The notes under the pieces are model-generated. The model was not told where the DNA came from, made no database searches, and saw nothing but the letters and a program-made list of their open reading frames with translations. A stretch of 63,989 nt of DNA, filler included, from Stramenopiles sp. TOSAG23-3 (taxonomy: Eukaryota): the NCBI GenBank assembly GCA_900128585.1. It is 17 parts of 17 records of this genome, joined end to end, with 100 filler letters (N's around TTAATTAATTAA, not from the genome) between each part and the next. Parts side by side here need not be neighbours in the genome. Positions count along the whole stretch, not along the records: positions 22,600 to 30,889 come from LT643041.1; 16 more parts are not named here. One strand, 5' to 3'. This document shows positions 1-63,989 of the stretch, one piece after another. The translations under genes were made by a program, and so were the position numbers. How positions within the stretch are numbered: position 1 is the first letter of the stretch; each line of letters opens with the position of its first letter.

Positions 1-598
1 ATGCATCGGACGCGGAGTGATGTAGTTTTCCTTCTAACATGACATTCATTTGTTTCGGCAGTTCTAAATTGCTGGCTTTTGCAAGGCGCTTTATGTATTT
101 TATAATGGGGGATGACATCCTTTTTCCAGAGTAAATAACAGGTGCTTTTCCTTCCCGGTGAATGATGAGAGACGCTTCATTGTCAACGCCCAAATCGCTT
201 ATCAATTCCGTCTCTTTTGAGGAGTCTATAGAGAACAACTTTAAGCGCAGTTCAGCAGCGGCTTTTTCATACTGCGACAACACCGTTTTGCAGTGACCGC
301 AATTGGGATGGTATATTTCAATCAATGCCACTTTGTGTTTGCTTAAACAGGTGTGGAAAGATTGCCTCGTCAGTTTTCTGCAAAAGAGCAATGGTTTACC
401 CTGTCCATCTAGCGACGCAGAACCTCTAAAATTTTTCCAGTCAAAAGTAGACGTGCCAAACGCCACAACAATGCAGATTGCGACTATAGAAATTATGCAC
501 CTCAAAGTTAATTGAAACCCCAAACTGCGCTTGCTCCCGTGATGATGTTCTCTGTCAACGGCATGCTCAACTATGCCATGGGCTTCCCGTTTCCGCAT
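1..598 (-). CDS. Thioredoxin/PDI-like protein with CGHC active site, N-terminal membrane anchor (3' partial; absent from ORF track)
   Basis: Manual translation from the ATG at 598: MRKREAHG...CIISIVAICIVVAFG (TM)...VALIEIYHPNCGHCKTVLSQYEKAAAEL...YSGKRMSSPIIKYIK. CGHC lies at 290-301 and the frame is open to the window edge. Confidence 0.8.
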   Translation of the reverse strand, partial: MRKREAHGIVEHAVDREHHHGSKRSLGFQLTLRCIISIVAICIVVAFGTSTFDWKNFRGSASLDGQGKPLLFCRKLTRQSFHTCLSKHKVALIEIYHPNCGHCKTVLSQYEKAAAELRLKLFSIDSSKETELISDLGVDNEASLIIHREGKAPVIYSGKRMSSPIIKYIKRLAKASNLELPKQMNVMLEGKLHHSASDA

Positions 599-1193
599 GA
601 CAAAAAAAGAATCCGTTGGAAACTAAAGGGGCGCGGTAATTCTACAACTAACTTAATTTTACAATTTGATAAATGATGTCAGTTGAACAGTTTGAGAAGA
701 AAACAATTAATCTTACTTCGACGAATTAATTATTGCTTGGGTCATTTTATGCATAAAAATTTGAAAGCATTCATATTACACAAAGTTCATTCTGACCATA
801 GTCGTCTATAATTTATGTAGTTCGTACCAATAATGGCAGTACGAGTATAAGTTCGTGCTTCACTTTATTACCAGTATTATTTTAATACTTTGGTTCGTTG
901 GTAGGAGAATACGAGGATTATTATTAGTCTATGACTCCTCGTAACAGACTCACATCATATTCTTGAAAATTTTATATTGCTTTAAAAAATCATTATTGTT
1001 TTGTAGATGATCATAAAAAAACAAATTATATAGTATGTTCATCATAATGATGAATTTCTTTCAAGTCGTATACATAAACAAGAAAATTGTCGTATCTGAT
1101 ACATAAACCTGCGTAAATGTATCTTCTAAAGATCCAAGTCTACCAAGAGTATCATGGATTTTCCACTTCAGGGCGTATACAACAATACATATA

Positions 1194-1293
1194 NNNNNNN
1201 NNNNNNNNNNNNNNNNNNNNNNNNNNNNNNNNNNNNNTTAATTAATTAANNNNNNNNNNNNNNNNNNNNNNNNNNNNNNNNNNNNNNNNNNNN
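1194..1293. other. Artificial contig linker (N44-TTAATTAATTAA-N44); 16 identical copies in the window
   Basis: The same 100-nt spacer, with stops in all six frames, starts at 1194, 2486, 3778, 5069, 6360, 7651, 8941, 10231, 11521, 12810, 14098, 22500, 30890, 39279, 47667 and 56037. Confidence 0.99.
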
Positions 1294-1616
1294 CAGGCCT
1301 CCGTGTGGTACTTTTTGCGAATGTCCATGGAGTTGTCGACGCCCTTGGACTTCAAAAACTCCTGAAAATTTGCGTTCCCGCCGATTCTCATCATTTTTAT
1401 CTGCTTGTCCGTCCAAGAGTCCATCTGTATGGAGCGCACGAAACTAATATGTACACCAAGGCTGCGGTGTTTCCCAGAGCACTCCAGGCACATCAACGTG
1501 CCGTAACTGACAGACGCCCACTGTGGATTGCGCGTCTTACAGTCCACGCACACTTTATTGTTCGCCATTTCCCGAATCTCCCGTTGGAGCTTCGGTGGCA
1601 TGGAATTGCTGCTCAT
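1294..1616 (-). CDS. ADP-ribosylation factor GTPase-activating protein (ArfGAP1-like), 3' partial
   Basis: NKVCVDCKTRNPQWASVSYGTLMCLECSGKHRSLGVHISFVRSIQMDSW matches the ArfGAP CxxC-x16-CxxC-x4-R zinc finger. Confidence 0.95.
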
Positions 1617-2313
1617 CGTTGGCAAAAAAAATGGGAGGAAACACTTTTTGTTCTAGTAGTGAAACGGCACGCGCCGGGCAAAAAGAAGAAAAGGAAGTGT
1701 GTGTGTCGGCGTTCTATACGGTTAAAAAGGCGCTGTTGATAAGACTTGCGGCAAAACAAAGAAAGGCAAGGTCGTCGTCGTCGTGGTCCGTTTCAATTTT
1801 CGATTTGAAAAGGAATTACAAATCAAGAATAGATAAAATAAAATAGTTAACCTCCCGAATTATATTCACATGATACACTTGTATCCTTTTGTTTTGTATC
1901 CTCCCATCTCACTCTGTCATTGGTGGTGGTGTTGAATAATTCAATTATTATGTATTATTATTATTATATTTTTTATTATTATAATTTTTTTTTTACAAAA
2001 ATTTTCTTCTTTTTTAATTTTTTAAAAAACTGTTTCGTTAGTTGTTCACGTAGAGCTGGACCAAATAATTAAGGATATGTATATATAGGAGATATATATG
2101 CTATGTATATCTAAAATAGGTATATTTTATCACTTTTTTATTCTATTTATTTATTATTAATATGAATAAAGTGATTTCATCTAAATCCCTACATTTACAA
2201 TGACCTTACAACAAATGGATTCTATAGAAACATATATCCTTAATTATGGATTATTTTGTCTCTCCAGTCAGTCTCTTCACCACTCATCACAGATTGCTTT
2301 TTTTTACGCACGA

Positions 2314-2485
2314 GGAGAAAAGAAGAAAAGAAGAAGAAAAGAAGAAGAAGAGAAGAAAGAAGAAAGAAGAAGAAAGAAAGAAGAAAGAGAAAAGAAGAAG
2401 AAAGAGAAAAGAAGAAGAAAGAAGAAAGAAGAAAGAAGAAAGAAGAAAGAAGAAAGAAGAAAGAAGAAAGAAGAAAGAAGAAAGA
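2314..2485 (+). repeat. (GAA/GAAA) purine-rich low-complexity repeat
   Basis: Directly visible; it produces spurious K/E/R-rich ORFs. Confidence 0.95.
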
Positions 2486-2826
2486 NNNNNNNNNNNNNNN
2501 NNNNNNNNNNNNNNNNNNNNNNNNNNNNNTTAATTAATTAANNNNNNNNNNNNNNNNNNNNNNNNNNNNNNNNNNNNNNNNNNNNAAACAGTTCAAGCCT
2601 TTTTTTCATGGAAAAGAATGCGTGGAAGTAGGGCTGCGAACGGGGGGTTAATAAAAAACAATTTAGACTGGAAGAATCTTAAATGACAATTTTATAAATT
2701 AAGTCTTTCTAGAAGATTAATAAATGGAAAAATAGTTTTTTACAATTTGTCCCAACAGTAGAGTGTAATTATTGTGCCAAAACTCAAGATTAGGACGCCA
2801 TTGCCTCTCGTAACATGCCTCTTCCC

Positions 2827-3777
2827 TCACTCTTCCAAAGGTGGGGGGGGAACAGGCTGGAGAATCAGCAAAACGACATCTCGGGGAGCCAAACTCAAGT
2901 GGATCTTTACTTGGCTAATAGGGTAGACCCCAACGAGTCGTTTCTCACCTTGCCCTTTGTACGCGGGAACCCAAGTAACCTGGCATCGGTTCTTGGAGGG
3001 TGCTGGGTGAATTCCATACTTACCCAAGTCCAGCATGGCGTCGATTTCAGCCGGGGTATCCCTCATCACCGTAGTGAAACTAAGAAGGATGGAATCGCCG
3101 GGGGCGCTTCTCCACGCCGTCGACATGACGGCAGGAAACACCAAGCCTACTTCATTATCCCCTTCAAGGGACCCATGACCCCTTGGGTGGCCAGGAAGCC
3201 TTCTTACGTTAAACTCATCATTTGTTCCGTTGATTGTCAAGTCAAGGTTGCGCAAGGCCGACCCATGATTGAAATAGTCAGCAGCAACTGCTTTCGCAGA
3301 GGAGAGTCGCTGCAAATACAGAATCTCTGCGTCGTAAGCTGGGTCCATTAATAAGTCGAAGACGTGATTTTGCGGGTGATTGGATCGTCCGCCTAACGAA
3401 AACCACCCCAGTTGTGCCCCAAACATGAATTGATTGGCAACCTTTGCCGCGAATGTATCTGGATCTGGTAGAAAATCGGCGCGGTAAAACATGGCCCCCA
3501 CAAAAAAAACGTAACCCCCGTAAACGGACTGGAAGGCGGGGACAATCATCTTTCCACTCCCAACTGTGCTGGGAACGTACGGGAGGTCACCGCCGGCGAA
3601 TCCCACCAGCGTGAGAAACATGTTAATGCCATCCATAAATGGCTCCGCATTGCTCTCTGTCAAAATCACTTTATTCGGCCCGGCTTTTTCCCTTACAGTG
3701 TTCAGCATCTGTTTGTAACCATCGACCCAGTGGTGGCCGCCCCCCACAGGGTGGCCGTGCGATTTGTCCCAACATGG
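2827..3777 (-). CDS. DUF6259-like putative glycoside hydrolase, C-terminal part (5' partial)
   Basis: Frame open to the contig edge: PCWDKSHGHPVGGGHHWVDGY...ILTESNAEPFMD...VPAFQSVYGGY...QFMFGAQLGW. Resembles bacterial DUF6259 proteins from memory; not searched. Confidence 0.55.
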   Translation of the reverse strand, partial: PCWDKSHGHPVGGGHHWVDGYKQMLNTVREKAGPNKVILTESNAEPFMDGINMFLTLVGFAGGDLPYVPSTVGSGKMIVPAFQSVYGGYVFFVGAMFYRADFLPDPDTFAAKVANQFMFGAQLGWFSLGGRSNHPQNHVFDLLMDPAYDAEILYLQRLSSAKAVAADYFNHGSALRNLDLTINGTNDEFNVRRLPGHPRGHGSLEGDNEVGLVFPAVMSTAWRSAPGDSILLSFTTVMRDTPAEIDAMLDLGKYGIHPAPSKNRCQVTWVPAYKGQGEKRLVGVYPISQVKIHLSLAPRDVVLLILQPVPPPPLEE

Positions 3778-3877
3778 NNNNNNNNNNNNNNNNNNNNNNN
3801 NNNNNNNNNNNNNNNNNNNNNTTAATTAATTAANNNNNNNNNNNNNNNNNNNNNNNNNNNNNNNNNNNNNNNNNNNN

Positions 3878-3944
3878 TCAAGTCAAGAAGAAGGCGAAGA
3901 CGAACAAGTTTGCCCTGGACGACGACGACGACGACGACGATTGA
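3878..3944 (+). CDS. 3' end of an unidentified gene (QVKKKAKTNKFALDDDDDDDD*), copy 1
   Basis: GC-rich coding-like frame ending TGA at 3942-3944; an identical inverted copy sits at the other end of the contig. Confidence 0.55.
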
Positions 3945-4469
3945 AATAGATCCATATTGCTATCTTATACTTTTCACAATCGGTGAAAAGTTGGTTTATG
4001 TAGAACACACCTAAAAAATATACTTAACTTTAACATAAACACACTCAAACAAAACAAACAAAACTAGAAAACATTTTAAGTACAATAAATACATCACCCA
4101 TTATTATTATACAAGACTACAATAAAATTGTAGTAATAAATAAGAATACAGTAAAAATGTACTTAATTAGTACATCTTGAAATATAGAAACATCATTCTA
4201 TAAAATAGCAAAGTAAGCATAGTCGGTCTAGCATATAAATAACAAAGAGGTGCTTAACGGAAGGAAGGAAGGAAGGAAGGAAGGAAGGAAGGAATCGGAG
4301 AAAGAAAGAACATCTCATCTCATTGTACACCGTACATCATCGACGTCATATCCATATTATTCATATTAAAAAAAAAGTAACAACACTTTTTACTTGATAC
4401 GGATGCTGTGTTCATGCTGATGCTGCAAGATTCTTCTTTTTTTATAACAACACTTTTTACTTGATACGG

Positions 4470-4624
4470 ATGCGCTTCCTTCGCTTCCTTCGCTTCCTTC
4501 CTTCCTTCCTTCCTTCCTTCCTTTCGCTTCCTTCACTTCCTTCGCTTCCTTCACTTCCTTCGCTTCCTTCACTTCCTTCGCTTCCTTCACTTCCTTCACT
4601 TCCTTCGCTTCCTTCACTTCCTTG
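4470..4624. repeat. 9-nt minisatellite (CTTCCTTC[A/G]) with (CTTC)n
   Basis: Directly visible tandem array. Confidence 0.95.
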
Positions 4625-5001
4625 GCTTGTATACATAATAAATGGCTCTGTATTATCACTTCGTCTTATTTTAATAATTAAAATAATTATAATAAATATA
4701 TTGCTTTAGCAGCAACGGTACGGAACCGGTAGCTGTGCAAAAGGGAAGTACGAAGTAATTAAAATGATTGAACACAACAGACACTGCTGCTCTGATTTTT
4801 TATGTCGTGTTCAAGTTAGGGTTATTTGTTCATCCCCCCGCGATTCGATTTTGTATTTTTTGTATTTTTTGTATTATTATTTGTTTTATGACGACTTTAA
4901 AAAAAAGTAGAATATTGCTCACCGTATATATTTGTTCTTCTCTCCCCTCCCCTTTTTTAGCTTTACAAAAGGCTTGGATACACACATACTATGGATCTAT
5001 T

Positions 5002-5068
5002 TCAATCGTCGTCGTCGTCGTCGTCGTCCAGGGCAAACTTGTTCGTCTTCGCCTTCTTCTTGACTTGA
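5002..5068 (-). CDS. 3' end of the same unidentified gene, copy 2 (convergent)
   Basis: 4990-5068 is the exact reverse complement of 3878-3956. Confidence 0.55.
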
Positions 5069-5168
5069 NNNNNNNNNNNNNNNNNNNNNNNNNNNNNNNN
5101 NNNNNNNNNNNNTTAATTAATTAANNNNNNNNNNNNNNNNNNNNNNNNNNNNNNNNNNNNNNNNNNNN

Positions 5169-6359
5169 AATAATATTCACTAAAACAGGGGCGTGGAAAA
5201 TCGACCCGTCAATACTGACTGAAGCACAACGAAAATCGTGTGAGCATATCGCGACAGTTGTCCAAGGGACCTATACTATCCTTCCAGCTGAACCATCGAG
5301 TGAAATAAAGAGCGAAACTGATATACTTACGTCACATGCCTTAAGGGCAGAGGGCAATAATAACGCCGAAGGACACCTAGGCTCTCATGATGTTATCCAC
5401 ACAAACGTGCTTTACAACTGGCATCAACGCCTTGGCCATATAAGTGAAAAACTTCTTGATCAAATGGTGAAATCCGGGTGGATCCATATCCCAAATTACA
5501 AATCGCTAAAGGACAATTTAATCACAAATCCGTGCGAGGGGTGCTTACGAAGTGCCCAGCGAAACCATAAACATCCTAGGAAAGAGGCACTAATTCGGAA
5601 CGCTACAAGAGCTAACAATCCTGGCGATATGATACATATGGATCTATTACAGCTACCATTGTCGAAAGAAGTAATTGACAAAGCCCCACGGAAATCGATT
5701 CTGAAAAACAAACTAGCACTCGTTGCCGTGGACTCTCACTCGGGGTGGTCATGGATACTATTCGTCCAGAATAAGAGCGCGGCTCGATATAATCTGGGCA
5801 CGAAACTCACTGCAAGACATACTCGGGATAAAATTGCCACCCACGACGCTATTTTGTGACAATCAAGCTGTCATTGACAATGTTCGTGGTGATAAAAACT
5901 CGAAAAGACTCAAGCACTGTATGGTAAAACTAAATCTTTTACGTGACCACAGTGACAAAAATATAAACATTGTGAAAGTTCACACAAAAGAAAATATTGC
6001 CGACATTTTCACAAAGGTTCTGCACCGAGGTCCATTCGAATACCTGAGAAACAAATTGCTGACCAGATTCGTTGAACCTATGCACTATGTTTCACGATCA
6101 ATGAACCGTCACTATCTGAATGGAATATTCAGAAGCATATGATCTAGTTCATTGCCCTGTGATTATTATTTTTATTGTTCGCCAACAACAATAATAATAA
6201 TTATCCAAATTGATGTTGATGATTGATGCAACTCTTCCGACACCGTTAAATATTGGAAATATTATAACGGTGAGAAGGGGTAGAGAAATGAGACTTCTCT
6301 ATTCTACATTTGAATCGATTACACGGAAGATACATAGATGAGGAAAAACCTTGAAGTCA
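5169..6359 (+). mobile_element. Ty1/Copia LTR retrotransposon, internally deleted (protease end, GAG-pre-integrase, integrase start fused to RNase H, PPT, start of 3' LTR)
   Basis: WHQRLGHIS...CEGC zinc-binding motif; IHMDL...VDSHSGWSWILFVQNKS; then in another frame LFCDNQAVI...KH...NIADIFTK. PPT GAGAAGGGG at 6272-6280. Confidence 0.92.
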
Positions 6360-6764
6360 NNNNNNNNNNNNNNNNNNNNNNNNNNNNNNNNNNNNNNNNN
6401 NNNTTAATTAATTAANNNNNNNNNNNNNNNNNNNNNNNNNNNNNNNNNNNNNNNNNNNNAGAGAGATCGAGATCTTCTTCGATTTAAATACTAGCAGATA
6501 GCAGAGCATCATATTCCCATCATTCCAAAAAAAAATGAATCCCTATGTTATTTATCCCTACACTACAAATAACGTACTTTTCCCACAGATTTTTCTTTAC
6601 AAAAATAAATGCCAGTTGCAGATGCATAGTCTAATAATAATACCCTAATATTAAACTCTAAAAAATAAAAATGCGAATTTGGGAAGAAGGAAGAATGGAT
6701 GCTTTTGCTGCCTTCTGCTCTTGGGCTGCTTGGCCGACGGTTGTGGTGAGAAAACGACGAAGAT

Positions 6765-6858
6765 AGAAGAAGAATGAGAAAGACGAAGAAGAAAGAAGAA
6801 GAAGAAGAAGAAGAAGAAGAAGAAGAAGAAGAAGAAAGAGGAAGAAGAAGAAGGAAAA
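6765..6858 (+). repeat. (GAA)n microsatellite
   Basis: Directly visible. Confidence 0.9.
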
Positions 6859-7101
6859 AAATGATGATGATGTGATTGATATGAGATTTTTTCTTCTTCT
6901 TCTTCAGATTATTATTATCCTTCGCGATAAGTTTTCATATATACCCTTCTTCTTTCCTATTGATTAAATTCTTGCAGTAAAACGACGATTGAATCCAATC
7001 TCAAAGATCCAAAGGGCTGAGTTCAAATACTTCGATTTTGGTTTGTTGAAATAGCCATTCAAATAGAGCGTATATTAATACACCGGAACTTCGTGTAGAA
7101 T

Positions 7102-7650
7102 ATGGAGAAAAAGGCAAGCGATGGCGCGGGGGGAGATGAAAAAAAAGTTTGTACTTGGTTCCAGAAAAATAGGTGCACGAGGGGGAAGAATTGTAGGTTT
7201 GCCCACGTGGCACTATCTACTGACGCAAAAACCGGGACAGGGAAGCGTCTTGGGAAGTGGAAGCGAGATGGGTTACAGAGTAGATCTAGGAAGAGGGACT
7301 GGGAAAAGTACAACCAAGGGATACAGCGGACTTCGACCCCGGGCGTAGACAGGGTAGACCCAACGTGCAAGTGTGACCTGACGTGCGTGCGACGAAAGGT
7401 GGAGAAAAAATCTGCGAAAAGTTTTGGCCGTGTCTATTTCAATTGTCCAAATTGGCAAGATCGAAGCAAAAACTGTTCGTTTTTCCGGTGGCTGTCTGAC
7501 CATAAGAGCAAACCCCGAGAGGATACCAGTACCGCTAAAAAGCCAAAAATAGCAGAAGAGAAAAATAAATCAGGAGAAGAAAGACAAGGCAAAGAAGAAG
7601 AAGAAAAAGAAGAAAGTTGCCCGGCCCCCGCCTTCTACCCCCGTCATTGC
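7102..7650 (+). CDS. CCCH zinc finger + GRF-type zinc finger protein (3' partial)
   Basis: CTWFQKNRCTRGKNCRFAH (C-x7-C-x5-C-x3-H) and CKC...FGRVYFNC...CSFFRW (zf-GRF). Confidence 0.85.
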
Positions 7651-7750
7651 NNNNNNNNNNNNNNNNNNNNNNNNNNNNNNNNNNNNNNNNNNNNTTAATT
7701 AATTAANNNNNNNNNNNNNNNNNNNNNNNNNNNNNNNNNNNNNNNNNNNN

Positions 7751-8940
7751 CGTGGTGGCCCCAGATAGTGTCGATGATGTCGTCATGGCCGCTACTTGTG
7801 CCAAGGAATCAGAACAACCTAACGGTAGCGGACGAGGAGAAGGAGAGATCGAGGCGCTTTGTGATGAGGCAAGGCTTGCTAGTTTGGAAAATCTCCGGAT
7901 CGCAACGAATTGCACGACATGGTCAAGATCTGATTTCAAAACGCAATTTGAAGGAGCACGAAGTGCAAAAGCTGATCGAAAGTACGTGTTACCCTGGTCA
8001 CGATGGGTCCAATTCAGCAAAGAATACGAGCCAGCGGGTACAAGAAATCCTGAGTGGAATTTATCAATCCATAAGCATGCGAAGTTCTTGGAAAAGATTT
8101 GGGGAGGATACGGCGGAGTGAAGTCCACCCAGAGCAAGGCGGTGTATAATTTACACAGCAGCGCAATCATGACAACGTACGAAGTTGGCGCAATGATAGT
8201 CCCACGACTTGCGGAGTCGACAGTAAAAGTCAAATCCTCTAGCATAGCAAGGAATTTCTTGCATTCCCATTTGCGAGCCCAGGCAGCTTCTGGTAATCCT
8301 AAACGAGGGTTAAAGACGGCTGCAGAGAAAGTGTTTTGGGACCCTGTCAAACTTTTTGAGTTCTGGCATTTTTTCCCGAGCCTAGAGTCGATGATTACGG
8401 CTGGATGGCCAGAAACTTTCCGTCGACTACTGATCAGAATTAAAGCAGTGACGATCCTCAGATTAGAGGGAGCGTCTAGGTCCAGCGACATTTCCAACTT
8501 ATCATGGTTGGATTTTTCCACGGACTTTAACGTAGCGAGTACCGATCCAGTCCCGTCTTTGATTTCCTTTTGTTATTATAACACGAAAGGTATGAAGTTG
8601 GCGAAAAAGTTTGGTGCAAAATCGAAGCCAGTCTCCTTGTTCCGATCAGTAGACTCAAATTCTTGTGTGATCAAGGTCTTACACGAGCTGCATTCTCAAC
8701 GCAGCTCTACCGCAGCGGATCACCCGGGTGATTGCCCATTGTTCGTCAGTCTGACGAGAAGGCGCGGGCCAGACGGTTCTCTTTTGTTTCAGCGCATTGG
8801 TTCTCAACGACTGAGTAAGATATTTCGTATTTCCTTACTTGGAGCGGGTGTGGTTAATGCACACTCGAGCGAGGCACGCCATATGTCCTCTTCAAAAGCG
8901 AGTTCCGCGGGTGTAAACGATGTGAGGGTTTGCGAGCAAG
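7751..8940 (+). mobile_element. Tyrosine recombinase of a DIRS/Ngaro/Crypton-like element (partial both ends)
   Basis: SAM-like segment DRKYVLPWSRWVQF; box I LRLEGASRSSDI; catalytic Lys region NTKG; CVIKVL; PLFVSL; box II-like AHSSEARHMSSSKASSAGV. Confidence 0.75.
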
Positions 8941-9042
8941 NNNNNNNNNNNNNNNNNNNNNNNNNNNNNNNNNNNNNNNNNNNNTTAATTAATTAANNNN
9001 NNNNNNNNNNNNNNNNNNNNNNNNNNNNNNNNNNNNNNNNTG

Positions 9043-10230
9043 AAGAATAAACTCGTTGAGTGGACACACCCAGAGAAGGTATATATCCAAGACCGCAATA
9101 GTGACGGGAAATACAAAGGTCGTGAAAAGAAAGAGCTTGGGTTTGTCGTCTGTCAGAGCGGCTATTGGCATCTTGGTTCCAGCTGTTTACCATGTGATAA
9201 GGGAAGATGGTCGTTCGGAAGCACTTGTAAGAAGTGTGAAAAAGGAACATGGGGCAATGACCCGACAGCCGCATGTATCTCCTGTGATAAAGGGAGATGG
9301 TCGAGAAAGTTGGGGGCGACAAGTCAAAATTTCTGCGAGTTATGTCCTGAAGGAAGATATTCAAACAAAAAACGCACCACGGCAAATTGCACAACTTGTT
9401 CGGCAGGAAAGGCATTGAAAACAAAAGGCGCAACATCAAAATCAGACTGCAAAGATTGCGCCGCAGGAAAGTTCTCAGACGTGCAGAATATCAACTGTGT
9501 TAATTGTGCTGCTGGGCGATTTTCAAACGGGAAAAGCGCTTGCAGCGACTGCAAAGAAGGAAAATATTCTTTGGCCAGGGCGAGCACCTGCAGCCTTTGC
9601 CCTAGGGACAGGCCGCATTCTCCCCTGCGCTCCGGTTCCATCGATTTTTGCGGTGTTACTGCCAAAAAATTAGAGGAGGGGCTAATATCTTCAAATGAGC
9701 GGCTGGAGAGTATGTCAAAAGTTCTACAGCACGTAGTAGAAAAGACGATTCACTCCGAGGTTGCACGGGCACACTTACAGAGGCAATGGGCCGAAGAAAT
9801 GGCCATTGCGGAGTATAATCGCCGTGATCTGCGACAGTTTAATTTTAAAACGGAACGATTGTATTGTGATTACTTCCACAAAACAAATAAAGGGAAAGAG
9901 CGGCCTATTGCGGTGTCCCCGGCCGTAGAGATGAAGGACGAAGACGACAAAATTAATTGTCTAAATCTCAACCGTGACAATGCGGTGAATGCTTATTGCA
10001 CATTTCGTAAAAAATTTGATCGTATCTTGGCAGACCATGGTGTGAGCAAAACATCAAAAGATCTGTGGCCAAACGTGTGCTGCGCGTCTATTCCAGGGGA
10101 CTGTAAAGCATCGTATGGGATTAAACAGGTAGACATGATCCCCTTTGCAATGGCGCAAGGAGGTGAAGGAAGCGAAAACGACCTGTGGTCGGAAATGTAC
10201 CAAGTCATGAGTAAAGGTGGGCACTTTCAT
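9043..10230 (+). CDS. Cys-rich repeat (GCC2/GCC3, ephrin-receptor-like) extracellular protein, internal fragment
   Basis: Frame open across the whole contig; repeated CxxCxxG[KR][YFW]S units, then a coiled-coil-like region. Confidence 0.8.
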
Positions 10231-10539
10231 NNNNNNNNNNNNNNNNNNNNNNNNNNNNNNNNNNNNNNNNNNNNTTAATTAATTAANNNNNNNNNNNNNN
10301 NNNNNNNNNNNNNNNNNNNNNNNNNNNNNNTTGTATGTTATATATTGAAGAGAAATGTAAAGTTCTCCTCAAGAATGAGAAGAAAACAAATAAAAAATAA
10401 ATCCCCCCTTTTTTAATGCTATTTGTATGTTATATTGAAGAGAAATGTTCTCTCCATTGTGGCTCTCAAAATTTCACAAAATAACGCACACGCAAATCTG
10501 AGGAAGAAGAAGAAGAGTCGCGCCGGCCGAGTTTAAAAG

Positions 10540-10681
10540 AAGAAAAAAGGAAAGGAAAGGAAGAACAAGAACAAGAACAAGAAGAAAGAAGAAGAAAGAA
10601 GAAGAAAGAAGAAGAAGAAAGAAGAAGAAGAAGAAGAAAGAAGAAAGAAGAAAGAAGAAAGAAGAAGAAAGAAGAAGAAGA

Positions 10682-10713
<32 letters not shown>

Positions 10714-10774
10714 AAAAGAAGAAAGAAGAAGAAGAAGAAGAAGAAGAAGAAGAAGAAGAAAGAAGAAGAAGAAG
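10540..10774 (+). repeat. (GAA/GAAA)n low-complexity repeat
   Basis: Directly visible. Confidence 0.95.
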
Positions 10775-11620
10775 CGAAACCGATTTGTTTATTTTAATTC
10801 TTAATTCAGGTAAATATTAATTTGATAATTTTATTTTTTATGTTGTAAATAGTGTATTTTGTCTTTCAATTTTAAATTGTACTTATACCCCTTTCCAAAT
10901 ACCAACTTTTTTCCTTTTTTGTCTTCATTATCACAAGATATCCTCATAATTATTAGACTATATTATATAGAATGACAATGTATTTGTAATAATTTAGACT
11001 AAATTGAATAGGATTATAATAATATTATGCACGATTTACAACAAAAGTTGTACAACTTTTATGCGTGTATATTATTTTCGAATATAAGCGTAGCATTACG
11101 GCCTACAACAATCTGTACAACAAAAAGTTCTAGTTGTCATTATGTATGCCTCAAATTGTTGTACAGAGCCAACAACAAATCCGATAATATGCACGATTAG
11201 AGCAATGTTACGATGAGGGTTTGAGCGTTTACCTTGGTACGCCCATACTAGCCAAATCGTGCATATTATTGACTCCTGTACAACTATTTTGCTAGGTCAT
11301 TTTTTGTTTAGCATACTACTTTAATCTTATAAGTACCAAATAATATGCACGATTAGAAAAGTTGTACAGATAATTGTATAGATGAGCCATTCTGTACAAC
11401 AAAACTATCATGTACACACCAAAGACAACAGTGCATTATATCAACATACATGGGAAGAATGGGGAGAAGAGAGAAGAGAGAGAAGAGAGAAGAAAAGAAG
11501 AAGAAGAAGAAGAGAGAGAGNNNNNNNNNNNNNNNNNNNNNNNNNNNNNNNNNNNNNNNNNNNNTTAATTAATTAANNNNNNNNNNNNNNNNNNNNNNNN
11601 NNNNNNNNNNNNNNNNNNNN

Positions 11621-12809
11621 TCTGCCGTTGGCACCATTTTCGAGTGACACTTTAGCAAATTACTTTAGATACAATTCGCATTCAGACGGGGTATGCGCGT
11701 ACAGTTTGAAGCCCGACCAAGCCTACACAGCGTTCTCGTCTGTTTCCACAAAGAAAACGGTATCGGGGGAGTGTGCTATGTTCGTAACGCTTGAAGAAGA
11801 TGAAGATCCCAAAACTGAGCAAGAAGAGTTGGTGTCTGTCGACGGCGTTGCATTGTCGTGCTTGACCGGGTTGGGGGTACCGTATGTAAAACTAGCATTA
11901 AATGTAATACCTGCGTTGTTACAGTCAACGGGAGCGGCCCCCAGTGGGGAGGAGACCATTACTGTTGTTACAAAGAAAAGCAACGGTGAGCTGCGCACAC
12001 GGTCGACCAATATGACATATACAAAATACAAAGCACTAGAGGCCGAGTTTCGAGCTCTAGAGGATTCCGGCTTTAACCGTATGCCACAATGTTGGACTTC
12101 CAGCGTGTTAGACAACGTCAGAGTGTGGGACTGCGAGACCACTGCGACTACGTGCGTTCGAACCGATGTCACGCGTGCGAAAAATGATCCCAAAGCAATA
12201 GCTTACGAATCACTGAAAGACGGGATTGTGCCGCTGTTAATGATCATTGATGCAACGGACCTAAGAACAGGCCAACCAATGGGAATGGGCCCCGGTGGAT
12301 CCGCCGATTACGACTGGGAAAGTGGAAAGTGCCAGATTGCTGTGGAGGGCCTTTACGATGCCGGCGGGAACGAAATTTGCAACGCTGACAAACCAACGAC
12401 GCCAACATTCACCGAACCAATGTGCGCGTACAACGGTATGAAGGAAGCCCACAACAAATTAAACAGTTTGATGGATAAAATGAGTAAGGGAAAAATGAAA
12501 AATGATCCCACCGAGGTTACTGCAATTACGTCTACTGACAACTGGTTTGCCTGCGTTAACCTTGTGAAAAAGATGCAAAAGGAAGGCACTGTTGAAAAGT
12601 CTCGAGAGACAGCGTCGTGCATTCTCTCCTACCCTGATACGTGCGGCAAATCGACCAGAGAGTTCTGCGAGTCGAACCCCTCGAACGAATGGTGCAACGA
12701 CCCGTGCTGCAATTGGGAAAAATCACGGACAATGTGTTGTGCACCAACCAAGCGAACCTTTCAGGCGCGCGTGTATGAAGTATTGCCCGATGAAGTTGCA
12801 AAACGATGC
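11621..12809 (+). CDS. Uncharacterised Cys-rich protein, internal fragment
   Basis: About 395-codon open frame spanning the contig with WCNDPCCNW...MCCAP; family not recognised. Confidence 0.7.
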
Positions 12810-13319
12810 NNNNNNNNNNNNNNNNNNNNNNNNNNNNNNNNNNNNNNNNNNNNTTAATTAATTAANNNNNNNNNNNNNNNNNNNNNNNNNNNNNNNNNNN
12901 NNNNNNNNNCCGGCCGAAGTACTGAAAGAGAACGTCCTGAGCGAGAATTCAAAGGCTAACAGTTCAAACCCTTGGGTTCAGCTGTGAACGCCGCTGCAAT
13001 TTATCGTGTTTGCCTATTAAATTACTCTCCGTGCGTATATTTTACCTCGTTGTGAATTAGGCGCAAAATAAGAAAATTATTTTGATAAATACAGCCAATT
13101 TTCTTGTTTAATGTTTATAAATTTTAATAATTACTTTAAATAACAGCCAATTTTTCGTTTTCAGAGAAATAATATTAATTACAAATGTGCACATCATCGT
13201 GTATCCTCGCAAGAGAACTCTTAAACTTAATGAAAAAAACCAAAGTGCGTAATACGTTTATACGCTGAACTCTTGTTGATATCTACGAAATTGCAAATGT
13301 CAAATAAGAATTGTTTTTC

Positions 13320-14097
13320 TTACAAAGTCAATTCGAACATAAAGAACCTCATCGTGTCCGCGTTGCTCTCCAACTTTTCTGGCCATGGCTTCGGCAAAAA
13401 CTCACAAATATTAAGTTCCACTACCTTGAACCCAGTGCTTGTTGCTGTCTGTATCACATACTGAAGGCTACTTTCCGACCTGATGTTGTATGCACAAATA
13501 AACTGCTTCGTTCGCCCTCTCGCAGTTTCGTCTTCTCCAAAAATAAGCAAATCCTTAGCAGCTTCGAGGGGATATTTCGGGTCGCACAGCGCCCTGGCCA
13601 AGATGTCAGCACCAATCACAATATCCACCGTCGCTTGAGGGCTGCTACTTTTCTCTCGAAAAGCGGTTACGCACCTCTCCACGTCCCCCTCTTTCCCCCA
13701 GAACAGGCTCATCGCGGCTGTGTTGTCTCCTAGTCTGTTCGTCTTTTGCGAATGCTTTACGTTCCTCTCTATCAACTCAACAATTTCCGGTTCGCCGTCT
13801 GTTACCGTCATAGTTTTGGGCTGACAATAAAGCCCGCAAAACATTCCCGCCAACCCTACGCCCGCGCCCAGCTCAACGACGTGCTTGCCTTTGAAAAAAT
13901 CCTTGTTCACCAGACAGTACCAACAAAGCAAGTTCGTCACAGGCCAAAGTACTTGCCCTGTTAGATGAAGCTCCGTGGTCGAGCTTTTCGAAATGTACAA
14001 ATTTACTGGGTACTCCCCTGAAACGTTGCGTTTCACCAGTTCCTCATTCTCCACCGCATTAAATGTGACCTTACGCTCCACGTACTCCACTTGGTTG
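13320..14097 (-). CDS. Class I SAM-dependent protein-lysine methyltransferase (Methyltransf_16 / METTL21-23 family), 5' partial
   Basis: TGQVLWP, motif I VVELGAGVGLAG, TVTDG, LFWG, DIVIGADI. Confidence 0.88.
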
Positions 14098-14436
14098 NNN
14101 NNNNNNNNNNNNNNNNNNNNNNNNNNNNNNNNNNNNNNNNNTTAATTAATTAANNNNNNNNNNNNNNNNNNNNNNNNNNNNNNNNNNNNNNNNNNNNATT
14201 AATTAATTTCTTTTTTGTTGTTTGTCCTCCTCCGTCCTCCTCCATCCGGGAAGGAAAAATTATTTACATTATAAAATTATTAATTAGTAAACTGGTTGAT
14301 TTGGTTCAATGATGTTTAAGATTGAAAAGAAAGATAGAATTAATCAATGATCATCATATAACGGATTTCGAAACGATTAATAGGGTGTTGAATAAGATTA
14401 TGATATACAGGCGTTTGTTGGAAATTGCTATTGAGA

Positions 14437-17400
14437 ATGAATGTTTTATGCACAGGAGTCGCACATACTCTGATATTGTCCGATAAAGGGGAAGTGTATT
14501 CTATCGGATCGTCTGAATATGGGCAGTTGGGAAGGGATGTGGTGGGAGGGAACTTTCATGCCCCTGTTCGCGTCGTTGGGGCACGGGCCAACGACAAAGG
14601 GAAGTACTATTTTGGGGAAAAACGAATTGTTGCGATTTCCTCTGGAGATTACCACTGCGCGGCCGTAGGAGTGGATGGGACCCTTTATATGTGGGGGGAC
14701 GCAAGTGATGGAAAACTAGGTCATGGAGAAGAGGATTTAAATGAAAGCGGCAATGAGGGCGGTCGCAGATCTCATTCAATGCCGTGTGTTGTCCACGCAT
14801 TTTTGCATGCCAATTTAATAACGCATGATATAACCGGAATTAAAGTGAAGGTCCGCGGAGTTTCGTGTGGTAGCTCCCACACACTGTGTGTCGATTATGG
14901 TGGAGAAGCGTGGAGCTGGGGCGATGGAAAGTATGGGCAGTTGGGGCATGGGGATACATCCTCGTGCATATTTCCGAAGGAGCTGTCTGACTTCAAAAAA
15001 ACCAAAATTGCTCAAATTTCAGCCGGTGCCAAACATTCATTAGCACTTTGTGATGGTGGCAAGCTATTTAGTTGGGGGCATGGGGACCATGGGACATTAG
15101 GAAACGGTGGTTACGACGGGTCCCCTCGGCCTTCCGCGATAAAATTTCACGATTTGCGATTATGTTATTTTGTAAACATTTCTGCCGGTGAAAGCCACTC
15201 GGCCGCAGTGACCGGCGAAGGTGCTGTATATACTTGGGGGTCAGGGGCTTTTGGCAAGCTTGGGCACCAATCGTTTGAAGATGCGCTTGTGCCAAAGCTG
15301 GTCGAAGCGCTGACAGGGACAACGATAGGCATAGCCAGGTGTGCCCCATTTCACACCATATTCGTTACAAAAATATTGAAGGGCGATTCCTCTGGCGGGC
15401 TAGTTTATGCGTGTGGGTCTGATCAGTACGGGCGTTTGGGCAATGGTGGCGACGCCGAAGACCCCGGTGACGTCAGGGACGATGAAAACAGCGGGGACAA
15501 TGGGGATTCGGCTGTTGGAAGTGAATCCGTACCGCTTCCTTGCGAAGGCTATATGAGCGCGAACCGCGTCACGTGCGTTGCAGCCGGCGCTTTTCACAAC
15601 GTAGCATGTAGTCTTGACGGGACACTTTGGGGGTGGGGGTTTAGCGGTCACGGTCGCCTAGGTATGGAAGTGTTCGAATCGATCCATAGGCCCTGCAATT
15701 TGGAAAACTTAAAGCACATTCCAGTCACGGGGAAAACCCTTGTTGGGAAAGATGAAGAAAACACGGGAGGCGCAAACATGAAAGACTTGGCGCTTTCCCA
15801 AAGTTTTCGACAGCGATTGATTTGTAGCATATCGTGTGGCGCCCAACACACTGTTGCGTTGACGACAGGGGGTGGTGTATGGGCATGGGGAGAAAACGAT
15901 TGTGGTCAGCTCGGCCTCAATGATACGGAAGACCGTCACACGCCCTGCGTTGTGACAGAGAATATTGGTGAATTGGTTATCCAGGGAATAACAACTGGTT
16001 CGCAACACACGGTTGTGTGGCAAAGAGAAGAAAGCGTGTTCGTGTGGGGCCGCGGGACGGAAGGCCAATTGGGGTACGGAAATGCTGGTATTGAGAATAC
16101 TGTAGATATCCATGTTGGAGATGAGTCTTCGAAACCACAGCGGTGTCCTTTGCCGGAAAACGTGTCGATCAAAAGCGTGACAGCGGGAGACTCTCATACG
16201 CTGTTTGTTTCCCGGCAAGGAAAAGTGTATGCGTGCGGAAACAACATGTCAGGGCAGTTGGGGTTGGGCCAAGACAAGAAATGCCAAGTGAAACCAAAAC
16301 GGGTCGACGCAGGGTTGAAGGAAGAGACGATTGCCGTCATTTCCGCAGGAAACGCACATTCCGCCGCAGTATCAAGCCATGGGAAGCTGTATACATGGGG
16401 AGCCGGTTGGCATGGCAGGCTTGGCCATGGCAATACGAAGAACATGTACATCCCAAAAACGGTGTCTTGGTTCGGGTATAAAATTGTGACAGATGTAGAG
16501 TGTGGCTTTGCCCACACGCTCGCCTTGACAAGTGATTGCGTTTTATACGCATTTGGAAAAAATGACCAGCGCTTGGGGGCAAAACACCGGGAAGACTTGG
16601 AACATTTACCCCATTGCTTGGCAGAGATCCCAAATGTAGTTGCCTTTTGTGCTGCAGAAGATCACAGCGTTGCGATCTTGAAGACCGGGGAAGTGATCGC
16701 TTGGGGGCTGCAAGGGAAGTATAGAAAATTAGGAGATTACGTACAACAGGGGGAGAAGGAAAACGGCCCCCAGACGGTAGATCTTAGCGACGGCAAAGGT
16801 GACGAAGAAGAGAACAATTTCAAGACGGTATACCAGGAAGGGTCCGTAATCCAAAAGCAAAAGGCGTTGAATGCCGGTGCAGACATTGCCCCGGGGGTGC
16901 TTGATCGGAGGGCGGTCTCGTGTTATTCAAACCACACGGTAGTACTAGACGCCGAGGGAAGAGTGTACAGTTGGGGATACAATGGCAGTGGAAGATTGGG
17001 GCACCCGGGTCTAGCCGGCCACACAGTTGTAAACGCGAAAAGAATCGCCGGGTTTAAGACTTTATCAGAGTGCCTCCAGCAGGCAGACAACCCTAACGGG
17101 GGGAATAGTGGCAGCAAAGACACGCAAATTGAAGCCAAGCCTGCGGCAAACGATAGTGCAATGCAAGCACGTGCGGCTCCTTCGGGTGGTGGCAAAAATG
17201 GCGGCGAAGGTACTGAAAAAGAAGAAATGCATCCCGATGATCATCATCTAGACATCAGCGAACTGGAAGCCTACCTTGAAAATATACGCTCCCACAAGTC
17301 CTTGGAGGTAAGCGTTACACACGTAACCGGACTGATTCGCCAAGAGCCAAAATCATGGTTTGATGAAAATATACATGGCATTGTCGATGACTTAATGGTG

Positions 17401-20382
17401 GTGAAATCTCGGCTGCAAAAACAGATCGACGTGTTTGTGAATACAGAGAAGCAAATATCTCACATAGAGGACAAAATTCGCCTGGCGATGTCGTCTACAC
17501 AGCGCCACATCTTTGGGATATCAAAAGAAAACGACGCAAGCGTTCCACGCTTTCTCAAGCAGCATTATTTGAAATTTCAAAACCTGTTCTCTGTGTTACT
17601 GATGCACCCATGTTACATTGAAACGATTTATAAAACTCTAGTGATGAATCATTGGTCATATTTTAAAACAGAACCCATTGATGAGAAAATGGAAGCGGAG
17701 AGGAAGTCGCAGAAAAAAATGGTGACGGTAACAGTAGGGCAAGATAGCACAATTGGTCGCTGGTTGGAGGAAAAATACAGTGAAGCGGACAAAAAAAGGA
17801 TTAAGTTGCCTTTGATGTCTAGAAATGCCGTGTTCATGTCCCCAGACGAGCATTTCAAGTACATTTTTCAATTTATAAAATGCATCTATGCGGATTTAAC
17901 GGATAGGCACGTTTCGTTGCGTTATTTGTGCTTGATGAAGGTTATATTGCGGGGTGAGGTTCATGCTCTGGTGCAAAAGGGGGGGTCTATCGAACAGTTC
18001 TCGATGCCGCATAACAGCCTTTTTGTCAAGTTAGTAAAACACTACGCCGTCGAGTGTGGCGTCCAGAAACTTTTATGCGAACAGCTGGAATCCTTGGCCC
18101 GTGACATGTGTTGCCAATCTTTGTCAGGAGACACAGTTGCAGACGCAAACAGCAAATTTAAAAATACCGGAGGCCTGTTCGACCCAATTTTTGTCGGTGT
18201 AGCTTTGGATTTAAATTTTGACCCACTGCATTTGCAAAGCACGTACAAACACGACAATTCGGAGAACTCGGCGCAATCCCAATCTGAACTTTATGATACA
18301 CTTCGAACCCGTGCTTACGAGGACTCTAAGCACAGCGATGGCGTATTGTCAACACGTGTGAACCGAGGTGTCACGTCGTTTATCAACATTTTAAATACAG
18401 CGATTGAGGGCTGCTGCCAAGCGTTTCTGCTCTTGCCGCACGGCATTAATTGGATATTTAGTGTCCTGTACAACCAAATTGCAACGGAGTACATTGCTCG
18501 TAGGGGCCAATCCACAACGATAAATTTCATAAGAGCACAAAGCAAGCGCGCGGCGCTGCGCTTCTTTTTCTCCCAAATATTGTGCCCAATGATCTCCGAC
18601 GAAGCTTACTGGCGTGAAACAGCAGCCAAAAATCGCTGGGGCTTGCCGCTTCACGAAAAGGACCAAACCAACGGGGCGGATAACGAGAAAGGTCGGTTCT
18701 TGAAACAATTTTGGATGGCCCAAGAGTTTAACCACTTTCGGAAGAATATTCGAATATTATGCCGCGCGTTAAACCGCGTTTGCACTCGCGACATGCACCC
18801 CGTTTCGATGCCGTGGTTGAAAGGTGTAAACAATGCCGTGCGTAAGTTGAACGGGCAAATATTGGAATCCTTCGACGCGATCGTGAACGGTTCTGGCAAC
18901 CATTACGAGCTGGAGGTGTACTTATACAACGCAATGTTCAAAGAGTACACGAGAAGACACCCATTATTCATCTCGGTCCCTTTACAACTCGTGGAGTACA
19001 TCCAGTGGGTATTTTTGTTTTTAGGAGCGGATGTGTGGAGCCCCCGAGACATGGTAAACGATATTTTCTGGGGGGAATCGGGCATGCTGGGGAACGAAAG
19101 TCAGCTGACATTTGCGCGTCAGTTCAACCCGAGGAGTCAGAACTTTGACTACTCGGAAGGTGACATCATCAGCCTCAATTTCAGCGTCGATCTCCGCATC
19201 GTGGATGGGGACGCCGCGGAGTCGAATACTGTCAGTTCTATACAGGATGCCAGGATTTGCAACAGTTGTTCGTGCATTCTGCCGGCGAAGTTAGCCGCGG
19301 GCTATTCTGTCCGAAGCGCAGACAGGCATGCGTACGAAGAAGTCGTGGTAGAGGAGCATTTGCGATTGTCCATGCCACCCAGCACAGGGAAATTAGACGA
19401 TGCAAGCTTGAAAGAGGAAGCGCGAAACCGCGAAGCCGCAAGGCGCGAAATCATCGCAAGCAGGGCGGACGAAAGCCGCTGCCGAAAGCTGTTTTCAAAA
19501 CTATTGAAAAAGGAATCTTTTTTTCCTGAAGATATCCCCCAGGGGGACGTTTTGAAGGGCTTGATCGAATACATGCACACGCGCCTGGCGGAGGAAGAGA
19601 AGAGTGGGGATTTTTCGTCCGCAACGGAATCCAACGTGCTGCTGGAGCAGTTCCATAACATAGAGTTGCAGGCGAAAGCTATTGGGGACTTGCTCTTCGA
19701 AATGTTGGAAGAACTTTTGTTTCGGAAAAAGCGTGCCTCACGGTACGCGTTGGAGAAACGGATGCTGGTGGCTTTAAAAGCAGAATACAACAACTATGCG
19801 GGATACATAGAGAAGAAGCGCAAAAGTTCGTTCCACTTCTTGGACATAATCAGGAACGGGGTTGAAACGACCCAGAACAGAACAATCGTCAGCAAATTAG
19901 CGACGAAGAAGAGGATCAAGTTGACGCCTAGCAATCTGTGCAAAAGCTGCCACACGAAACACCCCGCGCCTCGGTCCATTCTGAACCACTACCAGCAGGT
20001 CAAAGGGATTTTCCAATCCTTCTCTTATGCGTACTTGCTCAGCAAAGACGTGATCCGATTTTTGGACTTGGGGCCCGCGATTGCCGTGGAAGAGAAAGGG
20101 GATGATGAAGGGTCGACGCGTACGGTGCAGCCCCTTGATTTCAAGCAGATAACCTCCAACCTGGTGTATGAATTTCGCAGTCGAAACGGGGAAATGAGTG
20201 TCATGGCAACGTACAACAAAACGTACGTCATCGATCAACTTTATTTTCCGATTTCGGAAATCTTAAAATGCAAGCGCTTGCGTATCCTCGAATTCAAAAC
20301 GGCAAACTCGCTCACCACCTTTAATATAGATCAGTTCTTGCGCTTGATTGAAGACATCGTCATGCTTAGTCTATTGTTGTAA
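14437..20382 (+). CDS. Large protein: two RCC1-repeat blocks + IQGAP-type RasGAP domain + RasGAP_C domain
   Basis: About 14-15 RCC1 repeats (SCGxxHT...WGxGxxGQLG) to about 17060. Then FQNLFSVLLMHPCYI, LPHGINWI, FFFSQILCPMI, RKNIRILCRAL and a C-terminal FSYAYLLSKDVI...FNIDQFLRLI, paralleling IQGAP GRD/RGCT motifs. Start is uncertain (possible upstream exon). Confidence 0.85.
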   Translation: MNVLCTGVAHTLILSDKGEVYSIGSSEYGQLGRDVVGGNFHAPVRVVGARANDKGKYYFGEKRIVAISSGDYHCAAVGVDGTLYMWGDASDGKLGHGEEDLNESGNEGGRRSHSMPCVVHAFLHANLITHDITGIKVKVRGVSCGSSHTLCVDYGGEAWSWGDGKYGQLGHGDTSSCIFPKELSDFKKTKIAQISAGAKHSLALCDGGKLFSWGHGDHGTLGNGGYDGSPRPSAIKFHDLRLCYFVNISAGESHSAAVTGEGAVYTWGSGAFGKLGHQSFEDALVPKLVEALTGTTIGIARCAPFHTIFVTKILKGDSSGGLVYACGSDQYGRLGNGGDAEDPGDVRDDENSGDNGDSAVGSESVPLPCEGYMSANRVTCVAAGAFHNVACSLDGTLWGWGFSGHGRLGMEVFESIHRPCNLENLKHIPVTGKTLVGKDEENTGGANMKDLALSQSFRQRLICSISCGAQHTVALTTGGGVWAWGENDCGQLGLNDTEDRHTPCVVTENIGELVIQGITTGSQHTVVWQREESVFVWGRGTEGQLGYGNAGIENTVDIHVGDESSKPQRCPLPENVSIKSVTAGDSHTLFVSRQGKVYACGNNMSGQLGLGQDKKCQVKPKRVDAGLKEETIAVISAGNAHSAAVSSHGKLYTWGAGWHGRLGHGNTKNMYIPKTVSWFGYKIVTDVECGFAHTLALTSDCVLYAFGKNDQRLGAKHREDLEHLPHCLAEIPNVVAFCAAEDHSVAILKTGEVIAWGLQGKYRKLGDYVQQGEKENGPQTVDLSDGKGDEEENNFKTVYQEGSVIQKQKALNAGADIAPGVLDRRAVSCYSNHTVVLDAEGRVYSWGYNGSGRLGHPGLAGHTVVNAKRIAGFKTLSECLQQADNPNGGNSGSKDTQIEAKPAANDSAMQARAAPSGGGKNGGEGTEKEEMHPDDHHLDISELEAYLENIRSHKSLEVSVTHVTGLIRQEPKSWFDENIHGIVDDLMVVKSRLQKQIDVFVNTEKQISHIEDKIRLAMSSTQRHIFGISKENDASVPRFLKQHYLKFQNLFSVLLMHPCYIETIYKTLVMNHWSYFKTEPIDEKMEAERKSQKKMVTVTVGQDSTIGRWLEEKYSEADKKRIKLPLMSRNAVFMSPDEHFKYIFQFIKCIYADLTDRHVSLRYLCLMKVILRGEVHALVQKGGSIEQFSMPHNSLFVKLVKHYAVECGVQKLLCEQLESLARDMCCQSLSGDTVADANSKFKNTGGLFDPIFVGVALDLNFDPLHLQSTYKHDNSENSAQSQSELYDTLRTRAYEDSKHSDGVLSTRVNRGVTSFINILNTAIEGCCQAFLLLPHGINWIFSVLYNQIATEYIARRGQSTTINFIRAQSKRAALRFFFSQILCPMISDEAYWRETAAKNRWGLPLHEKDQTNGADNEKGRFLKQFWMAQEFNHFRKNIRILCRALNRVCTRDMHPVSMPWLKGVNNAVRKLNGQILESFDAIVNGSGNHYELEVYLYNAMFKEYTRRHPLFISVPLQLVEYIQWVFLFLGADVWSPRDMVNDIFWGESGMLGNESQLTFARQFNPRSQNFDYSEGDIISLNFSVDLRIVDGDAAESNTVSSIQDARICNSCSCILPAKLAAGYSVRSADRHAYEEVVVEEHLRLSMPPSTGKLDDASLKEEARNREAARREIIASRADESRCRKLFSKLLKKESFFPEDIPQGDVLKGLIEYMHTRLAEEEKSGDFSSATESNVLLEQFHNIELQAKAIGDLLFEMLEELLFRKKRASRYALEKRMLVALKAEYNNYAGYIEKKRKSSFHFLDIIRNGVETTQNRTIVSKLATKKRIKLTPSNLCKSCHTKHPAPRSILNHYQQVKGIFQSFSYAYLLSKDVIRFLDLGPAIAVEEKGDDEGSTRTVQPLDFKQITSNLVYEFRSRNGEMSVMATYNKTYVIDQLYFPISEILKCKRLRILEFKTANSLTTFNIDQFLRLIEDIVMLSLLL

Positions 20383-21192
20383 GTAGTAGAATTAAATAGT
20401 AAATCAACATATATATACTTTCAAATTATACATCATATATATATATGATATGATTTGAACATTTGAACATTACATTATTTTTTCTTATAAATATAACTAA
20501 AGCTATATATTAATATAATGAGATTAATTCTTCATTCATCATTTTCTTTCCTCCTCTTCTCTTCTTCTCTCTTTCTTCTTTCTTCCTTTTTGAATAAAAA
20601 AACATAATATAATAATTACACCTCAATATTGTACTTAATATAATATTAATATACTTAATATTGATAGGATATAATAAATGCTATTATTTAATACTGACCA
20701 GTCAACCAATTATCAGCATGTAATTTGTATTAATTAAATAATATTATATATAAATAACAGCGAGCTATAAGCCAAGCCATCCTCCACTCATTCTTTTCTT
20801 TCTTTCTTTCTTTCTTTCTTTCTTTCGACTCTTTCGACTCTTTCTTTCTTTCGACTCTTTCTTTCTTTCGACTCTTTCTTTCTCCTCCTTATTACCATGA
20901 TGTGCTTGCTTCTTCGCGAATATTACTTAATTGTGATGAAGAAGAAAGAAGAGAGAAGATAGAAGAATGCTCAACAACACAACACACCAGACTTTCACAT
21001 CATCACAAAAAAAAAGAAAGCCATGCCGTATCTTTTATCCAATTAGTTTTACGACTTACGCAAAAAGAAATAAAAATCGCAGAGACAGCCCAGTTGATTT
21101 AAAAATTTATTTGATTAGGTACTATTTAATATTGATTAGCAACCTTATCGATCACCAAACAGTTTACGAAGAAAAACAATCACAAGCGAACC

Positions 21193-22203
21193 ATGACATC
21201 AGTAGTTTCAGACGCCGGCGAAGTTGCCGAAACCAGTGGGTATTGGTTCCGCGAAGAGAACTCTCCGGACTGGATGATCACCATGCGGCTAAAATCTTTG
21301 GGTAAAGAGGTACAGTCGGATTTTCAGCACGTTCGGGTAATTGAAACGGCGCCTTTTGGAAAAACCCTAGTATTGGACCACAAGACCCAATCTTCCCAGC
21401 ACGATGAGCACGTGTACCACGAAACCCTCGTGCACCCTACCATGCTGGCTCACCCGAACCCAAAGCGCGTGTACATTGGGGGGGGGGGCGAGATGGCGAC
21501 GGCAAGGGAGGTCCTGCGGCACAAGAGCGTGGAACAGTGCGTTATGGTTGATATAGATAAAGTCGTTGTCGATTTTGCCCGCACCGAGCTGCAGCAATGG
21601 AGCGAGGGCACGTTCGACGACCCAAGGCTCGAGCTCGTAATTGGCGACGCAAAGGGGTTCTTGGAGAAGGACGACCGCGCGTACGACGTTATCATCATGG
21701 ACATTGCCGACCCCATCGAAGCCGGGCCAGGGATAGCGCTGTACTGCCAAGAGTTCTACCAGTTTTTGATGAAGTCTGGGCGCCTGGCGCCGGGAGGGTT
21801 CTTCGTGACCCAATCTGGCCCAGGTTCCTTTATCAACGTCGACGAGTGCGGCTCTACCATCCACAAGACCCTTCGGTCTGCGTTCAACAACGTCGCATGC
21901 TTCCATGCCGACATCCCCAGCTTCGGGAGCAACTGGGGGTTCAACATGGCTTTTGGCGGCCCAGCGGACTTGGAATCGTTCGACAAAGACGTCTTGAGCA
22001 AGATAAACAAGGATACGAAGTTTTTGTTGAGCAAATCGATCGATGACATTGACAAACAAATCGAAGAAAGGATCAACGGTACCCTGAAATTCTACGACGG
22101 TGTCACACACCGCGGACTTTTCGGCATCCCCCGCGACATGCGCATTTTTCTATCCAAAGAGGAACGCTACATGACCCTGGAAAACCCAGTATTCATGCAT
22201 TAA
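21193..22203 (+). CDS. Polyamine aminopropyltransferase, thermospermine synthase (ACL5)-like
   Basis: SDFQ, FGKTLVLD, DEHVYHETLVHP, IGGGGE, DVIIMDIADPIEAGPG..LY..EFY, FVTQSGP, IPSF..WG. Confidence 0.9.
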   Translation: MTSVVSDAGEVAETSGYWFREENSPDWMITMRLKSLGKEVQSDFQHVRVIETAPFGKTLVLDHKTQSSQHDEHVYHETLVHPTMLAHPNPKRVYIGGGGEMATAREVLRHKSVEQCVMVDIDKVVVDFARTELQQWSEGTFDDPRLELVIGDAKGFLEKDDRAYDVIIMDIADPIEAGPGIALYCQEFYQFLMKSGRLAPGGFFVTQSGPGSFINVDECGSTIHKTLRSAFNNVACFHADIPSFGSNWGFNMAFGGPADLESFDKDVLSKINKDTKFLLSKSIDDIDKQIEERINGTLKFYDGVTHRGLFGIPRDMRIFLSKEERYMTLENPVFMH

Positions 22204-22599
22204 AAAAAACATTGAAACGTGTTGGTGTGTGTAATGAATCATGACAAACATTGGATCGTCCCGACGGTATTAATAATATTGGGAAGAGAAAGAAAATGCT
22301 TTTATTTTTTCATCTCTCTCCTTTTTTTTTGGATAACTATATTCTAAATTCTAAAAAAACAATTACACAGATTATTTATTTATTTTATTAATTATTAAAA
22401 AAAAAACTTTATATTAAACTCATTCATAGGTAATACAAGACACATTACAAGTATAATAAAACGTATAGTATAGTCTACAGTTCAAACCCTCTCTTTTCTN
22501 NNNNNNNNNNNNNNNNNNNNNNNNNNNNNNNNNNNNNNNNNNNTTAATTAATTAANNNNNNNNNNNNNNNNNNNNNNNNNNNNNNNNNNNNNNNNNNNN

Positions 22600-23296
22600 T
22601 CCATCGTTTTCCCAGCATTTTTGAGTTGAATACAGTGAAAACTTCTACACTGGAATTGACAGAAAATAAGTGGTTTGGCCAGGAAAAGCTGGCGTTTGAG
22701 TTGTATATGATCATGGTTCTAAAGTTCCGAAAACATTCCGGTACACGTTGAGTATTGGGACTAATCATATTGTACTCCCAGTGTTGAAGCCGTTCAAAAC
22801 GGCAGAAATACTCTAAAGGCACATCAAATTGCTTTCTATCAGAGTGGCTGTAAATGAGTATCTCCAACCTATTCGCCTGGTCAAGCACAACAAAACTAAA
22901 TTGTTTAGGCTCTCGGATTGGCCAGTTCAACAATTTGATATTGTTACTGTTCAGTAAAAGTTTTTTGGTGCTGTTGTATTCCTGAAAATAATCTGCTACG
23001 TTGGGTTTGATCTGCGGAAGTTCATGATTTGAAGAAACGTCCAACACTCTCAATTTTGGCCATTTGCCATCTAAACTGTCGTCCATGTTGAATCCAAGGT
23101 TTTGAAAAAGGCTCGACAGATCGTTAGAAGAGACGTTCAGCACTTCCAACGACTGCTGCAGCACCTCAAGAATAACAGAGAAGAAGAAGGTATTGAAAAT
23201 GACGACTGCTGCTGGACGATGCGCCGGGTGTTGTTCGTATGTATCGTAAGTCCTATACCATTCCAGTGGATTAAATTTCACAATGCATAAGAGCAT
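22600..23296 (-). pseudogene. Leucine-rich-repeat protein fragment, probably degenerate at the 5' end
   Basis: LEVLNVSSNDL, LRVLDVSSN and LLLNSNNI LRR motifs; all upstream frames close within about 100 nt; runs into the contig edge. Confidence 0.5.
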
Positions 23297-23564
23297 ATAT
23301 TTATGCCCACTGCCCCTTTCTATCAGTGACCATGACCGTGAACATTATCAGACGGAATCTTCTCACCCCTTAGAACAATCAACAATTGGACGGGAAACAA
23401 AAAAACATTCCAAACTCTCGTCATATCACACGTCAATTGCGATGCTAAGATTCGCTTTACAAATAGCGTTTTTTATAATATATTCCAACTATTTCATCCT
23501 TAGCTGCAAGTTTTATTTTAAAGAAATTGTTCGCAGGACGTCTTTAAAATCAGTATAGACTAAC

Positions 23565-25739
23565 ATGTCGACGGTCGCGCAGCTTGCAGGGAACGTATTT
23601 TTGGAGGGTGGGAAAAGCATTATCCCGTCAGCATCCCGGGTATTGTGCCTGTCAGTAGTTGCTCTTGGGGAGAAATTCGGAGCTATGAGGTTGTTTCCGA
23701 GACAATCTTCGATCGACAATGCTTTTAAGTGGACTGTTGCGATTGATATTGCTGCTTGGTTAACTATCTCCTTAGCATTCTGTAACACGGTGATCGAGGA
23801 ACGGTTTCTTTCCTTTTTCGGGCTGAGCGGCCCGCTCCACCTCCCGTTGATATTTTTCCCCCAGCAGGCTTTGTTTCTTCTGGCGTTGAGCTTCCGCCGC
23901 GACATATCCTTTCTTACGACATTTTATGCAATGTGCGGACTCGCCCTTTTGGTAGCAACGAACACGCACTACGAGTGGATGGTGTCGCCAACTCACGCTA
24001 ACACCAGCATTGCAATTATCGCCAACGATTGGGGCAGTAATGTTTCCGAAAGTGCAAGTGGATCGGGCGAAGGGACACTTTGGATTTACTCGGACAGGTA
24101 CACATGCGACGAGGGATCAATGTCCGCAAAGGCAGTCCTATTTCCAGCAATTTTACTGTTCATCATGGCAGCCTGGAACCGTTTGGACAAGTTAAGTCTC
24201 CTCCTGTTGCTCTGGTCTTCGATCGGGGTATCGAATTATAGAAACTGTACTAACGATTTGCCAAACACAGGGGTAATGAAGCTGATAGCTCAGATTGGCG
24301 GCTTTTTCATTATGAAGCTTTCTTCCGTTCCGACTGAAACTTTAAGGTCCTCCAACCAGCGCTCCAATTTTGCGCTACCCAAATGTGCGGACGATGTGAA
24401 GAATATTAGCATCGTTGTGGACGGTTTTATTGGACCTGACGCTGTAATATGCGGGATTTCACGTTCTTACGAAGCTTGGATTCACGAACTGGTTCGACAG
24501 AAACGGAACGTTACGTTGTATACCGCATTCTCCGCGGCAAGTATTGAGGAATACTTTGCTGAAAACGGCACAAAGCTCAAAGCTTATGAATTGGACACCG
24601 TCGAAATGTGTTACGTAACGCAAACGTACCATGCAACTCGCACAAACTACACAAACATAAGGCTCATTTCCAAGAATTTTTTGAGAGAGCAACCCGATGT
24701 GGTCCACGTTATTTTTGACGGGAGTTCTGTTCCCATCTTCAGCTGGGCTTGCGCTCACATGCAAATTCCAATTGTAGGCATTATTCATACAGATCTTTCT
24801 GTCATTGTCGAACGAAATGGTCTAAAGCTAGTTGGGGATCTTACTGTTAGCGGACAGAAGCTTGTGGGGTACACCTTGGACAGCGTTGCTACCCGAAGTC
24901 GTTCGTTTGCGCTTCGAATGGTCCAAATGCATCAGTGGAAATGTGACCATGTCATTAAGCCGCACGTCAAGACGGACGTGTTCATGCCCGTTGACGATTA
25001 TCGAACGAAAAGACTTCGAAACACGCTCATGTTTGGTGAACACAACAACGTCAACTCCAACATGCTGTTGGTTTACGCCGGGCGGTTGGATCTTGATAAA
25101 AGAGTGGACGAGATCATAAAGCTTGTTGAGCGAGTGGACGGGGTATATATTGCATTGGTAGGACATGGTGTCATGGGAGAAGACTTGAAGCAATTGCACG
25201 GAGAGAAACGTCGTATCTACTGCAAACCTGGCTTTGTTACCCACGAAGAATTAGCCCTCTATTACAGCTGCTGTGACTTGCACATCTCTGCATCGCAAAT
25301 GGAAACGCTGGGCAACACTGTCTTGGAGTCGTTGGCGTGCGGTACTCCTGTAATTACCCCGCGGGCACAGGGCTTTGTAGATTCCATTGAACATGGAGTG
25401 AACGGTCTCATGTGGGAGCCTTCAGAAGATCTATCAGACGCCGTGAGGCTTCTGAAGCTTTTGCGCGACGACAAATATCTACGGAAAACCTTGGAGAAAG
25501 GCGCATGCGACAGCATTAAGAACCTGCATGTTTCAAAAACGGTCAGTGACTTGCTTGAATGGTATGCAGATGCGAGCATCAGTAGACAAACGAAAACTTT
25601 TTCAATTATTCGACTAATGCTCTGTAGTTTTGTGTTGTTGCTTATGACGATGTTCGACTTTTTATGCATCCCCATTGCCAAACGCTTGCTCGAAAGGTTC
25701 TCGGACAAAAGCGAAAGAAAAAAGTTTAACAAATTGTAA
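23565..25739 (+). CDS. GT4 (GT-B) glycosyltransferase, SQD2/PimA-like glycolipid synthase type, with N-terminal multi-TM domain and C-terminal TM
   Basis: PDVVHV, IIHTD, LLVYAGRLDLDK, IALVGHG and ETLGNTVLESLACGTPVI (E-x7-E motif); about 250 hydrophobic N-terminal residues. Confidence 0.88.
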   Translation: MSTVAQLAGNVFLEGGKSIIPSASRVLCLSVVALGEKFGAMRLFPRQSSIDNAFKWTVAIDIAAWLTISLAFCNTVIEERFLSFFGLSGPLHLPLIFFPQQALFLLALSFRRDISFLTTFYAMCGLALLVATNTHYEWMVSPTHANTSIAIIANDWGSNVSESASGSGEGTLWIYSDRYTCDEGSMSAKAVLFPAILLFIMAAWNRLDKLSLLLLLWSSIGVSNYRNCTNDLPNTGVMKLIAQIGGFFIMKLSSVPTETLRSSNQRSNFALPKCADDVKNISIVVDGFIGPDAVICGISRSYEAWIHELVRQKRNVTLYTAFSAASIEEYFAENGTKLKAYELDTVEMCYVTQTYHATRTNYTNIRLISKNFLREQPDVVHVIFDGSSVPIFSWACAHMQIPIVGIIHTDLSVIVERNGLKLVGDLTVSGQKLVGYTLDSVATRSRSFALRMVQMHQWKCDHVIKPHVKTDVFMPVDDYRTKRLRNTLMFGEHNNVNSNMLLVYAGRLDLDKRVDEIIKLVERVDGVYIALVGHGVMGEDLKQLHGEKRRIYCKPGFVTHEELALYYSCCDLHISASQMETLGNTVLESLACGTPVITPRAQGFVDSIEHGVNGLMWEPSEDLSDAVRLLKLLRDDKYLRKTLEKGACDSIKNLHVSKTVSDLLEWYADASISRQTKTFSIIRLMLCSFVLLLMTMFDFLCIPIAKRLLERFSDKSERKKFNKL

Positions 25740-26499
25740 AACAGACTTCGTACAAAGCAAAACCGAATTAAATTAAATAAGTTTAGAGAGAATATACTCT
25801 GGTAACATTAAGAATTATAATATAAGTTTTAAAAAAAACTAATTTTATAGTATGTTTTAAGACTCTCAAGATTATCCCAATTGTAGAACTGATTTATTTC
25901 TGCAACTATGATAATAAAAATCACAAAATTCAAGTCGGTCAAAACCTCCTTTGTCGTTCCTACGATATTTTAACTTTCGATCTTGGTCCCAATCGTAATC
26001 CTCGAAATTTTGTACCCTCGCGTCTGGTTGTGTTCCGTAATTTACGTGTTCGCTTGATTGGGAACTAGACTGTGACTCCAATTTCTCCGAATCCTGGCCA
26101 GTACGTCTGCCAAATATGCATCCGGTCCAATTGTTGGATTGAGCGACTTTATTGCCAGTTGAATAGCGTCCCCGGCTATGTATTGGTCTGGGAATAAAGT
26201 CGAGATAGCAGCTATTTATTATAGGCGAGTTTCGGAATTCAACAAAATTCTCCAGTTGAAACCATTTTTCTACCCCCATGTTCGTGCGGATGTGTGCAGT
26301 TAGTGATCGAGTTTATGATTAAAATGATATTTTTACATCATAAAATTATCGCAAATTATCGCAATATCTTTTTAGTATCATAATAAAACTTTAGAAACTA
26401 CAATTCCCTAAACCATAAAAAGAGGCTCCGATTCCTTATATACTTATCTTGTGATCATCCAAACAACTTGCTACAAACGGTCAGGGGACCGGACGCCCT

Positions 26500-27519
26500 C
26501 TACAACAGCCTGTCTCCAATCTTGACTTTACTCTCGTACCCGCACAACGATGCCACTTCAATATCTCTTCTAACTTTGAGTTCGGCATTCCTTGGCACCA
26601 CCAAAGCAATGGCACTGCCACCCATGTGAAAACACCCGACCTCATCAAGAATCTCGATTTCATCGCCTTCGTTAAATTTTACGTCAATAGAATCAATACC
26701 AATACCTCCAACGACCATCATTGCGACATGGGTTTGCAGTATATGAGAATAGATAAGGTACAATACGCGCCGATTTTCTGTTAAAATGTCCCAGCCAGAT
26801 TTTAGGGCAAAAGGTCGAACACTCTCACTGTACCGCAGCGGCTCCATGTAATCAACCCGTTTTACGACCGTCCCAGATACGGGTGCATAAAATCTGTGAA
26901 TGTTGTACACATCTAACTTAAAAATGTACATATTGGCGCTCATGAATTCATTCAAATGCCCACCTGGTATCCCCATAGATTCCAGCGTAAAACCCTTGTC
27001 CTTCACCCAAAATGTCTGCGTGTTCATAATTGAAGAGTACGCTACAACTGTTCCTTCAGCAGGGGAGACCAGTGGTTCCTGAGTCGAACGGTTCAATTGA
27101 ACTGGGGAACGTGTAAAGAAGTCGTCTATACTCGTGTAGGAATGAATAGGAAAAGAACCGCTGTCTGGGTCAACTCCATTATCGTTTGCCCACTTCACAA
27201 TTTCGTGGGTTGGGCAAGGAAGTTGTTTCTGATTGAAGTACCATCTCGCAGCTTTCTTCGCAAGTCTGTGAACAAAACTGCTTGGGACTCCAAACCAATT
27301 CTCGTCGTAGAGTGCCTTAAAACCAAGCCCGGGTAAAAATCCGAAAGGTTTTTGGGAGTTCAACTTGTAGCTTTTTGTTATGTCATCAAAGGATACGACG
27401 CACGGTTTGCGCAAGAATTCTAAAAAATGTTTCAACCAAACAAGTACTACTGCCGTCACTAGGCCTAGCACGTAACCGTGAGCGAATGTGAGGTCGTCCA
27501 CCAAAAGCATATCTGACAT
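26500..27519 (-). CDS. Phosphatidylserine decarboxylase family (pyruvoyl) proenzyme, divergent, with N-terminal TM anchor
   Basis: YTSIDDFFTR, LVSPAEG, IHRFYAPVSG, ENRR, VGG..IDSI, GCFHMGGSAIAL (cleavage Ser codon 26614-26616), VKIG. Confidence 0.9.
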   Translation of the reverse strand: MSDMLLVDDLTFAHGYVLGLVTAVVLVWLKHFLEFLRKPCVVSFDDITKSYKLNSQKPFGFLPGLGFKALYDENWFGVPSSFVHRLAKKAARWYFNQKQLPCPTHEIVKWANDNGVDPDSGSFPIHSYTSIDDFFTRSPVQLNRSTQEPLVSPAEGTVVAYSSIMNTQTFWVKDKGFTLESMGIPGGHLNEFMSANMYIFKLDVYNIHRFYAPVSGTVVKRVDYMEPLRYSESVRPFALKSGWDILTENRRVLYLIYSHILQTHVAMMVVGGIGIDSIDVKFNEGDEIEILDEVGCFHMGGSAIALVVPRNAELKVRRDIEVASLCGYESKVKIGDRLL

Positions 27520-27864
27520 TGTACACTTAAAATGTACGAAGGCTGCGGTCGTGAACTATTGCTCCTCCCCGCGTTGCTATTTGAATATCGTCGTTTAACC
27601 GACAAAGGCTCGCGTGGCGTGCTGGCAAGCGCTGAGATAGAGTTCAAAGGTTCAAAGCGAATTAGTTTAATATTAAGTATTAATTAGTTAATTATTATTA
27701 AAACCAAACTCCTCCAGAGAAGAAGAACTCCAGTGCATGCTGCCAAAATATTTTCATAAGTATCCTTTGTATAATATTCATATACTTTTTATCTAGTAAT
27801 TATTCTACCATGAACCATGGTATACAATGTCGTGGAACACAGGATAAACACACCATCTAATTAG

Positions 27865-28097
27865 GGGCTACACACTCCCGGGAATCTCGGGAGGGATTTT
27901 TAGCCGGGAGAGCGGGACGGGAGAGGTTTTTCATCGGGAAATACCATCAAACAACAGGTAATAGCATTGATTTGGTTCTTTCGGGAATGTCGGGACGGGA
28001 GGCGGGAGGAGGGAGGAGGAAATAACATCAATTAATTCCCGGGAATGTCGGGACGACGACGGGAGGAAAATAGTGCCGGGAATGACCACCAGCCTTA
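27865..28097 (+). repeat. CGGGA-motif cluster (14 copies, one strand) between divergent PSD and methyltransferase genes
   Basis: 14 CGGGA counted between 27879 and 28081. Confidence 0.85.
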
Positions 28098-28334
28098 TTA
28101 GCACACCAACAAATGTATCATTTGTAGTATGTACAAAACTATATATTTTATTTATCCTGTATATATTACAATAGTCTTTTACTAAAGGGTGACATTCATT
28201 TCTTGAAATGTTCTCTTATGAAGAATTAAGACCAATCTTTGCTAAAATAGCTAGAGAAAGATAAAAAACCGATTCCAACAAGTCACTAAAAGTTACCGCG
28301 TCAAATTATACTGAAAAGTGTAACGTCCCACAAA

Positions 28335-28964
28335 ATGGCAGACAACTTTACGACTATTTTTACGGACCCCGCACCGGTAGCTTATTTAAATGTTGACGAG
28401 AAGATGCGAAACAATCTGTTGGCAATTGCTGTGATAATGTTCATAGAACATGTAGGATACTCCATAATTTGGTTGAAACCCGTCTTGCTTTCTGATCGTA
28501 TTCGAGGAAAAAATCCAGTGGAGTGTGTGCATGCATTTCTTGTGTCACAAAAGTGCATGCAAGCGTGCGCTGTTGGAATGTACTACTTGCAGAACAAAAG
28601 TCATTATATTTTACGACAAACATTCGCAGAGATCGTCACATTTGGCGTCACACTGGGATTGCTAATGATTGCGATCGGGCAGCTATTGAATTTCAGTGTA
28701 TACAAGGCAATAAAAAAAGAAGGTGTGTACTATGGTGTTAGGTTTGGATACCACATTCCATGGGTCACAAGCTTTCCCTACAACTTGAAGTGGTTAAGGC
28801 ACCCTCAGTACATCGGATCGCTTCTGACCTGGTTCGGGCTGGCCTTCATTGCCCTGAGTGTCTTTGAATACAATTTTCACTGCACCCAATTTGTTTTAGG
28901 AATTTGTGTAATTCAAATTTTAAATTACGGGGGAATGATGTACATTGAAAATATAGCTGTGTAG
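28335..28964 (+). CDS. Phospholipid N-methyltransferase (PEMT family; plant PLMT/yeast Opi3-like)
   Basis: GQLLNFSVYKAIKKEGVYYGVRFG..IPWVTSFPY...RHPQYIGS; several TM helices. Confidence 0.92.
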   Translation: MADNFTTIFTDPAPVAYLNVDEKMRNNLLAIAVIMFIEHVGYSIIWLKPVLLSDRIRGKNPVECVHAFLVSQKCMQACAVGMYYLQNKSHYILRQTFAEIVTFGVTLGLLMIAIGQLLNFSVYKAIKKEGVYYGVRFGYHIPWVTSFPYNLKWLRHPQYIGSLLTWFGLAFIALSVFEYNFHCTQFVLGICVIQILNYGGMMYIENIAV

Positions 28965-30610
28965 AGCAGCGTTCTGTAAGAACTTAGCAGGGTGCCAAAA
29001 ATCGTTCGGGGTCCCAATTTGTACGACAACATTAGAATTTTTCGCTCCCGTCTTTTCTTTGCTTTCTCAATTCCAAAACGTTCGTTTGATTTTTAGTTTT
29101 GTAAATCCCCCAACCACAACGGTAGAACACAGCGTAGGATGAAGCCTCTACGCTTGAGGGAAAAATAAAGATATATTTTTTTTTCGTTCGTTCACAAATC
29201 TCATTTTATAATACAGAACACGTTCATTTTGTTGATGAAGATTCATAAAATATAACAACCCCTATAATATTAAATAATAATACTGCTGTGTTTATTATAT
29301 ACTGTATTAATATTAATTCATGTAAAAATATTATTAATAATTGAATCTTTGAAAAAATGAATCTTCACAACAACAACAAATAATATTTATATTATCTTCA
29401 TCAACAACAACGAGAGACGACCGACAAAATTATTTTTTTTAAAATTATAATTATATATTGTGTATAATTGGAATAATATTATACGAGTAGGGTTAATATT
29501 ATTTTTTAACATCGTCCAACAAGGAATAATATAATTAAATAATAATAATAATAAAATTATAATAATATAATTTCTACAACAGCAGATGCACAATTTCAAC
29601 TGTTGGGGTTTACTATGTTGGTTGGGGTATGTACGGAATATTTCATCTAAAAAGCAACGGACAAATGCCATAACGGGATTGGACGAACATAATATTTAGT
29701 CCATTGTTAAGTGCCATTGAACATTCATTTCTCACCTGATTTGACTTTGTTTTTGCTTTTGTCAGATTCATGCCTGTCTTTCGTCGATGTATGCGCTGCG
29801 GTAAAACCTGTGTATGGTCCACATATCAATTATTGGAGCACGTGCAAGGGTGTCAATCTAGCCCCTCCTCTTCGCCGCAAATGATTGATGCTGTGTCTTT
29901 AGAAACAGGGAAAAAAATGAAAAATATTGAACCTCTAAATTTGAATAGCGTTGCCCGACTATCGCAGGTACCTGCAGCAACCGGTAGTCCTCGGAGTACG
30001 GATTTTGCGGGATCGCGGAGCAAGGATGTAACAGGTTCGCATACCCGATGCAGCCAAGATCACAAGCTGTAGACAGTGGTGCTTGCACCCGGAGGTAATC
30101 TTTGTATGGATCGCTCCGAGTTGACGGAACTGTTACATCCTTGCTCGCACGTTATCTCATGCTGTGGTCACAGATTGACGTTTAAGGGCATGTGCTTTGC
30201 ACCGCGCTCGCTATGCACCGGCACTGTGAAGTTGATTTGCGAGCTTACACAGCAGTTAGGACCAGCCTCATCCCTCCGGCTAATCGTTGTCAACACTGAA
30301 GGTTGCGATCGTCTTGGTGGCGCAGACCCGAGACGTGGGTGTGGGGAGCGCCTGCTCTTGTCGTGTCTGTGCTGTTGTCTGCCGCCGCACCGAGACAATG
30401 TTGGCGTGATGAATTACCTCAGCCGCAAGGCGCCCTCCAACCCCTTCTCACCGAGGGTGTAATAAAAAAAATGGAGCTATTTATACATATGGCCCGCTTT
30501 TTGAGGCCAGTTTAAAATTAGGGTTTTTCGTGTTTTCTCCTTAAAAATTACAAAAATTAAGCTTACATATTATATCCTATCAAAATAATAAAATGACCCT
30601 TCGGGACGCT

Positions 30611-30889
30611 TGGCAAGGGCCTATTTCTATAATTTACCTAATTGTCGATAGAATGGAAGGAGCCGCTCGGTAGAGATTCTAAGCCTTCACTACTCTACAC
30701 TCAGGCCAGAATATTGTAGTGTATTAAGTACATAAACCTAATAAAAATAATGGCCTGAGTGGTGCGATCAGGCGAATGGGCACAGCATGCTACGCTATGC
30801 TGTGTTTATATGAAGCCTTAGCAGCACCCACGAGCGGCTCCTTCCATTCTATCGACAATTAGGTAAATTATAGAAAAAGGCCCCTGCCA
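30611..30889. mobile_element. Fold-back/MITE-like element with 59-bp inverted repeats
   Basis: 30611-30669 and 30831-30889 are reverse complements with 2 mismatches; the interior is non-coding; the right arm ends at the contig edge. Confidence 0.7.
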
Positions 30890-31016
30890 NNNNNNNNNNN
30901 NNNNNNNNNNNNNNNNNNNNNNNNNNNNNNNNNTTAATTAATTAANNNNNNNNNNNNNNNNNNNNNNNNNNNNNNNNNNNNNNNNNNNNCCCCCCCTCCT
31001 CCACAACCATCCCCTC

Positions 31017-32126
31017 TCACGCCCAGATCTTCATGGACGTGTCCCAGCTTCCCGTACAAACGGCGTCCCCGTTCGGGGAGACGTTCACGCACGAGACTCG
31101 GTTTTCGTGCGTCCGCAGGAACGATCCAGATCCAAGGCGCTTCGGGGACTTCCCTGGGCTCAGGGTATCCCACACGCTGCAGTTGAAATCGTCCTGTGCC
31201 GCGAACAACAACCGGCCGCTGAACGAGCTCGATACGGACGTGATCCCGCTGATGACCCCTTCGTCCACGAACTTTGCGAGCTCACGGCCGCACCGGAGGT
31301 CCCACACGCGCACGGACGCGTCGTCGGAGCCGGTCGCGATCGTGTGGCCATCGTTGAAGAACTCGACGCAGTTTATGTCCGCCTCGTGGCCCCAGAGCTC
31401 CATCGTCGGGGTGCTTGGGTGGAGCCGAGTGTCCCACACCTTTGCGACCATGTCGCAGGACCCGGAGACGAACTGTGCCTTGTTCGTCTTGCTCACGGAT
31501 ACGCTCATGACGTCGCTCGTGTGCCCGGTGAACACCGCGACCGATTTCCGAGTCGGGATGTCCCACAGCATGCACGTGTGGTCTCCGCTGGAGGTCAAGA
31601 TCTGCCGGTCGCTGATGAACCGGCAGCAGGACAGGTACCCCTCGTGCCCCGACAACTCCGCGGACGGCCCGCGCTCCGACGTCCACGTGTCGTTCAGCAC
31701 GTAAACGGAGCACATGTTGTCCAGGCCCCCGCACGCTACCGTCCTGGCCGTCTCCGTGGACTGGTCGAACGCGCACGTCATCACCCACGCCGACCGGAGC
31801 GGGATCGCCCACAGCTTGTTCGTCGTCAGGCCGTCCCAAACGATCATCTTCCCGTCCTGCGACGCGCTCACGAGGCGGCGGGAGTCCCCGGACCAGTGCA
31901 ACGAGTACACTTTGCCAAAGTGCCCCATAAGTTTCTTTCGCATTTGAAACTTTTCCGGGGACGGAGGCGTCTGCTCGGACGATGCCTTCGACTTCGTCGC
32001 CGCCCGGAGCTGGTTGTGCGCATGGACGTCCGGGTCCTCAAAGTCTACCTCGTCGGACGTCGGCAGCTTTTTCAGCTTTCGCTGCTGCTTGACTTGGTCC
32101 TTTAACGTGGACGGGTCGGTCGACAT
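31017..32126 (-). CDS. Heterotrimeric G-protein beta subunit, paralogue 1
   Basis: [13 protein letters not shown]...LVSASQDGK...[12 protein letters not shown]...[35 protein letters not shown]; likely ATG at 32126. Confidence 0.95.
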
Positions 32127-33785
32127 TCCTTCCAATCCTCTAATACGCAATCGTTTATGCCGTTCCTTCGATTGATTGATCGATCCTACGCCCAAAGATA
32201 TCCAATGTATACCGTTCAACACCAATTACCGCGGGATGAAACCTTCCTGTACCGGACCCGAACCCAGTCGTACCGATTCAATGCAAAAGTGCAAAAAGAC
32301 GCAAAATCACACACAAGCGGGGGGCGTGCAGTGATTCTCGCTCATTCGTTTCGCTTCTTTCGTTCCATCATTGAACAAATTCGGTCATTACTCGGCATTC
32401 CTATTCGTTCATTTACAACAAATTATCGAAAATTTTCGTCACTTTCCGCAAAACATTTCGTTTAAAAATGTACGAAATACACCACACAGCATAGGGAATC
32501 AAGAAGTATCTGTTATGTATCACTGCCCCATTTATTTAGTATACAAAAACGCCTATGTAAAGTATCGAACAATATCAACTATCCAATAGTACCTTGTCTT
32601 AAATTATCCAAGCAACCGATTGTTAAATATGTACTTGTAGTGTCTTAGAATATAATATTTGATAGAATATCCTGAATGAATGATGATCTCAACGAGGAGC
32701 CACTCACTCAGCCAATGATTTGAGGAAGACAGCATTGGATCGAGAAGTCTGGGAAAGAAATGGATGCTGTGTGTATGTAATTGAATTGTAGAATAAACTT
32801 CAACACAAAATTTGAGTTTGAGTTTGAGTTTGAGTTTGAGTTTGAGTTCGAGTTTGTTAATATTAGGAATGTGTAACCCGTTTGTTTGATTTTCTTGGAG
32901 ATGTTATTGCAATTGTTCTGATTGATATATATTGTTGGATACTTTCATAAACAAAATATGCTGTTTTAGAAACTGAGTTCTCAGTTGTTCTCGTGGCGAG
33001 CAGAGCAGTCAGTCGCGTGGTGTTTTTTTGGTAATAGTCCGAAATCAGGTATGTATCGAGTGATTCAAAGAAGGTGGACGTTTGCTTCTCTTTGGTTTGA
33101 TAATGTAAATGAAGGTATTTGAATTTTTACGATTTGATTTAAAATGTAGAGAAATGGGAAAGACCTTTTTTGTCTTTTTGAAGATGTTGTATATCGGCTA
33201 ACTGTTGAATCCGTTCGAACGATTAAACGAGAAAGTCCGATCGATCAAATGCTATTCTACGCCCTGTTTCGGCGAACTTTTCCGACATTGCCAAACATCC
33301 AAAAGGAAAGAAACGTACAATTTCTTACATAAGAAGAAAGAAGAAAGATCTCGCCAGATCTCGATTCGATTAACTTCCCCAGACGGAAGTCTAGTCAGTC
33401 GTCTTCTTGGTTCTTGGTTCTTGGTTCTGGTTCTTGGGTCTTGGTTCTTGGTTCTTGGTTCTTAGTTCTGGCTTCTTTCGGGCGTCTTAAAGTGTTTGCC
33501 TTTCTTTTGTTTCTTCTGTTGTTTCTTCTGTAGTATGATCATCCCCTACCTAAACTTAACTAAACTAAAGAAATTCTTTCTATTCTTCTTTCTATTCTTC
33601 TTTCTATTCTTCTTTCTATTCTTCTTTCTATTCTTCTTTTATGTTTTTATATATTTAGTAGAAGTTTATTAAAAGAAATACCTCTTTCTCTTTCTCTCTC
33701 TTCTTTCGGCTAAAAATAGAAATGAAGGCACAACAGGGCACAACAGGACATAACAGGTTAGCTTTTTTAGGCTAAAAATAGAAAA

Positions 33786-33929
33786 GGAGTTACAACATCA
33801 TATAACAGGACATAACATAGAATTAATGAAACAAGTTACAACATAACATAACAGGACACAACATCGAATTAATGAAAGAAGGTACAACATCACATAACAG
33901 GGAATAACAGGGAATTAATGAAAGAAGGT
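33786..33929 (+). repeat. About 46-bp degenerate minisatellite (3 copies) among short tandem repeats in the G-beta intergenic region
   Basis: Unit approximately GTTACAACATCATATAACAGGACATAACATAGAATTAATGAAA[C/G]AA; nearby (TTTGAG)n 32811-32853, (TTCTTGG)n about 33404-33463 and (TTCTTTCTATT-like)n about 33573-33640. Confidence 0.75.
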
Positions 33930-34261
33930 TGAATAGAAGAATATTGGCATTTGACCAACATCCATTGATGTTATTTGGAATACTAAATAGCATAGATCAT
34001 TATACCAATCTTTATCAAACTACAACAACTCAACTCAAAACAAACCAAAACGAAACAAAACAAAACGAAACAAACAGAAGGGAATCCAATCTCCATCTCC
34101 TTCGTTTTACCAGCTAGTAAATGTTGGATTGCTGCGATCGAAGCGCTTGACAGCCACCTATTTGTTTCCTGTGAAACCGTTTGTAGACCACCGTCTGCTA
34201 CACTCCTCACCACCGTGCCTTTCTTTACTGCATCGCAAACGACGAAGTTCGACCGATCAGT

Positions 34262-35416
34262 ATGGCGACGATAGAAGAGCTTAAGGCCAAGCAGCTGGAG
34301 CTCGAAACGCAGGTCCAAAGGCTTAGGAAGCAAAACTCGCTGGACGATGGGGATAGTGCAGAATACCCAGGGTCCCATATCTCCGAATCGTACGTTAAAG
34401 TAAAAACCTCGATGGAAGGCGCGCAGATACAGGACTTTCCAGAGCAGAACCATATGGTCCAGCGGAGGAAGCTGCAAGGCCATTACGGGAAAGTGTATGC
34501 CATGCACTGGTCCGGGGACTCGGAGCGTTTAGTGAGTGCATCGCAGGACGGGAAGCTGCTCGTGTGGAACGGCCTTACGACCAACAAACTGTTTGCCATC
34601 CCGGTGCACTGCCCGTGGGTAATGACGTGCGCGTTCGACCAAACGGACCCGAAGAGTAGGAACGTGGCGTGCGGAGGGCTAGATAACTTATGCTCCATTT
34701 ACATCTGGAAGGGGCAGAACCCAGAGTGGGAGAACGCCCCGACGGACCCGTCCGTGGAACTGTCCGGGCACGACGGGTACCTGTCCTGCTGCCGGTTCGT
34801 CGATAGCAACAAGATACTGACGTCCTCCGGGGACGGGCGGTGCATTTTGTGGAACTACGCAGGGAGCACCCAAAAGAAGATCTGCACCTTTCGGGACCAT
34901 ACCTCGGACGTCATGTCCGTCAGCATCAACCCGAGGGACCCGAACCAGTTCGTGGCCGGGGACTGCGACAGCACCGCCATGGTGTGGGACATCCGGTGCC
35001 CGCAGCGCGCCACGCATGTGTATAAGGGCCACGAGTCGGACATCAATTTCGTCGACTTTTTTCAGGACGGCCGCACGTTCGCCACCGCATCCGACGATTC
35101 CTCGTGCCGGCTGTGGGACATTCGAAGCTACCGCGAACTGAAAAAGTTCCAGGACGCGCCAGAGGGGCAAGACCCGATCATGTGCGGCGTCACGTCCGTC
35201 GCGTCGTCGTCCAGTGGCAGGCTCCTGTTCGCAGGGTACGACGACTACAACTGCCGCGTCTGGGACACCGTGGGCGACCAGGGGTTCTTTACCCTGAAGT
35301 CTGGCATATCAAAGTACACGCACGAGAACCGCGTCTCCTGCGTCGGGGTGTCGCCCGATGGGAACTGCCTTGCCACCGGCGGGTGGGACACCCTGCTGAA
35401 GCTTTGGAGCCGGTAA
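34262..35416 (+). CDS. Heterotrimeric G-protein beta subunit, paralogue 2
   Basis: N-terminal coiled coil; [60 protein letters not shown]. Confidence 0.96.
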   Translation: MATIEELKAKQLELETQVQRLRKQNSLDDGDSAEYPGSHISESYVKVKTSMEGAQIQDFPEQNHMVQRRKLQGHYGKVYAMHWSGDSERLVSASQDGKLLVWNGLTTNKLFAIPVHCPWVMTCAFDQTDPKSRNVACGGLDNLCSIYIWKGQNPEWENAPTDPSVELSGHDGYLSCCRFVDSNKILTSSGDGRCILWNYAGSTQKKICTFRDHTSDVMSVSINPRDPNQFVAGDCDSTAMVWDIRCPQRATHVYKGHESDINFVDFFQDGRTFATASDDSSCRLWDIRSYRELKKFQDAPEGQDPIMCGVTSVASSSSGRLLFAGYDDYNCRVWDTVGDQGFFTLKSGISKYTHENRVSCVGVSPDGNCLATGGWDTLLKLWSR

Positions 35417-35771
35417 GGGAACACACACACTGTACATGCAAAACATTAGAGGGTGAAAGCCTTTGCAACGAACCGATTGGGATTTTTATAGAGAGAGATA
35501 GAGAGTGGGATGAAAACGAAATTAGTTTTCACGCATTTAATTTATAAAAGGCCACAAAAGTTCATTTTCATTAGATATTATATAATTAGATTTAACTTCT
35601 CCTAGACAAAACTAAAACTTTTTAACACAAAATTAAAAATTATCTTGAACCAGATCTTGAAGGAATTGTAACCCCCCCCCCATTTACGTAGTGGTGCGCC
35701 CACAAAATTAATTTCACGAAAAAACACTTTCGGTGTGGTGAAATTAAAACCAGGCCACCGCCCACCGGCCC

Positions 35772-38700
35772 CTACTTTGGAGCCCCCCATCCTTTCAGGG
35801 CGTGCCGCCCGGCTTGCGCCAGGCTGCTCCGAGTGTGGGCCCCGCTGGGAACGTTCCCGGCCCCGTTGGCGACAACACTGGGCTTTGCGTCGTACGTCGT
35901 CCGCCGCCGCGAATGGTCCTTCTCTAATCGTCGCAGGCTGTCGCCGTGCCCGGACGCCTCCACGGCTTTGGACGCGGACAGGGGGCGTGCGATGGCCTTT
36001 CCGGCCGCCGCCTGGCCTTTGCGGATGGACGAGGGCGGGTTCGCCACCAAGGAGGACAGGACCGCGTCGGCCTGGGCCAGCGCCTGCTCCACGGACAGCT
36101 CTACCTTCTTCGCCTTCGCCTTGGCGATCTTGCTCTTCGACCGGTTCCTTCCGATCGCCGCCCCGGACTCGTCCGTGGACGACGCCTTCGAGCTCGGGAG
36201 CGAGGCCCTGCGGCGCATTCGCTTCTTCTTCCCCCCCGTCTCGCCGTCGTCCCGGCCAGCGCCGCCCGACCCTTTGTTCCCGGACTTCCCTTTCGTCCCC
36301 TTCTTCTCTTTCCCGCCACCACCCTCCTTTCTCCGGTCCGCTCGGTCGGCCTTGGTCTTCTTCTTCGAGCCCACCGATCCTTTCCCGCGCTTCCCCCTCC
36401 CCTTCCCGCCGCCGCTCGGCCCCCCCAGAGTCGTCCGCGGCGTCGTCGCCGTCCGAGTCGTCCTTCGTCGCGGACTTTCGCACGTTGTCGAAGATGTTCG
36501 ACGCGGCGTTGTTCTTGTCCGACGGGCTCAACGCGTAGAGCTCCCGGAGGGTGTTCTGGACCTTGGTCTGGTCCGGGTCGCAGTAGTCCAGGATGGTGTC
36601 GCAAAAGTAGTGGCCCATCTCCTCGAGCTGGACGACGGTGAAGTGGCGCTCCGCGCGCCTCCCAAAGTCGGCCCCGCAGAAGGAGGCCTCCATGGTGTAG
36701 CTGTTGGCGAGGCCGAGGTCCTTGAAGCCGACGACGCGGCCGGTCGACTCCTTGTTCCGGCCAACGTTGAAGCTGCAGTCCGCGTAGGAGAAGATGGAGG
36801 AGTTCTTCCAGAGGATCCTGGGAAAGATCCGCTCGCGCAGGCGCATCGAGAGCTTGGCCTTGTTCTCGCACCCGTACATGAAGACGTTCATCTTCCGGCT
36901 GTGGCCGTGAAAGTCGGTGAAGAGGATGACCTCCCGGTCCTCCATGAACCGGCGAATCATGTTCTTCGTGTAGTATATGGTCGGGTGAAGCTTTCGGCTC
37001 GGGTTGTCCCAGTTCCGGTTGAGGTCGACCCCGGCGAGGGAGCACCGGTAGTTCCCGACGATGACCCCGTCCGGGTTCAGCATGGGAACGACTTTGAAGA
37101 CGAAGTTGTCCCGGAGGATCTTGGCGTCGAGGCTCGGCCCGGTCAGGTAGTCGATGACCCCCTTCATCATGTAGCTGGAGTTGCTCTCCCCGGGGTGGAC
37201 CCGGGCCGTGATGACAACCCCCTTGCGCGCCTTCAGCGAGGCCGCGTCGCAGGCGAAGGAGGTGATGGTGAGCAGGTCGCAGTTGTTCCCGGCAAGGGTC
37301 TGGCAGAGCGGGCGCCTTCGAAAGCGGTTGCTCCGCTTCGGGTCCTTCTCCAGCGCGCACAGGTACCGCTGCAGGTCGGAGTACGTGTACGGGAAGCAGT
37401 AGGCCATGAACACCGTGTCGTCGTCGTGGGGAAAGTCGACGGTGAAGGTGGCCGTGTAGTAGTACCCCCCCCGGCGCTTGATGTGGTTCTGGTAGTAGCA
37501 GACCTCCTCCCCGCGGCGGACCCAGCCGACCTTGCCGTCCTGGGCCCCCTTCAGGCTGTAGATCAGGGGCTGCATCCCGCGGTTGTAGAGGCTGTCGCCC
37601 TTGTACAGGTTGATGCAGTTGAACTTGTACTTTCGGCCCTTCTTCACGTTGGAGACGGAGAAGTAGAACCATTGGGTGTGCCCCCGGGTGTTGATGTCGG
37701 GCTTGATGATCAGGTCGTACTCGCCCGGGTAGACCTGGATGGCCCGCCGCAGGTTCCCGCTCTCGAACCTCGACTCGAAGACGAGGGTGTCGTCCAAGGG
37801 GTCGTTCAGCTGGTAGTAGGCCGGAAGGTCGACGCTGTCGCCCCCCGGGCCCGCGCCCATCGCCGCCGACGGCCGGGGCGCGGGCTTGGTCGAATCGGCG
37901 GTGGCGCCCTGGGCGGCGTTCGGCTCGATGGAGTCGTAGACGACCCGGTTCAGGACAAGGTCCGGCTTGGACAGGCGCTCGGCGTCCTTCAGGAGCATGT
38001 CCGGGACGAGCTGCTCGCGGCGGACGTACAGCGGCTCCCCGGTGGGGGGGACGTACCGAATGTGGTACGGCGGCGGCCAGATGAGGGGCATGTTGATGCC
38101 CGTCTTCGGGGGCTTGGGCTGCCATACCCGGTCCCCGCTCTGGCCGAGGCCCCCGTCCCTGCCGGCGGCCATCGGCTTGACGGGGGACTTGAAATTGTAC
38201 AGGGGAAGGGGCGGGGAGACGACGCGGAGGGGAGGCGGGCTGGGCGCGGCCTGGACGGGGGAGGAGCGGGCGGGCGCGGCGGCGGCGGCGGTCGGCGCCG
38301 GGGCCAGGGCCGGCGGGTCGCCGGTTCCGATGGTCGGGGGCGCGGGCTCGACGGCCTCCTCGAGCTTCATCGGCGCGTGGAGGGGGGGGATGGCGCTCCG
38401 GGACACGGCCTTGGACGGCAGCGCGCGGGAGGAGGGCACCCCGTCGAGGAGCGAGGTCCCGGCGTTCCCCGAGATGACGTCGATGGCCTCGTCGTTCAGT
38501 GGCATGGCGTCGTCGTTCGACCCGGAGGACATGGTCCTGGTCGGGACTTTGAAGGCCTGGGTCTGGGACATGACGGAGTCCTCCTCGAGCTGGGCTTCTG
38601 CCCCGTCGTGGTCGGACCCGTCCGAGTCCGCCTCGTCCAGGGGTCCCCCCTCTTCCTCCTCCTCGTTGTTGTTGCGGGCAGCGGCGGCGGCGGTGGTGGT

Positions 38701-39073
38701 CGGGTCGTCGCGCCCCGGGAGGCTGGACGCGATCGGGACCCCAGTCTTGGGCTTGGCCACGTCGACGGGGGTGGCAACGGCGGTGGTGGCCCGTCGCACT
38801 TGGGGGGAGAATATGTTGTTGGACATTATGTTCTGCTCCCATTGGTGGTATATTTCCTGTTTCAAGTCCATGCACTGGCGTTTCATCTCGCCCTTGATGT
38901 CCTTCGTCGCCCTATTGTTCTTCGTCGTCGTCCCCGCTCGTCCTGCCAGTGCTGCTGCCCCCCCCTGCCGCCTGGCCCCGCTGCTTCTTGCCGTTCGGCT
39001 TTCCTTTCCCGTTGTTGTTTGCTATAAGTTTGTTGTTTGCCGCAGAAATAGACACCCGTTGGTTCCGCCGCAT
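35772..39073 (-). CDS. Cytosolic carboxypeptidase (CCP/Nna1/AGTPBP1-like tubulin deglutamylase, M14D) with two apparent frameshifts at G-runs
   Basis: FESRFESGNL, TQWFYF, PYTYSDL, ARVHPGE, PMLNPDGV, DLNR, DFHGHS, YTMEASF. Track ORFs 38912-39103, 35602-38886 and 35772-36374 join into one frame if one G is removed at each of 38958-38965 and 36420-36426. Confidence 0.9.
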
Positions 39074-39587
39074 GGTGTCGGAAGTCTGAAGGCCAGCTTT
39101 CAAAACCTACAAAGCTTCCTCAAACCTAAAAAGGCAAAAGCTCTATAAACTCCTCACGAACTAACCGAACCGTCACTCACAAAATGCTCACGTCTCCTTT
39201 CACTACACCAAAATCCACAAACCAAACGAAACTACACTGTTACCAATCAGCACTCGAAATGAACGAACGACAACAATANNNNNNNNNNNNNNNNNNNNNN
39301 NNNNNNNNNNNNNNNNNNNNNNTTAATTAATTAANNNNNNNNNNNNNNNNNNNNNNNNNNNNNNNNNNNNNNNNNNNNTCACTTGGTATTAATAACGTAC
39401 CGGTAACCAGGTACGGTACTAATACTACTACTTCTCAATATCCTAAAAAAAAAAAAACTACACTAATAAAAAAATAATATATAATATATCTATAACTCAA
39501 GAGAGAAAATTAAAAGAAAAAATATATATTACAGCAATTGTACACAAATAGAGAGACAATGGCTTTCAATTATGACATGGTCCATTT

Positions 39588-41999
39588 TTGTCGACTCAAT
39601 TGAGGGCCCAAGAGTGCGAGGACCATATAGTAAAAGTGCTGAAAGAATCTAGGGTATATAAGTCGCCGAACAGCAAACAAATGCTGAAACGAACAACAGT
39701 GCTGAACCGACCAGTCACTGGGTACGGTCACCTAGGGAAGCGCGGCAAGCGATTCTTTGGGTGCATTCATAAGAATAGAGTCGTTTACGAAAAAACATTT
39801 GACGACCTGGATGCGGCAGAACGCTGGTTGACGGAAGTCGGCGAAGGTCGATTGGTTCCGCCCGCACCTAAACGTAAAAAAAAAATTCGGTACCGGAAAG
39901 GACATCAACATAACTTTTCTTGCGATATTTGTGGCAGGACATATAATTACATGGGGAACCTAAGGAGACACATTGCCGAAGAGCATGGTAAAAGAAAACC
40001 CAAAGAGAAGAAGTTCAGTCCCCACAAACGAAAGAAAACTAGAAAAACTCTCAGTTGGGAAGCTTTCTTTAAATATCTTGTTGAATACAAAAAGAAACAG
40101 GAGAAGATGTATCCTGGGAAAAAGTGGAACGGGCATGTGCCTCGATATTACTACGTCGATTTGGAGGATAGAAAAATTGCACATCTGGGCAATTGGGTGC
40201 TGGAACAAAAAAGGAATAGACTCCAACGTCTAAAGAATAACGTAAAAGAGGAATCGTGGGAAGAAAAACGACTCGTTGAAATAGGATTTAAATTTCGGCA
40301 TCCGGCGTCAATTACGCAGGAAGAGCACCTTGGACTAATGATTGAGTACATAAAGGAACAGGAGAGGAAGCACCCTGGGAAGAAGTGGGACGGAAGACTC
40401 CATCATACTTATTGCGCTAAATTGGAGGACGGGACAGTGTGTAAGGTGGGTAAATGGCTTGCGAACCTAAGAACAAAAAGAAACCAACGTCTTAAGCACA
40501 ATATTCCGTTAACACCGCTGCAAAACCGAATTAGTGAATTAGGATATAAATGGGAAATTGAGAAGTTTGACGTGGAGCCATACATCGAATTGATTCTTCG
40601 ATACAAACTGGAATGGGAAAAAAATCATCTGGGACAGATTTGGGATGGGTCGGTTCCCAAGCAGTATGTCGCCCACTTGAGCGACGGAACAGAAGTACCC
40701 ATAGGGAAATGGGTAGCTCAACAAAGAGCTTCGAGAAGGAGACGCCTTCGCCTGTGCAAAACAAATTTTACACCAATACAAAGACGACTCAATAGTGTAG
40801 GAATAAACTGGACGTATAATCAGAAGAAGACCAAACCAATAAGAATCCCCGAGTACCATTACAAGGCCGCACTGCTTGCCCACAAGAAGTATGAGGAGAG
40901 GAAGCACCCTGGTAAGCCGTGGGACGGAAACGCCCCAGAGTATGCCACGTTAGAAGACGGGACGGAGGCGCCGGTGAAGAGATGGGCCCATACACAAAGA
41001 GTCCAGAGAAAGCGCCGTATTAAAAGAGGAGCAGAGGAACCTCCAATAGAAAAATGGCTCAATGAAATAGGATTTAATTGGGGAAAATGGATTGCTGGGG
41101 CTCAGGAGTATATGGCTTTACTTCTTGAGTACAAAAAGAACCAGGAGATGTGCCATCCGGGGGTGCCATGGAATGGGAAGGTACCGGCAAACTATTCGAA
41201 AATAATAGATGGAGTAAAGGTAAGCTTGGGTAGTTGGGTTAAGACCCAAAGAGCAAAGCAACGCGCACGGATTCGCAAAAATGTGACAGAGGAAACAACT
41301 CTCGAAAAACAGCTCAGTGAAATTGGATTTGATTGGTATCCAGAGAAGTCAAGGCACGAGGAGTTCATGCGCTGCTTGCTTGAATACAAAAAGAACGAAG
41401 AGATGAAGCATCCGGGGAAGCCCTGGGATGGACTCATACCTCTAAATTATGTTGCCACCTTGGCCGACGGACGAAATATATACGTTGGCAGATGGTTGAG
41501 GAGGAAAAGAAGTAAGAGGGAAAACCGCATTCGTAATAATCTAACAAATGTACCTCCTGAAGAACTACGAATAGAAAAAGAACTCAATGATGCAGGAATA
41601 AGCTGGGAACAATCATATGCTAGGAAAAAGCATTATGCATTGAAGAAAGGAGTGAAAAGAAAAAAGCGAAATGAAGAGACCAGCGAGGAGGAGTCCAGCG
41701 GGGACGAGGAAGAAGAAGAGTCCAGCGAGGACGAAGAAGAAGAGTCCAGCGAGGACGAAGAAGAAGGGTCCAGCGAGGACGAAGAAGAAGGGACCAGCGA
41801 GGACGAAGAAGAAGAGGCCAGCGAGGACGAAGAAGAAGGGTCCAGCGAGGACGAAGAAGAAGAGTCCAGCGAGAAAGAGAGTCAGAGCGAAAGGGAGAGT
41901 GACGACGTCGACGGTGGATCACCATGGGAAGTACGGACAATTGAATCATTTTCAATTGCATCCCGTAAGCTTGAGTTGGAGGACTACACTGAATTATAG
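39588..41999 (+). CDS. Putative DNA-binding protein: AP2-like + C2H2 zinc finger + six helicase-associated (HA) repeats + acidic tail
   Basis: KRFFGCI...KTFDDLDAAERW; CDICGRTY...LRRHIAEEH; six L.EYK...G.VP..Y...LG.W...QR...L.EIGF.W units. First in-frame ATG at 39681. Confidence 0.85.
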   Translation: MSTQLRAQECEDHIVKVLKESRVYKSPNSKQMLKRTTVLNRPVTGYGHLGKRGKRFFGCIHKNRVVYEKTFDDLDAAERWLTEVGEGRLVPPAPKRKKKIRYRKGHQHNFSCDICGRTYNYMGNLRRHIAEEHGKRKPKEKKFSPHKRKKTRKTLSWEAFFKYLVEYKKKQEKMYPGKKWNGHVPRYYYVDLEDRKIAHLGNWVLEQKRNRLQRLKNNVKEESWEEKRLVEIGFKFRHPASITQEEHLGLMIEYIKEQERKHPGKKWDGRLHHTYCAKLEDGTVCKVGKWLANLRTKRNQRLKHNIPLTPLQNRISELGYKWEIEKFDVEPYIELILRYKLEWEKNHLGQIWDGSVPKQYVAHLSDGTEVPIGKWVAQQRASRRRRLRLCKTNFTPIQRRLNSVGINWTYNQKKTKPIRIPEYHYKAALLAHKKYEERKHPGKPWDGNAPEYATLEDGTEAPVKRWAHTQRVQRKRRIKRGAEEPPIEKWLNEIGFNWGKWIAGAQEYMALLLEYKKNQEMCHPGVPWNGKVPANYSKIIDGVKVSLGSWVKTQRAKQRARIRKNVTEETTLEKQLSEIGFDWYPEKSRHEEFMRCLLEYKKNEEMKHPGKPWDGLIPLNYVATLADGRNIYVGRWLRRKRSKRENRIRNNLTNVPPEELRIEKELNDAGISWEQSYARKKHYALKKGVKRKKRNEETSEEESSGDEEEEESSEDEEEESSEDEEEGSSEDEEEGTSEDEEEEASEDEEEGSSEDEEEESSEKESQSERESDDVDGGSPWEVRTIESFSIASRKLELEDYTEL
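41680..41876 (+). repeat. 24-nt coding tandem repeat (ESSEDEEE)
   Basis: About 8 copies of GAGTCCAGCGAGGACGAAGAAGAA with variants. Confidence 0.92.
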
Positions 42000-42871
42000 C
42001 AGGTTCGTTTATTAAGTTTAAAAATAGCCACCTACCAATTCGGGCATGGAGTACATCTGAGATTGATAGGCAACACCTAAGTGACAAGGGTATATCGATT
42101 AGTAAAAACACATGAGCAGAGATAAGTTCGCAGTACATGAAGGAACGTAAACCTCTTATGGACAAAAGGAGCAGATTCATTTTCGCGGTACATGAGAAAG
42201 CTAAATTTTTACGTTACTAATATCTATATAATTTGTTTTTTAATTAACTTAAATAACAGCCAATTTTTAGTTTTTTACATGAAGGAATGTAAACCTCGAA
42301 TGTCTAAATATAGAGTTCAGTTCGATCACTAGTTTTTTTAGAATTCAGTTCGCAGTACATTAATTTTAATTACTTATTAAAATAACAGCCAATTTTTTGT
42401 TTTTAAAAGTTTAAAAATATGAAAATCAAATCACCATCATTATAAACCATTAATTCATATAATACTCTTTGAAACCGTTTTTCTAAAGATAGAGTTCCTG
42501 TACTATACTTTCTACATCTACATTTGTACAATACGAGGATGTAACGTAAAGCTGAATATTGGAAAATAGATTTAACTTGGATTTAGGCTTTTCTCATATA
42601 TTATTATCTCATAATCCCATGTCATCACATATAACAACTGTTACTATTTAGGAAAAGAAGAATTAACGAAAGAAAAGGAAAGGAAAGAAAAGGAAGAAAG
42701 AAAGAAAGATTGGTTTCTTAAATAGCATTAAAGAACATGTTTCCCTGTTCTTATTCTTGAGATACGCATGTTAAAATAAGAACGAGCCGTCCATTTGTAT
42801 TTACTGAATAAACGTACGCCAAGCGGAAGAAGTAATAAGAGTCGTGTAGCTGTATCCATATTTGTTCTTGC

Positions 42872-45800
42872 ATGTCGTCTGATTCCACTGACAGCGTGCT
42901 TCGGGAAGTATTTTCCACAATTGACCAGGATGGATCGTCGACATTGGAGAAAAAGGAACTGTTGAAGGCCCTAATGTTTAATGAGGACATCGCCAATAAG
43001 CTTCACCAGTTCCCTCATCTGCTGCCTCTCTTGAAACCGAAACACTTTCAAGAATCGTTTTTGGCTATGGACACGTCCCGCGACAACCACGTTAGTGTGG
43101 AAGAGTTTGTAGCATTTGCCAGTGGGTATACACTTGAAGAAGCCGCAAACGAAATATTCAAAATTATGGACAACGATGGCCGTGGCGCAGTCGAGAAAGA
43201 TTACTGCATAACATCGATAAATGAGAACGAGGAGTGTAAAAAAGTAATAAACGCGTGCGATCGTTTGAGGCCATTAAAAGCGCTTGGCGAAGAACAAACG
43301 AAAGGGCAATTTTTGCGGCTAGGCACTGTCACTCCAGGAAAAGTCAACCGACGAGAATTTCTTGAATTTGTGGTTGGGGTGACGAACTCGTTCGATACCT
43401 CCGTGCAGCCCGTAATACTCACATCCTCCATAGCAACAAAAAAGGCCAAGGACGCGGTTACGGAGCCCGTAAAAGAAAAGCCCGTGCGCGATGGCAGCTC
43501 AAGCGACCCCCCCCGCCAGGGACTGTCGAGGGACAAGGCTCTTCTAGCACTGTGGGCGCAGTTGGAGGCGTCCAAAGAAATTATAGACGCAGAAGAGGCG
43601 CGATTTGATTTGCTTCAGGCAAATGTCGAAGTGCAACTCGAAGGGATGAAACGGGTTCTAGCGAAGTATGCCTCGAAGGGTTATGATGGCCCCGATGCGT
43701 TTACGAATGAGATTTTGGGGGTGATACGAGAGGCTGAGCACGAAAACTCCATAGTTGACGCTGAAGCGAAGAACGTGTCATGGCAAATCCAAAAACTGTT
43801 TAAAGAAGTCGACCACGATTCAAAAGGAGCCATAAACGAAGAAAAACTCCTCAGGTTTGTCACTGAGCTCTCGCTGGCAAACCCAATTCTTGATTTGCCA
43901 ACCACGAAAGAAGAAACAAAAAGAGTAATGAAAGTATTAGATACAGATAAATCTGGAGAAATAGACGAAGAAGAATTTACAGTGTGGATAAAATCAGGGC
44001 TCGATAAGACCAAGGAGGATCTGAACATATTCGCATCCAAAGGGGCATTCCAGAAAAAAATGGCAAACTTTATCCAGTGCGTAAAAAGCGCCCTTACAAA
44101 ATCGCCCGAGGCCTACTTGAAAGAGCGGATCCATGATCTATTTGTACAATTTGATGGGACTCAGTCAGGGTGCTTTGGAGACAAAGACCTGTCGGAGATG
44201 CTTATGTATTTGGGCGCATTTAGGCCGGAATTAGACCTTCCACATTCTACTGAGGACATTACTGCAATCCTGGGCGATTTGGGAAGTGACGGGAAATTGC
44301 ACGAGAACGAATTCGTAGAATGGATACACGAGGGGATTAGCCAAGCTCCGATGGATTTACTAGAGTTCGGAAAATCTTCGCCGTTCAATTCTAGAATGAT
44401 TAACTTTTTAGATTCCGTACGTTCTTGGCTGAAGGAAGACTCGAAGCTTGTGCAGTCTGGAAAGACAAAGGGGATGTTTGGTGATATGGCGAGGAGAAAG
44501 GTGCAGATCAAACGTTTGTATAATGAAACGGTATCCCCAAATTCATCTGGCCAGAAATTCATGGACCAAGATTCCTTACTAGTTCTCTTGGAAGAAATTC
44601 GACTTATTGCCCCTAAATTAGAGTTACCAGCGGAGGATGAGATAAGAAAAGTCCTACAAAAACTCGACACAAACCGTGATGGGAAAGTGGACATCAACGA
44701 CTTTTTGGAATACATGATTGCGTCGTTAACAAGGTCCGAAAATCGGAGGGCAAAATATGCTGCCGTATCGAAATTCAACCAAAGAATGGAAAATATGGTA
44801 ACAGGCTTGATTGGCGCTCTAGATAATGATCCCATTGTGGAACTTCACAAACGTGTCCATGAGTTTTTGGACCGCTACAAAACTCCAAATTCTGGCGCAG
44901 TCACTGCGACAAAATTAAATAAAGTTATGCGGTACTTGTCGACATACTTAGAAGACGGTGCTGTGTTTCCGTCGGGAAAAGAAGATGCCAAACGAATGAT
45001 AACATTGATCGGGGGAGGGAAGGGCGTTACCGACGAAGTTTCAGAGGAAGCGTTCATGGGATGGTTGGACCGAGGGTTTACCGGATCAGCAGCGCAACGT
45101 GAAAAGTTGAGACAGAAATCCAGCTTTCATGCCAAAGCTGTGGCGTTTATCGAAATGATGCTGGCGTACGTCAAAAATGCTTCCTCTTTGGAGGCAGGTG
45201 TTACTGAAGAATTTACAAAGGGCCAGATGGGCATAACGATAAACGAAATTGTGGATGATGACGGCAATACCCATCTGCTGCTGGCAGACTACGCCGAAGA
45301 CTCCCCAGCCGCAAGAAACGATCAGATAGAACACGGCATGACTGTCATAGAGGTCGATGGCAATCGATTAGTAAATGCGGGATTTGGTAAATTGAAAGAA
45401 ATTATACAAAGCAACGACAAGAACAAAGTTCGAATAACTTTTCGCCCCTTCGTCAGCGTAGACAGTTACCATAACATATCAAAATACAACTCAAGGAAGA
45501 AGCAGGCGCTCAGAGCTGCAAAAAAAGCGGGGGCACTCTGCATCGTTTTTAAGCAAGGGCCGATCGGGCTGTCCTTTGATGAAGAACAGGATAAAGAGGC
45601 AGGGGGTTTACGAATCACGCTCTCAAAAATAGCACAAGGCAGCCAAGCGTCCAAGCATCCCCGTTTGGCGGTAGGTCAACAACTGTACGGGGTTGGGTTG
45701 ACGCCAATAAACGGTCAGGGTATGCAAGCTGTAATAAACATAATTAGAGAGGTGGGGTACCCACTTGAATTGCTCTTCAAAGACGGAGGAAAGGACGCGC

Positions 45801-47500
45801 AAAAACGGGTGGAAAACCGCAATAATAGACGGGACCAGAAGAAACGGGAGGCTGAAATGAAGAAAGTCACGAACCCAAAAAAGGCCGAATTATCCAAAGT
45901 TGTTGTTGGAAAAAATGGCGTGGAAAGGGTCCAAGTCAGCAAAGAAGAAATGAAAGCCGTCCAGCAGAAGAAGCGTAGGCCCATGCAAGTGAAGCATATG
46001 TTCGAAGAGTACGACATTAATGGAACTGGGCATATAGGAGTGGAAGAATTGGGAACCTTGATATTTGAAATTAGTGTGATCAACCCGGCGCTCGAATTAC
46101 CCTCTTCTGCTTCCGACATAGATACATTAATGAAAGTACTCGATGGGGACAACAACGGTTCGATCGAGCAAAACGAGTTCGTAGACTGGATATGCAAAGG
46201 TTTGGAAATGAATGCAGCGCAACGTGTTCGGTTTAGCAGAGGGTCGGACTTCAGGGTTCGTCTGAATAATTTTTTGACCGGGATAGAATTAACATTATCA
46301 CAGCAGCCTGCAGAAGTCATGAGAAAGCGAATGCATACACTTTTTGACCATTTTGACTCTGATCAAAGCGGCAGCATAGACATGGATGAACTACATGACA
46401 TGATTCAAGAACTTAGCCTGATGAACCCCCATGCAGAACTGCCGACCACGGAAGAAGATTTAGAACATTTAATGCACACTTTGACAAAAAATGACAAAGA
46501 TTATATCCTTGAAACGGACATAGTGAACTGGCTCTACGACGGGGTGGCAACATCTCCCGAAGCCAGGAAATCATTCTCGCGAGAATCGCATTTCAACCAC
46601 AGGCTGGTAAATATGTTAGAATCCCTCGTTGCGTGGCTGAAAGCACCGCCGGAGTTGACGGAAAGACTTTTGCCAGAAAGTGGCACTCGTCCAAAGCGCC
46701 GTGCAAAGCTAAGGAAGTCTGTAAACACGAAACCTTCTGGCCGTAACGAGAATGGTTCCAAAATGACTGTGGAGCAGTTGCGCGCTCAGCGTGAACAAAA
46801 TGAGTTCGAAGAGATTTCCCGACTGAGGGAAAGGGCACGAAATAAACAAAAGGCTCGCCTCTCGGCCATTCGAAAAGCTGAGTCGGACATTGTATCCAAA
46901 CAATACGAGAAAATGACCCGGGGGAAAAAGCACCAATCGGAGAAGAAAGCCCGTAGCAAACGATCGGAAGATGAGAAGAAACGGATGGATAGAATACGAA
47001 AAAAACATTCGGATCACCAAAGGAGTAGGAAGGCAGAAATTGATAAGAAGAACACAGAGAAAGCCGTTGCAATAACGAGGAAAGTTGAAGGCACTCCACA
47101 AAAGCACGGATTACAGCAGGGCCAGTTGCCACCGCAGCCTGGAAGTGTACAGCAGGGTAGCGTTCAAGCCCAACCGAACCAACAGATTGGATACGGGCAA
47201 GTGCCTTACCAAATGAATCCGTACCAGCAGTTGCAAGTACCATATCAGGGAGCCCAAGCTGGGCCCTACCAGGCTGTGCCTCAAAACATGTACCAGCAAG
47301 GAGTCATGCCTCAAAACATGTACCAACAAGGAGCCATGCCTCAAAACATGCCTTACCAGCAAGGAATGTACCCCCAACAGCAGCAGAACTTCCCGCCCCA
47401 GCAATTCTACCCTTCGCAACAAAATTTGTACAATGTCCCTGCACCTGGGCAACCTTCGCCGCAGCAGCAAAGTCCTTTGGTCCGACGGGTAAAGCAGTAA
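42872..47500 (+). CDS. Multi-EF-hand protein with two PDZ domains, basic coiled coil and Q/P/Y-rich tail
   Basis: Loops DQDGSSTLEKKE, DTDKSGEIDEEE, DTNRDGKVDIND, DGDNNGSIEQNE, DSDQSGSIDMDE; PDZ-like KGQMGITI...SPAA...G..VIEVDG and QGPIGLSF...GSQA...G. Confidence 0.88.
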   Translation: MSSDSTDSVLREVFSTIDQDGSSTLEKKELLKALMFNEDIANKLHQFPHLLPLLKPKHFQESFLAMDTSRDNHVSVEEFVAFASGYTLEEAANEIFKIMDNDGRGAVEKDYCITSINENEECKKVINACDRLRPLKALGEEQTKGQFLRLGTVTPGKVNRREFLEFVVGVTNSFDTSVQPVILTSSIATKKAKDAVTEPVKEKPVRDGSSSDPPRQGLSRDKALLALWAQLEASKEIIDAEEARFDLLQANVEVQLEGMKRVLAKYASKGYDGPDAFTNEILGVIREAEHENSIVDAEAKNVSWQIQKLFKEVDHDSKGAINEEKLLRFVTELSLANPILDLPTTKEETKRVMKVLDTDKSGEIDEEEFTVWIKSGLDKTKEDLNIFASKGAFQKKMANFIQCVKSALTKSPEAYLKERIHDLFVQFDGTQSGCFGDKDLSEMLMYLGAFRPELDLPHSTEDITAILGDLGSDGKLHENEFVEWIHEGISQAPMDLLEFGKSSPFNSRMINFLDSVRSWLKEDSKLVQSGKTKGMFGDMARRKVQIKRLYNETVSPNSSGQKFMDQDSLLVLLEEIRLIAPKLELPAEDEIRKVLQKLDTNRDGKVDINDFLEYMIASLTRSENRRAKYAAVSKFNQRMENMVTGLIGALDNDPIVELHKRVHEFLDRYKTPNSGAVTATKLNKVMRYLSTYLEDGAVFPSGKEDAKRMITLIGGGKGVTDEVSEEAFMGWLDRGFTGSAAQREKLRQKSSFHAKAVAFIEMMLAYVKNASSLEAGVTEEFTKGQMGITINEIVDDDGNTHLLLADYAEDSPAARNDQIEHGMTVIEVDGNRLVNAGFGKLKEIIQSNDKNKVRITFRPFVSVDSYHNISKYNSRKKQALRAAKKAGALCIVFKQGPIGLSFDEEQDKEAGGLRITLSKIAQGSQASKHPRLAVGQQLYGVGLTPINGQGMQAVINIIREVGYPLELLFKDGGKDAQKRVENRNNRRDQKKREAEMKKVTNPKKAELSKVVVGKNGVERVQVSKEEMKAVQQKKRRPMQVKHMFEEYDINGTGHIGVEELGTLIFEISVINPALELPSSASDIDTLMKVLDGDNNGSIEQNEFVDWICKGLEMNAAQRVRFSRGSDFRVRLNNFLTGIELTLSQQPAEVMRKRMHTLFDHFDSDQSGSIDMDELHDMIQELSLMNPHAELPTTEEDLEHLMHTLTKNDKDYILETDIVNWLYDGVATSPEARKSFSRESHFNHRLVNMLESLVAWLKAPPELTERLLPESGTRPKRRAKLRKSVNTKPSGRNENGSKMTVEQLRAQREQNEFEEISRLRERARNKQKARLSAIRKAESDIVSKQYEKMTRGKKHQSEKKARSKRSEDEKKRMDRIRKKHSDHQRSRKAEIDKKNTEKAVAITRKVEGTPQKHGLQQGQLPPQPGSVQQGSVQAQPNQQIGYGQVPYQMNPYQQLQVPYQGAQAGPYQAVPQNMYQQGVMPQNMYQQGAMPQNMPYQQGMYPQQQQNFPPQQFYPSQQNLYNVPAPGQPSPQQQSPLVRRVKQ

Positions 47501-47766
47501 AAAAGACAATAAAATTTTAAAACAAAATAGTATCTGGCTGTTATTTACTAAGTAGATATTAAAACAAGAAAATTGGCTGTTATTTAAGTAATTAAATTTA
47601 GCTTCGTAGTAGATATTAAAAACAAGAAAATTGGCTGTTATTTAGGTAGAATAGAAGTATTTACGANNNNNNNNNNNNNNNNNNNNNNNNNNNNNNNNNN
47701 NNNNNNNNNNTTAATTAATTAANNNNNNNNNNNNNNNNNNNNNNNNNNNNNNNNNNNNNNNNNNNN

Positions 47767-49644
47767 ATTACCCATGGCCTCGTTTCCCCAACACGTCTTT
47801 GAGCACAGCGGCTTACAATCCAACGAAGAATCCTCGTTGCATACTGCATTTCCAGAAAAGTATGCTTTGACATTATTCTTTTCTATCAACGCCTTCAAGT
47901 CATCTTCTATCGTGGTAATATTGTTATCCCTTGCATCCAAATATCGTAAGTCGCGATACTGGGATACAGCGAGTGGAACATCGACCAATTTGCACCGTGC
48001 AATGTCCAAGTACAGTATATTCTTCAAATTATTAGCAGGAAAGACTTTCAAATGGTTCCCACTCATGTATAAATAAAGAAGCTGCGGAAAGAATTCAACC
48101 TGAAACGGTGTCGTGAAAACCATATCGTTTTCTTCAATATTCAAGTAATTCAGCGATGGCAGGGATATTCCAGTCGTAGGCATACGCAGACCCACATTGC
48201 CATTCAGCGCAACAGCTACAACCGCAGGGTGGTTCCACACGGCGATTTCATTGTACCGCGTGATATTGTTATGGCTTAAAACCAATTTATTCAAATTCTT
48301 CCATTTCCGAACGTCCACGTCGAAGGCTTCCAACCTGTTCGCCATCACCTGAAAGTCCACCATTTCCGTCAACTGCTCCATCCTTGGCGGCAGAGTCGTC
48401 AAGTTGCAGTACTGTACGAACACTTTCCTCAACCCGGTCATCTCGTCCACCATACTATTTGGCAACGCTGTCAGGTTGAAATCATTGACAATGAATAAAG
48501 CCGCACAGTCGCACGACGGGGTAAACTTGTTTTTGCAGAACGGTATCTTGTTCACACACCCCTTTCCCCACGTCTTTTCATCGCAGCCATGGGGCTTGGT
48601 CACCACGTGAAGGACAGCCATCGCAAGAAGAGCAACCCCGTACACCAAGCTGTACGCGGAAAATACGCGAGACACCTCTTTCGGAAATTCTTTCTGTGCG
48701 TGAAAGGACGCTTCTGTGCTCGTTTCACTGAACAGACTCTTTCGATGCCTTCCATGCTTCCTGGACGCTTGCCTCTGCGCATCGGCAACTGCCTTATCCA
48801 CCCTCGCGCGAACAATCTGTCGGTAAACAGTACGCGTCTTACTCATCATGCAAATCGAGGGCCATGCCGTCACTTGCAGCATTTCAGGAATCGATATAGG
48901 GATGCGATAGAAAAACCATATCGTACAAAGCGGCAGTGCGACAGAGAGAAAGTCCACCGCCATGTCTATCTTTACTTGCCGGTCTCGTTGCGCAGCCGAA
49001 AGACCTCCTTTCACTTGATAAGCACGGAACAATGCATCTAGTGCCAAAATAAGACTCATGCTGCTGGTTATTTCCACTGGCAGCGTGCACAAGTACAACG
49101 TGGAGAAGTTCAACAGTTGATTTATGCTCTCTACAAACTCCAAAAAGTACAATTTCCACAAAAAGTTAGCACCGTTAATATTGAACGTTCGCTTCATTCG
49201 CATGGCCTTATGCAGCCACGAAAGTTTCTTCAACACTTTCCCCCCACTTTTGCTCGTTGGACCATTTCGAAACCGTTCGAAAAATTTTTGCGCCAAAGAC
49301 CTCCACCAGAATAGATGTTTTACAAACATGGACGCGTACACTATTGCAAAGACGACGAACACCCAAGCAAAAGGACGCTGCCATGCCCGAAACGATTTTG
49401 TGTACAAAAAGGAAATATAACTAAACAGTCCTGCAAGAACGAGGTTAAAGAGAGCCACTAGCATCCCGTCCCACCCGGCAATAGTCCAGCAGGATGCATT
49501 GTTTTCTAAGGGGACCGTCAATTCTGCAATCGTTGGTATGTGCGACGAGGAATCTCCTTCATCTTCATCGGAGGAGGAGGAGTCAGTCTCCACCGTTGTC
49601 AGTTCGACGTCCTTGACGGTGGTAGGAGCATCTGGCGCGTCCAT
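47767..49644 (-). CDS. Multi-pass membrane protein with C-terminal LRR domain (3' partial)
   Basis: About 6-7 hydrophobic helices, Cys cap C..KIPFC...P.CDC, LRRs LNKLVLSHNNI and LRYLDARDNNI, Cys-rich end. Confidence 0.85.
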
Positions 49645-50206
49645 TGAACAAACAGTTACGGAAGGGATTAAGTTCAGTGGGTTGGTCTGAACAATCTTTT
49701 ACAACAATCGCATCTGTTCTTTTTTTCTTTTTTTTCCATCGAACATTTAGAACATGAAAATTTCGTTATTCCATGTATATACTTGTACATGCGAATGCCG
49801 CCATATTCCATGCAAGGCGTGGTGAGTGAGATGATTTTTTTATTTATTTTTTTATTTTTTTTTGGTGACTTCTTGTTGTTTTATTATTGGTTCTCCTATA
49901 TGTGTGATGGATGGTGGTGGTGCTGACTATTTATTATTTATTATTATTATATTTACACACCACAACAAAGAACAAAGAAAGAAGAAAGAAAGAAGAAAGA
50001 AACCAAAAAATAATAAAAAATAAAATCTTTTTTTTTTTTTAATAAATTTTATTTTTTCGGTTCTTCTTCTTCTTCATCATTTTTTAAAATTTGTTTATTT
50101 TTTTTATTAAATATAAATTACTTTAATTTTCTTTCTTCTCCTACCTCGTATCTTTTATTTAATGAAAGTGAATATTGTCCAATGATTTTATAATTATATT
50201 TTTTAT

Positions 50207-50797
50207 TCAAAAGAGCTGAACTTTCTTTTTCAGGTTGTTCCGTTTCCACCCAGGCATCGATGCCAATGCCTCCTTGGTCATCCCAAAAAGCTCTTCTGTC
50301 TTTTCTGGACTCAAGTACGTTTCTCGCTTCGAAATGTCGACGCCGGCAGGGTACGGCCCTGGGGCTTTCAGCTGCTCGTACGAGAAGAATTCGCCGTCGG
50401 CGGCGGGGGGAGCACTGCTACCTTTGGAGGGGGCTGGGGCCGCCGGGGCTGCTTCAGTCTTTGGCGTCAACGACACGGCCTGCATCTTGTGCGCCAACGG
50501 TTTAGGATCAGGCTTCGTTGGCTTGGGCTTTCGTGCGGCAGGTTTCGTTGCTGGAGCGCTGGTGCTCTGCTGACTTTCGCCGCTCCCGCCGGCCACCACG
50601 CCGTCCCCTACTAACGACACAACTTCGTCCTTGTGCATGGGATACATCAAAAACATCTGCTTGTAAGTAATAGCTTTTCGATTTTTCAAAATCTTCAACA
50701 TGGCCCCGACCGTATCGCACTGGTGCTCTTCCCCAACCTCCACTAGTTTTTCATATGTACAAGTTCCACCTTGTTGCGCAGCTGTCAGTTGACTCAT
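50207..50797 (-). CDS. Costars (ABRACL-like) domain + villin headpiece actin-associated protein
   Basis: CTYEKLV...DTVGAMLKILKNRKAITYKQMFLMYPMHKDEVVSL (Costars-like); GVDISKRETYLS...FGMT...MPGWKRNNLKKKVQLF (VHP). A 5' exon may exist near 50828-50855. Confidence 0.85.
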   Translation of the reverse strand: MSQLTAAQQGGTCTYEKLVEVGEEHQCDTVGAMLKILKNRKAITYKQMFLMYPMHKDEVVSLVGDGVVAGGSGESQQSTSAPATKPAARKPKPTKPDPKPLAHKMQAVSLTPKTEAAPAAPAPSKGSSAPPAADGEFFSYEQLKAPGPYPAGVDISKRETYLSPEKTEELFGMTKEALASMPGWKRNNLKKKVQLF

Positions 50798-51095
50798 TCC
50801 GCAGTATTGAAAGAAACGTATATATACTTGATCAATTCTCGTTCAACATCTAATCCTAAAACCTAAAACCATCAAATGCTTCTTTTGAAACCAAAATGAT
50901 ACAAAACAAGGTACAGTGTCGTAAATATAATTCTTCATCATGGTGACCTACACACCTACACATTCATAATTATTATTTAGTTCTTCGGTTCTCGGTTCTT
51001 CTGGAGGGGATTCAGGATTCAGGATTCAGGATTCAGGTCTTCTTTTTTCTATTATTTAAATACTTAAAACTTCCTAAACCCTAAGTACAACTATT

Positions 51096-51169
51096 GGAAG
51101 ACTGGTCTAGTTGGTTATGACGATCGCCTCACACGCGATAGGTCGCGGGTTCGAACCCCGCGTTTTCCT
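51096..51169 (+). tRNA. tRNA-Val (CAC)
   Basis: Acceptor GGAAGAC/GTTTTCC, anticodon arm ATCGC-CTCACAC-GCGAT, T arm GCGGG-TTCGAAC-CCCGC; T-runs downstream. Confidence 0.93.
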
Positions 51170-51571
51170 TTCCTTATTTTGTTTCTTTTTTCAATGCTAT
51201 TCTGATGGTATACATTCAATGTTTAAGGCCAATACATGAAAAGAATACTAAATTAGTAGTGTAATACACGTAGATAGGTAATAAAATGCTCCCTACCGTC
51301 AATTTAACCGTAGTGTAATGTATTTTAGATAGGTAGTTTCCTCCATCATGTCTATTTGACTCTGTTCTCATCCTATTGGATGCTAGCAACATACAATATA
51401 AGGAAGGGCTAAAAAAAACATTTCGTGCTCGGGTCAAAAAATAACCTAGACCACTATATGGAACGGACAGTACGCCACGGGGAAAGGGTTGCGGAGAATA
51501 TCATAAAGAGAGTGTCCGGTGCGGTATAAAACATATTTTTTCTTTACTCAATCGTAGTGTACGTACTTGTT

Positions 51572-52576
51572 TTAGCGCTCGAAAGGAACGTACGCCACCT
51601 CTTTCAAGTACTGGTAATGGCGCATGGCTCTGGTTTCATGTTCAAGCTCAAATATTTTGCGTTTCGTCGTTGGGTCAACAAAGTCTTTGAAACGGTATTG
51701 CCGTCCCCCCAAGGCATCCTCCCAACAATCGCATTTGTCAAGGGTTTTGAATCGTGGGTTTGTCCATATTGCGTTCGCGCTTTTCAATTTATCGTAGCTT
51801 TGCTTGAACTTGGACACGTAGCAGCAGACATGAACGCCCCTTTGCTTCTTCAACAGTTCTTCGCTTAAAGTGCCGCACGGGCGGAAGAGAAAATGAACGC
51901 TTGGTCCGGCTTGCACGACCCCGCAACCCGTTTCCTTGTCCATAAAAGTATTGCACCCAAAAATGTCCTTATAAAATGTACACACGGGCCCGACATCCTT
52001 CACGAGCCATTCCATGAATTTTATGCCTGGTCGTCCTAGAACAGCCCGTTCCGTATCAACGTTGAGATGCTTTCTTTCCATGAACGTCAAGTTCCCTGGG
52101 TCCTTTGTGTCAACCCGTTCACCTATTTGAAACATGTGAAACGTATTCCCAAACGGCCCGGTAAGGGTCATGCTTTCGTTGGCGCTGTTGTACTGTGTTA
52201 TTTTTAACTTCGTTCCTCCTAGGAGTCTTTTTCCAACCGTCTCGCAGGCATCTTTGATCGCAAGAAGGGATGGCACGACCAAGCCAATGCTACCATTAAT
52301 AACGTGGCCCTCGGCCCCCGACGATTCGCCGAGGTGAAACTGTTGTTTTCCGATGTTCAAGTGAAAAGACGGGGACACGTCCGGGGTACAGCCGAGGATA
52401 TCTCTGTAAAACGCGTACGCGGCCTGCTTCATGCCCTTGTTTATCTCCAGATTCAAATGCTCAAACCAAACAATGCCCGGAAGGTCAACATCCGTCCCAG
52501 TAAAGTATTTTGTCGCCCTCAGCGACAGCTGCTCCAAAGTGTCCGCAGGAACGCTGCCGCCAGCAAAAGCCGACAT
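51572..52576 (-). CDS. Glyoxalase/VOC-fold tandem-domain protein
   Basis: EHLNL...AFYRDILG, QQFHL, GSIGLVVP, GPFGNTF; second module FYKDIFG...HVCCYV...FELEHETR. Confidence 0.7.
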   Translation of the reverse strand: MSAFAGGSVPADTLEQLSLRATKYFTGTDVDLPGIVWFEHLNLEINKGMKQAAYAFYRDILGCTPDVSPSFHLNIGKQQFHLGESSGAEGHVINGSIGLVVPSLLAIKDACETVGKRLLGGTKLKITQYNSANESMTLTGPFGNTFHMFQIGERVDTKDPGNLTFMERKHLNVDTERAVLGRPGIKFMEWLVKDVGPVCTFYKDIFGCNTFMDKETGCGVVQAGPSVHFLFRPCGTLSEELLKKQRGVHVCCYVSKFKQSYDKLKSANAIWTNPRFKTLDKCDCWEDALGGRQYRFKDFVDPTTKRKIFELEHETRAMRHYQYLKEVAYVPFER

Positions 52577-53923
52577 ATATGTATACCGTATGTATCTATT
52601 GCTTTGTAAAAAACAGTTCGATTGGAAAAAATCGGGATAGAAACATTAAAAACAAAATTGCAAACAACAAGAGGGAAAAACACAGAAGAAGGGTTATATT
52701 CTTGTTGGGCTAATTATAAATAAATATACCCACGCATAGTTTTTTAAACAAATGGAATAATAAAAGATACTACCGGTACTCCGAAGAAAGAAGGAGGAAT
52801 AAGGAAGAGGAGGAGGCATGATGGTTTTTTTTTGTTCAATTTGAGGTGGAGGAGGAGGTGTCGTATCTTTTTTATAATTTAAGGCGTGCCCCTTCAAGAT
52901 TAAGATTCGTCCCTTTTTGGGAATAAATACATTTGTCACTTTCCAATATTATTATTCAGAGGTAAAATTAAAATTAAAATTAATCGACTAAAGTAATTTT
53001 TCTTAATATACAATTATCCTTAAAATAAAAATGGACTAAATTTCCATACTGATGCGGGGTAATTATTATTATAAAAGCGAAATAAAAAATCTAAAAAAAA
53101 GGAAAATGGAAGGTCCTTCTGTTTATGTTAATATTAGGGTTAGGAACAAGTTTGGAACAATTGACCATTTTCTTCACCAGGTGTATAGGAAGGAAATATT
53201 ACCTTTTTGTATAGACACAGCTAGTAAAATAAATAAAATCAAGTCTTCTAAAATAAATTAACAGGTACTTAGTATACATATTGAAATTTCTGAAGAAGAA
53301 AAAAAGAAGCAATGAAATTCTTTCTTTTTACTTTTTTTAGTTCTCACAATTCTTCTTCTACTATTTACCTGTTAATTCTTTCACGCACACTTCTTCAAAA
53401 ACAAATTTTCCTCCTTTTTTCTTTTTTATTCTTTTTTATTATATTCTTTTTAATTTCTTCATTATACAGTATCACAGCTAGTAGAACGACTAACAACAAC
53501 ATGCATCAAATGAAGAATGTAACCGATCGATGATCCGATTCTAATTCCCCATTGTAAACCCCTTGTAAAAAAAAAAAAAAATGGCTTTTTGTTTTGTTGT
53601 TGTTGCTGATTCTTTTTTTAGTTAGTTATTAGTTGTCTTTCTTTTTTTTAGAAGAGGTTTCTTTCTGTACCAGAATGTTTTTACTTTTAAATTCACGTGA
53701 AACAAGTATCGAAAGAAAAATCTCTCAAGGGTAGTTTATTAATCCGAATTGAGTTTTTAAAAGTTTTAGAAAGAGAAATATTATATTGTATCGTCCGTAT
53801 TGCATTGTTTGAAAAGTCAACAGTGTTTCCCACGGCGAATCCTTTAGTTTACGAAATCAGTCAGAAGTAGCTCGCATTGCACTACTTCAACACGTTGTTC
53901 TTACTGCACCAAGGCCTGTCATC

Positions 53924-56036
53924 ATGTCGAGTATTGCAGTCAAATTGAACGTTAACGGCGTCATCCGTCGGTTTCAGTTCCAGCGAAACCAGTCGTTTGA
54001 CGATTTGGTCGAAGCAGCCTTGAAGCTCTACCCAGAGCTTCCAAAAAGCGTCACCTTCACGTACAAGGACGAGGACGGGGACGTCATCGACGTGTCGACG
54101 GACGGGGACGTGCTAGCAGCGCTCGCTGTCGCAGACCAGGAATCCTGGACCGCCATTCGCTTTAACGTCGCCGGGAACGGCATGGCAAAGGGCGCTCCGA
54201 ATGATACGGCGGCAACCAAGAGCCGAGCCGAGCCATCCTCTCAGAAGCCCGACCTGCAGCTACTGTCGTCCAGTTTGCACGAAAGCTTCACTGTTGTTGG
54301 CGAGCCGGTCAAAACGCCGGGGGCCGAAGCGGCTATTCCGGTGGCGGTTGAGGTTGAAAAGGGGGCAAGCCCGGCCCCCGCCCCTCCCACCGAAGCCCCG
54401 GACGCGGAGAAGGCCAAAGCGGTTCCTGGAGGAGCAACCGCGCAGACGCCGCCGTCGAGCCCTGCCGAGAAGCCATCGTCCCGCGAGGATTCGAAGGTGA
54501 CGCCCCCTGCCGCGGTGCCCCTGCGGGCGACGAGCGGGGGAGCCTTGATTTACCGCGATGGCACCGTGGAGTTCGGGATGGGCGGGGAGGCCGTGCTCCT
54601 CCCCGACGGTCAAACGATTTCCTGCATTCTTTCGTACAAGGGCTTTCCATCCGTGGCGGCCTCAGGGCTTGCGCTTACTCGTGGGAAGTGGTACTACGAA
54701 GTTTCTCTGCTGACGCCGGGCCTGATGCAGATTGGTTGGTGCACTTCCAAGTTCACCGGGTCCTCCAACGATGGCGAGGGGGTCGGCGACGACACGCACT
54801 CGTACGCTTACGATGGTTTTCGCCGGCTGAAATGGTCGAACGGCGACGCACAGCGATTTGGTCCCAAGTGGAAAGCGGGCGATGTGGTTTGCTGCGCTGT
54901 GGACGTCAACCACGGCGTCATTCAGTACGCGCTGAACGGCGAATGGAACGATGGCTGGTCGCATGACACGGTGGCATTCTCGAACTTGGACCTCCAAAAA
55001 GACGGACTGATGCCAGCGGTGTCGTTTCAGAAAGGAGAAAAGTGCTGCATCAATTTTGGGGCCACCACCTTTTCGTACGGCCCCCCATCGCCAGACTTCT
55101 CGAGCGTCAACTCTGCGTTTCAATCCGAGTTCAACCGCGCGGCCCAGTTTCCCACCGCCGCAAGCGTCCCGGCCCCCTTTCCCGACGCCGCGCCGTCCGC
55201 AACAGAGCAGCTCGCAGCAATGTTGCTAAAGGATGGCGTGCGAGATGCAATAAGCCGATTTCTGGGACATCCCGTCGTTGCCACCGTTGTCCAGCACATC
55301 ATTGTGGCGGTGGTGAACGACCCAGGGTCGGCGGCCAGGGTCGCGCAATCGCAGATCCAAGTCGTCACGCCAATCTTCCTCCAGCTAGTGTCGGAGCAGC
55401 CCGCCCTCCTCGGCCTTTTGCCGAACGTGCTCGAGTTAGTGAAGGCGCTGTTCCTCGGCAGCGGAAGCGTGCACCATCGGGAGCCCCCCCGTGCAACGGT
55501 AATGCACCCCCAAGCACGGGGAAACAGCAGAGGCTGCGGCCGTCGCAAGGGCAGGGGCGGGTGGAACAGGTGCCACCACAACCCAAACATGCCGAAGCCG
55601 GCATGGAACGGTTGGGGCAACGCGGGGAAAAAGCACGAAAACCACAAGCACTGGAAGCGCCAGATGCGGTGCCCCGACCGCAAACGAGACAATTGGAACC
55701 ATGGAACGAGCAAATGTCCCGTGAGCCGCGTTCACCAAGCGTTTTCCAGCCTCGTGAAAGAAACGGGCGAGCAAGTGTCGAAATGGGCCAGTAATCTGTG
55801 CCCAGAATCGGATGCAGACAAGAAATTCAAAAACGACTTACAGAAAGCAATCGACATGAGCATGCCGGCTGGGAAAGCAAAGCCTCCGTCGTACGAAGCT
55901 TCTACGTCTCCCTTCACCGCCGGGATGGATCGCAAATATTTGGTGCCCGGCAACAATGGTGGAACTTGTACATATGAAAAACTAGTGGAGGTTGGGGAAG
56001 AGCACCAGTGCGATACGGTCGGGGCCATGTTGAAGA
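53924..56036 (+). CDS. PB1 + SPRY domain protein ending in a Costars segment (3' partial)
   Basis: VKL...IRRF...YKDEDGDVIDVSTDGD (PB1 OPCA motif); GKWYYEV...MQIGW...GVGDD..SYAYDG...WKAGDVV (SPRY); last 79 nt identical to the reverse complement of 50692-50770. Confidence 0.88.
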
Positions 56037-56136
56037 NNNNNNNNNNNNNNNNNNNNNNNNNNNNNNNNNNNNNNNNNNNNTTAATTAATTAANNNNNNNN
56101 NNNNNNNNNNNNNNNNNNNNNNNNNNNNNNNNNNNN

Positions 56137-56716
56137 CGTAGACCGGCTCCACCACGAAATGAACCAGCTGTGCTCTGCAAACTCGCTGCAGAACATCTAC
56201 ATCACGGAATTCGAGGACCTGGACGAGAAACTCTTGAAGCAGATGCAGGGGTTCTTGGAGGCATGGGCCCCGGGCATTGATTTGATCTCCATTAGGGTCA
56301 CTAAGCCCGTCGTTCCGGACAGCATTATGGAAAAGTACTCCAAAGTCTCGCACCAAATTGGCAAGGTCCTCATACGGGAGCAAGAGCGACGGACGATTTT
56401 GAAGAAGGCAGAGACGGACTGGCAAAGAAAGGTGAAGGAGGCGGAGAAGCTGCTGGAAGTGTCCAAGATAAACGTGGAGCAGCAGAAAGAGAGGGCGAAG
56501 AGCAGGTTGGAGATTGAGGCCATTGCCGACCAGATGTACGTGGCAAGCATGAAGCAAAGCGCCGACAGCCTGCAGTACCGCTTGGAGAAAGAGGCCGACT
56601 CGAACCGCAGAAAGCTTACACCAGAGTACTTGCAGTACTTGAGGGCAAAACTGTTGCATAGAAACATGGTCGTCGTACACGGAGGGAACATTCCAGAATA
56701 CCTGATCAACCCTTAA
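56137..56716 (+). CDS. Erlin-like SPFH/Band 7 protein (5' partial)
   Basis: HHEMNQLCSANSLQNIYI..F..LDE...APGI.LISIRVTKP..P, ending LTPEYL...G.NIP. Confidence 0.9.
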
Positions 56717-57080
56717 TTCGTCGAAGACTGAAGAACTGCATTTCGTCCACATGCTTATTTAAGAGAGAGCGAAGTAAACGAGTAAAAGGTGTAATTTTCG
56801 AGAGAAACAACAAAAACCATAATTAACAAACAACACAACATGTAATAACATTTCTTTTCTCAACCAACACTTGCAGAACACATGTGAAAAGAAAAGAAAA
56901 ACAAAATGAAAAACAAAATGAAAAAGAAAATGAAAAACGTATAATAAAAATGAATTAAGGACTAATAGAATATTCACACCACATCAGTGAAAAACTCGAT
57001 TCACACGAATAAAAATCGCACCTAAATCCAAGTGTTGGGTGCATGGAAATAGTATTGTAAAAATAAAAAAATTAAGGAAA

Positions 57081-57162
57081 TGTCCGCTGTGAGGTTTGAA
57101 CTCACGCATTCGAAAATACCAGGGCCTAAACCTGGCCCCTTAGACCACTCGGGCAAACGGAC
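57081..57162 (-). tRNA. tRNA-Leu (TAG)
   Basis: Acceptor GTCCGTT/AGCGGAC+A, anticodon arm CCAGG-TTTAGGC-CCTGG, long variable arm, T arm GTGAG-TTCAAAC-CTCAC. Confidence 0.95.
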
Positions 57163-57615
57163 TGTTTTCAGTAAAATAAACAGTGTTGTATCCGTACCAA
57201 TGTACGGCCGATTGTACTGATAGTATACAATGCATTTTTTAACTATTTATATTAATATATTTTGTTTTTTTAATTATCCAAGTTAGGATTAGGGTACGAC
57301 GAAGCTAAATTTAATTACTTAAATAATATAACAGCAGCCAATTTTCTTGTTTTAATAATTATTATTTGTTAAAAGATATATTATACTAAATTTAATCACT
57401 TAAATAACAGCCAATTTTCTTGTTACGTACACATAAGGAATGAATGATCAACTTTATTCACATCACATACATGCAAGGTACATCACACTACTTTTTCTTC
57501 TTCAAAAGATCTGACACTCCCTTTCATCCATCTCCGGCTCCTTCCCGTTTCAACTCTTTAAGAGCTTTTCCCGCCACACTTTCGAACAGACAAGACTACC
57601 CACCCAGCCACGACC

Positions 57616-60600
57616 ATGTCCTCGTCGACCGCGGCCGTTGCGGACAAGGCCCAGCTCCTTTCGGGGGACGAGCCCGCCTCTACGAGCCCGGCCTCCGTCG
57701 AGCTGACCGTTTCCTCAGAAGTCTCCCCTGCCACCACCGCGACCGCCACCTCGGCCCCCGTGAGAAACCGGGCGGGGCAGAGCGCTTCCGTCACCAAGAA
57801 AACACCAAAGCAGATCGAGGTGGAAGAGAAAATGGCCGCCCGGCTGGACGAGCTGGAGGCCCGCCCCGGCCGCTCGGGGTCGCTGACGGCCGCTGCGGAG
57901 GTTGCGGTGGCGCCCGGGTCGGTGAACAAGGGGGCCAGAATACTGAGCAAGCTCTTGACAAAGGTGAACTCCAAGACTGGGGAGGACTCCCCGGACGAGG
58001 AGGGGGTCATCAACCTTCAGCGGGAGATCACGTCGGCGCTCTACACCAAGACCCTGGAGCAGCAGAACTTCAAGACCGTCTTCACCCTTTCCAAGGCCAA
58101 GCACAAGCCGAAGCACGTGGAAATCACCAACTACTTTGCGGAGCCGAACTTCTCGAAGCCCGCGGCGAACCGCATCCAGCTGCATCGCAGCTCGGGCGGG
58201 GACTTCACGGAGACGGCCTTGCGCATCGCAGGGGCGGACGTGGAGGAGGCCCAGTGGCAGCACGACCAGGCTCAGACGCAGGCGGCGGGAAAGAACGCGG
58301 ACGGCATCGCGGCGGACGTGGACGCCGGGTCCAAGTTCGGCACGTGGGACGGCGTCTTCGTGAGCTGCCTGCTCAACATCTTCGGCGTGATCATGTTTCT
58401 CCGGCTCGGCTGGGTCGTCGGCCAGGCCGGGATCGTCCAGGGGATCGCCATCATTCTCCTCGGGGGCGTGGTCACCATCCTGACGACGGCCTCCATGGCT
58501 GCGATCGCCACGAACGGGACGGTGAAGGGCGGGGGGGCGTACTTTATGATCTCCCGGGCCCTGGGGCCCGAGATCGGGGGGACGATCGGCGTCCTGTTCT
58601 TCCTCGGCCTCTGCGTTGCCATCTCGATGTACGTCATCGGCTTCTGCGAGACGCTGGTGCAGAACTTTGGGGTATGCCCCAACATGTACAACGAGGCGAC
58701 CGGGCTCCTCTCCGAGTGCGACCCGGACCGGGTCACGTTCACCTTCTTCGGGTGCACCGGCCCGGACACCGCGGCCATGTCCGCCTGCAAACTGAACGAC
58801 ATCCGGATGTACGGCATCCTGCTGATGGTCTTCCTGCTCATCATGGCCCTGCTCGGGACCGGGTGGGTGATCAAGATGCAGATCGGGCTGTTCCTGATGC
58901 TCTGCGTCACGATCTGCTCCTTCTGCGTCGGCACGTTCCTCCATAGGGGCGAGGACGACATCAAGAACGGGTTCCTCGGATGGGGCAGCAACATCTACCG
59001 GTCGACCGAGGACGCGAACGGCACGCTCACGTGGGCCGACTCGGGAGAGTCCAACCTGGCGGACATGATGAACAGCAAGTACACTCCGCAGCTGGTGGGG
59101 GGCAGCATGAAGGAGTACAACTTCTTCACCGTGTTCTCCATCTTCTTTCCCGCCGTCACGGGCATCATGGCCGGGGCAAACATCTCCGGGCTGCTGAGGG
59201 ACCCGGCCAAGAACATTACCGTCGGGACATTCTCCGCGATCGGCGTGTCCACGGTTGTGTACTCGATCATGGCCTTCATGATCGGGGCCACGTGCTCCCG
59301 GACGGCGCTGCTGAACGACTACTACATCATGATGAAGGTAGAGGTGTTCAGGGAGAGCGTCGGGGGGCAGGTCATCGGGTGGACCGTCCTGATCGGCGTG
59401 TACGCCGCCACGTTCTCCTCCGCCCTCGCCTCGCTGGTGGGCGCGCCCCAGATGCTCTTCAACGTTGCCAAGGACCGGATCATGCCCCTCGGGCTCTTCG
59501 CCACGACCCACCGGGCGACGTGCTGGGGCAAGAAAGGCTCGTGCTGCGACAGGACGAAGCGCCCGTTCCTTGGCTGCTTTGAGCCGATCTCGTCGGAGCT
59601 GGACGAGGCCGGCATCCCCGTGTACACGGACACGTCGGGGAAGGTCCTCGGGGGCGAGGCGGACCCGGTCTTCGGCTACTTCATCTCCTTCTTCGTTGCC
59701 TGCGGGTGCATCCTGATCGGGGACCTCAACTTTGTGGCGCCGCTGATCTCCATGTTTTTCATGCTCACCTACGGGCTGCTGAACATCTCGTGCTTCTTCC
59801 TGGCGTACTACGACACGCCAGGGTGGCGCCCAAAGTTCCGGTACTTTCACTGGTCCACCGGCCTCGTCGGCTTCGTCCTGTGCGTGATCGCCATGTTCCT
59901 CACGGACCTGGTCTTCGCCCCGGTGTCCATGTGCATTGCCGCCCTCCTCGTCAACTACGTCAAACGGCGCCACGTAGTCACGAACTGGGGCACGGCCCTG
60001 GACGCGCGCGCGTACGTGAACGCCACGGAGGCGATTTTTCACCTGCGAAACATCCGCGGTCACGTCAAGACCTTTCGCCCGAGCTACCTGGTCCTGTCGA
60101 CGGAGAAAGTCCTGGAGGACGACGGGAAGCCCGAGTGGGGCCTGCTCCGCTACATGTACTCCCTTCGAAAGGGCGGCGGCTGCGTGTTCTGGTCGAAAGT
60201 GGTCCTCGACAAGGAGGACCGGGACATTTCGATCCTGCGCGAAAAGTACGAGGACACGTACAAGTGCCTGGTCCCGGAGACAAAGATCATGAAGAACAAC
60301 GCGTACGCCCCCTTCGACGTCATCCGCGCCCAGAGCTTTTTCCGCGGCGCCGTGTCCCTGATGCAGTCCAGCGGGATCGGCAACCTGCGGCCGAACACGG
60401 TCGTCCTTCCCTACTTTGAAGGCTGGAAGGAGGCCAGCACTGTGGAGACGGGCGGGGCGCTGGTCCAGGACTACGTTAAGACCCTGGGCGCCGCCCAAAA
60501 GATGCGCTTCGGGACCATCATCACCCGCGGGCTCGACAACATCGCGTGGAAAAACCCGACGCCGAAGCACACCGTCGACGTCTGGTGGCTTATCGACGAC

Positions 60601-61161
60601 GGGGGGCTGTCGCTCCTCGTGCCCTACATCATGAGCCTGGAGAAGTTCTGGGTGCAGAACACGGACGACCAGCGCGACTGCAGGGTGCGTCTGTTCTTTA
60701 TCTATGAGGACCAGAACGCGTTCGGGGCCTTCGCGGAGGAGGTGTCGAACAACAAGAAAATCATCAATAAGTTCAGGTTCGATTTTGAAATCGTGGACCC
60801 CGTGGCCAACAACCTCTTCATGAAGAACAGCGGGACCGAAAGCTTCCCGGAGGGGAACCCGGACGGGAATCCCCGTGCGGACACCATCAAGAATTTTGAC
60901 GAATTGCCGACCGAAAACTTCGCCGACCTCGACGGGGAGTCCGAGATCATGGAGCGGACCCAGCAGTGGCTCCGAGTCTCGGAAATCATCCGAGAGAACT
61001 CCTTCAAATCCAAAGTCATCTACTTGACCATGCCCCACCCTCGATCCTTCGTCGGCGCGAACCTGTATATGTCGTGGCTCGAAATGCTGAGTTACAACAT
61101 GCCCCCCATGGTGTTCATCAAGGGGAATTCGAAGGACTGCCTAACGTACTTTCTGGAGTAA
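57616..61161 (+). CDS. SLC12 cation-chloride cotransporter (CCC family)
   Basis: KFGTWDGVFVSCLLNIFGVIMFLRLGWVVGQAG, GGGAYFMISRALGPEIGG, FSIFFPAVTGIMAGANISG, PGWRPKF, SSGIGNLRPN, DVWWLIDDGGL. Confidence 0.96.
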   Translation: MSSSTAAVADKAQLLSGDEPASTSPASVELTVSSEVSPATTATATSAPVRNRAGQSASVTKKTPKQIEVEEKMAARLDELEARPGRSGSLTAAAEVAVAPGSVNKGARILSKLLTKVNSKTGEDSPDEEGVINLQREITSALYTKTLEQQNFKTVFTLSKAKHKPKHVEITNYFAEPNFSKPAANRIQLHRSSGGDFTETALRIAGADVEEAQWQHDQAQTQAAGKNADGIAADVDAGSKFGTWDGVFVSCLLNIFGVIMFLRLGWVVGQAGIVQGIAIILLGGVVTILTTASMAAIATNGTVKGGGAYFMISRALGPEIGGTIGVLFFLGLCVAISMYVIGFCETLVQNFGVCPNMYNEATGLLSECDPDRVTFTFFGCTGPDTAAMSACKLNDIRMYGILLMVFLLIMALLGTGWVIKMQIGLFLMLCVTICSFCVGTFLHRGEDDIKNGFLGWGSNIYRSTEDANGTLTWADSGESNLADMMNSKYTPQLVGGSMKEYNFFTVFSIFFPAVTGIMAGANISGLLRDPAKNITVGTFSAIGVSTVVYSIMAFMIGATCSRTALLNDYYIMMKVEVFRESVGGQVIGWTVLIGVYAATFSSALASLVGAPQMLFNVAKDRIMPLGLFATTHRATCWGKKGSCCDRTKRPFLGCFEPISSELDEAGIPVYTDTSGKVLGGEADPVFGYFISFFVACGCILIGDLNFVAPLISMFFMLTYGLLNISCFFLAYYDTPGWRPKFRYFHWSTGLVGFVLCVIAMFLTDLVFAPVSMCIAALLVNYVKRRHVVTNWGTALDARAYVNATEAIFHLRNIRGHVKTFRPSYLVLSTEKVLEDDGKPEWGLLRYMYSLRKGGGCVFWSKVVLDKEDRDISILREKYEDTYKCLVPETKIMKNNAYAPFDVIRAQSFFRGAVSLMQSSGIGNLRPNTVVLPYFEGWKEASTVETGGALVQDYVKTLGAAQKMRFGTIITRGLDNIAWKNPTPKHTVDVWWLIDDGGLSLLVPYIMSLEKFWVQNTDDQRDCRVRLFFIYEDQNAFGAFAEEVSNNKKIINKFRFDFEIVDPVANNLFMKNSGTESFPEGNPDGNPRADTIKNFDELPTENFADLDGESEIMERTQQWLRVSEIIRENSFKSKVIYLTMPHPRSFVGANLYMSWLEMLSYNMPPMVFIKGNSKDCLTYFLE

Positions 61162-61707
61162 CAAATAAGAGCAATGGTAAAGATATATCCCCTGTTTATA
61201 AGTCCCTGAATAATGGTCATAACAGTCGCCAATAATAATATAATAATAAATAAAATCCTGGTCGCCGTGTATGTCGTGAGTTGCATTGGCGGCACTGGCG
61301 GCTTTGAATTGACCTCTGATCTCCTCGGACGGTTCCTCCTCCTCTGTTCCTATGTTCCTATGAAGAATGAAGAATGAAGAATGAAGAATGAAGAATGAAG
61401 AATGAACATGGGTGTTCGATTAAGTACGGTATGATGTTAGAATAGGAAGAATGGTTCCTATGAAGAATGAACAGAAGAAAAGAAGAAAAAAAGAAAAAAA
61501 GAAGAAAAGAAAAGAAAAGAAAAGAGGAGGAGAGAAAGAAAAAAAAAGAAGAAAAAAAGAAGAAGACACTTGGTAGATTAAAGCATTTATAATTAATATT
61601 AGACTTACTGAAGAAAAGCAAATGAAGAACCAAAATAATGGGAGTGAAATGTTGTGCATCGAAAGATATAGTAACGGCTAGCTTTGCTGCACACCGCACT
61701 GTTGCAA

Positions 61708-62565
61708 ATGGCTGCCACCGCTTCGCCGCTCGCCCAGATTTGCGGGGACGACTACAAATTAACCCAAGATCAGGTATCGTCGTTCCATCAGAATGGGTAC
61801 CTGACCCTTTCCCGGATAGTTACGGACGATGAGCTGGCGGGGTTGGAAAAGGTGTTTGATGAGTTTAATGAGGGAAAGCGAGGCGTCGACCTCGGCCGGG
61901 ATTTTGGGGATCATAGCCAGGGGCATGGGACGGCCCGAAAAAACTTCAACATGATCAACGTTAATGTTCCATGCGCGCACGACCCGTCATGGGCAAACAA
62001 CATATTCGAACGCCGGGCTTTCAGCATCACCAAGCAGCTGTATGGCGAAGGGATGAAGAAGGACTACGAACAGCTGCTAACAAAGCTTCCGAACCGCCCA
62101 AAGGCGGTGTTCCCGTTTCACCAAGACATGGCTTACTGGCCGAAACGGAGCGGGCAGGACACGCGGACAGCAACAGTCTCGCTTGCCTTGAACGCGGCGA
62201 ATGAGGACAACGGCTGCCTCCTCGTCCTTCCCTCGTCCCATAAGTCCAAGTCCCTCTACGGGGCCCACGAGGACTTTGGGAAGAACAAGGACGAAAAGGG
62301 CGACACCCGCGCGATCGTCCTGAAGCTAACGGCGGAGGATGAGGGGAAAATAGTTCCCCTGCCGGTCGTACGCGGCGGCTGTACGATTCACGAAGAGTGG
62401 ATCGTGCATGGAAGCGGGGGCAACGGGAGCGACGGTCCGAGGAAAACGTACGTCGTGGCCTTTCGCGACGAGCGAATGATCGAGTACGAAAGAAAAAATG
62501 GTTTCAATCATTCTTATAATGACGACCCGAGCGTCATCGAGAAGATAAGAGGCGGGGAATTGTAA
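61708..62565 (+). CDS. Phytanoyl-CoA dioxygenase (PhyH) family Fe(II)/2OG dioxygenase
   Basis: F..NGYL, FHQDMAYW (HxD), ENGCL-like DNGCLLVLPSSH, VHGSGGN....R. Confidence 0.9.
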   Translation: MAATASPLAQICGDDYKLTQDQVSSFHQNGYLTLSRIVTDDELAGLEKVFDEFNEGKRGVDLGRDFGDHSQGHGTARKNFNMINVNVPCAHDPSWANNIFERRAFSITKQLYGEGMKKDYEQLLTKLPNRPKAVFPFHQDMAYWPKRSGQDTRTATVSLALNAANEDNGCLLVLPSSHKSKSLYGAHEDFGKNKDEKGDTRAIVLKLTAEDEGKIVPLPVVRGGCTIHEEWIVHGSGGNGSDGPRKTYVVAFRDERMIEYERKNGFNHSYNDDPSVIEKIRGGEL

Positions 62566-62737
62566 ACTGTTTAAAGGCAAGAAACTACAGCAGGGACTTT
62601 AAGAGAGATACAAATTCGGAAATAATGTAAGGCTTCGTTTAAATGTTGTCCCTAGCTACTATATCCAATAAGTTTATATTTTTTATTAAAAATAAAATAT
62701 TCTCTTCTCTAATCTTCTGTTGTCCGTCCACCCTCTT

Positions 62738-63661
62738 TCAGTATGCCCACTTGATCTTGTCCGCCATGCCACTGCGCGAGGCCCTATACCCATTGATCTT
62801 CTTCAGCTCTGCTTTTCCGAGGTAGAACGCACCCAGGATTTTGTCGTCCTCCCCTTGCTCGGACCCGTTGAGCCCAATGATATCCCGCGCCCGGGGATCC
62901 AGGAGCCAGCTGTTCCAGCCCCCGCTGCTCCAATACCCGCAGTAGCCTGAATTCCAATGAGCCGTCAGCTGCAAATGCATGTTCTGCACGGCGCATGCAA
63001 CGGCAGCAATCTCCTCCCACTCCTCCATCAGTCTCCCCTTTGCATTTGCCACACGCTTCATCCCAATAAATATTACCGCGGACACGTTCTGCAGCTCTTT
63101 GGCCTTTCGCGCCATTTTCTTGTTCGACTTCTCCAACTTTTCCGCGTCCCCGGCAAACTGTTTCGCCGCGTGCGCTTTTCTGATCTCGAACAGCTCCTTC
63201 ATCGTCGCCTTCCCCGCGACACAGAATCGCCACGGCTGGGTCTTCCCGTGAGTCGGCGCCCACTCCGCCGCAGCCAGAATTTCTGCAATAATGTTCACTG
63301 GGACCTTCTCCTCCGACTTGACGAAGTCTTTTGGGAATATAGACCGACGACGCCGGATCAGGTTTGACAGGACTTCGGGCGACGGCAGCGCTGGGAGAAA
63401 GTGCTCTCCAATGTCGCTGTCACGGGTGAAGGTGGCGTCGCGCTCATAGTCATCTTGGAACCCTTTCGGTACTTGAATCTTCGAGAACGCCAACGCCCCC
63501 GTCTCTCCTTCCTGGTCAAGTGGATCTTCCTGAATAAAAACGTAAATGGCATGCATAACGAGGCTCATCGCAACCACTCCGACGGCGTTCCACACGTACA
63601 GCGCACTGCCGCCACCACGTAGCCACTGGGCAGCGGAAGCAACTCCACCCAGGTCGACCAT
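62738..63661 (-). CDS. Nitroreductase family protein (YdjA-like) with N-terminal TM segment
   Basis: IRRRRSI, AAEWAPTHGKTQPWRF, EEIAAVACAVQNMHL, GYWSSG, LGAFYLG. Confidence 0.9.
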   Translation of the reverse strand: MVDLGGVASAAQWLRGGGSALYVWNAVGVVAMSLVMHAIYVFIQEDPLDQEGETGALAFSKIQVPKGFQDDYERDATFTRDSDIGEHFLPALPSPEVLSNLIRRRRSIFPKDFVKSEEKVPVNIIAEILAAAEWAPTHGKTQPWRFCVAGKATMKELFEIRKAHAAKQFAGDAEKLEKSNKKMARKAKELQNVSAVIFIGMKRVANAKGRLMEEWEEIAAVACAVQNMHLQLTAHWNSGYCGYWSSGGWNSWLLDPRARDIIGLNGSEQGEDDKILGAFYLGKAELKKINGYRASRSGMADKIKWAY

Positions 63662-63989
63662 TTCAAGTACAACAACAAACAAGTATACTATTCTTTATTT
63701 GCTGTTTTTGTCTTCTTCAACGATAGGTGTACAATCGGCTTAAACTGGTCAAATTTTTAGTGTTATAAAAAAAGTGCCATATGGCATTCATCATTAACTT
63801 ATAGGATTTGCCATATTGCCATACTCAGAGAAGCAGCTTTTAGAATTTAGAATAAGGTTTAACCCTATCACTAACATTAAATAAACAAAAAAGACTCTCC
63901 TGATTGTGCTTTTCCCAACAATTATAGCTTCCATGCTATTGCCATATAATATTATATACTATTATTTTATAATACATCCTCACTTTATC

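Follow-up and report, generated by a model that had tools for sequence, protein, structure and literature searches.

A gene cluster for lipid enzymes in a marine stramenopile as a candidate source of the betaine lipid DGCC

Three consecutive genes in the genome assembly of Stramenopiles sp. TOSAG23-3, encoding a GT4 glycosyltransferase, a PSD-family decarboxylase and a PEMT-family methyltransferase, are proposed here to belong to the missing pathway for the betaine lipid DGCC. The balance tips slightly towards these being three of at least four to five DGCC steps, with an aminotransferase fused to an Mpo1-like domain, encoded on contig C4772 of the same assembly, likely carrying out the middle steps. 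The wider proposal, on which the evidence is evenly poised, is that the enzymes of a eukaryotic cluster cut down a glycolipid until it mimics phosphatidylserine (PS) with a carboxylate in place of the phosphate, and that a recruited PSD and PEMT then finish it. Diatoms and marine protists that seem to be non-photosynthetic would share this pathway, as would bacteria, there with PSDs and methyltransferases of other lineages. In the diatom Thalassiosira pseudonana, THAPSDRAFT_6817-6820 would be a copy open to testing, and 6820 would be something other than a sulfolipid synthase.

Of the three betaine lipids, DGCC is a phosphorus-free membrane lipid widespread in algae, and it is plentiful in haptophytes, dinoflagellates, and coral or clam symbioses. 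Its synthesis and genes were called unknown in papers from 2017, 2021 and 2023. A literature search that took in few subscription journals found no described DGCC gene or cluster, and looking there for the diatom IDs 6817-6820 likewise gave nothing. The enzyme families and DGCC itself are already known; neither the route nor the cluster turned up in the literature searched. The proposal names candidate DGCC genes in a genetically tractable diatom and predicts the masses of two intermediates. It would also supply genes by which the replacement of lipids under phosphate stress could be traced in ocean data, suggests that a gene taken for a sulfolipid synthase has another role, and would bring to light a cluster of lipid biosynthesis genes in marine protists.

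Three lipid-enzyme genes on one contig

The window analysed is a stretch of 63,989 nucleotides in which contigs are strung together via N spacers, and the three genes are on a single 8,290-bp contig within it (C2319, 22600-30889). The earlier note had described three consecutive intronless lipid-enzyme genes with the PSD and methyltransferase genes divergent from an 815-bp region. Both descriptions were confirmed, the genes being uninterrupted ORFs with Pfam families above cut-off (Table 1). The region between the divergent pair may hold a putative common promoter, and the GT4 and PSD genes are convergent over 760 bp. The whole assembly (28.4 Mb) has 14 matches to PF00534, four to PF04191 and one to PF02666. 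A post-hoc estimate of the probability of both neighbours occurring by chance is about 1e-6, using approximately 10,400 genes, a figure scaled from a hand count of 18 genes per 49 kb.

Table 1. Features of the contig carrying the three genes, in window positions
Feature	Position	Strand	Remarks
LRR-like ORF cut by contig end	22600..23296	-	weak LRR_4; outside module
GT4 glycosyltransferase, GT-B fold	23565..25739	+	724 aa; PF00534/PF13692 above Pfam cut-off
Short high-copy repeat between GT4 and PSD 3' ends	~25830..25930		depth peak
PSD-family pyruvoyl decarboxylase proenzyme	26500..27519	-	339 aa; PF02666 98.6 bits (cut-off 22); N-terminal membrane helix
PSD-PEMT intergenic region	27520..28334		815 bp, 17-nt repeat x3
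PEMT/PLMT-family membrane N-methyltransferase	28335..28964	+	209 aa; PF04191 49.6 bits (cut-off 25)
High-copy element at contig end	30611..30889		79-nt inverted arms; outside module

The assembly join is weakest at the repeat between GT4 and PSD. This repeat has a depth of hundreds to thousands in all four DNA runs, with many loose ends, and is bridged by none among the contigs listed (32 listed, 443 further). Overlapping contigs tile PSD through PEMT. Contigs from RNA libraries match PSD, PEMT and the 3' half of GT4; PSD and PEMT but not GT4 are covered in one sample, GT4 alone is covered in two, and the PSD-PEMT region is mostly without cover, absent cover being uninformative throughout.

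The flanking LRR gene, previously called degenerate, is an open frame truncated by the contig end, and its one LRR_4 match (E 0.004) is under the Pfam cut-off, so the term degenerate is unsupported. The mobile-element debris of the earlier note consists of high-copy repeats and a 79-nt inverted repeat; the small ORFs in these repeats have no Pfam match. The depth peak at the contig end spans about 30590-30889, and we read the element there as MITE-like.

The approximately 270 N-terminal residues of the GT4 are helical, hydrophobic and without a Pfam match, and there is a hydrophobic helix at the C-terminus as well. Its predicted model (pLDDT 70.9) has MshA/BshA as top fold matches, and no NCBIfam glycolipid-synthase cut-off was reached. 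Seven close environmental relatives (39-63%) were identified. A separate Agt/SQD2-like GT4 is encoded on contig C108 and is, judged by its motifs, presumably nearer the SQD2/Agt type.

The PSD sits in its own clade of 23 rows of environmental proteins (SH-aLRT 100). In E. coli numbering, the equivalent of the catalytic His144 is kept in all 23 rows and that of Ser254, required for self-cleavage, in 22, the remaining row being truncated. Asp90 has become Glu in 22 rows, and Asp142 is Asn in 14 and still Asp in 9. Residue roles have been described for PSD, with the phosphate site formed by Tyr/Arg137, Ser166 and Val167 (PMC7952604). Within the clade, 21 of the 23 rows have Lys at position 137, where each of the 138 remaining rows with a letter has Arg or Tyr, and 22 clade rows have Tyr in place of His147; Ser166 is kept in 23 and Val167 in 22. 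As read from the alignment, the clade deviates from other PSDs at pocket positions 137 and 147. The best score to an NCBIfam PSD equivalog is 104.7 bits against a cut-off of 371, these models being prokaryotic. The predicted model has a modest pLDDT of 70.6 and added the fold only.

The assembly has two PLMT-type paralogues, of which the window PEMT is one; the other, on contig C6519, we take to be the more plant-like copy on the basis of its motif. The earlier note asked whether separate housekeeping PSD and PLMT genes are present: the PLMT-type and Agt/SQD2-like paralogues lie elsewhere in the assembly, but no second PSD was found there.

Recurrence of the genes and a fourth enzyme

Within 8 kb, the metagenome contig L009 carries a GT4 (-), a PSD of the same clade (+, 45%), an aminotransferase-III fused to an Mpo1-like domain (-) and a PEMT-family gene (+). 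The L009 GT4 is the sister of the window GT4 clade (SH-aLRT 98, in a tree without any characterised SQD2 or Agt sequence), reaching 83.6 bits with the window GT4 and never exceeding 10.2 with the other GT4 loci of the assembly. The orientation of GT4 and PSD is unlike between L009 and the window, and the two PEMT-family proteins are of different subfamilies (23% over 82 aa).

The fourth enzyme, a membrane aminotransferase with Mpo1-like matches that fall under the Pfam cut-off, is found in the assembly on the separate 3.4-kb contig C4772, with 46% identity over residues 6-714. There is no DNA common to C2319 and C4772, so adjacency of the trio and the fourth enzyme is unsupported. Lying off the contig of the trio, this enzyme was out of view for the earlier note.

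The linkage recurs at one of six same-clade PSD loci, but at four of the six the neighbours on the side sampled are unrelated; L007 and L008, the two nearest relatives, are among these four. ENA contigs of 72,424 and 70,847 bp have sizes listed for relatives of both GT4 and PSD, which we read as relatives of the two genes lying on the same two contigs. A third coincidence, at 3,406 bp, was left out of the count, as that length is too short for both genes to fit comfortably.

On a Sphingomonas plasmid, psd, a homologous aminotransferase, an Mpo1-like gene and a PmtA-like N-methyltransferase are consecutive; no GT4 is present within 8 kb in this one plasmid record. In the tree, asd from Sphingomonas clusters with psd of E. 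coli and not with the window PSD clade, as one bacterial example on a long branch. A Mpo1-like gene on a Bradyrhizobium plasmid is alone amid transposases. Plasmid searches with PSD and GT4 returned distant matches only. Insensitive pattern scans of viral contigs with the alignments of PSD, GT4 and aminotransferase yielded no relatives, and neither did such scans of prokaryote genomes with the aminotransferase protein and the PSD alignment. As the viral-contig scans were empty but insensitive, a giant-virus origin is unsupported.

Presumed counterparts in Thalassiosira pseudonana

The T. pseudonana genes 6817-6820 are annotated, in order, as PEMT, no annotation, PSD and a sulfolipid-synthase-like GT (PMC3315573 supplement). 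Under low phosphate, 6820 is up 325-fold (the sixth row of the table), 6818 is up 5.3-fold and 6819 is up 4.6-fold, all with an FDR of 2e-8 or lower, and 6817 is unchanged at 1.06-fold; four flanking genes are at 0.9-1.3-fold (PMC3315573). The co-expression against phosphate envisaged in the earlier note is seen only for these presumed diatom counterparts. Over the diel cycle, 6820 is opposite in phase to 6817-6819. In this diatom DGCC replaces phosphatidylcholine (PC) under low phosphate, and BTA1 is absent.

ID order and annotation suggest that 6817-6820 are adjacent, that they are orthologous to the trio and the fourth enzyme, and that 6818, labelled 'hypothetical' in both expression tables, is the aminotransferase. 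If 6818 is indeed the aminotransferase, the order of the four is that of L009. The peptides listed for 6817 are unlike a membrane methyltransferase, and in our reading its gene model may therefore be fused. The IDs 6817-6820 are absent from the supplements of PMC3478156 (all files but one).

A proposed route, other readings and known systems

In DGCC, glycerol and choline are both linked to an acetal carbon, which also carries a carboxylate. DGCC is thus PC with CH(COO-) replacing PO2-, and this carboxylate version of PC fits PSD and PEMT as the final steps on a sugar-derived precursor. The GT4 would make a glycosyl-diacylglycerol precursor by adding a uronic acid or pentose to diacylglycerol (DAG), sugar C1 becoming the acetal; by analogy, glucuronosyl-DAG is a plausible first product. 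The Mpo1-like and aminotransferase domains would then break the ring oxidatively between C2 and C3 and place an amino group at C4, probably helped by an additional oxidase or dehydrogenase. This would give DAG-O-CH(COO-)-O-CH2-CH(NH3+)-COO-, a mimic of phosphatidylserine, although in a variant the arm would derive from serine rather than from the ring. This second step is the least certain. The incomplete ring-opening chemistry counts against the route. PSD would remove CO2 from the serine-type intermediate and PEMT would add methyl groups to the ethanolamine-type intermediate, together repeating PS to PE to PC on the carboxylate mimic.

Counted for DGCC were the L009 recurrence, the C4772 enzyme, the ENA contig pairs, the diatom IDs, the switch from PC to DGCC in a diatom lacking BTA1, the Sphingomonas module, the PSD pocket changes and the paralogues. 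Counted against it were the retention of Ser166 and Val167, the finding of a single PSD, the unrelated neighbours at four of six PSD loci, the differing PEMT subfamilies and GT4/PSD orientation, the different bacterial PSD lineage, the Mpo1 matches under the cut-off, the uninduced 6817 with its ill-fitting peptides, the 'hypothetical' label of 6818 and the diel phase of 6820. A BTA1-like gene already in the assembly (a single DUF3419, PF11899, match on C3634) was also counted against DGCC, as was labelling work in which free choline or ethanolamine reportedly enters DGCC. DGCC is known mainly from microalgae, which is at odds with the finding of no light-harvesting gene in the assembly; no 18S was found there either.

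It is unlikely, but deserves weight, that the same enzymes form one phosphate-stress pathway to a different amine-bearing, N-methylated glycolipid, based on diacylglycerol or ceramide. The occurrence of the module in Sphingomonas would be consistent with this, given the mainly microalgal distribution of DGCC, as would the solved relatives of the aminotransferase, which include sugar C-6' aminotransferases, and the single oxygenase-like domain, which seems insufficient for ring opening plus C4 oxidation. However, pyruvoyl decarboxylases require an alpha-amino acid, which an intact amino-sugar does not offer, and the only organism with lipid and expression data makes DGCC without BTA1.

Marginally less likely still is a phosphate-stress island of separate ordinary steps, in which PSD and PLMT take PS to PE and PC and the GT4 end product is SQDG or glucuronosyl-DAG. 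The window PSD is the only one found in the assembly and the diatom table has no K01613 besides 6819, so this may simply be the PSD of the cell. It retains the catalytic residues and part of the phosphate site, 6820 carries the label K06119 and its authors took it for a sulfolipid gene, and the diatom GT and PSD are unlike in fold-change and diel phase. Such an island leaves unexplained the linked aminotransferase::Mpo1 gene and the rise of an enzyme making PE and PC at a time when the cell is shedding PC. Also against it are another K06119 gene of the diatom (38775, 2-fold, not significant), the separate Agt/SQD2-like GT4 in the assembly, and the failure to reach any NCBIfam PSD or glycolipid-synthase cut-off. 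The earlier note had offered a co-regulated pathway, either a PS-PE-PC plus glycolipid remodelling module or a route to a decarboxylated, methylated, glycosylated, possibly phosphorus-free or betaine-like lipid. The latter gains support and can be named as DGCC; the former survives as a rival. A chance neighbourhood or a mis-join at the GT4-PSD repeat is highly improbable: the repeat is unbridged among the contigs listed and close PSD relatives have other neighbours, but GT4 adjoins a same-clade PSD in L009, GT4 and PSD relatives are listed on ENA contigs of matching length, and the diatom ID run, the chance estimate and the PSD-to-PEMT tiling stand against it.

The proposed DGCC route uses the same two families (PF02666 and PF04191), in the same order of action, as the route from PS through PE to PC. 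The window PSD also retains the His144 and Ser254 equivalents. Here, though, the two families are represented by a separate PSD clade, with Lys at Tyr137 and Tyr at His147, and a second methyltransferase paralogue; they accompany a GT4 and an aminotransferase::Mpo1-like enzyme, and the proposed substrate is phosphate-free. Like the DGTS and DGTA made by BTA1/BtaAB, DGCC as proposed would be a zwitterionic, phosphorus-free PC substitute completed by N-methylation. The BTA1 head group comes from the aminocarboxypropyl group of SAM, whereas that proposed for DGCC would come from a glycoside, and no DUF3419 gene is on the contig of the trio.

Among solved structures, the best sequence and fold matches of the window PSD are PsiD-like decarboxylases (PDB 8zia, 8x4q and 9jer), although the match is weak (profile E 7e-15, TM-score ~0.33). 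These enzymes indicate that the PSD fold accepts substrates besides PS. Unlike them, the window PSD has an N-terminal membrane helix and no further Pfam domain, and it falls nearer to PSD2-like and bacterial rows in a tree from which PsiD itself is absent. The Sphingomonas module has aminotransferase and Mpo1-like parts homologous to the eukaryotic fusion; in the eukaryotic set these are fused, the PSD is of another lineage, and a PEMT-family enzyme takes the place of the PmtA type. In PlcP-Agt remodelling and SQD2, a GT4 likewise acts on lipid under phosphate shortage, and there the pathway ends with the glycolipid (PMC4796936). The window GT4 differs in that it constitutes a separate clade and has an additional membrane domain, and its contig carries no phospholipase gene.

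The three-gene locus and its host

The earlier note had described a GT4 glycolipid synthase, a PSD-family decarboxylase and a PEMT-family methyltransferase as a candidate lipid head-group cluster. All three ORFs were confirmed as drawn, and GT4, PSD and PEMT each score above the Pfam cut-offs. The window (1-63989) consists of 17 contig pieces with spacers of N44-12 bp-N44; an ORF that runs into a spacer is truncated, and genes on opposite sides of one are unlinked. The trio lies entirely within one 8,290-bp contig, C2319, of the source assembly G000, a eukaryotic assembly of 28.4 Mb in 7,088 contigs. The C2319 stretch is also present in marine metagenomes. Contigs from RNA libraries, in which DNA carry-over is possible, match all three genes, with PSD and PEMT in X13/X14 (one sample) and GT4 in X17 and X18. 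Tiled contigs cover the PSD-to-PEMT span; among the contigs listed, none bridging the high-copy repeat between GT4 and PSD was found.

Features of the window and of related loci
Feature	Location	Strand	Remarks
RCC1-like protein	14437-20382		1,981 aa; repeats (by eye), then a long uncharacterised C-terminal region
GT4	23565-25739	+	
GT4 N-terminal hydrophobic domain	23565-24392	+	
PSD-family	26500-27519	-	
17-nt repeat	27876-28053		3 copies between the divergent PSD and PEMT genes; may be regulatory or left over from an element
PEMT-family	28335-28964	+	
G-protein beta-like WD40	31017-32126	-	372 bits on WD40_Gbeta; head to head with the next
G-protein beta-like WD40	34262-35416	+	
PB1 + SPRY protein	53924-56035		truncated at contig end
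BTA1-like DUF3419 (L040)	G000:C3634:3562-4632		
Sphingomonas plasmid locus (L017)	NZ_CP155753.1:7090-11182		

Since no 18S match and no light-harvesting protein match were found in G000, and the assembly is incomplete, 'non-photosynthetic protist' is an inferred label for the host. GC3 differs between contigs, from about 0.47 to 0.91 (30990-39278 and 56137-63989 against 22600-30889); either composition is strongly patchy or the assembly is mixed. A GC3 of 0.46-0.54 is common to the trio and to the genes of two other G000 contigs, C4772 and C6519.

The three enzymes and their relatives

Relatives of the window PSD number 19, share 41-54% identity with it and are environmental without exception. 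Searched by profile, 1.84 billion representatives gave a small top group and, below it, long proteins whose length and motifs look PSD2-like. A quick tree on 112/163 trimmed rows sets 23 of them apart as a clade with SH-aLRT 100, separate from the PSD2-like proteins, E. coli psd and Sphingomonas asd. With E. coli numbering, and roles as given in PMC7952604, the clade retains His144, Ser254, Ser166 and Val167, while Tyr137 is replaced by Lys (21/23), His147 by Tyr (22/23), Asn168 by Arg (23/23) and Asp90 by Glu (22/23). These retained and changed residues make it probable that the window PSD is a working pyruvoyl enzyme whose pocket has changed. Among solved structures its best matches are PsiD-type enzymes, which use other substrates, and three queries of G000 found no other PSD.

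The window GT4 has a GT-B fold and seven close relatives. Its N-terminal membrane domain matches no Pfam family, carries two conserved Cys and is kept in six of the seven relatives (one being a fragment); this stretch may represent an enzyme domain that has gone unrecognised. There are 14 GT4 matches in G000, and that on contig C108 is, from its motif, presumably a separate Agt/SQD2-like protein. G000 has a second PLMT-type gene besides the window PEMT; its remaining two PF04191 matches look like ICMT and DUF1295 proteins.

Recurrence in metagenomes and a plasmid, and a possible counterpart in a diatom

A metagenome scan gave seven loci, six of them in the PSD clade. L009, the sole long locus, carries GT4(-), PSD(+), an aminotransferase-III(-) of 723 aa with an Mpo1-like domain at its C-terminus, and a PEMT-family gene(+). 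Its GT4 scores 83.6 bits against the window GT4, the best among the G000 GT4 loci (next 10.2 bits), and is sister to it on a long branch with support 98 in a 21-row quick tree. The L009 GT4 lacks the N-terminal membrane domain, and the L009 PEMT belongs to a different subfamily from that of the window. L009 is read as diatom-like because the atlas cluster of the aminotransferase::Mpo1 protein is 88% eukaryotic, with Bacillariophyta commonest. An orthologue (46% identity) is found on the 3.4-kb C4772.

On the one side sampled, four PSD loci have unrelated neighbours: PIG-U at L007, ferredoxin at L012 and long ORFs at L008 and L011, in which no GT4 or PEMT match was found. L010 is too short for neighbour comparison. 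In the cluster listings, relatives of both PSD and GT4 appear on ENA contigs of matching length, once at 72,424 bp and once at 70,847 bp, read as the same contig in each case. On the Sphingomonas plasmid, asd, a homologous aminotransferase-III, an Mpo1-like gene and a PmtA-like methyltransferase are consecutive.

In Thalassiosira pseudonana under low P, the phosphorus-free betaine lipid DGCC takes the place of PC, according to PMC8301168 and PMC5825098; PMC3315573 reports that this diatom lacks a BTA1 homologue. In the supplementary table of PMC3315573, low P changes 6817 (phospholipid methyltransferase) 1.06-fold, 6818 (no annotation) 5.3-fold, 6819 (PSD) 4.6-fold and 6820 (sulfolipid-synthase-like GT) 325-fold, row 6 of a 9,573-row sheet; the flanking 6816, 23402, 23403 and 23404 stay at 0.9-1.3-fold. 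The NCBI gene IDs form two interleaved series (6817, 6819 and 6816, 6818, 6820). If these are strands, the pattern would match L009, the run being compared by IDs and annotation. In a second data set, 6817-6819 go up together in the light and 6820 goes down; 6819 is the sole K01613, and K06119 comprises 6820 and one other (PMC6738920 supplements).

A candidate route to DGCC

NMR and MS place in DGCC a carboxylate-bearing acetal carbon bonded to glycerol and choline (PMC10362313), and its synthesis is stated as unknown in PMC5516115, PMC8227023 and PMC10362313. That the trio and the aminotransferase::Mpo1 protein belong to a DGCC pathway is the favoured reading, at moderate confidence. The product of a glycosyltransferase is an acetal, a pyruvoyl decarboxylase requires an alpha-amino acid, and PEMT requires an ethanolamine-type amine. 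The starting ring, mapped on the head group, would be a pentose, or glucuronate minus C6: C1 would become the acetal, C2 the carboxylate and O5-C5-C4 the choline arm, with C3 lost as CO2. On this mapping, the PSD substrate would be a phosphatidylserine look-alike. Such a route would explain the co-travel of four enzyme types and the rise of PSD during PC removal.

Another amino-glycolipid as the product is a lesser possibility, and ordinary, separate steps encoded by these genes are a slightly smaller one. A chance neighbourhood or mis-join is very improbable.

Alongside the proposed DGCC pathway, this apparently non-photosynthetic host has a BTA1-like gene and therefore another betaine-lipid route. 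No description of a DGCC gene set or cluster was found, by topic or by diatom gene ID, in the mainly open-access literature covered. The new elements are a eukaryotic cluster that includes PEMT and a lead to a run of P-induced genes in a diatom that makes DGCC. The oxidation steps of the DGCC route are accounted for in part. Yeast Mpo1, after which the Pfam domain is named, shortens 2-hydroxy acids as an iron dioxygenase, and its chemistry is at most a loose precedent for the proposed ring oxidation.
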